40,226 nt of DNA from NCBI GenBank assembly GCA_010029775.1, contig RGWK01000001.1, positions 1-40,226 on the forward strand. Reading direction: 5' to 3'. Both the position numbers and the translations under genes were made by a program. This document shows positions 1 to 40,226 of this stretch, piece by piece. The notes beneath the pieces are model-generated. The model saw nothing but the letters and a program-made list of their open reading frames with translations. It made no database searches and was not told where the DNA came from. The DNA comes from Gammaproteobacteria bacterium (lineage in GTDB: Bacteria; Pseudomonadota; Gammaproteobacteria; Steroidobacterales; Steroidobacteraceae). Each line of letters starts with the position of its first letter. The stretch's first letter is position 1.

Positions 1-681
1 CAGATGATCGAGGGGCGCCGCGTCACCGATGCGAACGCCATCGATGCGACGGCGATGGTGCTGAGCGGTCTTATCAATACGCGCATCCTCGCCGCCTGCC
101 GTGAACTCGAAATCCCTGCCATCGGCATCAGTGGAGTGGATGCCGGTCTCGTACAGGCGCGCAAGCGCGCGCCAGTGAAGTTGCAGACGGGCGATGGCAT
201 GGTCGACTATGGTCTCGTGGGTGACATCGACTACATCGACACCGACGTGATTCGCAAGCTGCTCGACAACGGTCTGATGCCGGTGATTTCGCCGCTCTCG
301 AGCGATGATGCCGGCACCCTGCTCAACATCAACGCGGACACAGTCGCCTCGGCCATCGGCGCGGCGCTCGGCGCGGAGAAGTTGCTGCTGTGCACCGGAG
401 CGCCCGGCATTCTGCAGAACGTCGACGATCCAACCTCCGTCATTTCTTATACGGACCTCGCCGGACTGCAACGACTGCGTCAGGAAAAGCGCATCATCGA
501 CGGCATGCTGCCGAAGGCGAAGGCCATCGAAAACGCCATTACCGGTGGGGTCAAGCGCGTGCACGTGATCTCTTACAAGTCGCCCGATGCCATCCTCGCC
601 GAAGTGTTCACCAACGAGGGCACTGGAACGCTGGTCGTGGCTCCGGCGGAACTCGCCGCCGGCGGTGCAGCGCACACATGA
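1..681 (+). CDS. argB: acetylglutamate kinase, 5'-truncated by the window edge
   Basis: The reading frame is open from base 1. The translation carries the amino-acid-kinase core (PVISPL..., LLNINADTVASAIGAALGAEKLLLCTGAPGIL, GGMLPKAKA-like DGMLPKAKAIENAI). The stop overlaps the argH start (ATGA at 678-681). Confidence 0.85.
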   Translation, partial: QMIEGRRVTDANAIDATAMVLSGLINTRILAACRELEIPAIGISGVDAGLVQARKRAPVKLQTGDGMVDYGLVGDIDYIDTDVIRKLLDNGLMPVISPLSSDDAGTLLNINADTVASAIGAALGAEKLLLCTGAPGILQNVDDPTSVISYTDLAGLQRLRQEKRIIDGMLPKAKAIENAITGGVKRVHVISYKSPDAILAEVFTNEGTGTLVVAPAELAAGGAAHT

Positions 682-1889
682 GTCGTCTGTGGGACAAGGG
701 CGCCCCGCTCGATGAGCGAGTACTGCACTACACCGCAGGGGAAGATCACGCCCTCGATGAACGACTCGTGGCCTACGATGCGCGGGCTTCGATTGCACAT
801 GCGCAGATGCTGCACGATCAAGGCTTACTATCGGCCGCCGACTGCGAAGCCATCGAACAGGGTCTCGAGGCGCTCGCCGCCGCTCACGCCCAGGGTCAAT
901 GGCGAGTCGAGCTCGCCGACGAAGATGGTCAGACGGCACTGGAAAAGCGTCTCACGGCGCTCATCGGTGCTGCAGGCGGGCGTGTGCACCTTGGCCGCTC
1001 GCGCAACGATCAGGTGTTGACCGCGCTACGCCTTTATCTGCGCGATGCGACGCTGCAACTGGCCGACGCCGCCGATGCTGTCGCCGCAGCCCTGACACGG
1101 CTCGCCGCCCGCGAGGGCGATCTTGCGCTGCCGGGCTATACGCACATGCAGCAGGCGATGCCGAGTACGGTGGAATTGTGGGCCGGCGGCTTTGCCGCCG
1201 AGCTCCGTGACGATGCCGCAGGTCTGCGCGCCGTGCAGCGACGCATCGGCAAGAGCCCGCTCGGCTCCGCCGCGGGCTATGGCACGCCCGGTCTGCCCCT
1301 CGATCGCGAAGCGACGCGGCAGGCGCTCGATTTCGAGGTGGTGCACGAACCCGTGACCGCCGTGCAGCTCTCGCGCGGCAAGGCCGAGTCGCAGCTGCTT
1401 TTCGAGATCACCCTGCTGATGCAGGATCTCGGGCGCTTTGCGACCGACGTGTGTCTGTTCTACACGCAGGAGTTCGCCTTCGTACATCTGCCCGAGCAGT
1501 TCACCACGGGCTCATCGATCATGCCGCAGAAGCGCAACCCCGACGTGTTCGAACTGCTCCGCGGGCGCAGCGCTACGGCCCAGGCTTGTCTGCTCGAAGC
1601 ACTCGCCATCGTTGCCAAGTTGCCTTCGGGCTATCAGCGCGATCTGCAGTTGCTTAAAGCGCCGCTATTCCGTGGCATCGATCTGGCGCTCGCCAGCACG
1701 GCTATTCTGGTTCCGGCCATCGATGCGATGGGCTTTCGACCGGACAACATTCGCCTCGATCCGGCCATTCATGCCGCCGAAAGAGCCAACGAACTTGTGG
1801 TACGCGAGGGCATCCCGTTCCGCGAGGCGTATCGTCGCGTCGGTGCGGAATTGCGTGGCGCGTCTGACGACACCACCGAACAACCATGA
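678..1889 (+). CDS. argH: argininosuccinate lyase
   Basis: The internal ATG at 678 of ORF 390..1889 gives MSRLWDKGAPLDERVLHYT..., the typical ArgH N-terminus. The fumarate-lyase signature GSSIMPQKRNPD is present. The longer form from 390 would overlap argB and is Arg-rich junk. Confidence 0.9.
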   Translation: MSRLWDKGAPLDERVLHYTAGEDHALDERLVAYDARASIAHAQMLHDQGLLSAADCEAIEQGLEALAAAHAQGQWRVELADEDGQTALEKRLTALIGAAGGRVHLGRSRNDQVLTALRLYLRDATLQLADAADAVAAALTRLAAREGDLALPGYTHMQQAMPSTVELWAGGFAAELRDDAAGLRAVQRRIGKSPLGSAAGYGTPGLPLDREATRQALDFEVVHEPVTAVQLSRGKAESQLLFEITLLMQDLGRFATDVCLFYTQEFAFVHLPEQFTTGSSIMPQKRNPDVFELLRGRSATAQACLLEALAIVAKLPSGYQRDLQLLKAPLFRGIDLALASTAILVPAIDAMGFRPDNIRLDPAIHAAERANELVVREGIPFREAYRRVGAELRGASDDTTEQP

Positions 1890-2326
1890 CCACGTACCGA
1901 GACATACCCTGGCGCGCGGACATTACGCTCGAACGACTCAATGCACTCTCCAAAGACACGATGGCGGAGACGCTCGACATTGTCTTCACCGAACTGGCGG
2001 CAGATCACCTCAAGGCACGCATGCCGGTCACGGCCAGAACGGTACAACCGCGGCGTGTCCTGCATGGTGGTGCCTCGGCCGTGCTCGCCGAAACCATCGG
2101 TAGCGTCGGCGCCAACGCCTGCCTTGATGACGAGCACACAGCCGTGGGTCAGGAAATCAACGCCAACCATCTGCGTCCGGTCATGGAGGGGGATGTCGTT
2201 ACGGGCACCGGGCGCTTGCTGCACGCCGGGGCCCGCAGTCAGGTTTGGAACATCGAGTTGTTCGACTCGGCCGGTCAGCTCACCTGTGTCTCGCGCCTGA
2301 CCATGGCTGTCATCAGGCGACGCTGA
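1886..2326 (+). CDS. PaaI/YbdB-type hotdog-fold thioesterase
   Basis: 146 aa with the LHGGASAVLAETIGS motif and a C-terminal hotdog pattern. ATGA overlap with the argH stop. Confidence 0.75.
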   Translation: MTTYRDIPWRADITLERLNALSKDTMAETLDIVFTELAADHLKARMPVTARTVQPRRVLHGGASAVLAETIGSVGANACLDDEHTAVGQEINANHLRPVMEGDVVTGTGRLLHAGARSQVWNIELFDSAGQLTCVSRLTMAVIRRR

Positions 2327-2349
2327 GTCCACTGCCTACGGAGCCGATA

Positions 2350-2772
2350 ATGACCGACTTCGCTCGCACACCCGATCCCTCGCTCGTCACCTATACGCAC
2401 GTCATCTATGGGCTGCATGCGCTGTCGGTGCTGATCGGGGTGACGGGCGCCGCCACCATCGTCGGCAGCTTCATCTTCGGTCTGCCGTCGATCATTGCCG
2501 TCATCATGAATTACCTACGACGCCAAGACGCGGCGGGCACCTGGCTCGAGTCGCATTTCACATGGCAAATTCGTACCTTCTGGTGGGCACTGCTGTGGAG
2601 CATCGTGGTGCTCGTCGCCTCGGCGCCTTTGATGCTGATTATTGTGGGGTTCGTCACCGCCGCCTTCGGGCTGGTGGTGGTAGGTCTCTGGGTGCTGTAT
2701 CGGGTGCTGCGCGGTTGGCTGGCGCTGCGCGACGTTCGTACCCTGCCCACCGGTGGGGCAACCCGCGCATGA
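2350..2772 (+). CDS. conserved integral membrane protein (about 4 TM helices), family uncertain
   Basis: The internal ATG at 2350 gives MTDFARTPDPSLVTYTHVIYGLHALSVLIG.... There are four hydrophobic spans and GC3-rich codons. No family motif that I can name with confidence. Confidence 0.6.
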   Translation: MTDFARTPDPSLVTYTHVIYGLHALSVLIGVTGAATIVGSFIFGLPSIIAVIMNYLRRQDAAGTWLESHFTWQIRTFWWALLWSIVVLVASAPLMLIIVGFVTAAFGLVVVGLWVLYRVLRGWLALRDVRTLPTGGATRA

Positions 2773-2990
2773 CAACCCGTGACCCTGGAGAGGGGCATCG
2801 CTTGCGCCAGCGCGTCGTTGCAGCCGTCCGCATAGCCATAACCCTCAGCCTCACCGCGACGCTCGGCGGCTGCGGCCAACTGGGCCCGCTGTATCTGCCG
2901 CCGCCTGCGACCGAGGTCATTACCCGCCCCGCGGCCGACACGCCCTCGACCACCCTGCCGGCTGCGACACCGGACGCGCAAACGCCCTAA
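2769..2990 (+). CDS. lptM: small lipoprotein, LptM (YifL)-like
   Basis: The lipobox plus signature LGGCGQLGPLYLPPP resembles E. coli YifL/LptM (GCGLKGPLYFPP). The tail is Pro/Thr/Ala-rich. ATGA overlap with the upstream gene. The start could be further downstream. Confidence 0.6.
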   Translation: MTTRDPGEGHRLRQRVVAAVRIAITLSLTATLGGCGQLGPLYLPPPATEVITRPAADTPSTTLPAATPDAQTP

Positions 2991-2999
2991 ACGCCGCAG

Positions 3000-3022
3000 G
3001 GCCTGCACTGCACCGGCAGGCC
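3000..3022 (+). terminator. 7-bp GC hairpin after lptM (weak terminator candidate)
   Basis: GGCCTGC (3000-3006) pairs with GCAGGCC (3016-3022) around a 9-nt loop. There is no clean U-tract. Confidence 0.25.
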
Positions 3023-3093
3023 GCACCAATTTACTGGGTCATAACCGCTGAGGTCACCGCCGGCACGCGGTCCGCCCCGGACGGCTTTATCGC

Positions 3094-3099
3094 TATAAT
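3094..3099 (+). promoter_or_regulatory. perfect TATAAT -10 hexamer upstream of the HiPIP gene
   Basis: TATAAT at 3094-3099 lies in an otherwise GC-rich spacer, 57 nt before the ATG at 3156. I found no convincing -35 element. Confidence 0.3.
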
Positions 3100-3155
3100 G
3101 CGGGGGTGAGACGTCCCCCGTCTTTCATTGCCTCCATCACAAACAGGAAGTGATC

Positions 3156-3512
3156 ATGAAGTCTGACAAGCTCACTCGCCGTCAGGTACTCGGCGCCACG
3201 GTGCTCGGTCTGCCGGCCATTCCGGTCGTAGTCGAAACGGCTCTCGCGCAGGCGAAGCCCGCCGCAGGTGCCCTGCCCGTGCTCAGCCCCACCGAGCCGG
3301 CTGCCAAGGCTCTCGGCTATGTCGAGGACACGACCAAGGTCGACGCCAAAGCGAACCCGAACCACAAGAAAGAGCAGCACTGCGGCAACTGCCTGCAGTG
3401 GGCGGACAAGAACCGCAAGGCGCCGCTCGCCAAGTGCAACCTCTTCCCGGGCAAGCTCGTGAAGAACCCGGGCTGGTGCAAAGTCTGGGTGAAGGCGCCG
3501 GGCGTCGCCTAA
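3156..3512 (+). CDS. hip: high-potential iron-sulfur protein (HiPIP), Tat-exported
   Basis: Twin-arginine signal (LTRRQVLGATVLG). Four-Cys pattern HCGNC...C...WC near the C-terminus. AGGA sits 7 nt before the ATG at 3156 (the ORF track starts at GTG 3150). Confidence 0.85.
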   Translation: MKSDKLTRRQVLGATVLGLPAIPVVVETALAQAKPAAGALPVLSPTEPAAKALGYVEDTTKVDAKANPNHKKEQHCGNCLQWADKNRKAPLAKCNLFPGKLVKNPGWCKVWVKAPGVA

Positions 3513-3516
3513 AGCC

Positions 3517-4140
3517 ATGCGTAAACGCCGGGCAGAAGCGGATCGCGCGCTGCCCGGCGTTCGCCCTTTTCTTTGGGCAGTGCTGTCACTCGCCCTGCTG
3601 ATGTCGGCCTGTGCACCTCCCGCGCCCTTCAACTCCACCGAAGTCAGCGGCATCGATTACGGCCGCGGTCTGCGCATCGCCGATACCGACGGACAACCGC
3701 GCAGTCTCGAGGACTTCGCCGACTCCGTCACGGTGGTGTTCTTCGGTTTCACCAGTTGCCCGGATGTCTGCCCGAGCACGCTACTGCGCCTGAAACAGGC
3801 GCGCGAGGCGCTCGGCGCCGACGCGCAGCACGTCAAGGTGTTGCTCATCAGTGTCGATCCGCAACGTGACTCACCCGAACGACTGCGCGCCTACCTCGAG
3901 AACTTCGACTCCTCGTTCGTAGGCTTGCGACCCGCACCGGAGCAACTGCCCGCGGTGGTGAAGGCTTTCCATGCGATTGCTGTGCAAGTGCCGTCGAAAG
4001 ACGGCTCCACGTACACGGTCGATCATTCGAGCACGCTGTACATCTATGATCGACGCAATCGACTACGCCTGATCACACAACCTGATTTCGTCATGGAAGA
4101 CCTCGTCGCAGATTTGCGCCGTCTCGTCGCCAAAGAATGA
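3517..4140 (+). CDS. SCO1/SenC family copper chaperone, lipoprotein
   Basis: Lipobox LLMSAC, the thioredoxin-like copper motif FFGFTSCPDVCP, and a conserved downstream DHS. Confidence 0.85.
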   Translation: MRKRRAEADRALPGVRPFLWAVLSLALLMSACAPPAPFNSTEVSGIDYGRGLRIADTDGQPRSLEDFADSVTVVFFGFTSCPDVCPSTLLRLKQAREALGADAQHVKVLLISVDPQRDSPERLRAYLENFDSSFVGLRPAPEQLPAVVKAFHAIAVQVPSKDGSTYTVDHSSTLYIYDRRNRLRLITQPDFVMEDLVADLRRLVAKE

Positions 4141-4150
4141 AGCGGCGCGC

Positions 4151-6943
4151 ATGAGCAAGTCCGATCTGGTGCTGGTCGACGGCTCCTCTTACCTCTACCG
4201 CGCCTTTCACGCGCTGCCGCCGTTCACCAATGCCGCGGGCGAACCGACCGGGGCGGTCCTCGGCGTGGTCAACATGTTGCTGAAGTTTCTCCGCGAACAC
4301 GAACCCGCCACGATGGTCGTTGTGTTCGATGCGCCGGGGAAAACCTTCCGCGACGAGTTGTTCGCCGAGTACAAGGCCCATCGCCCGCCGATGCCGGACG
4401 ATCTGCGCGTGCAGGTCGAACCCTTGCTCGACACCGTGCGCGCCCTTGGCCTGCCGCTGCTACGCCTGGCGGGCGTCGAGGCGGATGATGTGATCGGCAC
4501 GCTCGCCACTCGCGCCGCAGCGGCCGGCCAGCAGGTGCTGATCTCGACGGGCGACAAGGACATGTGCCAGCTCGTCGGACCAAATATCACACTCATCAAC
4601 ACGATGAGCGATAGCCGTTACGACCGCGCTGGCGTCAAGGCGAAATTCGACGTGTGGCCCGAGCAGATCATCGACTACCTCGCACTCGTTGGCGACAGTT
4701 CGGACAATATTCCGGGCATCGATAAGGTCGGCCCGAAAACCGCAGCCAAATGGCTTGGGCAATACGGCTCGCTAGACAACTTGATCGCCCACGCCGCCGA
4801 GGTGCCGGGCAAGGTGGGCGAGAATCTGCGCGCGGGACTCGACACGCTGCATCTGTCGCGCCAACTGGCGACGATACGCTGCGACCTCGAGTTGCCGGCG
4901 GACGCCCAGGACCTCGGTCGCCGGCCGCAGGATGACACGCAACTTAAGGCGCTCTACACGCGCCTGGGCTTTCGGCAATTGCTGCGCACGCTGGGCGAAT
5001 CGACAGACGATACCGCAGCAGCAAACCCAGCCTCACCGAGTGCCTCCGCAGAGGGGACGCCGGGCGGATCGACGAGCGATACGGCCGCACTACTGCGACG
5101 CCCAGAGATCGTGGAAGCACCACGCGCCTACGAGATCGTCACCGATGAAGTGCAGTTTTCGCATTGGCTCGCACGGCTCGAAGCGGCAGAGCTCATCGCT
5201 TTTGACACCGAAACAACCAGTCTCGACTACATGCAGGCCCGCATCGTGGGCGTCTCGTTCTGCATCGAGCCAGGCATCGCGGCCTACGTGCCGCTCGCCC
5301 ACGACTACGTGGGTGCGCCGATGCAACTCGATCGCGACAGGGTGCTGCAACGCCTGCAACCGCTGCTGGAAAACGCGCAGAAATCCAAACTCGGTCACCA
5401 TCTGAAGTACGACGCGCATGTCCTCGCCAATCACGGTATCAGACTCGCCGGAATGCGCTACGACACGATGCTCGAGTCTTACGTGTGGAACAGCGTCGCG
5501 ATCCGTCACGACATGGACTCGGCCGCCGAGCGCTATCTCGGCATCAAGACGATCAGTTACGAGGATGTAGCCGGCAAGGGAGCCAAGCAGATTCCCTTCA
5601 GTCAGGTGGAGATTCTGCGTGCCGGTGAATACGCTGCGGAGGATGCCGACGTCACGCTGCGGCTGCACCGCACATTGTGGCCGGCGATCGACCATGAGCC
5701 CTTGCTCAAACGCCTCTACGAAGAATTCGAGCAGCCACTGGTGCCCGTGCTGCAACGCATGGAGCGACGGGGCGTACTCATCGATCGCGAACGCTTGCGG
5801 GTGCAGAGCCGCGAGCTCGAGCAGCGCGCGGGCGAACTGCAGGCTGAGGCCCATGCACTTGCCGGCAGTCCGTTCAATCTCGACTCGCCGAAGCAGCTGC
5901 AGCAGATCCTCTTCGAGACGATGCAAATCCCGGTGTTGCGCAAGACACCGACCGGTCAGCCCTCCACTGCCGAAGACGTACTCGAGGAACTCGCGGAGCA
6001 ACACGCCCTGCCGCGCCTGATTCTCGAATATCGCGGCATTGCCAAACTGCGCAGCACCTACGCCGACAAGCTGCCGACGCAGATCAACCCCGACACGGGC
6101 CGGGTGCACACGTCCTATCACCAGGCCGTGGCGCAGACCGGTCGACTCTCCTCGACGGACCCGAATCTGCAGAACATCCCGATCCGCACTCCCGAAGGCC
6201 GGCGTATCCGACAGGCCTTCATCGCTCCGCCCGGCAAGGTGCTGCTCGCGGCCGACTACTCGCAGATCGAGCTGCGGATCATGGCGCACTTGTCGGCAGA
6301 CGAGGGGTTGCAGGCTGCGTTCGCCGCCGAGCGTGACGTCCATCAAGCAACCGCTGCCGAGGTCTTCGGCGTACCCCTCGATCAGGTCACAGCCGACCAG
6401 CGCCGCTCGGCCAAAGCGATCAACTTCGGGCTGATCTACGGCATGTCTGCCTTCGGGCTCGCGCGCCAACTCGGCATCGATCGTGGCGCGGCGCAGAGCT
6501 ACGTCGAGCTCTACTTCGCGCGCTACCCCGGCGTAAAGGCCTACATGGACCGCACCCGCGATCAAGCGCGCGACACCGGATACGTCGAAACGGTATTCGG
6601 ACGCAGGCTCTATCTACCCGACATCCGCTCGCGCAATCGCGCGCTGCAGCAGTACGCCGAGCGCAGCGCGATTAACGCGCCCATGCAGGGCACCGCCGCC
6701 GATCTCATCAAGAAAGCCATGATCGCTGTCGATGCCTGGTGTGAGAGCGAGGGTCGCGGGCAGGCTGCGCTGCTGATGCAGGTCCACGACGAACTCGTGC
6801 TCGAAGTGTCTGCAGATCCGCCGATCGTGCAGCGCGTCAGCGCAGCGATCCGCGAGCGCATGGTGGCCGCGGGTGAGGGCGCCTTGTCGGTCGCCCTGCG
6901 AGTCGATATCGGAATCGGAGCGAACTGGGACGAGGCGCATTAA
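4151..6943 (+). CDS. polA: DNA polymerase I
   Basis: 930 aa. It has a 5'-3' exonuclease N-terminus, a 3'-5' exonuclease block (FDTETTSLD), and polymerase motifs (DYSQIELRIMAHLS, RRSAKAINFGLIYG, QVHDELV). Confidence 0.97.
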   Translation: MSKSDLVLVDGSSYLYRAFHALPPFTNAAGEPTGAVLGVVNMLLKFLREHEPATMVVVFDAPGKTFRDELFAEYKAHRPPMPDDLRVQVEPLLDTVRALGLPLLRLAGVEADDVIGTLATRAAAAGQQVLISTGDKDMCQLVGPNITLINTMSDSRYDRAGVKAKFDVWPEQIIDYLALVGDSSDNIPGIDKVGPKTAAKWLGQYGSLDNLIAHAAEVPGKVGENLRAGLDTLHLSRQLATIRCDLELPADAQDLGRRPQDDTQLKALYTRLGFRQLLRTLGESTDDTAAANPASPSASAEGTPGGSTSDTAALLRRPEIVEAPRAYEIVTDEVQFSHWLARLEAAELIAFDTETTSLDYMQARIVGVSFCIEPGIAAYVPLAHDYVGAPMQLDRDRVLQRLQPLLENAQKSKLGHHLKYDAHVLANHGIRLAGMRYDTMLESYVWNSVAIRHDMDSAAERYLGIKTISYEDVAGKGAKQIPFSQVEILRAGEYAAEDADVTLRLHRTLWPAIDHEPLLKRLYEEFEQPLVPVLQRMERRGVLIDRERLRVQSRELEQRAGELQAEAHALAGSPFNLDSPKQLQQILFETMQIPVLRKTPTGQPSTAEDVLEELAEQHALPRLILEYRGIAKLRSTYADKLPTQINPDTGRVHTSYHQAVAQTGRLSSTDPNLQNIPIRTPEGRRIRQAFIAPPGKVLLAADYSQIELRIMAHLSADEGLQAAFAAERDVHQATAAEVFGVPLDQVTADQRRSAKAINFGLIYGMSAFGLARQLGIDRGAAQSYVELYFARYPGVKAYMDRTRDQARDTGYVETVFGRRLYLPDIRSRNRALQQYAERSAINAPMQGTAADLIKKAMIAVDAWCESEGRGQAALLMQVHDELVLEVSADPPIVQRVSAAIRERMVAAGEGALSVALRVDIGIGANWDEAH

Positions 6944-6944
6944 G

Positions 6945-6961
6945 GGCGTTGCGAAAACGCC
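6945..6961 (+). terminator. short hairpin immediately after the polA stop
   Basis: GGCGTT (6945-6950) pairs with AACGCC (6956-6961) around a 5-nt loop. No U-tract follows. Confidence 0.25.
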
Positions 6962-7016
6962 ACATGTGGTCAATTAACCCCATGATTATTAAAGAAATTA
7001 TTTTCCGGGTTTTTTC

Positions 7017-7044
7017 GGAACCTTCGTCGCCGTCCCCAGTCTGA
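7017..7044 (+). promoter_or_regulatory. candidate RpoE/AlgU-type (ECF sigma) promoter
   Basis: GGAACCT (7017-7023), a 16-nt spacer, then TCTGA (7040-7044). The consensus is GAACTT-N16/17-TCTGA. Confidence 0.4.
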
Positions 7045-7049
7045 TTCCC

Positions 7050-7168
7050 CGAACGCTCTGCGTTCCCCGCTTTTCTCCCTCCCTGAGCGGGCACCCGGCC
7101 TCCAGACCTGTGTCGGGTTTGTCTACCCCCGGTCGTTTCCCCGTGAAGCGCCCGGGGGTTCTTTTATT
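7050..7168 (+). ncRNA. candidate small RNA at the Spot 42/ErsA position (polA-engB spacer)
   Basis: Bounded by the sigmaE-like promoter and a plus-strand-only intrinsic terminator: CCCCCGG 7126-7132 pairs with CCGGGGG 7152-7158, followed by TTCTTTTATT. An internal stem (7066-7070/7087-7091) presents a CU-rich loop TTTTCTCCCTCCCTGA. The ends are approximate. Confidence 0.4.
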
Positions 7169-7751
7169 CCGGGGAGCCCCACAGTGCGGCTAGCCGATCC
7201 TGCGCCTCGCGAACCCCGAGCCCCGCGTGGGCGGAAAACACCTGCACACTGGCAAGGCTCCCGAGTGCTGCACTCGCGGCTCGCAGACCCGCCGCGCGCT
7301 CGGCCTGGTTCAGCTTGTCGGCCTTGGAAAGCAGCACGTGAACCCCGCGCCGCGCAGGCTGCGCCCAATCGATCAGCGCAAAATCCTCCTCGCGCAAACC
7401 GCGGCGGGCATCCACGATCAGTATCAGGCCCCGCAAACTATCCCGCTCGCGCAAGGCATCGAGCAGCGGCAACCACTTTTTCCGCTCCTCGGGGCGCACC
7501 GAGGCGTAGCCATACCCGGGGAGATCAACGATCCGGCGCCCGGCCTCCAATTCGAAGTAGTTCAGCAGCCGGGTCTGCCCGGGGGTCTTGCTGGTGCGGG
7601 CCAAAGCCTTGCGCTCGGCGACGGCGTTGATCGCACTGGACTTGCCCGCATTGGACCGCCCGGCAAAGGCCACTTCCGCACCGACATCGGCGGGGAACTG
7701 CTCCTTGGCTGCCACGCTCAGAAGGAAATTGGCCTGTGGGAAGCGTGACAC
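7164..7751 (-). CDS. engB: ribosome biogenesis GTP-binding protein YihA/EngB
   Basis: G1 motif GRSNAGKSS, G3 motif DLPGYG, G4 motif SKADK. Lies next to polA, the classical position. Confidence 0.92.
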   Translation of the reverse strand: MSRFPQANFLLSVAAKEQFPADVGAEVAFAGRSNAGKSSAINAVAERKALARTSKTPGQTRLLNYFELEAGRRIVDLPGYGYASVRPEERKKWLPLLDALRERDSLRGLILIVDARRGLREEDFALIDWAQPARRGVHVLLSKADKLNQAERAAGLRAASAALGSLASVQVFSAHAGLGVREAQDRLAALWGSPE

Positions 7752-7783
7752 CCCTTTAGTGTAAACTGCCGAGGTCGAATTCG

Positions 7784-8452
7784 ATGTCTGGAGCCTGCGA
7801 AATGTTCATTTGTCCGCCCTCCGCGAGGGTCATCGCCGTATTGTTGTTGTCGGTCGTGCTCGCGCCTGCCGCCTTGGCCCGAGGCAATGCCGAAGCCGGC
7901 GCAGCCAAGGCCGCCGTCTGCGCCGCCTGTCACGGTGCCAACGGCAACAGCGTCAACCCGGAATGGCCGAATCTCGCCGGTCAAAACTCGCGCTACATCG
8001 CCGAGCAGCTCAAGCTGTTCCGCGCCGGTCACCGCAACAACGCAGTGATGTATCCGCTCGCGATGGCGCTGACGGATGAAGATATCGCGGATCTGTCGGC
8101 CTACTTCGCTACGCTGACCCCGACCGGCCTCGAAGCGGACCCGGCAACCTACAAGGCCGGCGAAGCGCTGTACCGCGGTGGCGATCGGGCGCGCAACATT
8201 CCCTCCTGCACCTCATGCCACGGCCCGGTTGGCCTCGGTAATTCCGGGGCGGGGTATCCGGCACTGCGTGCGCAGCACTCAACCTACACCCTCAAGCAAC
8301 TGGCCGACTACGCGAGCGATCAGCGCTACCTCGACATCGCCACCGGCAATCCGACGAAGTCGATGAATGGTCACATGATGTCGACTATTGCCAAGCGGCT
8401 GAGCGAAGACGACAAGCGCGCCCTCGCCAGCTATATCCAGGGTCTGCGCTGA
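7784..8452 (+). CDS. dihaem cytochrome c4
   Basis: Two CxxCH haem sites (CAACHG and CTSCHG) with a signal peptide. The true start may be the ATG at 7802 (MFICPP...). Confidence 0.88.
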   Translation: MSGACEMFICPPSARVIAVLLLSVVLAPAALARGNAEAGAAKAAVCAACHGANGNSVNPEWPNLAGQNSRYIAEQLKLFRAGHRNNAVMYPLAMALTDEDIADLSAYFATLTPTGLEADPATYKAGEALYRGGDRARNIPSCTSCHGPVGLGNSGAGYPALRAQHSTYTLKQLADYASDQRYLDIATGNPTKSMNGHMMSTIAKRLSEDDKRALASYIQGLR

Positions 8453-8465
8453 AATCCATCTCACG

Positions 8466-9173
8466 GTGATGCCCATGACGACGATCACTCGAGCGTTTAC
8501 CCGTCTTCCACTGTTCGCAGTCGCCGTGGCGCTGCTCTTCACAGCCGCTGCACCGTCATCTCACGCACAGGGCGCGGCGGCGGTGCCGAGCAAGTGGCAA
8601 CAGGGCCGCCACTACCGCAGCGTCGTACCGCAAATGCCGACCTCGGTCGCGCCAGGAAAAGTCGAAGTAGTCGAGATCTTCTGGTACGGCTGCGGCGCGT
8701 GCTACATGCTCGATCCGTACCTTGAGAGTTGGAAAAAGAAAGACAAGCCGGCCAACGTCGAATTCGTACGCGTCCCCGTCACGTGGAACGAAGGCGCCAA
8801 GATGCACGCGCGACTCTTCTACACGCTGCAGGCCCTGAAGCAGGACGAACGACTGCACACCAAAGTATTCGACACCATCCACCGCGGTGGTAACGGCCTG
8901 CTCGGCCGCGACGCGGAATCAACCCTGCCGGTCGTCCGCGATTGGGCCAAAGCCAACGGTATCGACCCGAAGGCGTTCACGGACGCATGGAATTCCATGT
9001 GGGTGAACACGAAGTTGCGCCAAGCGGACGAGATCGTCCGGCGCTATCGCGCCGAAGGCACGCCGTTCATGGCCGTCAACGGTCGCTGGTCGACGGATAT
9101 CAACTCGGCAGGCGGCGTGCCGCAGATGCTCGAGCTCATCAACACACTAGCCCGCGCCGAGCAGCCACGCTGA
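8466..9173 (+). CDS. dsbA: thiol:disulfide interchange protein DsbA
   Basis: Signal peptide, active site WYGCGACY (CxxC), DsbA-length thioredoxin fold, and a position directly after cytochrome c4. Confidence 0.88.
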   Translation: MMPMTTITRAFTRLPLFAVAVALLFTAAAPSSHAQGAAAVPSKWQQGRHYRSVVPQMPTSVAPGKVEVVEIFWYGCGACYMLDPYLESWKKKDKPANVEFVRVPVTWNEGAKMHARLFYTLQALKQDERLHTKVFDTIHRGGNGLLGRDAESTLPVVRDWAKANGIDPKAFTDAWNSMWVNTKLRQADEIVRRYRAEGTPFMAVNGRWSTDINSAGGVPQMLELINTLARAEQPR

Positions 9174-9203
9174 CCCCGCGGCGCGCTCGGAGTATCAGCG
9201 CGC

Positions 9204-10184
9204 ATGATCGGCTGTTTCCTGCTCGATGATCAGGGTCTGCAGCGACGAGTCGTTGCCGCCCAAGAAACCCTGCCGGAGGCTGCCCTCTGGATTGATCTGC
9301 TCGAGCCCGCCCCTGATGAAGAAGCGCAGGTGGAGCGCTTTCTCGCAGTCGATGTTCCGACACGCGAGGAGATGCGCGAAATCGAGTCTTCGAATCGGCT
9401 CTACGAGGAAAACGGCTCGCTCTACATGACCGCAACCGTGGTCACGAAGCTCGATACCGAGCGCCCCGAGAGCAGCCAGATCACCTTCATCCTCACAGCA
9501 AATCGACTGATCACCAACCGCTACGTCGATCTGCTGCCGTTTCGTCGCTACATTGCCTATGCAGAGCGGCATCGAAGCAGCTGCACCTCCGCCGCAGCCG
9601 TCTTGGCAGGGCTGCTCGAGGCGATGGTCAACCGGATCGCCGATGTGCTCGAGCGTATCGGCGGTGACATCGATGCCGTATCGGCCGAAGTCTTCACGCC
9701 ACCTCCGCCCGGGCAGCGACGGCGGCATACGCGCGATTATCGGCTGATCCTCGAGCGTGTGGGCCGCAATGGTGATCTGACCTCCAAGGCCCGCGAGACA
9801 CTCGCCAGCCTGACCCGACTGCTCGCATTCCTGCAGCAGTCCAACCATCCGTTGCTGACCCCGGAGGTGCGCAGCAGGCTAAAGAGCTTGGTTCGCGACG
9901 TGACGCAAATGAGCGACCACGCGACATTCCTCGGCAACAAGGTGCAGTTCATGCTGGAGGCCACGCTCGGCATGATCAATATCGACCAGAACAACATCCT
10001 GAAGATCTTCTCGGTCGCGACCGTCGTGTTGCTTCCACCGTCGGTGATCGGCGCGATCTTCGGGATGAACTTCGAATGGATCCCGACCTCCGAGCAACCG
10101 TGGGGATTCCCGGCCGCCCTGCTGCTTATGGTGGCGAGCGCCGCCCTGCCCTACTGGCTCTTCAAGCGCCGCGGCTGGCTCTGA
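9204..10184 (+). CDS. corA: CorA-family divalent metal ion transporter
   Basis: GMN signature (FGMNFEWIP) followed by a final TM helix and a basic C-terminus. Long cytoplasmic N-domain. Confidence 0.85.
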   Translation: MIGCFLLDDQGLQRRVVAAQETLPEAALWIDLLEPAPDEEAQVERFLAVDVPTREEMREIESSNRLYEENGSLYMTATVVTKLDTERPESSQITFILTANRLITNRYVDLLPFRRYIAYAERHRSSCTSAAAVLAGLLEAMVNRIADVLERIGGDIDAVSAEVFTPPPPGQRRRHTRDYRLILERVGRNGDLTSKARETLASLTRLLAFLQQSNHPLLTPEVRSRLKSLVRDVTQMSDHATFLGNKVQFMLEATLGMINIDQNNILKIFSVATVVLLPPSVIGAIFGMNFEWIPTSEQPWGFPAALLLMVASAALPYWLFKRRGWL

Positions 10185-10244
10185 GGACATCGCCTCGCAG
10201 CGGCCTTTACGCCCCTGCCCTTCGGAGAGTTAGGATAGGACTCA

Positions 10245-12539
10245 ATGAAAATCTGGCGCCGCTCAATCTGTCTCGGCAGCCTGCTGCTCGTACCGCTGGC
10301 GGCGCAGGCCAACAACCAGCACTTTGCGCTAGCGGCCACCGGACGCTTTGACGAACTCGCGCGCCTAATCGAGGCGGATGAGCAGGCCTCGGGCAAGCCG
10401 CTGCGGACGGCCGACCGCCATGCCTTGTGCTTCGCGTATTCAAAAATCAAACGCTACGACAAGTTGTTGCCCTGTCTCGACCGACTCGAAGAGCGGATCC
10501 GCGGGGGAGACCTACGCACCCGGCTGCTCGGCCTCGACGATGGCACGCCCACCGTACACGTCATGCGAGCCGATGCGTTGATCGAACTCGGCCAGTACGC
10601 CGATGCGATCGACGAAGCGCAGAAAGGGCTCAAGTGGCTGCGGGAGGCAGACAGCGACGATCTGGACATGATCGTTAACCTCATGGCCGCAGTCTCGCTC
10701 GCGGCCACGCTCGAGGGCGATCGTGAAGCCGGCGGCAACTACGCACGGGAGCTCGATGATTTCGAGCTCGGCCTGCTCGGCCGCGACTACGTCGGCACCA
10801 AGGCCATGGCGCTCGGGCGGGTGTACATGGCTCTCGGTGAGTTCGACAAGGCGGTCAAGGCCATCGAAAGCGATACCACCTTCGGATTACGCAGCTTCCT
10901 CGACAATCTCGTCAGTGGCGCAACGCTACGCGGCGTGAACAACTGGCTCTGGGCGGAACTGCCGCGCAACTTCATGATCACCAAGGCCTACTTCGAAACA
11001 GGCCGTATCGACGAAGCGCGCCAGGGCTACGATGAACTGCTTGGCATACCGCAGGTGCGCGCCAACGGCGAGATCTACTGGCAGCTACTTAGCGATCGCG
11101 CCCGCATCCACGAGCTCGACGGCGAGATCGACAAGGCGCTCGAACGCTACCGCGAAGCAGTCGAAGTGATCGAGCGACAACGCCTGAGCATCAACACGGA
11201 GACCAATAAAATCGGTTTCGTCGGTGACAAGCAAGCCGTGTACGGTCGATTGGTCGACGCGCTGTACCGCACTGGTCGCATCGAACAGGCCTTCGAGTTC
11301 ATCGAGCGCTCTAAGGCGCGCGCGCTGGTCGACCTGCTCGCCACCAAGAACGAACTCAAGGGTGCATCCCTGTTGGCACTCACGGAAGCGGATCGCCTGG
11401 CGATCGAGCAAGCCCCGGCCGACATGGATGCGCTGGCGAGCAGCGCACAGCGTGAAGCCGAAGCCGCGCGCCTGACCGCGGAGTTGCGCCGCAATGATCC
11501 GGAACTGGCTTCGCTCGTCACCGTCACCGCCGTGCCTATTGTCGAGATCCAGAGTCGCTTGCTCGTCGATGAAGTCGTGGTGCAGTACTACCTGAGTGGC
11601 GAGCAACTGTTCGTGGGCGCGGTGACAAAAGATGCTGTGAGCATGCAGCGCGTGGCCGCAGGAGACCTCGCGGCAAAGGTGCGCCGATTGCGCGTGACTA
11701 TTCAGGAGGACGAGGACGAGAATCGCTCTCGGGAGTACGCCAAGGAACTGTATGACATTCTGCTTGGACCCGTGCGCCCACTCTCAGCAGGCAAAAATCT
11801 CCTCATCGTTCCGCACGGTGTGCTGCATTACCTGCCGTTCGCAGCGCTGTACGACGGCAACGATTACCTGATGCAAAACACGCTGATCCGCTTCCTGCCG
11901 AGCGCGAGCACGATTCGCTTCCTGCGGGCCCCCTCCGGCACACAAAAAGACCCCGTGCTAGTGCTGGCCAATCCCGACTTGCAGGATACCTCGCTCGATC
12001 TGCCGTTTGCCGAGACTGAAGGCCGATACATCGCACAAAGCATCCCGTCCAGCGAGATCTTCGCGCGATCGCAAGCGTCGGAGGAAATCTTCAAGGCGCG
12101 CGCACCCACTTTCCGCATGCTGCACATCGCCTCGCATGGCGAGTTCAACGGGGCCGACGCCCTGCGATCAAGGTTGCTGCTCGCCAAATCGGGAGCGGAA
12201 GATGGTTCGCTGACCGTGGGCGATCTATACAACATGCGCCTCGACGCCGATCTCGTTACCCTGTCAGCCTGTGAAACCGGGCTTGGCAAGGTGCAGACCG
12301 GTGACGACGTGCTGGGGCTGACCCGTGGCTTCCTGTTTGCCGGCAGCAGCAATATCGTGGCGAGCCAGTGGAAGGTTGATGATCAGGCTACAGCTGTGCT
12401 GATGCAGTATTTTTATGCGAACCTCAGCCAAGGCAAGCCCAAGCGTGAAGCGCTGCGGGATGCGCAGCGCGAAACTCGCAAGACATATGCTCATCCGTTC
12501 TACTGGGCGGCGTTCTACCTCACGGGTCTCGGAGTCTGA
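10245..12539 (+). CDS. exported TPR-repeat CHAT-domain (caspase-fold) protease
   Basis: Signal peptide MKIWRRSICLGSLLLVPLAAQA and a TPR-like helical N-half. The C-terminal CHAT motifs are LHIASHGEF (His codon 12135-12137) and LSACETG (Cys codon 12270-12272), and the protein ends ...HPFYWAAFYLTG. Confidence 0.85.
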   Translation: MKIWRRSICLGSLLLVPLAAQANNQHFALAATGRFDELARLIEADEQASGKPLRTADRHALCFAYSKIKRYDKLLPCLDRLEERIRGGDLRTRLLGLDDGTPTVHVMRADALIELGQYADAIDEAQKGLKWLREADSDDLDMIVNLMAAVSLAATLEGDREAGGNYARELDDFELGLLGRDYVGTKAMALGRVYMALGEFDKAVKAIESDTTFGLRSFLDNLVSGATLRGVNNWLWAELPRNFMITKAYFETGRIDEARQGYDELLGIPQVRANGEIYWQLLSDRARIHELDGEIDKALERYREAVEVIERQRLSINTETNKIGFVGDKQAVYGRLVDALYRTGRIEQAFEFIERSKARALVDLLATKNELKGASLLALTEADRLAIEQAPADMDALASSAQREAEAARLTAELRRNDPELASLVTVTAVPIVEIQSRLLVDEVVVQYYLSGEQLFVGAVTKDAVSMQRVAAGDLAAKVRRLRVTIQEDEDENRSREYAKELYDILLGPVRPLSAGKNLLIVPHGVLHYLPFAALYDGNDYLMQNTLIRFLPSASTIRFLRAPSGTQKDPVLVLANPDLQDTSLDLPFAETEGRYIAQSIPSSEIFARSQASEEIFKARAPTFRMLHIASHGEFNGADALRSRLLLAKSGAEDGSLTVGDLYNMRLDADLVTLSACETGLGKVQTGDDVLGLTRGFLFAGSSNIVASQWKVDDQATAVLMQYFYANLSQGKPKREALRDAQRETRKTYAHPFYWAAFYLTGLGV

Positions 12540-12540
12540 G

Positions 12541-14514
12541 ATGTCACGATGGTTTGCGACTTTGCTGCTGGTGGCGAGCCTACTGCCCTCACCCGTGCGG
12601 GCGGAGACGCAGGAGCCGTTCAAGCACGCGCTGATCATCGGTGTGTCGATCTATCGTGACGAGGAAATCCCGCCGCTGTTCGGCGTACCGAATGATCTGG
12701 ACAGTGCCAAAGAAATCGCCGTGGCGATGGGTATCCCGGAAGGCAACGTCACGGAGCTCTTCAACGAACAGGCCACCAAGGATCGGATCATCGCGGAACT
12801 CGGCAAACTCGCTGCGCAGGCCTCGGACGGTGGGCGCATCCTCGTCTATTTCTCCGGCCACGGTACACGCTGGCGTGATCCAAACGCAGGCGGTTGCGTC
12901 GAGGGCTTGCTGACCTGGGATCGCAAGGTCATCGTCAATCGGGAGTTCGCCCAGTACGCCAAGCCGCTCGGCAGCAAAGCCGACAAGTTGATCATCATGT
13001 TCGACGCCTGCCACTCCGGCGGCATTGCGGGGATCCGCCGCAATACGCGCTCGCTAGGCGAGGAAAACGGCGGCCTGCGACCCAAGTTCTTCATGAAGGC
13101 CGATGAAACCGGTACGGCCTGCAATCGCCCTTCCAACGTGCGTACGCGCAGTCTCCTCGGTCAAAATACCGACGGCGTCGATGCACTGCCCGAGAACGTC
13201 GTGCACATCACCTCGGCACGATCCGATGAAGTCAGTTTCGACGAACCCAGTCGCGGCGGGCTCGCCACACAGGCAATGAAGAGTTGTTTGCTCGGTGCCG
13301 CCAAGGACCTGGATGGCAGCGGCGCCGTGACACTCGCTGAAGTAGAGCAATGTGCACAGGACTTCATCAGCACCAAGGTCGCCCGCTTCCCTGACCTGCT
13401 GCCGCATCACGTCAGCGTGACCGGCTTGCGCAACATGATCCCGGTCGCAGCTGCCGGCAAACCCACCCAGTCAGCAGCGCCCACGGCTGAAGCCGCGCGG
13501 CTCGAGCGCGAACGACTGCAACGCGAGCAGGCAGCGCTTGAGGAACAGCACCGCGCCGAGGAGCGGCGCGCGGCCGAGCAACGCGCCGAGAAGATTCGGC
13601 TGGAGCAGCAGCGCCTCGCGGCCGAACGCGCCGAAGCCGAGCGACTCGCCAAACTTGAACAGGAGCGACTGGCCCGCGAGGCCGAGCAGGCACGCCTCGC
13701 CCAACTCGAAAAGCAACGCCTCGCGCGTGAAGCTGAGATCACGCGCGTTGCCGAGGCAGAGCGCAAGCGGCTGGCTGCAGAAGCCGCCGCCGCCGAAGCT
13801 GCGCGGCGTGAATCCGAGCGACTCGCGCAGGTGGCCCGGGAGCGGCAACAACGCGAGGAGGCCGAACTGCGCGCCGAACAGGAGCGCCTGGCTGAGCTTG
13901 CGCGAGCGGCAGCCGAAGAGAGAAAGCGCCTCGCCGCAGCACAGGTCGCTCAGTCGGCAGCGGCGGCTGCGCAGACCACACCATCGGCCCCTGCGCCCGC
14001 ACCTGCCGAGCCACCACCCGTGTCGGCCATCGCGTCGGTTCAAAACTTGTACGACCAGCGTGATCCACGACGCACGCTGGCCGTCACCATGCCACGCAAG
14101 TCCTTGCGCATCGGGCAAGACCCCTTCGAGATGACGATCACCTCGAAGCACGACGGGCATGTCTACATTGTTCTGCTCGGCAGCGACCAGACGAGTTTCT
14201 ATCTGCTGTTCCCCAATGGCTTGGATGGCAGCAACAAAATAAAAGCCAACGTGCCCATGCGCCTGCCACGACCGAACTGGGGCGTGGTCGCCGGCGGCCC
14301 GCCCGGCACCGATCACGTGCTCGTACTCGTGACCGACAATCCGCGTGATTTGTCGGTGCTGAGCAGCAACGCCGCGAACGCCGAGGCGCCCTACACCTTC
14401 AAAGCGGCCGATGCCGGCGGTCGGCGCGAACTGATCAATTTCGTCATCGGCGAAGGCGTGCGGGGATCGCCGCGATTTGCCGCTGCCTGGCTCAAAGTGG
14501 AGGAAGTCCCGTGA
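12541..14514 (+). CDS. exported caspase-family (peptidase C14) protein with EF-hand-like loop, ER/K-rich helix and C-terminal DUF4384-like domain
   Basis: The ATG at 12541 lies 1 nt after the CHAT stop and opens a signal peptide MSRWFATLLLVASLLPSPVRA. The catalytic dyad is YFSGHG (His 12859-12861) and FDACHSGG (Cys 13009-13011). The C-terminus HDGHVYIVLLGSDQTSFYLLFPNG is typical of DUF4384. Confidence 0.85.
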   Translation: MSRWFATLLLVASLLPSPVRAETQEPFKHALIIGVSIYRDEEIPPLFGVPNDLDSAKEIAVAMGIPEGNVTELFNEQATKDRIIAELGKLAAQASDGGRILVYFSGHGTRWRDPNAGGCVEGLLTWDRKVIVNREFAQYAKPLGSKADKLIIMFDACHSGGIAGIRRNTRSLGEENGGLRPKFFMKADETGTACNRPSNVRTRSLLGQNTDGVDALPENVVHITSARSDEVSFDEPSRGGLATQAMKSCLLGAAKDLDGSGAVTLAEVEQCAQDFISTKVARFPDLLPHHVSVTGLRNMIPVAAAGKPTQSAAPTAEAARLERERLQREQAALEEQHRAEERRAAEQRAEKIRLEQQRLAAERAEAERLAKLEQERLAREAEQARLAQLEKQRLAREAEITRVAEAERKRLAAEAAAAEAARRESERLAQVARERQQREEAELRAEQERLAELARAAAEERKRLAAAQVAQSAAAAAQTTPSAPAPAPAEPPPVSAIASVQNLYDQRDPRRTLAVTMPRKSLRIGQDPFEMTITSKHDGHVYIVLLGSDQTSFYLLFPNGLDGSNKIKANVPMRLPRPNWGVVAGGPPGTDHVLVLVTDNPRDLSVLSSNAANAEAPYTFKAADAGGRRELINFVIGEGVRGSPRFAAAWLKVEEVP

Positions 14515-15050
14515 GAAGTGCAAGTCTGTTATCCGTATTCGTTGTTGCTGCGCTCTGCAGTCAACCGGCCTTTGTCCAAAACACGCCAAGTCAGACCCTG
14601 TCGGCCGAGGACATCATCAAGCAGCTCGCCCCGCCTGATCCGTCGGCAACGCCGGCGCCCGCCGCAGGGACCGAGGGCCGCACCCGATCCTTGCGCAATC
14701 TCAAACCGGTCGCGCGCAGCATCGACATGAGCATCAACTTCGAGTTCAACTCGGCCAAGATCACGGCGGACAGCCTGCCTGTGCTCGAGCAACTGAGCAT
14801 CGCCATGAAGGCCAACCAGCTGGCGCAAACCCGATTCATGGTCGAGGGGCACACGGACGCCAAGGGCAGCGCACGGTACAATCTTGAGCTGTCCGCACGA
14901 CGCGCCCAATCCGTCGTGACCTATCTGCAATCGCAAGGAGTTGAGGCTGTTCGGCTCGAATCGGTGGGCAAGGGGTTCACGGAACTGCTCAACAACACCG
15001 ACCCGCTCGCGGCTGAGAACCGGCGCGTGCGCATCAAGGCTCTGCCCTGA
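14511..15050 (+). CDS. OmpA-like peptidoglycan-binding protein, exported
   Basis: GTG start overlaps the caspase stop (GTGA). Signal peptide present. OmpA_C motifs: FEFNSAKI, VEGHTDAKGSARYNLELSARRAQSV, NRRVRI. Confidence 0.85.
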   Translation: MRSASLLSVFVVAALCSQPAFVQNTPSQTLSAEDIIKQLAPPDPSATPAPAAGTEGRTRSLRNLKPVARSIDMSINFEFNSAKITADSLPVLEQLSIAMKANQLAQTRFMVEGHTDAKGSARYNLELSARRAQSVVTYLQSQGVEAVRLESVGKGFTELLNNTDPLAAENRRVRIKALP

Positions 15051-15062
15051 GGATTATCAAAC

Positions 15063-15542
15063 ATGACCGCGCCGACTCGTCCGCTCACTGCGCTTGCCGT
15101 CAAGCTCATGGCGCTGTGCATCGCCACAGCCGCCACCGCCACTTGGGCGCAGGAACCGCTGATGCTCGTGACGGAGGCGGAAATGCAGGCCTCGCTCGCA
15201 GCACCCGAACCTCTCTTTCCGCGCTTTACGCCGGAGCCCGGGGCGCCGCGCATCCTGGTTGATGCACCCAAGCTCAATACCTCGGTGAGCTCACCGACCA
15301 CGCTCAAGCTGCGCTTTGAGCCGGAGACGGGCACCACCATTCGACCGGAGACTTTCAAGGTCAGGTATGGCTCATTGCGCATAGACATCACTGCGCGCAT
15401 CACCGGTTCGACCACTGTCACCGAACAAGGCTTCGCCGTCGACAAGGCAGCCCTACCCAAGGGACGGCACACGTTGATCGTCGCGATCGAGGATGGCGTC
15501 GGCCGGCTGTCTGAGCGACAGCTGCAGTTTGAAATTCTTTGA
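15063..15542 (+). CDS. small exported protein of unknown family (beta-rich, possibly Ig-like)
   Basis: Signal peptide ...ATATWAQEP. GC3-rich codons. Sits 12 nt after the OmpA-like gene and 13 nt before the S41 gene. I recognise no family motif. Confidence 0.6.
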   Translation: MTAPTRPLTALAVKLMALCIATAATATWAQEPLMLVTEAEMQASLAAPEPLFPRFTPEPGAPRILVDAPKLNTSVSSPTTLKLRFEPETGTTIRPETFKVRYGSLRIDITARITGSTTVTEQGFAVDKAALPKGRHTLIVAIEDGVGRLSERQLQFEIL

Positions 15543-15555
15543 TAAAGGACTGACC

Positions 15556-17292
15556 ATGATGACGAACTTGCGCGGTCCGCTGACCGCACTGGTCGCTGCC
15601 GTGCTGCTTGTCGCCTGCGGCGGCGGCGGTGGTGGCAGTGGCGGATCCGGAGGCGGCTCAACGACTTCGGTGCCGGGCGCTCCCACCAACATCGTGGTGG
15701 CAGCGGGAAACGGCACGGCGACCGTGAGTTTCACTGCGCCGCTCAGCAACGGCTCGTCGGCCATTCTCGATTACACCGCCACCTGTACAGCCAGCGGCGC
15801 CAACCGCACGGCGACGGGTACGGGCAGTCCGCTCACGGTCACCGGCCTCACCAACGGCACGAGCTACAACTGCACGGTCACGGCACGTAACGCCGTGGGC
15901 AGCGGAGCAGCTTCCACCGGCGCCAGCGTGACGCCGACCGCTCCCGTCACATCGTGTTCGGCGACGGATCGGAAGAACTGGGTCGTACAGCAGCTGCGCG
16001 AGTGGTATCTCTATCCGGAAACGCTGCCCACTACGGTGAATGTGGACGACTACGCCACCGTCGACGCCTTGATCAGCTTCATGACGGCCACGGCGCGGGC
16101 CCAAGGCAAGGATCGCAATTTCACTTACATCACTTCCATCGTCGAGGAGAACGCGTTCTTCAACTCGGGGGCCACCGCGGGTTTTGGCGTGCGTCTGTTC
16201 AGCGATACGGCAGCGCGCCGGGTCTTCATCACCGAAGCGTTCGAGAACGCGCCGGCTCTCACAGCCGGCATCGACCGACGCGACGAACTGCTTGGCATCG
16301 GCACGAGCGCTGCGAACATTCGCTCGGTAGCGGACATCATCAGCGCCGAGGGTGCCAGCGGCGTCACCAATGCGCTCGGCCCAAACACTGCGGGCACGAC
16401 GCGGGTTTTACGCGTCTCGGGACCTTCCGGCACACGCGATCTGACGGTCACCAAAGCGGATTACAGCATCGAACCGGTCTCGCCGCGCTACGGTGGCGTG
16501 ATCCTGCAGGATGGCACCAAGAAAGTCGGCTACATCAATCTGCGCACTTTCATTTCGTCGGCGAACGCCCGGTTGCGCGAGGAATTTCTGAAATTCCGCA
16601 ACGCAGGCATCACCGAGGTTATCGTGGATTTCCGTTATAACGGCGGCGGCCTCGTCTCCACCGGCGAGTTGATGGGCGATCTACTCGGCGGCAACCGATC
16701 CTCGGGCCAGATCTTCTCGCAACTGACGTTCCGCCCCGAAAAGTCATCGAACAACTCGGTCAAATATTTTGCGTCGCAACCGGAATCCGTTTCGCCAACC
16801 AAACTCGCCTTCATCGGCACGCGCTCAACCGCCTCGGCGAGCGAGCTCGTCATCAACGGTTTCATCCCGTATTTCAATGCGAACCTCGCATTGATCGGCG
16901 ACAACACGTTTGGCAAACCGGTCGGGCAAATCGCCGTCGATCGCACCGCCTGCGACGATCGCCTGCGAGTGCTCGCATTCACGACACGCAATTCGGCCAA
17001 CTCTGATGCCTACTTCAACGGCCTGGCAGAGGCTGTCAAGGCCAGCTGTCGCGCAGCAGACGATGTGACGCAGCCGTTGGGCAACGCCAGCGAAGCGTCA
17101 ACCCGACAAGCCCTCGACTATCTGGCAGGCAAGTCCTGCACGGCCATTCCCGTGAGTGCCGGTATCGCTGCGCTGACGGGTCGCAAGCAAGCGGCCGCCG
17201 CCGTCTTGCCGGAGATGGATACGCTCGAACTCGAGCCCTTGGTGCCCGACCAGCCGACGGTGGCACAACGCGAGATGCCCGGCCTGTTTTAA
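15556..17292 (+). CDS. lipoprotein with FN3-like domain and S41 (C-terminal processing) peptidase domain
   Basis: The ATG at 15556 opens a lipobox LLVACGGGG followed by a Gly/Ser linker. The FN3-like segment reads PGAPTNIVVAAGNGTATVSFTAP...YNCTVTARNAVG. S41 motifs are VIVDFRYNGGG, RSTASASELV and NTFGKPVGQ. Confidence 0.8.
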   Translation: MMTNLRGPLTALVAAVLLVACGGGGGGSGGSGGGSTTSVPGAPTNIVVAAGNGTATVSFTAPLSNGSSAILDYTATCTASGANRTATGTGSPLTVTGLTNGTSYNCTVTARNAVGSGAASTGASVTPTAPVTSCSATDRKNWVVQQLREWYLYPETLPTTVNVDDYATVDALISFMTATARAQGKDRNFTYITSIVEENAFFNSGATAGFGVRLFSDTAARRVFITEAFENAPALTAGIDRRDELLGIGTSAANIRSVADIISAEGASGVTNALGPNTAGTTRVLRVSGPSGTRDLTVTKADYSIEPVSPRYGGVILQDGTKKVGYINLRTFISSANARLREEFLKFRNAGITEVIVDFRYNGGGLVSTGELMGDLLGGNRSSGQIFSQLTFRPEKSSNNSVKYFASQPESVSPTKLAFIGTRSTASASELVINGFIPYFNANLALIGDNTFGKPVGQIAVDRTACDDRLRVLAFTTRNSANSDAYFNGLAEAVKASCRAADDVTQPLGNASEASTRQALDYLAGKSCTAIPVSAGIAALTGRKQAAAAVLPEMDTLELEPLVPDQPTVAQREMPGLF

Positions 17293-17320
17293 TCGAGCAG
17301 GCGCACGCGTCCCGGTGCGG

Positions 17321-18246
17321 TCAGCGCAGCGATTCGACTAACACGTCGGCCAGATCTGCAATGAGTCGCAGCCCCGGGTTGTCGGGCGAGTAGTCGATCT
17401 CCGGCATATCGTCGACCGTGATGGCGAGGGCCACGCGTCCCTGCGGCGTGTAGACGATCCCCACGTCACTGCGCAGCGCATCGAGCCCGCCCGACTTGCT
17501 GAGCACCCGAGAGGCGCCCATGCGGCGCCCAATGCCATCCTTGTGTTTCTGTCGCTCGAGCATGTCGAGCACGATGCGCGAGGATTCCGCATCGACCACC
17601 TTGCCCTGCTCGAGCAGGGTGAGCAGAGTCACCATCTCTCTCGGCGTCGATGAGCCGATGCCGAAACGCTTGTTCGCTTCGATCGATCCGGCGCGGCTCC
17701 AACCTTCAGCAGGCTTCAGTTGCGTGCCGTCACCGCGGACTTTACGCATCGAGCGCGTGACCGGCAGGCCAAGCTCGTCCATGTAGTCGTTGACGGCATC
17801 TGCCGAGATGCGATCGAGAATCAGGTTGGTCGTGGTGTTATCGCTGACGGTAATCATCAGCATGGTCGCATCGCGCAGCGCCAGCGTCTTGCCTGCCGAA
17901 AGATCTGCCGCGACACCGGAGCCAGACACCTTGTCCTGCTCACGAAGCAGCAGGGGCTCATCCCACGAGACCTTCCCCCGCTTCACCAGCATCGCCACGG
18001 TGCAGGCGATCGGCAGTTTGATGGTGCTCGCCGTCCGCACGGGAACGTCGGCACGTACGCCGAACTCGCTGCCCGTGTCGAGGTTACGAGCGTACAGCGA
18101 TACGCTGCCGCGAAAACCCTCTGTAAGCGTGGCGACCCGCGCCGCGAGGGCGGTCGATGATGATGTAGCGTCGGTCTGCGCTGCTGCCGCCCAGGGCGAC
18201 AGCAGCGCAACCGCTGCAATGACGAGCCCGCCGAGTCGACTCAGAA
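17321..18246 (-). CDS. class A beta-lactamase-like serine hydrolase, exported; non-canonical start
   Basis: Motifs STIK (SxxK), SDN and KSG are present. The frame stays open upstream of the track's GTG (18040) and encodes a signal peptide SRLGGLVIAAVALLSPWAAAAQ. No ATG, GTG or TTG occurs before the in-frame stop at 18320-18322. The only plausible start is CTG at 18244-18246, overlapping the receptor stop (CTGA). Confidence 0.7.
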
Positions 18247-21222
18247 GTCCACCCGCACCGACAACTGCACGCGACGCGGCAGGAAGTAGCTGCGGGGCTG
18301 GCCGTAGTTGGCGGCAAACTCAACCTGCTGAATGTTGTAGCCGGTCTGCCGATCGAGCACGTTAAACACGTCGGCACGGAACTTCAGCATCGGCAAGGAG
18401 CCGATCTTGAAGCTCTGCGTGTAGTTCAGATCGAGCTGGTAATGACTGGCGGCGCGACGACTGCCCGCCGGCTCAGCGAACGAGCTGATGGCCGCCGAAG
18501 CGTTGACGAGACCATTGCCGTAGTAGTTACTCGACCAGGTCTCCCAGGGCTGTCCCGACTGATAGACGAGATACGCGCCGATGTTGGCCTTCCAATCCGT
18601 GGTGTAGTGGCCATACACCTTCAGGATGTGCGGCCGGTCACCCGACAAGGTGCCATCCTTGTTGTCCCAGACGTACTGTCCACGTGCATCGTTGTAGAAC
18701 GATGAACCGACGAAGGTGTTGGCATCGTTCACCGTGGTGGTGTTGTCCTGGTCGAAGTTGCCGCGATAGCGGCTGCGCACGTACGAAGCGTTGAGGTAGG
18801 TGCGCTCGCCCGTCCACTCGGCTTCGAGGCTCGCTTCCCAATACTTGGTGTAGCCGCCATCGACCTCGGCGATGACGTAGGTCGAACCCCCGATCTCTGC
18901 ACGGATTGCCGCGAGGTTCGGCACGTAATCACCGAGCGCGCGCAGCGCCTGCGGCACGCCACCGTTGGGGCCGTAGGTCCCTTCCTGCGAGCGCGCGAAG
19001 TTCCAGATGTCCTCCCAGAAGTGCGACCCCTCGCGGTAGCGCACGTGACCGCGGAGAGCCCAGCCATCGGACAGTCGTCGCGTGGTGCCGATCGTGAACT
19101 CATCGATACGGCGCGGTTTCATGTCGGGCACGAACACCTTGCCGCTCGAGGAGCCGCGATACACGGACTCGAGGAAATTGCCGTTCTGGTCGAAGCGAAT
19201 GTCGAGCACGCGACTGAACAAGTTGCGGTCCCAGGAGGCGGCACGGGACAACGAACTCGCCTCGGGGTTGTAGGAGGCAAAATTGGCAAACACCGTGTTC
19301 GACCCGTCGTACCGCCACGTGATGCCAAGTCGCGGCTGAATCATGTCCTTCCAGTCGATCGTGTACATCTTGTACTTGTTGCCCGGCGCGAGTTCGTAGC
19401 CCGAGACGGTGCCCTCCTTGGGCCGCAGACCCTGACCGTAGAGCTCATCCTTGCTGATGAGCACACCGAGGTTGAAGTCGAAGTCCTCCCAGGTGATCGT
19501 GTCGTTGAGTTCGATGTTGTACGACTTCGACGACGAGACGATCAGCGGCTTCAGCGGATTTCCATTGACGTCCTTCGCGCCCGACTCGGTAATCGTGGCC
19601 TGATAGAAGTATGGCACCCGCGGCGTCGTGGTCGTGGTGGTGACCGTGCCGCCGTTGTAGGCGATTACACCCCAACCCTGCGTGGTGCGCATCAACTCCT
19701 CGGAAATCTCTGAGAACTTGACGCCCGCGTGCAGCTGGTGGCTCGTGCTGCCGATCTCGAGCTTGTGATCGAGCGCTACCTCAAACGTGTCGCGATAGAA
19801 GTCCTGATCGTTGATCTCGGGCCACGCGCCGATACGACCACCACCCGCCTTCACGCCCGAAGAGTTCGTGTAGCCGTACTGGTTGATCAGCAGTTGCGCC
19901 TGCTGGTTGTAGAGGATCTGCGCAGGCGTCGTGGCCGTGGCGAGCAGGGTCGGCACCGTGAAGCGCCCCGCGTTGGTCAGATCGGCGATGTTGAGCTTGT
20001 CCCCCGGCTTACCGACGAACGACAGCACCTTGTCCGGCGTGCCTGCGGTCTCGAGGTCGAACTTGCCAAACTTGAAGCTCACCGAGGTGTTCTCGCCTGC
20101 GATCCATGAACCATCGAGCGTCAGGATGCTCTGCTCCGAGCGCTCCCCGGTGGACACCGTATCGGCATCGAGCGTGCCGATACCGGCGCCGTTGCCCTCA
20201 CGCTTGGAGGTGCGCAGGCTGACATTGAACAGCAAATCTTCCGTCGGAGCCCAGGTGAGCTTGCCGAAGTATTCGTTACGGATGCTTTCGTAATCTTTGA
20301 CTGCGCCGTACGCTGTAGTCGGATTGTCGCGGGTGACTTCGGGACGGTAGTAGGACGCGTAGAAGAACAGCGAATCCTCGATGATCGGACCGCCGAATCC
20401 GGCGTTGATCCAACTCTGGTCGAGCGAGTACTTCGAGATGCCGCGCACCTTGGAGACCAGGCTCTTGGGCTGCACCTTGTACTCGACCGTGCCCTTGTAC
20501 TCGTTGGTACCCGACTTGGAGGTCGTGTTGATGGAAAAACCGCCCGCGCGGTTGAAACCGATGGCCTTGACGCCACCGCGTTCCATCGACACGTTCGCCA
20601 CGTCATGAGTCGAGGGGTCGGCCGCGAGATTGCCGAACAGCGGCAGCGACACGTCCACACCATCGAATCCGTACTTATTGTCGACGCCTGAGCCGCCCGC
20701 AGAGGGGCCGAGCACCGCGTTTTCCGAATACTGCACGCCAGGCACGAGCTTGAGCAGGTCACGATAGCTTTGCCCCACGGGCAGACTCTCGACGTTCTTG
20801 GCACTCAAGGAGTTGCCGAGGGAGGCATTGCCTTGGCGGGACAGGCCACTCGAGACGATTGTGACGACCTGCAGGTCCTCGGCGCGCGTGGCCGACAGGG
20901 CGACATCGGCAATGGACGTCTGGTCCAGCAGCACCTCGACATCGACGCGCTGCAGCACACCGGCGGCGTTGCTGAAGGTCAGGGTGTACTTACCCGGCAG
21001 CAGCAGCGGCAGGTTGTAGCTGCCATCGGGGCGCACGGTGGCCGTACGCGGCTTCGGCATCACGTCGCTGGTGGCGGTGACGGTAATGCCGCCCACGGTC
21101 GACCCGGCCGCCTCGGCAGTGACCTTGCCGCGGATGCCACCGGCTTCCTGGGCAAACGAGGGTAGGGACAGAAGTGAGCCGGCCACGAGGGCGGCGGCCA
21201 CGGCTTTGGCGATTGGGTTCAT
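18241..21222 (-). CDS. TonB-dependent outer-membrane receptor, Oar-like (carboxypeptidase-regulatory-like N-domain)
   Basis: 993 aa with a signal peptide. N-terminal GIRGKVTAE...GGITVTATS beta-sandwich, then a plug region, a long beta-barrel with alternating aromatic residues, and a terminal ...VRVDF. Confidence 0.88.
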   Translation of the reverse strand: MNPIAKAVAAALVAGSLLSLPSFAQEAGGIRGKVTAEAAGSTVGGITVTATSDVMPKPRTATVRPDGSYNLPLLLPGKYTLTFSNAAGVLQRVDVEVLLDQTSIADVALSATRAEDLQVVTIVSSGLSRQGNASLGNSLSAKNVESLPVGQSYRDLLKLVPGVQYSENAVLGPSAGGSGVDNKYGFDGVDVSLPLFGNLAADPSTHDVANVSMERGGVKAIGFNRAGGFSINTTSKSGTNEYKGTVEYKVQPKSLVSKVRGISKYSLDQSWINAGFGGPIIEDSLFFYASYYRPEVTRDNPTTAYGAVKDYESIRNEYFGKLTWAPTEDLLFNVSLRTSKREGNGAGIGTLDADTVSTGERSEQSILTLDGSWIAGENTSVSFKFGKFDLETAGTPDKVLSFVGKPGDKLNIADLTNAGRFTVPTLLATATTPAQILYNQQAQLLINQYGYTNSSGVKAGGGRIGAWPEINDQDFYRDTFEVALDHKLEIGSTSHQLHAGVKFSEISEELMRTTQGWGVIAYNGGTVTTTTTTPRVPYFYQATITESGAKDVNGNPLKPLIVSSSKSYNIELNDTITWEDFDFNLGVLISKDELYGQGLRPKEGTVSGYELAPGNKYKMYTIDWKDMIQPRLGITWRYDGSNTVFANFASYNPEASSLSRAASWDRNLFSRVLDIRFDQNGNFLESVYRGSSSGKVFVPDMKPRRIDEFTIGTTRRLSDGWALRGHVRYREGSHFWEDIWNFARSQEGTYGPNGGVPQALRALGDYVPNLAAIRAEIGGSTYVIAEVDGGYTKYWEASLEAEWTGERTYLNASYVRSRYRGNFDQDNTTTVNDANTFVGSSFYNDARGQYVWDNKDGTLSGDRPHILKVYGHYTTDWKANIGAYLVYQSGQPWETWSSNYYGNGLVNASAAISSFAEPAGSRRAASHYQLDLNYTQSFKIGSLPMLKFRADVFNVLDRQTGYNIQQVEFAANYGQPRSYFLPRRVQLSVRVDF

Positions 21223-21347
21223 TTACGGTATCTCCCTGAGCGTTTGTTCTGCTCGACGCCGTGTCAAGCAGCGTCAAGATGACCCATTCAATTACTTTTG
21301 CCTTTGCCGCGCAAGCCTCGAGCGGCTGCGGGGTATACTGCGCGTGG

Positions 21348-21424
21348 GCGCCCGTAGCTCAGCTGGATAGAGTACTGCCCTCCGAAGGCAGGGGTCGTGA
21401 GTTCGAATCTCGCCGGGCGCGCCA
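21348..21424 (+). tRNA. tRNA-Arg (anticodon CCG)
   Basis: Cloverleaf read by eye. Acceptor GCGCCCG/CGGGCGC, D-arm AGCTCAGCTGGATAGAGT, anticodon stem CTGCC/GGCAG with loop CTCCGAA, T-loop GGTTCGAATC-like GTTCGAATC, and an encoded CCA. Confidence 0.9.
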
Positions 21425-21459
21425 TGTCGATACGCCATCGCTATTCCGGAGAACTCGCC

Positions 21460-22002
21460 ATGATCACCGCGCCGTTCAAATCCCTCTTCGTCACCTTGCT
21501 CGCCTTGAGTTCGGTACTGACGCTGGCCAATGCCCCCGAGGTCGGTAAGCCCGCTCCGGCCTTCAAGTTGCAGGACCAGACCGGCGCGTGGCGTTCGCTC
21601 GCCGACTACCGCGGCAAGTGGGTCGTGCTCTACTTCTATCCCAAGGACAACACCCCGGGCTGCACCACCCAGGCTTGCGAGTTCCGCGACAATATCTTCG
21701 CGTTCCGCCGCGCCAACGCCGTGATCCTCGGCGTCAGTGTCGACAAGGTCGACTCCAAGGAAGCGTTCGCCAAGGAGCACAGCCTGCCCTTCCCGGTGCT
21801 CTCGGATGCGAGCACCGAAGTCACCAAGGCCTACGGTTCGCTGACCAGCTACCCGCAATTCAAGCTGTTCGATATCGCCCGGCGTGACACCTTCATCATC
21901 GATCCGCAGGGCCGCATCGCCCGCCGCTTCGACAACGTGAACCCCAAGGGACACTCGGACATGGTGCTGGCGGAGCTTGCCAAGTTGCAAAAGCAGGGCT
22001 GA
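21460..22002 (+). CDS. bcp: Bcp/PrxQ-type peroxiredoxin with N-terminal signal peptide
   Basis: The ATG at 21460 is preceded by GGAGAA. Signal-like MITAPFKSLFVTLLALSSVLTLANA. AhpC/TSA motif FYPKDNTPGCTTQAC. The longer ORF from 21397 would overlap the tRNA. Confidence 0.85.
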   Translation: MITAPFKSLFVTLLALSSVLTLANAPEVGKPAPAFKLQDQTGAWRSLADYRGKWVVLYFYPKDNTPGCTTQACEFRDNIFAFRRANAVILGVSVDKVDSKEAFAKEHSLPFPVLSDASTEVTKAYGSLTSYPQFKLFDIARRDTFIIDPQGRIARRFDNVNPKGHSDMVLAELAKLQKQG

Positions 22003-22097
22003 GTGTCTTGAGGGTGTCACAACACTGAAATCTGCGACGGAATACCGGTTACCCGTCACCCGATCCGAATCACATCGACCCCCATCCGACCGATACA

Positions 22098-22131
22098 GGC
22101 CTTGAGGAGGCAATGTAGCCCCTCAAGGTCC
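22098..22131 (+). promoter_or_regulatory. 10-bp hairpin just upstream of the ribosome-binding site of the orphan gene
   Basis: GGCCTTGAGG (22098-22107) pairs with CCTCAAGGTC (22121-22130), including one G-U pair. There is no U-tract, and GGAAGGAGG follows at 22134-22142. Confidence 0.35.
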
Positions 22132-22150
22132 CCGGAAGGAGGGTGTGGTC

Positions 22151-22831
22151 ATGCTCGAGTTGCCGCCGTCAGTGCCAGGTCATGGCTCGACCCGCGTTGT
22201 GCACCGGGACATCGAGCGTCTGGTTCGCCAGCAACTTGACCAGACGAAGCCCGCACCCCGGCCCGCGCGCTTTCGCCGCAGGGTGCGCCTGACCCACGAC
22301 CTGCTGCTGCGGACGCTGGGTCCGGGGCAGGTCATTAAGGTTGAAGAGTCACGCCGACTCGCCATGTGGGCGTACTACGAACTCAACCGCGACGGCCTGT
22401 ATCAGATGTTCGGCGAGACCATGATCCGGGTTGGCGATGAGGTCGCCACCAGCATGCAGGCCTTCCCGCTGCTCGCTACCCCGCAGTTCTTCGAACGCTA
22501 CACGCGCAGCCTCGCAGGTCACGGTCCGAGCCTGATCGGGGTGATGCTCGAGGTGGTGCAGGCCCTGCTCGGTGAAGTCGGCTACGACCGACGAGCACCG
22601 AAAAACCGCTGGCCGCTCTGGAAACAGCGTGGCAGTGCCCAGTTCGCTTTGCCGCACAGCCTGGTCGCTGGCGACATCCCGGAATTCGGCGATGTAGTGC
22701 TGCGCCATGTGACGCCCAAATCGCGCCTCGAGCAACGGCGGCGCGAAGAGTGGGAACGCATCCGTCAAAGCGGCAAGGTCATCGCCGTGCGTGAACCCTG
22801 GGTGCCGCGCGTGGTGGCGGGCGGACGCTAA
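22151..22831 (+). CDS. hypothetical cytoplasmic protein, no recognisable family
   Basis: Strong RBS (AAGGAGG) 8 nt before the ATG at 22151. GC3-rich codon pattern throughout. No signal peptide, TM segment or known motif. Confidence 0.55.
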   Translation: MLELPPSVPGHGSTRVVHRDIERLVRQQLDQTKPAPRPARFRRRVRLTHDLLLRTLGPGQVIKVEESRRLAMWAYYELNRDGLYQMFGETMIRVGDEVATSMQAFPLLATPQFFERYTRSLAGHGPSLIGVMLEVVQALLGEVGYDRRAPKNRWPLWKQRGSAQFALPHSLVAGDIPEFGDVVLRHVTPKSRLEQRRREEWERIRQSGKVIAVREPWVPRVVAGGR

Positions 22832-22872
22832 AACCCTCGCTCCGCTGAGACAGCCGCAGTCTGCGCCTGATC

Positions 22873-24504
22873 TCAGCCCGCGCGCGTCGGCTCGGTCAGA
22901 TACATCGGAAACACCACCCGAACAACCTCGCGCCACAATTTTGCGCGGGTGTCGTTCTCGTTGAGGCCGGCGATATCGACCAACAGCACTTCGTGGCCGT
23001 TCTGCCTCGCCTGCACGACCGACTGCAGGGCCTCGGGTGCCGCGCCATCCGGCAGAAAAGCGACCAGCAACTCGATGTTGCCAAATTCTTTGCCGAGAAA
23101 GGTCTTCACGTCGACGAAATCGGTCAGATGCAGCACCGCATCGTGCGACACCTCCCGCTCGAGCAGTCGGCGGATGCGCAAGCCCACGCTGCGCATGCCC
23201 GGTCGGTCGATATGCAGCGCGATGATCACCGCATGCTGCGCCTTGCCGACGCGTGAACCGTCCCAGAAGTACTCCACGCCGAGTTCGGTGGCGTGCTGGG
23301 CACTGAAATATGTCTTGGCGATGGTGAAGTAGACGAGTCCGACGTTGAACGGCAGCGTCATGTCGATAACGAAATTGGAGAAGCTGATGCTGAAGAAGGT
23401 AATCACGATCAGCGCCAACTGCCCAATGACGAACACCCGATTGATGGTCGACTGATCGGTACCGGCCATGAAGGCGCGTGACATGGCCACGAGAATGCCG
23501 AGCGCCAAAAGCAGCGCCACCCACGAGGGCATCATGCGCAGTGCCGTGCCATTCAACGCATCGTCGATGGCCGTCGCAATGATGGTGCTGTCGTCGGTGG
23601 TGACCGAGGCCGAGGTCGGCTTGATCACCGATATCCCGGGAGCGGTGGCGCCGATGATCACGATCTTGCCGGCGAACATCGACCAATCGAAGTTGCCGCG
23701 ACCCTGCGAGGCGGCATAGAGATCAGCGAACGATACCCGCCGATAGTCGCCCCGCTTGTTGCGCCAGTTGAGCTTGGCGTTAGGTTCGTCGCTGACGTCG
23801 ATCGAGCCGCCCGCAAGCTGGACGATCACCGCCGCCGTCGAGGGCAACGCATGCGATTGTGTCGGCACCCAATACTGGTAGCGGCGGATGATCCCGTCCC
23901 GTTCGGCGTAAAGGTTGGAGGCACCCATGCGCTTCTGCAGATTCTCGAATAGCGGCAGGATGGCCGCCACCGGATCTGCGGATGGCGAGGGCACCGTGGC
24001 GCGCGCGCCCGGCAATCGGGCAGCATCGAGTTGGCTCACGCCGTCATTGGCCGCCGGTAGCCGCACAAACGGAAAGACGATGTTGGAATAGGAGCCTGCG
24101 ATTTCATTGAGGCTCGCGTCGCCCTCAGGGTCGTTTTTCGAAGGTTCCGACACCAGTTGATTGAGCAGTATCGCCTGCGGCGACTCCTCGGCGATGGTGG
24201 CGAGCGCCTCGGCTACGACGCTGTTGCTCCACGGCCAGCGGCCATGGTCACGGCCCACTTCCTGCAGCGAGCGTTCGTCGATATCAATGATAACGATCCG
24301 CGGGTCGGGCGCCGGGCTCGAAATGCGCAGCTTGACGAGTCGGTCGTAGATCACCTCACTGCCACGCCCCATGACACCCTGCAGCGAGTAATCCGCCAGC
24401 AGCAGCACCGCGATCCCGGCGGCGAGCAACAGGTAGAAGCGCGCCTCCCACCGTCGGCACCAGCTGCCGAAACCTTGCAGCAGAGACAGCAGTAGGGTCT
24501 TCAT
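22873..24504 (-). CDS. CHASE2-domain membrane sensor with unassigned C-terminal domain
   Basis: N-terminal TM helix, then CHASE2 hallmarks (IVIIDIDERSL, GRWPWSNSVVAEAL, KIVIIGATAPG), three TM helices, then about 140 aa with no kinase, GGDEF or canonical cyclase motifs. The start overlaps the upstream stop (ATGA at 24501-24504). Confidence 0.8.
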   Translation of the reverse strand: MKTLLLSLLQGFGSWCRRWEARFYLLLAAGIAVLLLADYSLQGVMGRGSEVIYDRLVKLRISSPAPDPRIVIIDIDERSLQEVGRDHGRWPWSNSVVAEALATIAEESPQAILLNQLVSEPSKNDPEGDASLNEIAGSYSNIVFPFVRLPAANDGVSQLDAARLPGARATVPSPSADPVAAILPLFENLQKRMGASNLYAERDGIIRRYQYWVPTQSHALPSTAAVIVQLAGGSIDVSDEPNAKLNWRNKRGDYRRVSFADLYAASQGRGNFDWSMFAGKIVIIGATAPGISVIKPTSASVTTDDSTIIATAIDDALNGTALRMMPSWVALLLALGILVAMSRAFMAGTDQSTINRVFVIGQLALIVITFFSISFSNFVIDMTLPFNVGLVYFTIAKTYFSAQHATELGVEYFWDGSRVGKAQHAVIIALHIDRPGMRSVGLRIRRLLEREVSHDAVLHLTDFVDVKTFLGKEFGNIELLVAFLPDGAAPEALQSVVQARQNGHEVLLVDIAGLNENDTRAKLWREVVRVVFPMYLTEPTRAG

Positions 24505-25694
24505 GGGCTTGAACCTTTAAATGTGCGAATACGTGGTGCGGCCGTCGAGGCGATCGCGGCTCGCTCGAGCTCGGGTGTGACCTGCGCCGCGACCGCTGCG
24601 ATGCGTTCGGGCAGCGGTGGCGTCATCGCCAACAACAGCGATGCATCGCGCCCCTTGCGCACGGCTTCATCGATATCCTCGAAGACCGTCAGCAATGCCG
24701 AGGTGTCGTAGCCGGCGCGGCCCGCCAGCACCAGAGCATCATGATCCGCCTCGAGAACCGCCGCCGAACCGACGCCTCGCGCCAGCCCGGCCACCGACAG
24801 CGTGGCACCGCGACCCAGCCACTGCTGGCGCTGCACTTGCGCAATCTCGCGTGCGAGCACAGCCGCCAGATCGTCCTCGCTGTCGAGCAGATCAAACAAG
24901 CCGCGCGTCAGTCCGACGAGACCGTTGGGCAGTCCGAAGCTGGCGATGGACGTGGAGTCGAGTACCACAAATCGCCACGGGACCTCGCGCCGCTCCGCAC
25001 CGGCGGCGACGATGTTGCCAACCGTGGAGACATATTGCTGCACGCCGAAATTGCGCACCGGTCGGGCTGCACCGAGCAGTTGCGCCGCCATCTCCTGACC
25101 TGCCGCCCGCTCCTCGGGCGACAACTGCGGCGGCAGCGAATCGGGTAGCGGGGTCAGGTAGCGCAGCGTGCGAGTTTGCAACTGGCCTGCCGCGGCGAAC
25201 TCGAGAGCAGCCTGCGGATCCGGCAGACTCTGCAACAATCGACTGAGCTCGCTCTGGTTTGGCGTGGCCGCAAGCAGCAGTTCGGCCGTCAAGGGTTTTT
25301 GCCGCTTGCCGACTCCGCGAGTGCCACTCGTCAACACCACGTTGCCGCTGGCTTCACGGCCGGTAGACAGCGCTGCGAGACCCGTGTCGAGCGGGCGGGC
25401 CGAGGGCGAGCGCAGACTCGACAAACGGAGCCAGCCCGACTGCCCCCGCAAATCTTCCACGCGGCGCCAGAATCCCTTGCGCTCGAAACCCGTGAGGTTG
25501 TGCCCCGCTCGCAGCGTCGTCACGGGGCGGGCCGTTGCCAGCGGCTCCTGACGCAATGCGTCGTCGCGAGCGAGAACCAAGCGCTCACCCCGGGTAGCCG
25601 CCCCGTCAACCGCAGCCGGTTGAGATTGGCCGAACACAGCGGACGCCCCGAGCACCAGCACGGTCAGCCACGCCTGCTTGAACACCCTCCCCAT
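24501..25694 (-). CDS. exported SH3b-like plus M48-family peptidase-like protein with degenerate zinc site (pseudoprotease)
   Basis: Signal peptide present. SH3b-like segment RAGHNLTGFERKGFWRRVEDLRGQSGWLRLSSL. The M48-like core LAAVLAREIAQV sits where M48 enzymes have LAxVLAHEIxHV. The downstream LEADHDALVLAGRAGYD resembles the E-EAD...AGYDP block. Confidence 0.7.
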   Translation of the reverse strand: MGRVFKQAWLTVLVLGASAVFGQSQPAAVDGAATRGERLVLARDDALRQEPLATARPVTTLRAGHNLTGFERKGFWRRVEDLRGQSGWLRLSSLRSPSARPLDTGLAALSTGREASGNVVLTSGTRGVGKRQKPLTAELLLAATPNQSELSRLLQSLPDPQAALEFAAAGQLQTRTLRYLTPLPDSLPPQLSPEERAAGQEMAAQLLGAARPVRNFGVQQYVSTVGNIVAAGAERREVPWRFVVLDSTSIASFGLPNGLVGLTRGLFDLLDSEDDLAAVLAREIAQVQRQQWLGRGATLSVAGLARGVGSAAVLEADHDALVLAGRAGYDTSALLTVFEDIDEAVRKGRDASLLLAMTPPLPERIAAVAAQVTPELERAAIASTAAPRIRTFKGSSP

Positions 25695-25756
25695 CGCACC
25701 AATCTAACCGGACACGGCAGTGTGCGGAAGGCCCGGCTGGTTGATATAACTACCAC

Positions 25757-27823
25757 ATGCATTGCGCCGACCCGTATCGCGCCCATCGGTATCGCGACCC
25801 TCGCCGGCGGGAGAACGTCCGCGGGTTGCGGTTCTCCAGCGCGATGCTGCTGTCACTGTACGTGCTCAGCCCCCCCGCAACTGCGATCGATACCATCCGC
25901 TTCGCGGCGCGCGAAATCACCGCGGCGGGTACACGCTTCGAGAACGTGGAGGTGAAACTCGCCCTCGACCCGCAAACCGGACTGCCCCGTGGACGCATCT
26001 CGGCAGGCAGCACGCTCATCGGCCCGGTCGCCTTCGACGTCGCGCTTAGCGAGAGGCCCGAACTCGGCGAAACGATTTTGACCGGCGAACGCTTCGCCAT
26101 CGCGGGTGGAGAACTTGGCATTGAAGCGGTGTTTACCTCGAGCCGCTGGAGCATCGAGGGTCGCGCAGAACGTATTGAGAGCGACGGCCTGCTCACCTTC
26201 ACGCGTCGTTACATCAACATACCACCCGATGTCACCGCCGCCGGACGCCTCGATGGCCTCGTTCGTTTCGAGGGTCGCGCAGGGCGCGAACTGCCCACAA
26301 AGGCGTATGCGGAATTCCGCGGCACCGGCGTCGGCTTCGCCAACGGTGAAGGCAGTGTCGCGGGCGAAGGTATCGATGTCCGCTTGCGACTGCAGGCCGA
26401 TGCGCTCACCGGCACGGCGTACTCGCTGCAGGGCGATCTGCGCAGCGCGGCAGGGGAAGCGTTGCTCGGCAATACCTACCTGCGGCTCGGCAAGTACCCG
26501 ACATCCATCGATCTGACAGGGCGCTTCGATGGCGACTCGATCGACATCGAGCAACTCAACGTCGCGCAGCAAGGACTGGTCCGTGCCAGCCTCGCCGCGA
26601 ACCTCACGCTCGGTGCCGCGTTCATCGACACTCCGCTCGACCCCAACTCGGTAAAGGTCAGGCGTGCCGATCTGACCTTGCACGAACTGCGTTTCCCCGA
26701 CGTCTACACGAGCTATTTGCAAACGGCGCTCGCCGGCACCGCGCTCGACTCGCTCGACACCGCAGGCACTGTCTCAGGCCAATTGCACATCGTTGATAAC
26801 GTACCGCAAGCTGCGGAGCTTCGCCTCGCGGATCTACGGGCGCGCGACAGCGAGGGCATGTTCCACCTCGATGGACTGAATGGCGAGTTGTATTGGACCG
26901 CCGAGGGCGAAGAACCCGCAGCACCGTCGTTTCTCGCCTGGGACTCCGGCGGCGCCTACGACATCGGCGGCGACGGCAGCTCGATGCGGCTGATCCTGCG
27001 CGGATCGACGGCTGCACTGCTCGAGCCCGCTCGGCTGCCGATTTTCGATGGTGCACTCAACATCCAGCAGTTGCGCATCGTCGATCCGGGCCAAGAGTCA
27101 ATGCAGGTGGAATTCACCGGTGAACTTGAACCCATCAGCATGGAGGAGCTCACCAAGGCGTTCGGCTGGCCGGCCTTCGGCGGCGTCGTAACCGGTCGAA
27201 TCCCGGGCGTGCTCTATCGCGACAACAAGATCACGGTCGCAGGCGACATCGAAGCTGAAATCTTTGATGGCATCGTGCGCGGCAGCAACATCACGCTGAG
27301 CGATCCGCTCGGCCGATGGCCGAGGCTCGAGGCAGATATCCGCGTCGAAAATCTCGACCTCGAAGCCCTGACCCGCACCTTCGAGGTGGGCACGATCACC
27401 GGCCGCCTCGAGGGTGAACTCAACAATCTGCAGTTGTTCAACTGGTCGCCAACCGCCTTCGACATGTATCTCGGCACCCCTGCCGACGATCGAAGTCACC
27501 GCGAGATCAGCGTCGATGCCATCAACAGCATCGCCAACGTCGGCGGCACCGCCGGCACGGGCGTCGCGGCAGCGATGCGCACCGGCGTGCTGCGATTTTT
27601 CTCAAAATATCGCTACAAGCGGCTTGCGCTGCGCTGCGTGCTCGAGGATGACATCTGCAATCTCTCCGGCGCATCCATCTCGCCGAACCGGTACTATCTG
27701 CTCGAAGGCGCGGGCGTGCCGCGCGTCGATATCATTGGCAATACGGGTCGCGTGCGGTGGTCCGAGCTGCTCGAGCAGATCGAATGGCAAATCCGCACCG
27801 GCGGAACATTCATCGTCGACTAG
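25757..27823 (+). CDS. YdbH-like AsmA-superfamily envelope protein
   Basis: A long repetitive beta-rich protein. Its C-terminal block reads ...LRCVLEDDICNLSG...YYLLEGAGVPRVDIIGNTGRVRWSELLEQI, and a YdbL-type gene follows immediately, as in the ydbH-ynbE-ydbL operon. The start is uncertain (alternative ATG at 25844). Confidence 0.6.
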   Translation: MHCADPYRAHRYRDPRRRENVRGLRFSSAMLLSLYVLSPPATAIDTIRFAAREITAAGTRFENVEVKLALDPQTGLPRGRISAGSTLIGPVAFDVALSERPELGETILTGERFAIAGGELGIEAVFTSSRWSIEGRAERIESDGLLTFTRRYINIPPDVTAAGRLDGLVRFEGRAGRELPTKAYAEFRGTGVGFANGEGSVAGEGIDVRLRLQADALTGTAYSLQGDLRSAAGEALLGNTYLRLGKYPTSIDLTGRFDGDSIDIEQLNVAQQGLVRASLAANLTLGAAFIDTPLDPNSVKVRRADLTLHELRFPDVYTSYLQTALAGTALDSLDTAGTVSGQLHIVDNVPQAAELRLADLRARDSEGMFHLDGLNGELYWTAEGEEPAAPSFLAWDSGGAYDIGGDGSSMRLILRGSTAALLEPARLPIFDGALNIQQLRIVDPGQESMQVEFTGELEPISMEELTKAFGWPAFGGVVTGRIPGVLYRDNKITVAGDIEAEIFDGIVRGSNITLSDPLGRWPRLEADIRVENLDLEALTRTFEVGTITGRLEGELNNLQLFNWSPTAFDMYLGTPADDRSHREISVDAINSIANVGGTAGTGVAAAMRTGVLRFFSKYRYKRLALRCVLEDDICNLSGASISPNRYYLLEGAGVPRVDIIGNTGRVRWSELLEQIEWQIRTGGTFIVD

Positions 27824-27851
27824 GCTTTCATTTCCCTTCGAGGTGTAGATC

Positions 27852-28496
27852 ATGAGAACCCTGCTGCGCCTAAACCTCTCGCTCGTCACGCTGCTGATTT
27901 CGGCCTGCGTCACCATCAACGTGTACTTTCCGGCGGGCGCAGCGGAAAAGGCCGCGGACGAAATCATCGACTCGGTCATCAAGGGTGCGGGCAAGACTGC
28001 GCCTCGCAGTTCGGCACCCGCCACGAGGCCGAACACCCCGCCCTCATCCATGCGACAGGCACCCGACACGCACTGGCTGCTGTGGCTCGCCGGCCGCACT
28101 CTGTATGCACTGGTTCCTGCGGCACACGCTCAAGGCGTCGATGCCAACATGGACGTGTCGTCACCGGAGATCCGCGCCATCACAGCCTCGATGCAGCAGC
28201 GCTTCGGTCAACTTGAGCGTTTTTTCGATGCTGGGGTAATCGGGCTGACGACCACGGGTCTCATCGAAATACGCGATGCGAACGCGGCAGCACTGCCTGA
28301 TCGAGCGCTGGTACGCCGGCTTGTCGCCGATGACAACAACGACCGCAACGCGCTGTACGAGGCCATCGCCCGCGCCAACGACCGGCCCGAGTGGGAGGAA
28401 GACATCCGGCGAATCTTTGCTCAGCGCTGGATCGAGCGCGGCGCCAAGCCCGGTTGGTACTACCAGGACGGCGACGGCAACTGGCAGCAGCGCTGA
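27852..28496 (+). CDS. lipoprotein fused to a YdbL (DUF1318)-like domain
   Basis: Lipobox LLISAC followed by VTINVYFPAGAAEKAADEII. A Pro/Ser linker comes next, then a second signal-like segment WLLWLAGRTLYALVPAAHAQG. The C-terminal part NNDRNALYEAIARANDRPEWEEDIRRIFAQRWIERGAKPGWYYQDGDGNWQQR parallels E. coli YdbL. Confidence 0.65.
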   Translation: MRTLLRLNLSLVTLLISACVTINVYFPAGAAEKAADEIIDSVIKGAGKTAPRSSAPATRPNTPPSSMRQAPDTHWLLWLAGRTLYALVPAAHAQGVDANMDVSSPEIRAITASMQQRFGQLERFFDAGVIGLTTTGLIEIRDANAAALPDRALVRRLVADDNNDRNALYEAIARANDRPEWEEDIRRIFAQRWIERGAKPGWYYQDGDGNWQQR

Positions 28497-28508
28497 TCGC
28501 GAGCCGCC

Positions 28509-29726
28509 TTGACCCGCAAACGTCAACGCCTACTGTTCATCGTCGGAGGCCTGCTGGCGAGCATCGCCCTTGGCGTTGTGCTCATCGTGATTTTTCGCAA
28601 CCCGTTGCTGAACTCCGCGCTGGTGAGGCGAGAAGTCAGCGCCGTGCTGCGCGAGGAAGTCGGCCGCGAGGTCGATTTGAAAGGCGCGCTGCGCATCGAT
28701 GAGTGGCCGTGGGTGCAGCTTGACGTCGGTCGTGGATCCATCGCCAATCCAGCGGGCTTCGCGGGTCCGCCGCTCGTGCAATGGGAGCTGATCGAAATGC
28801 GCTTCCACTACAGCACGGCCTATGAGGAAGAGCCGTTGCTGTACGGCGTCATCATCCACGGACTGCGGGTTCACCTGCGCATCGATGCGGCGGGCCGTGA
28901 CAACTTCAGCGACCTGGGCTCTCGTGACCCGACACCACCCAGTGTGCCGCTGAATGTACCGAGGGTCGAAATCCGCGACGCCGAATTGAGCTTCACCGAC
29001 GAGCGCGAATCCGCCGAACCCCGGTTCGTCGCACGATCCATCACGCTGCGCACAGGCACCGTCGAGCGCGGTGTCGGCGCCGTGGAGGGTAAGCGCTGGC
29101 GCATCGCAGACATCGAGCTGAGCGCCAAGCCCCTCGATCTCGACACCGCCGTGCTGCGCGTACCCGCCTTGTCGGTGGATGCCAACGTCCCGTCGGCGCG
29201 GATCCCGGCGGCAACGCTCTCCCTCGGCCCCGTTCGCTTGCGTCTTAGCGATTTGGCCGTCGCCGCGCCGAAGGACGCGGCACTGCAGGGTTCCGGACGC
29301 TTCGCGCTTGATCCGGTGCCGCTCGCTAGCGTGTTCAAAGCCGCAGGACAACCGCCTCCCTTCGCGGCGAACTCGCCGTGGTTTCGACTGCGCAGCCTGT
29401 CGGGCAGCCTCCGCCCTGGCCCGACTGGCCTGCGGATCGACGATCTGCGCCTCGGTATCGACGAGCTGCGCTTGCAAGGCAGAGTGACGATCGGTAACAC
29501 GATCCGCTTCGCGCTCGAGGGGAATCGGCTCGACCTCGACCGCTATGTCCGTGCCCTGACCAACGATGCCCCGGCCAATGAGTCGCCTGCAACGCCGGCG
29601 GCCGGTTTCCCGGGTAAGACGTTGTTGGGACTGCCGCTCGAGGGTACGGTGCACCTCGACAGCGCCGTCTCGGGGGGACTGCGGATGCAGGATGTGACGC
29701 TGGAAGTCACGCACCGCGGTCGCTGA
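28509..29726 (+). CDS. AsmA-family protein (short form)
   Basis: TTG start. N-terminal TM anchor (LLFIVGGLLASIALGVVLIVIF) followed by AsmA-like beta-rich repeats and a C-terminal ...LEGTVHLDSAVSGGLRMQDVTLEV. Confidence 0.6.
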   Translation: MTRKRQRLLFIVGGLLASIALGVVLIVIFRNPLLNSALVRREVSAVLREEVGREVDLKGALRIDEWPWVQLDVGRGSIANPAGFAGPPLVQWELIEMRFHYSTAYEEEPLLYGVIIHGLRVHLRIDAAGRDNFSDLGSRDPTPPSVPLNVPRVEIRDAELSFTDERESAEPRFVARSITLRTGTVERGVGAVEGKRWRIADIELSAKPLDLDTAVLRVPALSVDANVPSARIPAATLSLGPVRLRLSDLAVAAPKDAALQGSGRFALDPVPLASVFKAAGQPPPFAANSPWFRLRSLSGSLRPGPTGLRIDDLRLGIDELRLQGRVTIGNTIRFALEGNRLDLDRYVRALTNDAPANESPATPAAGFPGKTLLGLPLEGTVHLDSAVSGGLRMQDVTLEVTHRGR

Positions 29727-29827
29727 CGGCGGCCGCTTTTCGGCGCCCGAACGGGGCTCCGGTCGACGGGCTGGCGGTGGGCGGATATACTCGCGCCCGG
29801 TTTTAACTGAGCCATCAGGACCGCATC

Positions 29828-30340
29828 GTGAGCACGCAGGATTCCAAGTTTTTCAATATCTTCAGCCTCGTTCTCGGCATTCTGATCGTGATTACCATCC
29901 TGCTTTTCGCGTTCGCCCGCGGCGTCGGCCGGAACACGCAGCTCGCGCACGTCGAGAGCGACCCCAAATACGTCGCTGATGTGGAAACCAATCTCACCTC
30001 GGGCCGCGTTGCGATCGCCGGTCAGGATAATTCTGCACTCGCCATCGCACCGGCAGCGGGTGCGGTGGTCGCCACGCTCGCCATGCCGACGAGTGGCGTC
30101 GAGGTCTACGAGCAAGTCTGCGGTGCCTGCCACCTGAACGGTATCGGCGGCGCGCCGAAATCCGACGATCGCGCGGCTTGGGCGCCGCGCATCGCGCAAG
30201 GGACGGCCACGCTCTACAAGCACGCTATTGAGGGCTACACCGGTAAAAGCGGTGTGATGCCCGCCAAGGGCGGTCGCGCCGACCTCTCGGACGAACTCGT
30301 CCAAGCCGCGGTCGACCATATGGTCTCGAAGGCTCAGTAA
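29828..30340 (+). CDS. membrane-anchored cytochrome c5-type monohaem cytochrome
   Basis: GTG start and an N-terminal TM helix. Haem site CGACHLNGIGGAPK with a distal MPAKGG, typical of the c5/CycB family. Confidence 0.8.
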   Translation: MSTQDSKFFNIFSLVLGILIVITILLFAFARGVGRNTQLAHVESDPKYVADVETNLTSGRVAIAGQDNSALAIAPAAGAVVATLAMPTSGVEVYEQVCGACHLNGIGGAPKSDDRAAWAPRIAQGTATLYKHAIEGYTGKSGVMPAKGGRADLSDELVQAAVDHMVSKAQ

Positions 30341-30379
30341 GCCGTCGAAGCCAAACAAGCGACGAACTAGGCCGACGAG

Positions 30380-31897
30380 TTAGGCCGACGACAGGGCGCG
30401 GCGCAAGGCCAGCGCTTCGGCCAGATGCGGTTCACTGACCGCAGTCTCGTCCGCCAAATCCGCCAGAGTCCGCGCCACCCGCATCAGCCGGTGGCGCGAC
30501 CGCATACTCAACCCGAGGGCATTGCCGGTTCGCTGCAATAAAGCCTGCGCCGGCATGGACATCTGGCACACGCTGTCGAGTTCGCCCACGCCGAGTGCAG
30601 CGTTGAGCTGGCCCTGACGGGCCTGCTGCCGGGCACGCGCACAACGGATGCGCGCATGTACCGCCGAATCATCGGCCCGACTGCTGCGCTGATGCAGGGC
30701 GATGTCGGCCTCGCTCACCGCAGACAAGGTCACCCGCATGTCGAGTCGATCGAGCAAGGGGCCGGACAGACGGGCACGATAACGCTCGACCTGCGCCGCC
30801 GTGCACTGACAACGACGCGAGCCATGCCCGTGATATCCGCAGGGACAGGGATTCATCGCTGCGACCAACTGGAAGGCCGCGGGATATTCGGCATGGGATC
30901 CGACCCGCGCCACGGTCACGAGCCCCGTCTCAAGGGGCTCGCGCAGCGCCTCGAGCACACGTCGGTCGAACTCGGGTAACTCGTCGAGAAACAGCACCCC
31001 CCGATGGGCAAGCGTGACCTCGCCGGGGCGCGCTGCCGGTCCGCCACCGATGATCGCACTCGCCGATGCGGTATGGTGCGGCGCACGGAACGGGCGACAC
31101 GGCGCCTGTGGCGTGCGCCCTCGTACGATGGAATTGACCATAGCGACCTCGAGCCGCTCCTGATCAAGCAAAGGCGGCATGAGATGCGGCAACCGCTCGG
31201 CCAACATGCTCTTCCCGCAACCCGGCGGCCCGACGAGCAGCACGCTGTGACCCCCAGCAGCCGCCACTTCCAAGGCGAGTTTGGCTGAGCTCTGGCCACA
31301 CACGTCGGCGAGATTCAGCACCCGCCTAGCATCGACGGATGCATCGCTCGCCACGCCGACCTCGGCCACCTTGGGCAGAGACTCACGCTGCTCAAGGTGT
31401 GCACACACCTCGAGCAGACTGCCCGCAGCGTACGCCGCGAGCCCGGGCATGCAGTGCAGATCGACGGCATTCTCGCGCGGCAGGATCATCGAGTGCCCTG
31501 CCTGGGCTGCCGCGGCCGCCGAGGGCAGCGCGCCGCGAATGGCGCGCAACTCGCCGGTGAGCCCAAGTTCGCCAAGAAACTCGACCTGCTCGAGCGAGGC
31601 GCTCGAGGGGATCTGGCCGGCGGCCTTGAGGATGCCCACGGCAATGGCCAGATCGAATCGGCCGCCGTCCTTCGGCAGATCGGCCGGCGCGAGATTGATG
31701 GTGATTCGCCCGGCGGGCAACTCGAATCCGGAGTTGACCAACGCGGCTCGGACCCGCTCCTTGCTTTCTTTGACCTCCGTCGCCGGGAGGCCCACGATGT
31801 TGAAGCACGGCAGGCCGGCACCGAGATGGACTTCCACCTCCACGACCGGGGCCAGCAGGCCGATCTGCGCCCGACAAGCTACCCGGGCGACGGCCAT
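30380..31897 (-). CDS. comM: YifB/ComM family Mg-chelatase-like AAA+ ATPase
   Basis: 505 aa. Lon-like N-domain (VEVHLGAGLPCFNIVGLP), Walker A GPPGCGKSM, Walker B VLFLDELPEF, and a Cys-rich insertion NPCPCGY...C.C. Confidence 0.92.
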   Translation of the reverse strand: MAVARVACRAQIGLLAPVVEVEVHLGAGLPCFNIVGLPATEVKESKERVRAALVNSGFELPAGRITINLAPADLPKDGGRFDLAIAVGILKAAGQIPSSASLEQVEFLGELGLTGELRAIRGALPSAAAAAQAGHSMILPRENAVDLHCMPGLAAYAAGSLLEVCAHLEQRESLPKVAEVGVASDASVDARRVLNLADVCGQSSAKLALEVAAAGGHSVLLVGPPGCGKSMLAERLPHLMPPLLDQERLEVAMVNSIVRGRTPQAPCRPFRAPHHTASASAIIGGGPAARPGEVTLAHRGVLFLDELPEFDRRVLEALREPLETGLVTVARVGSHAEYPAAFQLVAAMNPCPCGYHGHGSRRCQCTAAQVERYRARLSGPLLDRLDMRVTLSAVSEADIALHQRSSRADDSAVHARIRCARARQQARQGQLNAALGVGELDSVCQMSMPAQALLQRTGNALGLSMRSRHRLMRVARTLADLADETAVSEPHLAEALALRRALSSA

Positions 31898-31900
31898 GAC

Positions 31901-32158
31901 TCAGCCGCCCTCGCGATCCGCCTTGGCTTCGGCCTCAAGCTCTGCGAGGCGCCGCTCAAGTTGCTCGAGCCGCGCGCGGGTGCGCTCGAGCACCTTGCTC
32001 TGAGCGACGAACTCGTCTCGCGCGACCAGATCGAGCTCGCTCAGATTCGCGCGCAGCACCGCTTTAAAGTTGCGCTCCAGATCCTCGCGCAAGCCCTGCA
32101 TGGCGGGCGGCAACACGGCAAACAACCGCCGGGCCAGTTCGTCGATGCGAAATTCCAT
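31901..32158 (-). CDS. ubiK: UbiK/YqiC (BMFP) family accessory factor
   Basis: Only the last 85 codons of ORF 31901..32932 look real. MEFRIDELARRLFAVLPPAMQGLREDLERNFKAVLRANLSELDLVARDEFVAQ... is the coiled-coil UbiK pattern. The gene lies between comM and glnK, as in pseudomonads. Confidence 0.75.
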   Translation of the reverse strand: MEFRIDELARRLFAVLPPAMQGLREDLERNFKAVLRANLSELDLVARDEFVAQSKVLERTRARLEQLERRLAELEAEAKADREGG

Positions 32159-32229
32159 GGATCGATACTCCTGTAACCGAAGCGTGTCGTCGAAAGTCTG
32201 CCCCCAATTGACGCATGGGGCCGGTGCGA

Positions 32230-32246
32230 AGCGCCAAAACGGTGCG
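32230..32246 (+). promoter_or_regulatory. candidate NtrC enhancer site
   Basis: aGCGCC-AAAAC-GGTGCg against the consensus GCACC-N5-GGTGC (one mismatch), about 70 nt upstream of the sigma54 element. Confidence 0.35.
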
Positions 32247-32307
32247 CCACCAACGAGGAAACCCTGAAAAAACCCGCCCCGACACGGCTTGGACCCGCCG
32301 CAACGGG

Positions 32308-32323
32308 TGGCACGGTTTCTGCA
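32308..32323 (+). promoter_or_regulatory. sigma54 (-24/-12) promoter for glnK-amtB
   Basis: TGGCACGGTTTCTGCA against the consensus TGGCACG-N4-TTGCA, about 115 nt upstream of the glnK ATG. Confidence 0.6.
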
Positions 32324-32437
32324 AAACCCCTCGAGCCGAATGAATCGGGCACAAGGATACCGTGCCCGAGGCAAGCGGCGCAGAGCGGCATATCCCCGCA
32401 TTTGCATGGAAACCGAACTTGGAAGGCTGCCATGGCG

Positions 32438-32776
32438 ATGAAACTGATCACCGCGATCATCCGGCCGTACAAGCTCGACGACCTGGAAATGGCCGTGGCG
32501 CAACTCGGGGTGCAAGGCATGACCGTCTTCGAGGTGCAAGGGTACGGCGCCGAGCACGGTCACTCCGAGGTCTACCGCGGTGCGCAGTACCGCATCGATT
32601 TCGTGCCGCGAACACAGGTGCAGATTGCCGTCGATGAAAGCATCGTCGAACCGGTCATCGAGGCGATCGCCAACGTGACCCGCACCGGCAAGGTTGGGGA
32701 CGGCAGGATTTTCGTATCCGGGTTGGCACAGGCGATACGCATACGCACCGGCGAGACCGGTGTGGCGGCCGCCTGA
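32438..32776 (+). CDS. glnK: P-II nitrogen regulatory protein GlnK
   Basis: 112 aa starting MKLITAIIRPYKLDD. T-loop Tyr51 (EVYRGAQY) is present, as is the C-terminal RIRTGE. Immediately upstream of amtB. Confidence 0.92.
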   Translation: MKLITAIIRPYKLDDLEMAVAQLGVQGMTVFEVQGYGAEHGHSEVYRGAQYRIDFVPRTQVQIAVDESIVEPVIEAIANVTRTGKVGDGRIFVSGLAQAIRIRTGETGVAAA

Positions 32777-32801
32777 ATCTTTGGCGAGCAGGGAGAGGAA
32801 C

Positions 32802-34238
32802 ATGGAAAAGACGACGCGATCGACACACGCAATCCGCCGCTGGCTGCAGTCTGCTGCCGCCGTGGCACTCGGTACGATGGCGCCTGCGCTGGCGCTCGCG
32901 CAGGATGCGCCGGTGCCCGACAAGGGCGACACGGCCTGGATGCTCGTCTCTACGCTGCTCGTCGTCCTGATGACGATACCCGGCCTCGCGTTGTTCTACG
33001 GCGGCCTCGTGCGCTCGAAGAACATCCTCTCGGTGCTGATGCAGGTGATGGTCGGCTTCTCGCTGATCGTCGTGCTGTGGTGCATCTACGGTTACTCGCT
33101 GGCCTTTACCGAAGGCAGCGCATTCCTCGGTGGCACGGGCCGCCTGTTCATGAACGGCTTGTGGGACCCTTCAGCAGGCACGTTCGCCCTCGCGGCGACG
33201 TTCAGCAAGGGCGTCTACATCCCCGAGATCGTGTTCGCCGCCTTTCAGGCAACCTTCGCCGGCATCACCTGCGCGCTCATCGTCGGCGCCTTCGCCGAGC
33301 GCATGAAATTCTCTGCGGTGCTCATCTTCATGGTGATCTGGTTCACGATTTCCTACCTGCCGGTCGCGCACATGGTGTGGTTCTGGATGGGTCCGGATGC
33401 GTACACGGACGCGAGCGTAGTCGATGCCATGAACGCCAAGGCCGGCTTGCTGTGGCAGTGGGGCGCGCTCGACTTCGCGGGCGGTACCGTCGTGCACATC
33501 AATGCAGGCGTCGCGGGTCTCGTCGGTGCCTACATGGTCGGCAAGCGTGTGGGGTACGGCCGCGAGCCGATGCCGCCGCACAATCTCGTGCACGCCATGG
33601 TTGGCGCTTCGCTGCTGTGGGTGGGCTGGTTCGGTTTCAACGCGGGCTCCGCGCTGGAAGCCGGCAACTTCGCCGCCCTGGCCTTCATCAACACACTGCT
33701 GGCCACAGCCGGCGCCGTCGTGGCGTGGTCGTTCGCGGAGTGGATCCTTAAGGGTCACGCCTCGATGCTGGGCGCCGCCTCCGGTGCCGTCGCGGGCCTC
33801 GTCGCCATCACGCCGGCCGCCGGAAACGTCGGCCTGATGGGCGCTCTGGCCATCGGCGCCATCGCCGGCGTCGTCTGCCTCTGGGGCGTCACGGGCCTCA
33901 AGCGTCTGCTCAAGGCCGATGACTCGCTCGACGTGTTCGGCGTACACGGCATCGGCGGTATTCTCGGCGCGCTGCTCACGGGCGTGTTCAACACGCAAGC
34001 GCTGGGCGGCCCCGGCCTCGTCACCGACTGGGTCACCGCCAGCGTCGGCTCCAACCCGATCGCCGTGCAGGTACTGACCCAAGCCAAGGCGGTTGGCGTC
34101 ACGGTGGTGTGGTCTGCGGTTGCCGCGTTCATCGCCTTCAAGATCGCCGACCTGATCGTCGGTCTGCGTGTGGCCGAGGAGGCCGAGCGCGAGGGTCTCG
34201 ATACCAACGAGCACAACGAGCGCGCGTACACCAACTGA
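32802..34238 (+). CDS. amtB: ammonium transporter AmtB
   Basis: RBS GGGAGAGG before the ATG at 32802, with a signal peptide. Motifs DTAWMLVSTLLVVLMTIPGLALFYGG, DFAGGTVVHINAG and FGVHGIGGILGALLTG. Confidence 0.93.
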   Translation: MEKTTRSTHAIRRWLQSAAAVALGTMAPALALAQDAPVPDKGDTAWMLVSTLLVVLMTIPGLALFYGGLVRSKNILSVLMQVMVGFSLIVVLWCIYGYSLAFTEGSAFLGGTGRLFMNGLWDPSAGTFALAATFSKGVYIPEIVFAAFQATFAGITCALIVGAFAERMKFSAVLIFMVIWFTISYLPVAHMVWFWMGPDAYTDASVVDAMNAKAGLLWQWGALDFAGGTVVHINAGVAGLVGAYMVGKRVGYGREPMPPHNLVHAMVGASLLWVGWFGFNAGSALEAGNFAALAFINTLLATAGAVVAWSFAEWILKGHASMLGAASGAVAGLVAITPAAGNVGLMGALAIGAIAGVVCLWGVTGLKRLLKADDSLDVFGVHGIGGILGALLTGVFNTQALGGPGLVTDWVTASVGSNPIAVQVLTQAKAVGVTVVWSAVAAFIAFKIADLIVGLRVAEEAEREGLDTNEHNERAYTN

Positions 34239-34296
34239 GCCTCGAGACGACTCTGATTCACCACGGTTTACAGTAGTCCCCTGTAAAACCCCCTTA

Positions 34297-34330
34297 GGGC
34301 GGCGGTCTCGCGACTGCCGCCCTTTTTTAT
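34297..34330 (+). terminator. Rho-independent terminator of glnK-amtB
   Basis: GGGCGGC (34297-34303) pairs with GCCGCCC (34316-34322), followed by TTTTTTATT. Confidence 0.85.
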
Positions 34331-34441
34331 TCAGGCTGATTTTTCGAGGCTGCCTTGCGGTGGCAACGCGCAGTCCCCGCGACGAGGCAGCAGTGGTTGC
34401 CGCTCGCGGGCGTCGTCGACGCGGGCTGTTAAGATGTCGGC

Positions 34442-35740
34442 ATGAACGTCGGCTTTCTCGGTCTCGGCGCCATGGGCATGCCGATGGCGCGCAATCTCCA
34501 CAAGGCAGGCCTGCTGAAGGCCGTCTGGAACCGCTCGGCGGACAAATCCGCCGCCCTTGCCGCGGAGCTTGGCTGCAGCGCTGCCGCGACCCCCGCGCAG
34601 CTCGCCGCGCAATGCGAAGTGATGGTGATCTGCGTGTCGGCCGATGTCGACGTGCTGGCCGTCGTCGATGCGCTGCTGCCCGGTATCCAACCGGGCTCGC
34701 TCGTTATCGACTGCTCCACGGTGAGCGCTGATACGGCACGCGCTGCAGCGGCGCGACTCGGCTCCCGGCAGGCGAACTTTCTCGACTGCCCGGTGAGCGG
34801 TGGCGTGGAAGGCGCACAAAAAGGCACGCTTGCGATCATGTGCGGCGGCTCCGCCGCTGATTTCGCGCGGGCGCAACCCGTACTCGCAGCGATGGGCCGC
34901 ACGATCAGCCTGTTCGGCGCCACCGGTGCAGGTCAGGCGACCAAGGCCACGAATCAGATCATGTGTGCCGGCATCATCCGCGCAGTAGGCGAAGCCATGG
35001 CTTTCGCCCGCGCGCAGCATCTGCCGCTCGAGCAGGTGGTCGAGACCCTCGGTCAAGGCGCGGGCTCATCGTGGTATTTCGTCAACCGCGCCCCCAACAT
35101 GATCCGCGGCAGCTTTCCTGCAGGCTTCCGCGTACGCCTGCACGAAAAGGACCTCAAGATTTGCCGCGACATGGCCGCAGCGAGCGGCGTATCGCTGCCT
35201 GTCGTAGACGATGTGCTGCGTGAATACGCTGAGCTCATCGCCGAGGGCTATGGTGACGAAGACATTTCGGCGATCTACCGACTCAAGTGGCGCCTGTTCG
35301 CCGAAGCGCCCTTCCGCAATCCGCCAAATGCCGAAATCTTTGCTCTGCTGCGTCGCGCACGGACCATCGCCATCGTTGGCCTGAGTGCTGACCGCAGCCG
35401 ACCAAGCCACGGCGTCGCACGCTCGTTGCAGCAGTTCGGCTATCGCATCATCCCGGTCACGCCTACGGCAGAAAGCATCCTTGGCGAACGCTGCGTACCC
35501 ACGCTCGCGGCGGCGGTCGCGGCGCTGCCTGCGGGCGAGCGCATCGACATCGTCGATGTGTTCCGTAAGCCCGAACACGTCGCGGCCATCGTCGACGAAT
35601 GCATCACGCTGCAACTACCTGCGTTGTGGTTGCAGGACGGCGTCATCGACGACACGGCGGCCCGCCGTGCCCGGGACAACGGCGTGTTCACGGTGATGGA
35701 CCGGTGCATCTTTCGCGATCGCGCCGCCTTGCCGCCATGA
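34442..35740 (+). CDS. fusion protein: beta-hydroxyacid (HIBADH-like) NAD(P)-dependent dehydrogenase plus C-terminal CoA-binding (YccU-like) domain
   Basis: The N-terminus has the Rossmann motif VGFLGLGAMGMPMARNL, then DCPVSGG and the HIBADH-like helical domain. From about codon 290 it reads ARTIAIVGLSADRSRPSHGVARSLQQFGYRIIPVTP...IDIVDVFRKPEHV...LWLQDGV, the CoA_binding_2 pattern. Confidence 0.75.
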   Translation: MNVGFLGLGAMGMPMARNLHKAGLLKAVWNRSADKSAALAAELGCSAAATPAQLAAQCEVMVICVSADVDVLAVVDALLPGIQPGSLVIDCSTVSADTARAAAARLGSRQANFLDCPVSGGVEGAQKGTLAIMCGGSAADFARAQPVLAAMGRTISLFGATGAGQATKATNQIMCAGIIRAVGEAMAFARAQHLPLEQVVETLGQGAGSSWYFVNRAPNMIRGSFPAGFRVRLHEKDLKICRDMAAASGVSLPVVDDVLREYAELIAEGYGDEDISAIYRLKWRLFAEAPFRNPPNAEIFALLRRARTIAIVGLSADRSRPSHGVARSLQQFGYRIIPVTPTAESILGERCVPTLAAAVAALPAGERIDIVDVFRKPEHVAAIVDECITLQLPALWLQDGVIDDTAARRARDNGVFTVMDRCIFRDRAALPP

Positions 35741-36537
35741 GCCTCGCATTCACCAAGATGCACGGCCTCGGCAACGACTTCATGGTGTTTGAGGCACAGC
35801 AGGAGGCCGCATTGCCGGATACCGCGCGCTGGCGCGCGCTGGCCGATCGGCGCACCGGCATCGGCTTCGATCAGGCGCTCGTCATCCTGCCGCCGCGGAC
35901 GCCGGACACCACTGCGTATTACCGCATCTTCAATGCCGACGGTGGCGAAGTGGAGCAATGCGGCAACGGCGTACGTTGCGTCGCCGAGTGGCTTCGGCAG
36001 AATGGCCGTGGCAGTGAGCGGCCGCTGCGTCTCGAGAGTCGCGGCGGCCTCATCGAGGCGCGATTCATTGCGCCAGGTACCGTTGAGGTGAACATGGGCG
36101 AGCCGCGCTTCGCCACACCGGCTCGCAATCATCTTCAGCTCGACAGCGTAGAGATTGCCTACACCGAAGTCTCGATGGGCAACCCGCACATCGTGCTCGA
36201 AGTCGAAGACGTCGACACCGCACCGGTTGCAGAGCTTGGCCCGAGGCTTGAATCCCATCCGCGCTTTCCGGCTCGCACCAACGTCGGCTTCCTGCAGATC
36301 GTCGATCGCGAACACGCAAAGTTGCGTGTCTTCGAGCGGGGCGTCGGCGAAACTCGCGCCTGCGGTACGGGTGCCTGTGCAGCTATGGCGGCCGGGCGCA
36401 GGGCAGGAGCGTTCGACGAGCGCGTGACGATCACGCTGCCGGGCGGCGCGTTGTCACTGTACTGGCCCGGCGCAGGGGCGCCGCTGTGGATGACCGGCCC
36501 TGCGGTCGTATCCTTCCGCGGGGAAATCGGAGACTGA
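35737..36537 (+). CDS. dapF: diaminopimelate epimerase
   Basis: The ATG at 35737 (ATGA overlap) gives MSLAFTKMHGLGNDFMVF. Catalytic Cys motifs are EQCGNGVRC and ETRACGTGACA. Confidence 0.93.
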   Translation: MSLAFTKMHGLGNDFMVFEAQQEAALPDTARWRALADRRTGIGFDQALVILPPRTPDTTAYYRIFNADGGEVEQCGNGVRCVAEWLRQNGRGSERPLRLESRGGLIEARFIAPGTVEVNMGEPRFATPARNHLQLDSVEIAYTEVSMGNPHIVLEVEDVDTAPVAELGPRLESHPRFPARTNVGFLQIVDREHAKLRVFERGVGETRACGTGACAAMAAGRRAGAFDERVTITLPGGALSLYWPGAGAPLWMTGPAVVSFRGEIGD

Positions 36538-36540
36538 CTG

Positions 36541-37167
36541 ATGATCGATGCCAAAGCCGTTACGGAATATCTCGAGGCGCATCCAGAATTCTTTGATGCT
36601 CATCCGCAGTTGCTCGAAACACTCACCGTGCCCCACGCGCCTGCGGGCGGAGCAGTATCGCTCGTCGAGCGGCAAGTAAAGGTGTTGCGGGAGCGGCAGG
36701 CCGCCAGCCGCGAGCGCCTTGCGGAGCTCGTGCGCGTAGCGCGTGACAACGAGGCCCTCACCGGCCGGGTACACCAACTTGCAGTGCGCCTGCTGCACGC
36801 ACGCACGGCCGCGGAGGTCGAAGCCCAGGTGACGGCCTCGATGCACGAGGATTTCGCGGTCACGCCGGTGCGGTTGCTGCGCGAGGCGCCGCAGACCGCA
36901 GGTCTCGATACGGTGTGGAGCGCGGGCAGGCCCCGCTGCGGACACTTCGCCGAAGCCCAACGAGCCGCGCTCTTCGGCGCCGAGGCTACCGAACTGCGTT
37001 CGATGGCCATTATTCCACTCGGCGCCGGCGCAGCGCGCGGTGCCTTGGTGCTGGGCAGTCGCGATGCCGATCGCTTCAACCCCGGGGTGAGCACGGATTT
37101 TTTGGTGCGCATCGGAGAGCTCGTGGCAGCCGCCCTCGCGCGCTGCGGGATCGAGCCTGCGGTGTGA
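36541..37167 (+). CDS. DUF484 (YigA) family protein
   Basis: N-terminus VTEYLEAHPEFFDAHPQLLETL followed by a GAF-like C-half. Canonical position between dapF and xerC. Confidence 0.8.
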   Translation: MIDAKAVTEYLEAHPEFFDAHPQLLETLTVPHAPAGGAVSLVERQVKVLRERQAASRERLAELVRVARDNEALTGRVHQLAVRLLHARTAAEVEAQVTASMHEDFAVTPVRLLREAPQTAGLDTVWSAGRPRCGHFAEAQRAALFGAEATELRSMAIIPLGAGAARGALVLGSRDADRFNPGVSTDFLVRIGELVAAALARCGIEPAV

Positions 37168-38081
37168 ACCCCGAGGCCCTCGCCTGGATCAAGCGCTTCG
37201 GCGCGCATCTGGCGGGTGAGCGTCGACTCTCGCCTCATACGCACGCCAACTACCTGCGCGAACTCGCGGCGTTGGCACGCTGGTGCGATGCGCAGGGCAT
37301 CGATGACTGGACGCGGCTCGACAGCCAACACCTTCGGCTGTTCGCGGCGCGCTCGCATGCCGGGGGTCTTGCGCCGCGCAGCGTGCAGCGACGACTCTCC
37401 GCGGTACGCACCTTCCTGCGTTTCCTGCAACGCGAACGGCAACTGAACGCAAACCCGGCGGCCGAGGTCCGTGCACCCAAAAGTCGTCGCGCCCTGCCGG
37501 GCACGCTCGATGTCGATCAAATGGCTCGACTGCTCGACATCCCGACCAACGACCCGCTGGCCGTTAGGGATCGGGCCCTCATGGAATTGCTGTACTCGTC
37601 GGGACTTCGGCTCGCCGAACTCATCGCGCTCGATCTCGATGCGCTCGATGCAACCGATCAAACCGTGCGTGTCACGGGCAAGGGACGCAAGGTGCGCATC
37701 GTGCCCGTGGGTCGCAAGGCGCTCGAGGCCTTGCAGCATTGGTTGCGCGAACGCCTCGCTCTCGCGCGGGCGGAGGAGCCTGCGTTGTTCGTGGGTCGTA
37801 ACGGGCGAAGACTCGGTCCGCGCACCATCCAGACTCGCATCGCCCGTTGGGCACGACTCCAAGGCGTGCCGCTGCACGTGCACCCGCACCTGTTCCGCCA
37901 TTCGTTCGCCTCCCACCTGCTCGAATCGAGCCAAGACCTTCGCGGCGTGCAGGAGCTGCTGGGTCATGCCGATATCGCCACGACTCAGGTGTACACCCAC
38001 CTTGATTTCCAGCACCTCGCCCGCATTTACGATCAAACCCATCCGCGCGCGCGCAGGAAGCCGCCTAAGGACTCGACATGA
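37164..38081 (+). CDS. xerC: tyrosine recombinase XerC
   Basis: GTG start overlaps the DUF484 stop (GTGA). Core-binding N-domain ([17 protein letters not shown]). Catalytic motifs [26 protein letters not shown] and [14 protein letters not shown]. Confidence 0.92.
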
Positions 38082-38623
38082 GCGACACATTTAATCCACA
38101 TGGCACGACCATCCTCGGCGTGCGCCGTAATGGCGTCGTCGCCATCGGTGGTGACGGCCAGGTCACCCTCGGCACCACGGTCATGAAGGGCAACGCACGC
38201 AAGGTGCGCCCTCTCGGCCAGGGCAAGGTTCTCGGCGGCTTCGCCGGCGGCACGGCCGACGCCTTCACCTTGTTCGAGCGCTTCGAAGGCAAGCTCGACA
38301 AGTTCGGCAACCTGACCCGGGCCGCCATCGAACTCGCCAAGGACTGGCGTGCGGATCGGTACCTGCGTCGCCTCGAGGCACTGCTGCTGGTCGGTGATCC
38401 GCACAAGCTGTTCGTGATCTCGGGTAATGGCGATGTGATTGAACCCGAACACGACTTGGTCGCCATCGGCTCGGGCGGTGCGTTCGCACAGGCCGCGGCC
38501 CGGGCACTGCTCGAGAACACGGATCTGCCGGCGCGGGAGATTGTGGAGCGCGCACTCAACATCGCCGCTGATATCTGCATCTACACCAATCGCAATCTGG
38601 TCATCGAGGAGCTGCGCGCGTGA
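38078..38623 (+). CDS. hslV: ATP-dependent protease subunit HslV
   Basis: [36 protein letters not shown] with the Ntn-hydrolase Thr pair preceded by 9 residues. ATGA overlap with xerC. Confidence 0.93.
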
Positions 38624-39981
38624 CCGCTCAACCCGTACCCGATGCCTCCGGTCTGACCCCGCGACAGATCGTCGCCGAACTCGACAAGCACATCGTCGGT
38701 CAGGATGCCGCCAAACGCGCCGTGTCGATCGCCTTGCGCAACCGCTGGCGGCGCATGCAGGTCAGCGAAGCGCTGCGCACGGAAATCACGCCGAAGAATA
38801 TTCTGATGATCGGCCCCACCGGCTGCGGCAAAACGGAGATCGCACGGCGGCTCGCGCGGCTCGCTCGTGCGCCGTTCGTCAAGGTTGAGGCTACCAAGTT
38901 CACCGAGGTCGGCTACGTCGGTCGCGACGTCGACTCCATCGTCAAGGAACTGGTGGACGCCTCGGTGAAGATGACCCGCGAGGCGGAACTGTCCCGGGTG
39001 CGCGACCGGGCGGCCGATGCCGTCGAGGAACGCATCCTCGATGCGCTGCTGCCCAAGCCACGTCTGATGGGCTTCTCGACCGACGAGCCGGTCGCCCCGC
39101 GCGATGCCGACACGCGTCAGAAATTTCGCAAGATGCTGCGCGAGGGCTCACTCGATGAGCGCGAGATCGAGATCGAGCTGCGCAATCCGGTGGCGGGCAT
39201 GGAAATCATGGCCCCGCCCGGCATGGAAGAAATGCAGCAGCAATTGCAGTCCATGTTCCAGAATCTCGGCGCCGGCAAGGGCCGTCCGCGCAAGATGAAG
39301 GTTCGTGAAGCCGCGAAACTGCTGCTCGATGAGGAAGCCGGCAAGTTGCTCAACGAGGAAGAGCTGCGCGCGGCGGCGGTGCGCAACGCCGAGCAGAACG
39401 GCATCGTGTTCATCGACGAGATCGACAAGGTCTGCCGCAGGCAAGATACCTACGGCGCTGATGTCTCGCGCGAGGGCGTGCAGCGAGATCTGCTGCCACT
39501 CGTCGAGGGATGCACGGTCACCACCAAGTACGGACCGATCAAAACCGATCATGTGCTGTTCATTGCCTCGGGAGCCTTTCACGTCGCCAAGCCCTCGGAC
39601 CTTATCCCCGAGTTGCAGGGCCGTTTTCCGATTCGCGTCGAACTCGAACCGCTTGAAGTGGAGGATTTCGTCCGCATCCTCACCGAGCCCGATGCATCGC
39701 TGACCACGCAATACACGGCGCTGCTGCAGACCGAAGGCGTGAGCGTGCGGTTTGCGCAAGACGGTGTGCGGCGCCTCGCCGAAATCGCCTGCCATGTGAA
39801 CGAACGTACCGAAAACATCGGCGCGCGGCGTTTGCACACGGTGATGGAGCGTCTGCTCGAAAACCTCTCCTACGATGCCAGCGAACGCGCGGGCTCCAAC
39901 ATCACGATCGATGCCGCCTACGTCGATCAGAGTCTCGGCGAGCTGTCCGACAACGAAGACCTGAGCCGATACATCCTGTGA
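38620..39981 (+). CDS. hslU: ATP-dependent protease ATPase subunit HslU
   Basis: GTGA overlap with hsl[25 protein letters not shown], Walker [16 protein letters not shown], Walker [10 protein letters not shown], and the C-terminal EDLSRYIL. Confidence 0.95.
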
Positions 39982-39991
39982 CGGCACGCGC

Positions 39992-40226
39992 GTGAACGAT
40001 CTGGCGCTCGGCTCGATCGTGCTCGCGGTGGCTGCAGTCCCTGCAGCGCTGCTCGTACTGCTGCTGGCGGATGTCGTCAAACTCGATGGCGCCGGTCGCA
40101 GGCTGCGTTGGATCCGTCGCTGCGCCGCAGTACTCGCCATCCTCGCCCTGCCCTCACTCGGCAAGGCGGTCTGGGGCTGGGCCGGTGCCGCACACCTCGA
40201 ACCACTCTGTCAGGCCTATGCAGCGC
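39992..40226 (+). CDS. possible membrane protein, 3'-truncated by the window edge
   Basis: The GTG at 39992 opens a frame that runs to the window end. It encodes two hydrophobic helices (LGSIVLAVAAVPAALLVLLLA and AAVLAILALPSL). The fragment is too short to assign. Confidence 0.3.
   Translation, partial: MNDLALGSIVLAVAAVPAALLVLLLADVVKLDGAGRRLRWIRRCAAVLAILALPSLGKAVWGWAGAAHLEPLCQAYAA

Follow-up and report, generated by a model that had tools for sequence, protein, structure and literature searches.

Three genes, encoding in this order a C14-DUF4384 caspase, an OmpA-like protein and a small Ig-like protein, and not five, make up the evolutionarily conserved unit of a five-gene operon in the window (the whole 40,226-nucleotide stretch of DNA that was analysed). 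Tentatively, we favour a reading in which the operon would be a Nevskiaceae-specific elaboration of a conserved, peptidoglycan-tethered, Arg/Lys-specific periplasmic protease module for regulated envelope proteolysis.

A tightly coupled operon of predicted exported proteins

Five plus-strand open reading frames of the window, g1 to g5, span positions 10245-17292 and are listed below with their predicted products and parts. The g2 start was taken as the ATG preceding the signal peptide.

10245..12539, + strand: g1, exported TPR-CHAT protease, 764 aa (Pfam CHAT and TPR); signal peptide ~1-22 (cleaved between AQA and NN), TPR region ~90-360, CHAT domain 496-761
12541..14514, + strand: g2, exported metacaspase-type C14 protease, 657 aa (Pfam C14 and DUF4384); signal peptide 1-21 (cleaved between VRA and E), C14 domain ~25-262, spacer 263-505 rich in E/A/R/Q/K/L, DUF4384 beta-sandwich 506-657
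14511..15050, + strand: g3, soluble periplasmic OmpA-like protein predicted to bind peptidoglycan, 179 aa (Pfam OmpA)
15063..15542, + strand: g4, small exported Ig-like protein, 159 aa (homologue search and AF2 fold); signal peptide, conserved N-terminal helix LVTEAE.QAS, linker usually with a basic residue, beta-sandwich 63-158
15556..17292, + strand: g5, lipoprotein S41 serine peptidase, 578 aa (Pfam and motifs); lipobox LVAC followed by G, Gly/Ser linker, FN3 42-123, Pept_S41_N 140-172, S41 catalytic domain 323-462

The junctions from g1 to g5 measure +1, -4 (GTGA), +12 and +13 nt, the GTG start of g3 overlapping the g2 stop by 4 nt, and a Shine-Dalgarno-like motif precedes every one of the five starts. 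These spacings are identical to those from which a reading of the letters and open reading frames (the sequence-only reading) had proposed a single operon, and support one tightly coupled operon of proteins that are probably exported. Each of the five N-termini combines a basic n-region with a hydrophobic core by heuristic criteria (maximum Kyte-Doolittle value over 10 residues 2.4-3.2), with putative AXA-type cleavage sites in g1 and g2 and a canonical lipobox LVAC in g5, and the orthologues keep the same form. By these heuristics all five products have N-termini that look exported, in keeping with the Sec signals or lipobox proposed earlier.

Domain content of the five products

The CHAT, C14, DUF4384, OmpA and S41 domains that had been proposed were all matched above the Pfam cut-offs, and the catalytic codons named with them (CHAT dyad, C14 dyad, S41 Ser and Lys motifs) are in frame and encode the expected residues. 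g1 matches PF12770 (CHAT) with 249.7 bits against a cut-off of 24 (E 5.4e-74), as well as TPR repeat families, and carries His631 in HIASHG and Cys676 in LSACETG; profile and dyad together place it as a predicted member of the CHAT family. Csx29 chains in the PDB match weakly over residues 515-728 (E ~4e-6).

g2 matches PF00656 (Peptidase_C14) with 57.9 bits against a cut-off of 21.4 (E 1.6e-15) and DUF4384 with E 1.6e-13, and its PDB matches are GSU0716 and metacaspase-4, with the dyad of the latter aligning to His107 (in FSGHG) and Cys157 (in DACHSGG). Every one of the 32 complete orthologues keeps D52, S105, H107, D155 and C157. From homology and from metacaspase structures, D52, S105 and D155 presumably lie in the S1 pocket. 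By profile, dyad and pocket residues g2 is a probable metacaspase/orthocaspase-type Peptidase C14; the acidic residues aligned with the metacaspase S1 pocket imply Arg/Lys (basic P1) specificity, and by homology cleavage should occur after Arg/Lys. A weak match to the NCBIfam 'caspase, EACC1-associated type' model (46 bits, cut-off 140) was also obtained. The spacer between C14 and DUF4384 varies from 85 to 304 aa across orthologues. The AF2 model of the DUF4384 region has a pLDDT of 80.5, and its Foldseek matches are generic beta-sandwiches at TM ~0.4 that carry no functional information.

In g3 the PF00691 (OmpA) match of 71.9 bits (cut-off 27.2, E 5.6e-20) and the signature GHTDAKG...LSARRA (GHTD...LSxRRA) point to an OmpA-like peptidoglycan-binding domain. 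Ahead of this domain stands TRSLRNL, and the motif TR[S/G/A]LRNL is present in 47/47 distinct OmpA-like partner proteins. Assignment of g3 as a lipoprotein was rejected, its Cys lying outside any lipobox and being absent from orthologues, and the named OmpA lipoprotein models score below cut-off (Pal, TIGR02802, 63.9 vs 125.35; YiaD 90.5 vs 175; YfiB 65.2 vs 128).

No family was matched by g4 in Pfam and NCBIfam searches. Its earlier label of orphan did not hold, since 135 homologues were found and its profile matches 1337 clusters at 50% identity, so that g4 appears to belong to a large, unnamed family. Weak Big_13 matches occur in 11/25 family members, and the AF2 model (pLDDT 81.1) has CopC as its top Foldseek match (6e-4), which reflects a generic Ig fold (TM ~0.4) without functional information.

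For g5, fn3 (E 6.6e-10), Pept_S41_N (28.7 bits vs 25.9, E 1.2e-06) and Peptidase_S41 (PF03572; 52.6 bits vs 24, E 5.3e-14) were matched, and the PDB matches are 3K50, D1 protease and Prc. The catalytic domain together with the Ser motif TASASE from nt 16828 and the Lys motif FGKP from nt 16909 identify g5 as a predicted Peptidase S41. It falls below the cut-offs of the named NCBIfam S41 families (prc 71.9 vs 218.6; CtpA-C ~51-65 vs >600; GFO_1087 112.8 vs 455). Pfam reports no PDZ domain, but as the prc model aligns over the stretch that a PDZ would occupy, its absence is not proven. The remark that parts of this gene are less GC-rich was correct for positions 16741-16800 (48% GC) but is trivial, as g5 overall (62.9% GC, GC3 76%) is native and similar to its neighbours.

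The conserved triad and its variable partners

The survey of recurrence took the small protein, the caspase and a single CHAT subfamily as anchors for its loci, and the frequencies given here are conditional on that choice. The triad is complete in 30/34 species-level genomes of Nevskiales, Steroidobacterales and Burkholderiales, thus in two proteobacterial classes, with gene junctions that are typically 4-nt overlaps, and it was also present in 3/3 extra loci anchored on the caspase rather than on the small protein. The g4-type protein occurs without the partner genes in a few genomes (L001/L039 and L033). Outside the window, only the close Nevskiaceae relatives L009/L012 and L013 showed the five-gene order; their g4 is ~80-87% identical to that of the window. 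The proposal that the genes co-occur outside this genome is therefore upheld, but for the full five-gene order it extends to near relatives only.

A second caspase-fold (clan-CD) protease adjoins the triad in 21/34 genomes, varying in position and orientation. CHAT proteins account for 4 of these genomes and exported C14 proteins whose caspase domain is C-terminal for 18, L040 having both and being counted under each; in most Burkholderiales the CHAT is replaced by the second exported C14. CHAT is a recurrent but optional partner of the triad. The gene order in L010, L011 and L045 is OmpA, C14-DUF4384, CHAT, small protein, and relatives of the ~1020-aa CHAT type have C14-DUF4384 and/or OmpA genes as neighbours in no fewer than 18/80 metagenome loci, in at least 6 different orders. 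As the window CHAT and the ~1020-aa type are of different subfamilies (26% identity, in the CHAT domain only), recruitment of CHAT beside these genes seems to have occurred more than once. Signal peptides were found, by heuristic criteria, in all the CHAT and C14 partners examined. No second caspase-fold protease is present in the Steroidobacteraceae loci, and a two-caspase cascade therefore cannot be essential to the core.

The S41 gene follows the small-protein gene only in Nevskiales/Steroidobacterales loci, which represent one syntenic lineage, so its functional coupling is argued from operon position alone and its linkage with the triad could be merely an inherited neighbourhood. Related loci add inner-membrane partners, namely CHASE2 proteins and a protein with a Zn-ribbon and four TM segments, which fits signalling across the membrane.

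Proposed function

In the reading that we favour, the triad would combine a metacaspase-type cysteine protease carrying a variable spacer and a DUF4384 beta-sandwich, a soluble OmpA-like protein with the invariant TR[S/G/A]LRNL that would bind peptidoglycan, and the small Ig-like protein. Translational coupling of the three genes suggests assembly into a cell-wall-tethered protease complex, in which the OmpA-like partner may be the anchor and the Ig-like partner a regulator or substrate. Upstream of the triad the Nevskiaceae lineage would have gained the exported TPR-CHAT protease, and downstream of it the S41 lipoprotein protease. Site-specific, regulated proteolysis in the periplasm would be the most likely mode of action. 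In it the additional caspase-fold enzyme, which is CHAT in the window and a second C14 in other genomes, might process or activate the metacaspase on its tether, or might have substrates in common with it, and the output would lie in envelope homeostasis or signalling rather than in cytoplasmic immunity. The analysis shows the gene content, the domains, the intact catalytic residues, the export signals (by heuristics), the conservation, the recurrent linkage and the purifying selection. Assembly of a complex, its tethering to peptidoglycan, the P1 specificity, the order of a cascade and the role in the cell are inferred, and the 'cascade' and 'surveillance' put forward in the sequence-only reading are inferences likewise. 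The same reading had stated that the five-gene architecture has no described function, and none is described in the literature that could be searched.

Chromosomal setting, selection and alternative explanations

The caspase and CHAT families show a general enrichment in conflict systems, which counts against the reading that we favour. An envelope-level conflict system (anti-phage, anti-predator or suicide), in which exported proteases held inactive at the wall would be triggered by an envelope breach or by injected or invading foreign proteins to destroy envelope proteins, with an outcome like abortive infection, is a competing explanation that we regard as unlikely. Both domains are typical prokaryotic conflict effectors (PMC7159879, PMC10907252), the partners are modular and variable (CHAT, second C14, S41, S8, CHASE2, Zn-ribbon TM protein), the loci are scattered patchily among Beta- and Gammaproteobacteria of fresh water, and some of them (L003, L127) have STAND or TIR genes no more than a few kb away. 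A search of PADLOC-DB 2.0 gave no system-level match, yielding only the generic caspase model for g2, an OmpA-like part of ZorB and a weak BovA, with g4 and g5 unmatched. The operon lies between polA-engB-cytochrome c4-dsbA-corA and a beta-lactamase-like gene, a setting that is stable across families and fixed in all Nevskiales/Steroidobacterales loci, and the window holds no mobile-element, CRISPR or Cas genes and no repeat array, its large annotated open reading frames being housekeeping and envelope genes. Purifying selection acts on all five genes, which are of native composition in GC and GC3, with dN/dS of 0.04-0.12 (0.04-0.05 for g1 and 0.12 for g4) vs 0.02-0.08 for corA and dsbA; values are thus as low as in the housekeeping neighbours, and no diversifying selection was seen over the range tested. 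Stable housekeeping synteny, low dN/dS and the lack of a PADLOC system match argue together against a mobile defence island.

Nutrient scavenging, in which these freshwater heterotrophs would use the exported proteases to break down proteins and peptides of the environment or periplasm and take up the products, is improbable, even if the hosts of triad loci are planktonic freshwater bacteria and several exported proteases gather at the locus (S41 here, S41 and an S8-PKD peptidase in Steroidobacteraceae). The TonB-dependent-receptor-like gene 1 kb downstream (18241-21222) that would suit this explanation is encoded on the other (-) strand and missing in Burkholderiales loci, there are no secretion-system genes nearby, and S41 and S8 are lineage-restricted additions. 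In the core, 4-nt overlaps instead link the genes of a metacaspase of predicted site specificity, of a putative peptidoglycan anchor and of a small partner protein, which implies a stoichiometric complex. Chance juxtaposition of five functionally unrelated genes is hardly credible: S41 co-occurs within one syntenic lineage only and the nearest sister lineage is without CHAT, which speaks for chance, but the triad recurs in >40 loci from two classes, the CHAT/C14 partners re-associate with it in many orders and orientations, and the junctions are tight or overlapping.

Comparison with known systems

Caspase-fold effector domains are common to the operon and to the cytoplasmic caspase/CHAT conflict systems (EACC1/NTPase-linked and gasdermin-activating), but here none of the neighbours was recognised as an NTPase, an EAD adaptor or a gasdermin, and the products are predicted to be exported. 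In Craspase (type III-E), Csx29 is, like g1, a TPR region fused to CHAT with a His/Cys dyad. Its substrate Csx30 in some cases ends in DUF4384, a domain often fused to proteases (bioRxiv 10.1101/2022.08.17.504292) and the same as is fused to the caspase g2. Csx29 is bound to Cas7-11 in the cytoplasm, where target RNA activates it, whereas g1 has a signal peptide by heuristic criteria and the window is without CRISPR/Cas. Identification of g1 as Csx29 was rejected (NF041237, 62.7 bits vs a cut-off of 300, CHAT domain only), as was that of the locus as type III-E, the window having no CRISPR array and its large annotated open reading frames not being Cas7-11/gRAMP, Csx30/Csx31/RpoE.

Prc-NlpI and CtpA-LbcA are envelope S41 systems in which TPR lipoprotein adaptors target peptidoglycan hydrolases, and CtpB acts in sporulation signalling. 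The operon shares with them an S41 Ser/Lys peptidase, here predicted to act in the envelope, a TPR protein and a putative peptidoglycan link; unlike these systems, g5 is itself a predicted lipoprotein with FN3, the TPR is fused to the CHAT protease and there is no NlpI or LbcA homologue. The anchors Pal, YiaD and YfiB have an OmpA_C-like domain and peptidoglycan-binding signature in common with g3, which in contrast has neither lipobox nor beta-barrel, carries TR[S/G/A]LRNL and is encoded always after the caspase gene.

Closest to g2 in fold and motifs (p20-type fold, SGHG, D-x-CHSGG) are prokaryotic metacaspases/orthocaspases (GSU0716, PDB 3BIJ) and plant metacaspase-4 (6W8S). A 2012 survey (Asplund-Samuelsson et al., PMC3501461) regarded metacaspase N-terminal helices as probable signal peptides and listed 14 metacaspase operons that include OmpA as well as 20 multi-metacaspase operons, assigning no function and not defining the present triad. 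Exported metacaspases and metacaspase-OmpA operons had thus already been noted (PMC3501461). In the loci described here DUF4384 is fused to the caspase, whose gene is always followed by those of a TR[S/G/A]LRNL-OmpA protein and of one particular Ig-like protein, and CHAT or a second C14 is a recurrent partner.

Results

The operon and its products

The sequence-only reading had described g1 to g5, at 10245-17292 of the window, as a single operon, and this observation was confirmed.

Genes of the operon
10245-12539, plus strand: g1, TPR-CHAT protein (Pfam CHAT, 5.4e-74, with TPR repeats)
12541-14514, plus strand: g2, C14 caspase-DUF4384 protein (Pfam Peptidase_C14, 1.6e-15; DUF4384, 1.6e-13)
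14511-15050, plus strand: g3, OmpA-like protein (Pfam OmpA, 5.6e-20)
15063-15542, plus strand: g4, small Ig-like protein (no family matched in Pfam or NCBIfam)
15556-17292, plus strand: g5, FN3-S41 lipoprotein (Pfam fn3, Pept_S41_N and Peptidase_S41)

The junctions are, in order, +1, -4 (GTGA), +12 and +13 nt, a Shine-Dalgarno-like motif lies 5' of every start, and a promoter and terminator scan within the operon gave nothing exceeding chance. The Pfam profile check recovered all the domains that had been named; the four catalytic codons assigned to the two caspase-fold enzymes are in frame, with residues and surrounding motifs as expected, and both S41 motifs, TASASE and FGKP, are present in g5. 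A Sec signal or lipobox had been proposed for each product. By a heuristic check of hydrophobicity and an AXA or lipobox motif, all five N-termini are export-like and g5 has the canonical lipobox LVAC. The N-terminus of g3 contains no canonical lipobox and the orthologues lack a Cys at that position, so g3 is read as a soluble periplasmic protein rather than a lipoprotein.

The window is ordinary chromosome carrying polA, dapF, hslVU, amtB, a Mg-chelatase-like ATPase gene and one tRNA, the last being the only match of an Rfam scan. It holds no CRISPR array or mobile-element genes, and the operon matched no system in PADLOC. GC and GC3 of g1-g5 are like those of the housekeeping neighbours; the lower GC content earlier attributed to parts of the S41 gene is a compositionally meaningless local dip of 60 nt, and no evidence for horizontal transfer was found. 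Relative to two related genomes, dN/dS was 0.04-0.12 for g1-g5 and 0.02-0.08 for corA and dsbA.

A conserved three-gene core

For g4, 135 homologues were detectable, and scanning one genome per species with their alignment yielded 34 loci from Nevskiaceae, Steroidobacteraceae and many Burkholderiales, including Limnohabitans, Hydrogenophaga, Roseateles, Paucibacter, Rubrivivax and Polaromonas. Annotation with phmmer and clustering showed the order C14-DUF4384, OmpA-like, small protein to be complete in 30 of the 34 genomes, usually with 4-nt overlaps. One more locus is consistent with this triad and interrupted by a contig end; the three exceptions have the small protein alone (two loci) or another gene order (one). 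The triad was also present in three extra loci found with the caspase as anchor instead of the small protein.

The exact five-gene order was confined to close relatives (L009/L012 and L013), where it occupies the same position as in the window, 3' of polA, engB, cytochrome c4, dsbA and corA. The proposed five-gene unit does therefore recur outside this genome, but the conserved unit is one of three genes. In the sister lineage, comprising Steroidobacteraceae and L003, the operon consists of C14-DUF4384, OmpA, small protein, S41 and an S8-PKD peptidase, with no CHAT. The S41 gene is confined to the Nevskiales/Steroidobacterales syntenic block and is a lineage-specific neighbour. The peptidase encoded 3' of S41 on the same strand (L007 11950-14163, L003 12586-14556, L128 12651-14807) is of the S8 subtilisin-like type and also has PKD and He_PIG domains; L007 and L008 show a 4-nt overlap between the two genes, and L003 and L128 a gap of about 50-240 nt. 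With S41 followed by S8, the Steroidobacteraceae-type operon therefore encodes three protease classes without CHAT.

At about 7525-9516 in L005/L006, the gene calls of the collection render the caspase-DUF4384 gene as a 166-aa DUF4384 ORF and spurious minus-strand ORFs, the true reading being a single 663-aa ORF with C14 and DUF4384. Because of such fragmentation, precomputed context tables can conceal the caspase.

Properties of the core proteins

The g2 protein aligns with GSU0716 and plant metacaspase-4 over the SGHG and D-x-CHSGG motifs. Its His/Cys dyad is invariant in all 32 complete orthologues together with D52, S105 and D155, which by alignment we take to be the S1 pocket residues known from metacaspase structures. 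This invariance points to an active enzyme, which by homology should cleave behind an Arg or Lys residue. C14 and DUF4384 are joined by a spacer of 85 to 304 residues; E, A, R, Q, K and L make up about 65-80% of it in nearly all Nevskiales/Steroidobacterales-type proteins and in L021 and L029 of the Burkholderiales, and about 27-53% in the remaining orthologues. DUF4384 was modelled by AF2 as a beta-sandwich (pLDDT 80.5). A homologue search with the DUF4384 region only returned 17 short fragments and no new architectures, and the matches listed for full-length g2 were close relatives only, leaving distant contexts out of reach.

All 47 distinct OmpA-like partners carry the motif TR[S/G/A]LRNL between signal peptide and OmpA domain. 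The g4 model (pLDDT 81) comprises a signal peptide, a conserved helix (LVTEAE.QAS), a linker usually containing a basic residue, and an Ig-like sandwich; similarity elsewhere is weak and restricted to CopC and Big_13. Previously called an orphan, g4 belongs instead to a large unnamed family, its profile reaching 1337 clusters at 50% identity in a search of 1.84 billion representatives. Three giant proteins, P0258 (3516 aa), P0301 and P0372, have up to 31 repeats matching only the last ~40 positions of this profile and, rather than true members of the family, probably represent arrays of Ig-like repeats. Assignment of function from Foldseek searches with the g4 and DUF4384 models was dropped, the matches (CopC, CRIg, GbpA, complement MG domains and pilus chaperones) being generic Ig-/MG-like beta-sandwiches with TM of about 0.4.

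A second caspase-fold protease

CHAT adjoins the triad in four of the 34 genomes; the Rubrivivax-type order is OmpA, C14-DUF4384, CHAT, small protein. In 18 of the 34 the triad has a second exported caspase next to it, upstream or downstream and on either strand. Most of these proteins start with a signal peptide, followed by an unknown N-terminal domain and a coiled coil, and carry a C-terminal C14 with the motifs FYAGHGVQ and IDACRDNPF.

Examples of second exported caspases
L005 4187-6124, minus strand
L021 5655-8480, minus strand
L031 10455-12935
L040 10891-13995, differing in an N-terminal C14 followed by Sel1-like repeats
L127 10545-12371

An additional caspase gene (12835-14781), its product with a C-terminus like sulfatase-modifying enzymes, is found just 3' of the second caspase in L031.

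The 764-aa CHAT protein of the window and the ~1020-aa type of other loci share 26% identity over the CHAT domain only, and CHAT thus appears to have been recruited from different subfamilies. Scanning metagenome contigs, many of them short, with the ~1020-aa type gave 80 loci, in at least 18 of which CHAT adjoins C14-DUF4384, the OmpA partner or both; among these, at least six gene orders occur. Since caspase-DUF4384 accounts for at most about one gene per genome, this proximity would be far above chance.

Membrane partners and other neighbouring genes

In Limnohabitans-type loci the two genes directly 5' of the triad (L005 6114-7513; also L022, L023, L024, L026, L027, L029 and L032) encode a small-protein paralogue and a 276-aa membrane protein, neither with a Pfam family. 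The latter has an N-terminal cytoplasmic Zn-ribbon, a coiled coil and about four TM helices; a relationship to the 282-aa Rubrivivax-type protein was considered and rejected, the two being unrelated. In several CHAT-anchored loci a gene for a CHASE2 membrane protein separates OmpA from the caspase, and the caspase there carries an additional N-terminal SH3 domain.

CHASE2 pair and other genes in the window
17321-18240, minus strand: class-A-like beta-lactamase (Beta-lactamase2, 8e-49; listed start GTG at 18040)
22873-24504, minus strand: CHASE2 protein (31% identity, 1e-54, to CHASE2 of CHAT/OmpA/caspase-DUF4384 loci)
24501-25694, minus strand: exported SH3-M48 peptidase (4-nt overlap with the CHASE2 gene)
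25757-29726, plus strand: envelope genes of unknown function (a 688-aa protein without Pfam match, a DUF1318 protein, and a DUF748-like protein with a partial, below-threshold match)

CHASE2-linked caspases carry at their N-terminus the same SH3-plus-'GL..LS.GREA.GN' module as the M48 protein, which suggests that this module couples various proteases to CHASE2. A link between the operon and this pair, 5.6 kb away, was not adopted; the pair was not seen near the Steroidobacteraceae operon, and it is treated as a separate finding because g2 is without the SH3 module that marks CHASE2-coupled caspases. No stop interrupts the beta-lactamase frame on its upstream side as far as the end of the neighbouring receptor gene, and its translation aligns with residues 28-305 of the L009 orthologue (305 aa), which places the true start upstream of GTG 18040; this start may be non-canonical. 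STAND- or TIR-type conflict genes occur 2-8 kb from the triad or a lone small-protein gene in three unrelated loci (DUF4062-NB-ARC-WD40 at L127 1241-5725, a DUF4062 protein at L001 1991-4702, and TIR_2-AAA_16 at L003 18604-20477), and their closeness may be coincidence.

Discussion

The best-supported reading is that the triad encodes a predicted peptidoglycan-tethered periplasmic metacaspase module, whose partner proteins would regulate the enzyme or serve as its substrates. In the lineage of the window the module would have been extended by the predicted exported TPR-CHAT protein and the S41 lipoprotein. The main rival is an envelope-level conflict system; stable synteny with housekeeping genes, a native composition and strong purifying selection speak for a role in envelope homeostasis or signalling rather than for a mobile defence island. 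Nutrient scavenging, for which exported proteases might be used, is less likely, and so is chance juxtaposition of the genes, which has the restricted distribution of S41 in its favour and the recurrence of the triad and of adjoining CHAT and C14 genes against it.

The sequence-only reading had gone further and proposed an envelope-anchored proteolytic cascade for the five-gene operon. This interpretation is supported in part. The repeated pairing of two caspase-fold enzymes fits a cascade, but the five-gene extent does not agree with a conserved unit of three. That the cell wall carries a periplasmic caspase cascade, which would make it a bacterial, extracytoplasmic analogue of apoptotic caspase activation, we consider improbable. 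Such a cascade would start with the exported TPR-CHAT protein, or a second C14, as an initiator sensing an envelope cue, which in related loci could be relayed by membrane partners with CHASE2 or a Zn-ribbon. In turn, the initiator would activate the peptidoglycan-tethered, Arg/Lys-specific metacaspase as executioner, and this would cut the OmpA-like partner at its TR[S/G/A]LRNL tether, the Ig-like partner at its basic linker, or both, releasing the complex or a signal.

No published description of the operon or triad as a system was found in the literature on DUF4384, CHAT with OmpA, or CHASE2 with caspase. A 2012 survey of prokaryotic metacaspases noted probable signal peptides and listed 14 metacaspase operons with OmpA as well as 20 multi-metacaspase operons; no function was given (PMC3501461). 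A 2022 Craspase preprint reported that DUF4384 ends some Csx30 substrates of the TPR-CHAT protease and that protease fusions of DUF4384 are frequent (bioRxiv 10.1101/2022.08.17.504292).

A wall-tethered protease complex, if true, would give bacterial metacaspases a concrete envelope role, make candidate substrates of the TR[S/G/A]LRNL motif and of the linker in the Ig-like protein, and provide a context for DUF4384 and for an unnamed family of ~150-residue proteins, which comprises more than 1300 clusters at 50% identity. To our knowledge, the mechanistically understood bacterial caspase-fold systems, such as Craspase and the gasdermin activators, are all cytoplasmic; the locus described here defines a conserved gene set that pairs caspase-fold proteases, predicted to be exported, with a putative peptidoglycan-binding protein and has repeatedly been joined by a second caspase-fold enzyme.

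What the first reader, a model, noticed from the sequence alone, without database searches (positions are those of the whole stretch)
22873..25694. CHASE2 sensor with an unassignable output domain coupled to an SH3b-M48 pseudoprotease
The two minus-strand genes overlap by ATGA (24501-24504), so they are co-translated. The upstream product is exported. It has an SH3b-like segment and an M48 (BepA/LoiP-like) core, but the zinc motif HExxH reads R-E-I-A-Q. The R codon is 24849-24851 and the Q codon is 24837-24839, both verified on the DNA. The later LEAD...AGYD block is retained. It therefore probably binds peptide or envelope ligands without cleaving them. The downstream CHASE2 protein ends in about 140 cytoplasmic residues (about 22876-23292) with none of the usual CHASE2 outputs (class III cyclase, GGDEF, His-kinase, Ser/Thr kinase). 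The alternation AVIIALHID / ...ELLVAF / ...VLLVDIAG faintly recalls a cyclase-homology fold that has lost its metal-binding Asp residues. A catalytically dead periplasmic protease feeding a sensor with a cryptic output is, to my knowledge, not a described signalling pair.
Basis: partly seen in the sequence, partly recalled or inferred. Interest (0 to 1): 0.65.

Follow-up and report, generated by a model that had tools for sequence, protein, structure and literature searches.

The report
Dead M48 protease partnered with CHASE2 receptor
The two genes are a fused, catalytically dead version of a widespread three-gene envelope cassette that I found described in no paper: a CHASE2 membrane receptor with a small non-enzymatic cytoplasmic domain, an SH3 protein and an M48 protease, which gives a concrete handle on how CHASE2 receptors work.

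Summary
Genes 24501-25694(-) and 22873-24504(-) overlap by ATGA.

The upstream product has a signal peptide, an SH3b barrel, a linker and an M48 core. The M48 zinc site is gone:
- BepA H136 is R282.
- BepA H140 is Q286.
- BepA E201 is V313.
- T-H-P is T-P-P.
- The catalytic Glu (E283) is kept.

The downstream product is a CHASE2 receptor. Its last ~140 residues match no sequence family. They fold with good confidence (pLDDT 82) as a beta-alpha-beta-beta-alpha-beta domain. Its best, but weak, structural matches are ACT domains. No cyclase, GGDEF or kinase appears.

The new result is context. Of 56 related loci with enough flank, 49 carry three genes:
- a short CHASE2 protein;
- an SH3b protein with a nearly invariant linear motif (SGRaGtGxVVxttGxRGL);
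- an M48 protease.

Nearly all of these M48 genes have intact HExxH. Only the window's clade (Nevskiaceae-like freshwater bacteria) has fused SH3b to M48 and lost the zinc ligands. That gene is still under strong purifying selection (dN/dS 0.06-0.08).

Most likely the dead M48 is a binding subunit or co-receptor of the CHASE2 protein. The mechanism is inferred, not shown. No paper found links CHASE2 with M48.

The parts
24501..25694 (-). Gene for the exported SH3b-linker-M48 pseudoprotease (397 aa)
   Evidence: ORF; Pfam M48 E 7.3e-12; AF2 model pLDDT 82; Foldseek 3c37 5.7e-8 and BepA 2.5e-7; dN/dS 0.07-0.08 against L006/L007
25629..25694 (-). Probable Sec signal peptide (residues ~1-22, MGRVFKQAWLTVLVLGASAVFG)
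   Evidence: N-terminal helix 3-20 followed by a low-confidence segment in the model; no Cys, so not a lipoprotein. Inferred, not run through a predictor.
25419..25589 (-). SH3b-like beta-barrel (residues ~36-92)
   Evidence: Strands 37-90 in the model; Foldseek to bacterial SH3b of 3npf/4r0k (rmsd 1.8 A) and 2krs; Pfam SH3_4 E 2.7e-4, below cut-off here; SH3_3 above cut-off in the Methylotenera orthologue
25314..25385 (-). Conserved linear motif in a segment predicted disordered (residues 104-127, TGLAALSTGREASGNVVLTSGTRG)
   Evidence: pLDDT below 40 for residues 100-130, yet this is the best conserved stretch of the module in 72 sequences. Consensus a-S-G-R-a-G-t-G-x-V-V-x-t-t-G-x-R-G-L; upper-case positions at least 80% conserved, lower-case 50-80%
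25179..25292 (-). Three-helix module between the motif and the M48 core (residues ~135-172)
   Evidence: Helices 137-142, 147-155 and 160-169 in the model; conserved in the stand-alone SH3 proteins
24519..25124 (-). M48 core without zinc ligands (residues ~191-392)
   Evidence: dN/dS 0.06 for this part alone
24837..24851 (-). Degenerate HExxH motif: R282-E283-I-A-Q286
   Evidence: Read on the DNA; aligned to HEINH of 3c37 and HEISH of BepA
24756..24758 (-). V313 codon at the position of the third zinc ligand (BepA E201)
   Evidence: phmmer alignment to 6sar, whose chain numbering equals the BepA numbering; MAFFT alignment with intact relatives that carry E-F-E-A-D
24501..24504 (-). ATGA overlap of stop and start codons (translational coupling)
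   Evidence: the same 4-base overlap is present in L001
22873..24504 (-). Gene for the short CHASE2 membrane protein (543 aa)
   Evidence: ORF; Pfam CHASE2 E 2e-38; 161 homologues, the 120 listed being 306-588 aa (most 536-588) and carrying only CHASE2 in Pfam
23485..24396 (-). Periplasmic CHASE2 domain (residues 37-340), preceded by TM1 (residues 23-41)
   Evidence: family-invariant residues (DIDE, GRWPW and others) are all present
23302..23520 (-). Membrane segments after CHASE2 (residues 329-401)
   Evidence: Hydropathy peaks at 329-347 and 357-375. A third, weaker segment at 379-401 carries the invariant D381. It is taken as a membrane segment by homology with CHASE2 kinases, which have three segments here (PMC5192318).
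22876..23292 (-). Cytoplasmic C-terminal domain, ACT-like ferredoxin fold (residues 405-543)
   Evidence: AF2 pLDDT 82, pTM 0.79, b-a-b-b-a-b plus a C-terminal helix; Foldseek best matches are ACT domains, E 7e-3 to 7e-2; no Pfam, NCBIfam or PDB sequence match; phmmer over 1.84 billion representatives finds only this CHASE2 family

Best explanation
The locus is a derived form of a conserved three-part envelope cassette. The ancestral cassette has three genes:
- a short CHASE2 membrane protein, with a periplasmic CHASE2 domain, membrane helices and a small ACT-like cytoplasmic domain;
- a secreted SH3b protein with a nearly invariant linear motif;
- a secreted M48 zinc protease.

In the window's clade the SH3b protein and the M48 protease have fused into one exported polypeptide. 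That polypeptide is translationally coupled to the CHASE2 gene. The M48 moiety has lost all four zinc-site residues but keeps its fold.

My reading is that the dead M48 now acts as a non-catalytic binding subunit, that is, a co-receptor or adaptor. It would hold the conserved motif and/or dock on the periplasmic CHASE2 domain. Occupancy would be relayed through the membrane helices to the ACT-like domain. That domain would signal by protein contacts or ligand binding, not by making a second messenger.

Shown:
- the domain anatomy;
- the loss of the zinc ligands;
- the fold of the C-terminal domain;
- the conservation of the cassette;
- the single origin of the dead, fused form;
- purifying selection on that form.

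Inferred:
- physical interaction of the parts;
- what the conserved motif binds;
- the direction and nature of the signal.
For: Zinc ligands replaced at the aligned positions. M48 and SH3b folds retained.

The dead gene evolves under strong constraint: dN/dS is 0.06-0.08 at dS 0.7-1.0. The first-His-to-Arg change is kept across relatives only 42-45% identical.

Cassette survey:
- Both M48 and SH3 genes lie near the CHASE2 gene in 49 of 56 loci with at least 2.5 kb of flank, and in 69 of 84 loci overall.
- No fourth gene is conserved. The next gene cluster occurs in 22 of 86 loci.
- Gene order varies between lineages (CHASE2>SH3>M48, or SH3>M48>CHASE2) but the three stay together. This argues for a functional unit.

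Fusions of SH3 to an intact M48 also exist (L017, L086), so the two proteins act together. The RExx clade is monophyletic, and its sister group has an intact HEIAH.

The motif is conserved although predicted disordered, which is typical of a binding epitope. It survives in the dead-protease clade.

Precedent that CHASE2 receptors use accessory envelope proteins:
- LysM-FecR with a CHASE2 kinase;
- NsrA with CHASE2 cyclases that sense a protein signal.

Metatranscriptome contigs cover parts of both genes.
Against: - No interaction was tested, and no multimer prediction was possible.
- The ACT-like assignment rests on weak Foldseek scores (best E 7e-3, TM about 0.4). No ligand site is evident.
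- No cytoplasmic partner is encoded in the cassette, so there may be no inward signal at all.
- In most cassettes the M48 is active, so proteolysis is probably part of the ancestral mechanism. Its loss here could mean a changed function rather than a retained one.
- The fourth membrane segment is weak by hydropathy. If it does not span the membrane, the C-terminal domain would be periplasmic.
Confidence: 0.45

Rival explanations
1. The cassette is an envelope proteolysis or quality-control module, not an outside-in sensor. The only enzyme of the ancestral cassette, the M48 protease, is the effector. The CHASE2 protein anchors and regulates it, possibly inside-out through its ACT-like cytoplasmic domain. 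The SH3b protein is its substrate or adaptor. In the window's clade only a protease-independent holdase or adaptor role remains. A protease-independent, chaperone-like role has been reported for BepA (my own knowledge, not checked here).
For: The M48 is the only catalytic domain in the cassette, and no output enzyme or response regulator is conserved nearby. The closest solved relatives are BepA and a stand-alone M48. The cassette lies next to AsmA/DUF1318 envelope genes in the window and in L001.
Against: That synteny is confined to this clade. CHASE2 is otherwise known only as the sensory domain of signalling proteins. A system whose effector is the protease would not be expected to stay under strong constraint once the protease is dead.
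Confidence: 0.3
2. The C-terminal domain is a degenerate class III cyclase or GGDEF-type domain. It would still bind nucleotides.
For: It has the same broad ferredoxin-like beta-alpha-beta-beta-alpha-beta topology. Some sources label family members 'adenylate cyclase'.
Against: No cyclase, GGDEF or kinase appears in the top 50 Foldseek matches, and the best matches are ACT domains. There is no Pfam or NCBIfam hit and no PDB profile hit. The folded part is only ~115 residues.
Confidence: 0.05
3. The M48-like protein is still an active peptidase that uses other residues or another metal.
For: The catalytic Glu (E283) and the E-A-D and A-G-Y-D blocks are kept.
Against: All three zinc ligands and the lid histidine are replaced by R, Q, V and P. 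About 35 residues of the cleft region between the two ligand helices are deleted.
Confidence: 0.03
4. The pair is a decaying remnant with no function.
For: Loss of the catalytic site, and long branches of the RExx clade in the tree.
Against: The reading frames are intact in many samples. dN/dS is 0.06-0.08. The Arg replacement is conserved at 42-45% identity. Transcript fragments are present.
Confidence: 0.02

Closest known systems
BepA (YfgC) of E. coli and the stand-alone M48 peptidase Q74D82 of Geobacter (PDB 6ait/6sar, 3c37)
   Same: Periplasmic M48 fold. These are the best sequence and structure matches. The EAD and AGYD blocks are shared.
   Different: - No TPR domain.
- The NCBIfam BepA model scores 46 bits against a cut-off of 570.
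- The zinc ligands H136, H140 and E201 and the lid H246 are all replaced.
- About 35 residues are deleted between the ligand helices.
- An N-terminal SH3b-linker module is present.
- The gene is coupled to a CHASE2 gene.
LysM-FecR protein plus CHASE2 histidine kinase operon of Burkholderia ('BiofilmReg', PMC5192318)
   Same: A CHASE2 receptor encoded directly after a secreted accessory protein. Here the accessory protein has an SH3b domain; there it has a LysM domain, a cell-wall-binding type. That SH3b domains are also commonly cell-wall-binding is my own knowledge.
   Different: - The accessory module is FecR, not M48. No M48 or SH3 hit was found in those loci.
- The receptor there has PAS-HisKA-HATPase output and a response regulator.
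- Here the output is a ~140-residue ACT-like domain, and there is no regulator gene.
CHASE2 adenylate cyclases CyaD1/CyaD2/CyaK with NsrA of Sinorhizobium meliloti (as summarised in PMC13001267)
   Same: A CHASE2 receptor that needs an accessory envelope protein and responds to a signal of protein nature.
   Different: The accessory protein is an outer-membrane beta-barrel. The output is cAMP. No protease or SH3 is involved.
ACT domains (phenylalanine hydroxylase, aspartate kinase, 3-phosphoglycerate dehydrogenase) and the ACT-like C-terminal domain of MgtC
   Same: beta-alpha-beta-beta-alpha-beta fold. These are the best Foldseek matches to the C-terminal domain. MgtC is also a membrane protein with such a cytoplasmic domain.
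   Different: There is no sequence similarity. An extra long C-terminal helix is present. No ligand-binding loop is recognisable. The scores are weak.
Degenerate LytM (M23) factors EnvC and NlpD, governed by FtsEX (my own knowledge, not tested here)
   Same: It works alike in principle. A periplasmic metallopeptidase fold that has lost its zinc ligands serves as a regulatory binding partner and is controlled by a membrane complex.
   Different: The peptidase family is different (M23, not M48). The membrane partner is different (ABC-type FtsEX, not CHASE2). The known targets there are amidases, whereas no target is known here.

Membership tests
Peptidase family M48 | Sequence and fold of the M48 core | tested here: met
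   Pfam PF01435, 45.9 bits against a cut-off of 20.3; Foldseek 3c37 E 5.7e-8 and BepA E 2.5e-7
Peptidase family M48 | HExxH zinc-binding and catalytic motif | tested here: not met
   R282-E-I-A-Q286 at the aligned position
Peptidase family M48 | Third zinc ligand (the Glu of ExxAD) | tested here: not met
   V313 aligns with BepA E201
Peptidase family M48 | Peptidase activity and zinc content | not testable with these tools
   Needs purified protein
BepA subfamily | C-terminal TPR domain and the equivalog score | tested here: not met
   NCBIfam NF052400, 46 bits against a cut-off of 570. The protein ends after the M48 core.
Bacterial SH3 (SH3b) | SH3 beta-barrel | tested here: met
   Model strands 37-90; Foldseek 3npf/4r0k/2krs, rmsd 1.5-1.9 A. 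Pfam is below cut-off in the window (21.1 against 24.1) but above it in an orthologue (35.5 against 27).
CHASE2 receptors | CHASE2 domain between an N-terminal membrane helix and a cluster of membrane helices | tested here: met
   PF05226, E 2e-38; invariant DIDE and GRWPW residues present. Hydropathy gives TM1 and two clear helices after the domain; the third is weak.
CHASE2 receptors | A recognised output domain (class III cyclase, GGDEF/EAL, His kinase, Ser/Thr kinase) | tested here: not met
   No Pfam or NCBIfam hit in residues 405-543. None among the top 50 Foldseek matches. The same holds for five other cassette members.
ACT domain | beta-alpha-beta-beta-alpha-beta fold | tested here: inconclusive
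   The topology matches. ACT domains are the best Foldseek matches, but only at E 7e-3 or weaker and TM about 0.4.
ACT domain | Sequence membership and small-molecule binding | tested here: not met
   No Pfam ACT hit and no PDB profile hit. Ligand binding is not testable here.
LysM-FecR / CHASE2 kinase operon | FecR-domain partner and a response regulator | tested here: not met
   No such genes in the window cassette. Conversely, there is no M48 or SH3 in the control loci L090-L092.
Known anti-phage defence systems | Match to a PADLOC model | tested here: not met
   No hit for either protein

The most novel reading that the evidence does not exclude
The cassette is a self-contained trans-envelope device of a new type. 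The nearly invariant linear motif of the SH3b protein would be the tethered peptide ligand of the CHASE2 domain, which would make it the first defined CHASE2 ligand. The M48 protease would set signal strength by cutting or holding that motif. The ACT-like domain would couple the device to a cytoplasmic metabolite or partner. The window's clade would then be a natural 'protease-dead, ligand-tethered' mutant locked in one signalling state.
Probability: 0.15. Interest if true: 0.85.

Novelty: new variant of a known kind. Interest (0 to 1): 0.62.

Why it matters
CHASE2 was defined in 2003, and a 2016 paper read here still says that what it recognises is not known.

A CHASE2 subfamily occurs in many Betaproteobacteria, Gammaproteobacteria and Alphaproteobacteria and in Nitrospirales. 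It is almost always encoded with an SH3b protein that carries an invariant motif and with an M48 protease. This points to a specific, testable partner set. Cultivated hosts exist, namely Methylotenera oryzisoli and Methylophilus luteus.

The window adds a natural experiment. Here proteolysis has been abolished, yet the fused protein stays under strong constraint. This suggests that part of the module's function is non-catalytic.

The locus also adds a bacterial example of a pseudoprotease retained as a partner of a membrane receptor. And it defines a new small cytoplasmic domain as a CHASE2 'output'.

Tried and rejected
- **C-terminal domain, sequence search.** phmmer against 1.84 billion representatives returned only the same CHASE2 family. 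The one outside hit (P0219, 8 stretches) is a tandem acyl-carrier-protein repeat, so a false match.
- **PDB profile searches.** Neither the C-terminal domain nor the whole CHASE2 family gave a match.
- **Link between C-terminal domains.** hhalign between the window-type domain and that of 66 other short CHASE2 proteins gave only 40% probability (E 2.9e-4). The alignment is collinear over 118 columns. This suggests one fast-evolving domain but does not prove it.
- **Defence systems.** PADLOC gave no hit.
- **Promoters and terminators.** No promoter-like site was found. The two terminator-like sites lie inside the CHASE2 gene and number no more than chance would give.
- **Fourth conserved gene.** None found.
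- **Cyclase reading of the C-terminus.** Rejected.
- **Decaying-remnant reading.** Rejected by dN/dS.
- **NJ tree.** The P0184-P0199 sequences failed to parse and are not in the tree. Their motifs are taken from alignment A1 instead.
- **Literature.** Searches for CHASE2 with M48, SH3 or protease terms found no relevant paper.
Full report
**1. Observation**

The two minus-strand ORFs are as described: 24501..25694 (397 aa) and 22873..24504 (543 aa). The stop of the first gene and the start of the second share ATGA at 24501-24504.

Pfam results:
- Peptidase_M48 in the first protein: E 7.3e-12, 45.9 bits, cut-off 20.3.
- A sub-threshold bacterial SH3 in the first protein: SH3_4, E 2.7e-4.
- CHASE2 in the second protein: E 2e-38, residues 37-340.
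- Nothing for the last ~140 residues of the second protein.

NCBIfam adds nothing, and the BepA model is far below its cut-off. The codons CGC-GAG-ATT-GCG-CAA at 24851-24837 encode R282-E-I-A-Q286.

**2. The upstream protein**

Alignment with solved M48 structures places LAREIAQ on LAHEINH of 3c37 and on MAHEISH of BepA. The zinc motif therefore does not lie elsewhere.

- BepA E201, the third zinc ligand and the first E of EQEAD, aligns with V313 of VLEAD.
- The histidine of T-H-P-L-P-E (BepA H246) is absent from T-P-P-L-P-E.

About 35 residues between the two ligand-bearing helices are also missing, compared with intact relatives.

An AF2 model (pLDDT 82, pTM 0.80) shows these parts:
- an N-terminal hydrophobic helix, the probable signal peptide;
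- an SH3 barrel, residues 37-90;
- a low-confidence segment, residues 100-130;
- three helices, residues 137-169;
- the M48 core, residues 193-391.

Foldseek returns 3c37 (E 5.7e-8) and BepA (E 2.5e-7) for the core. It returns bacterial SH3b domains for the barrel. The protein is thus a homologue of M48 peptidases that fails the catalytic criteria of the family. It is a pseudoprotease.

**3. The CHASE2 protein**

It has one N-terminal membrane helix (residues 23-41), the CHASE2 domain, and two strong membrane segments plus one weaker one (residues 329-401). About 140 residues follow. All residues that are invariant in the family (DIDE, GRWPW and others) are present.

The C-terminal part was modelled with an alignment of 39 family members. 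The model has pLDDT 82 and pTM 0.79. Its order of elements is beta-alpha-beta-beta-alpha-beta followed by a long helix.

Foldseek against the PDB gives no match below E 1e-3. The best matches are ACT domains: phenylalanine hydroxylase, aspartate kinase regulatory subunits, phosphoglycerate dehydrogenase, AcuB, SerB2, and the ACT-like C-terminal domain of MgtC. No cyclase, GGDEF or kinase domain is among the top 50.

A phmmer scan of 1.84 billion representative proteins finds this domain only in the same CHASE2 family. One apparent exception is a false match to tandem acyl carrier protein repeats. A profile search of PDB sequences is empty.

The domain is therefore a family-specific, non-enzymatic, ACT-like module. 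The cyclase-remnant idea is not supported.

**4. The pairing is part of a conserved three-gene cassette**

The CHASE2 protein has 161 homologues. The 120 listed are 306-588 aa (most 536-588) and carry CHASE2 as their only Pfam domain.

Neighbourhoods of three distant members gave the first hints:
- an M48 gene fused to SH3 and overlapping the CHASE2 gene (L001);
- a separate SH3-like gene plus an M48 gene with intact HEIAH, upstream of CHASE2 (L003);
- a divergent operon with SH3, M48 (HEIAH) and a fused SH3-M48 (L004/L005).

A scan of one genome per species returned 80 loci. I searched their ORFs with HMMs built from the window's own alignments. The counts are as follows:
- Of 56 non-duplicate loci with at least 2.5 kb on both sides, 49 carry both an M48 gene and an SH3-module gene near the CHASE2 gene.
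- Of all 84 non-duplicate loci, 69 do.

All-against-all clustering of neighbouring ORFs finds no fourth conserved family. The next cluster is present in 22 of 86 loci and reflects lineage synteny.

Gene order differs between lineages:
- CHASE2 > SH3 > M48 in Methylotenera, Methylophilus, Gallionella, Sulfuricella, Sideroxydans, Nitrospirales and Desulfuromonadales.
- SH3 > M48 > CHASE2 in Steroidobacteraceae, Alphaproteobacteria and Halieaceae.

The CHASE2 proteins of five other cassettes likewise have only CHASE2 in Pfam. The Methylotenera SH3 partner passes the SH3_3 cut-off, and its M48 partner scores E 1.4e-33. The C-terminal domains of the other cassette receptors align collinearly but weakly with the window type (hhalign 40%, E 2.9e-4).

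**5. The SH3 module carries a linear motif**

In an alignment of 72 distinct SH3-module sequences, the best conserved stretch is not the barrel. It is the segment a-S-G-R-a-G-t-G-x-V-V-x-t-t-G-x-R-G-L, in which the upper-case positions are at least 80% conserved and the lower-case ones 50-80%. In the window this reads STGREASGNVVLTSGTRGV.

This is exactly the segment that AF2 leaves disordered. High conservation without intrinsic structure is what a binding epitope or a cleavage site looks like.

**6. Evolution of the dead form**

Nearly all cassette M48 genes keep HExxH. Fused SH3-M48 genes with an intact HExxH also exist (L017 and L086).

The state of the zinc site in the fused clade:

| Members | Motif | Third ligand |
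|---|---|---|
| window and relatives 85-90% identical | R-E-x-x-Q | Val |
| P0184-P0189, L001, L008 (42-45% identical) | R-E-x-x-H | Glu or Asp kept |

All of these lack the T-H-P histidine.

A neighbour-joining tree of M48 cores puts the RExx sequences in one long-branched clade. Its sister group is Steroidobacteraceae cassettes with HEIAH and a separate SH3 gene. The simplest history has three steps:
1. fusion;
2. first His to Arg;
3. stepwise loss of the remaining ligands in the window's sub-clade.

The gene is not decaying. Against L006 and L007 the values are:

| Region | dN/dS |
|---|---|
| M48-like gene | 0.07-0.08 |
| M48 core alone | about 0.06 |
| CHASE2 gene | 0.05-0.06 |

dS in these comparisons is 0.7-1.0.

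The organism is a Nevskiaceae-like freshwater gammaproteobacterium, judged from the source names of relatives 90% identical and a 93% identical MAG. The sequence is common in freshwater metagenomes. Three metatranscriptomes hold contigs that cover parts of both genes. This is weak evidence of expression.

**7. Controls and what is known**

CHASE2 histidine kinases on Variovorax and Burkholderia replicons are preceded by a response regulator and a FecR-domain protein. Their loci have no M48 or SH3 hit. This is the published LysM-FecR / CHASE2-kinase operon (PMC5192318).

In Sinorhizobium, CHASE2 cyclases need the outer-membrane protein NsrA to respond to a protein signal (PMC13001267).

CHASE2 receptors working with an accessory envelope protein are therefore a known pattern. 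The accessory set SH3b + M48 and the ACT-like output are not. Full-text searches found no paper that links CHASE2 with M48 or with an SH3-protease pair. PADLOC has no model for either protein.

**8. Mechanism**

My preferred reading (about 0.45) is that the dead M48 is a binding subunit of the receptor. The motif, the three-helix module and the remodelled M48 cleft would form a periplasmic co-receptor. It would be made in fixed proportion with the CHASE2 protein through translational coupling. The ACT-like domain would pass the state on by contacts rather than by catalysis.

The main rival (about 0.3) is that the ancestral cassette is a regulated envelope protease. The CHASE2 protein would be its membrane regulator, and the window clade would keep only a holdase or adaptor role.

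The other readings are each unlikely, for the reasons given above:
- a residually active protease;
- a decaying remnant;
- a degenerate cyclase.

None of the interaction steps is shown. They need multimer prediction, binding assays and genetics, for which cultivated cassette carriers exist (Methylotenera oryzisoli, Methylophilus luteus).

**9. Verdict**

The real finding is broader than the one reported.

The window holds a fused, zinc-less variant of a conserved cassette of CHASE2, SH3b and M48 genes that I found described in no paper. I rate it a new variant of a known kind: a CHASE2 receptor with an accessory periplasmic partner. Interest is about 0.6.

Noticed in passing
window 25757-29726 (+): Divergent from the cassette lies a run of envelope genes. 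It comprises a 688-aa protein with no Pfam or NCBIfam hit, a 214-aa protein with a lipoprotein-like N-terminus fused to DUF1318, and an AsmA/DUF748-like protein. The arrangement recalls ydbH-ynbE-ydbL (my own knowledge). The same neighbours flank the cassette in L001.
   Followed up: partly
window 22145-22831 (+): A 228-aa ORF convergent with the CHASE2 gene has no family hit in Pfam, NCBIfam or PADLOC. A homologue (242 aa) sits at the same place in L001 and overlaps the CHASE2 gene end by about 30 bases. It is conserved only in this clade.
   Followed up: partly
L004/L005/L086 (Comamonadaceae MAG), also L012 and L017: A variant cassette. The CHASE2 gene is divergent from a six-gene operon. 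The operon encodes three proteins of 402-503 aa with no Pfam hit, an SH3-module protein, an M48 with HEIAH, and a fused SH3-M48 with HEIAH. A Peptidase_C14 (caspase-like) gene lies about 3 kb beyond it.
   Followed up: partly
L087, L088, L089 (contigs of P0196 and P0197): A second group of fused SH3-M48 proteins has lost the first histidine (REIAK, REIAR). These genes sit directly after a gene whose product looks like a CHAT/caspase-type protein (judged by eye). In L087 the ORF that follows begins with a membrane helix and may be a CHASE2 protein. The contigs are too short to tell.
   Followed up: partly
L031, L046, L054, L069, L075, L083, L084: Seven short CHASE2 genes with ample flank lack a full set of M48 and SH3 neighbours. 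One of them (L083) has a weak SH3 hit only. At least one (L075) comes from a MAG that also holds a full cassette (L042), so these may be paralogues that share the partners in trans.
   Followed up: no
window 21348-21424 (+): tRNA-Arg (CCG). The listed ORF 21397..22002 (AhpC/TSA peroxiredoxin) starts inside it, so the true start of that gene must lie further downstream.
   Followed up: no
window 17321-18040 (-): A 239-aa product has the class A beta-lactamase fold (Pfam Beta-lactamase2, E 8e-49). It is far below every NCBIfam beta-lactamase cut-off, and the match begins at profile position 21, so the ORF start may be miscalled.
   Followed up: no
window 18241-21222 (-): A 993-aa protein has an N-terminal CarboxypepD_reg domain and a sequence that looks like a TonB-dependent outer-membrane receptor. 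There is no NCBIfam hit.
   Followed up: no
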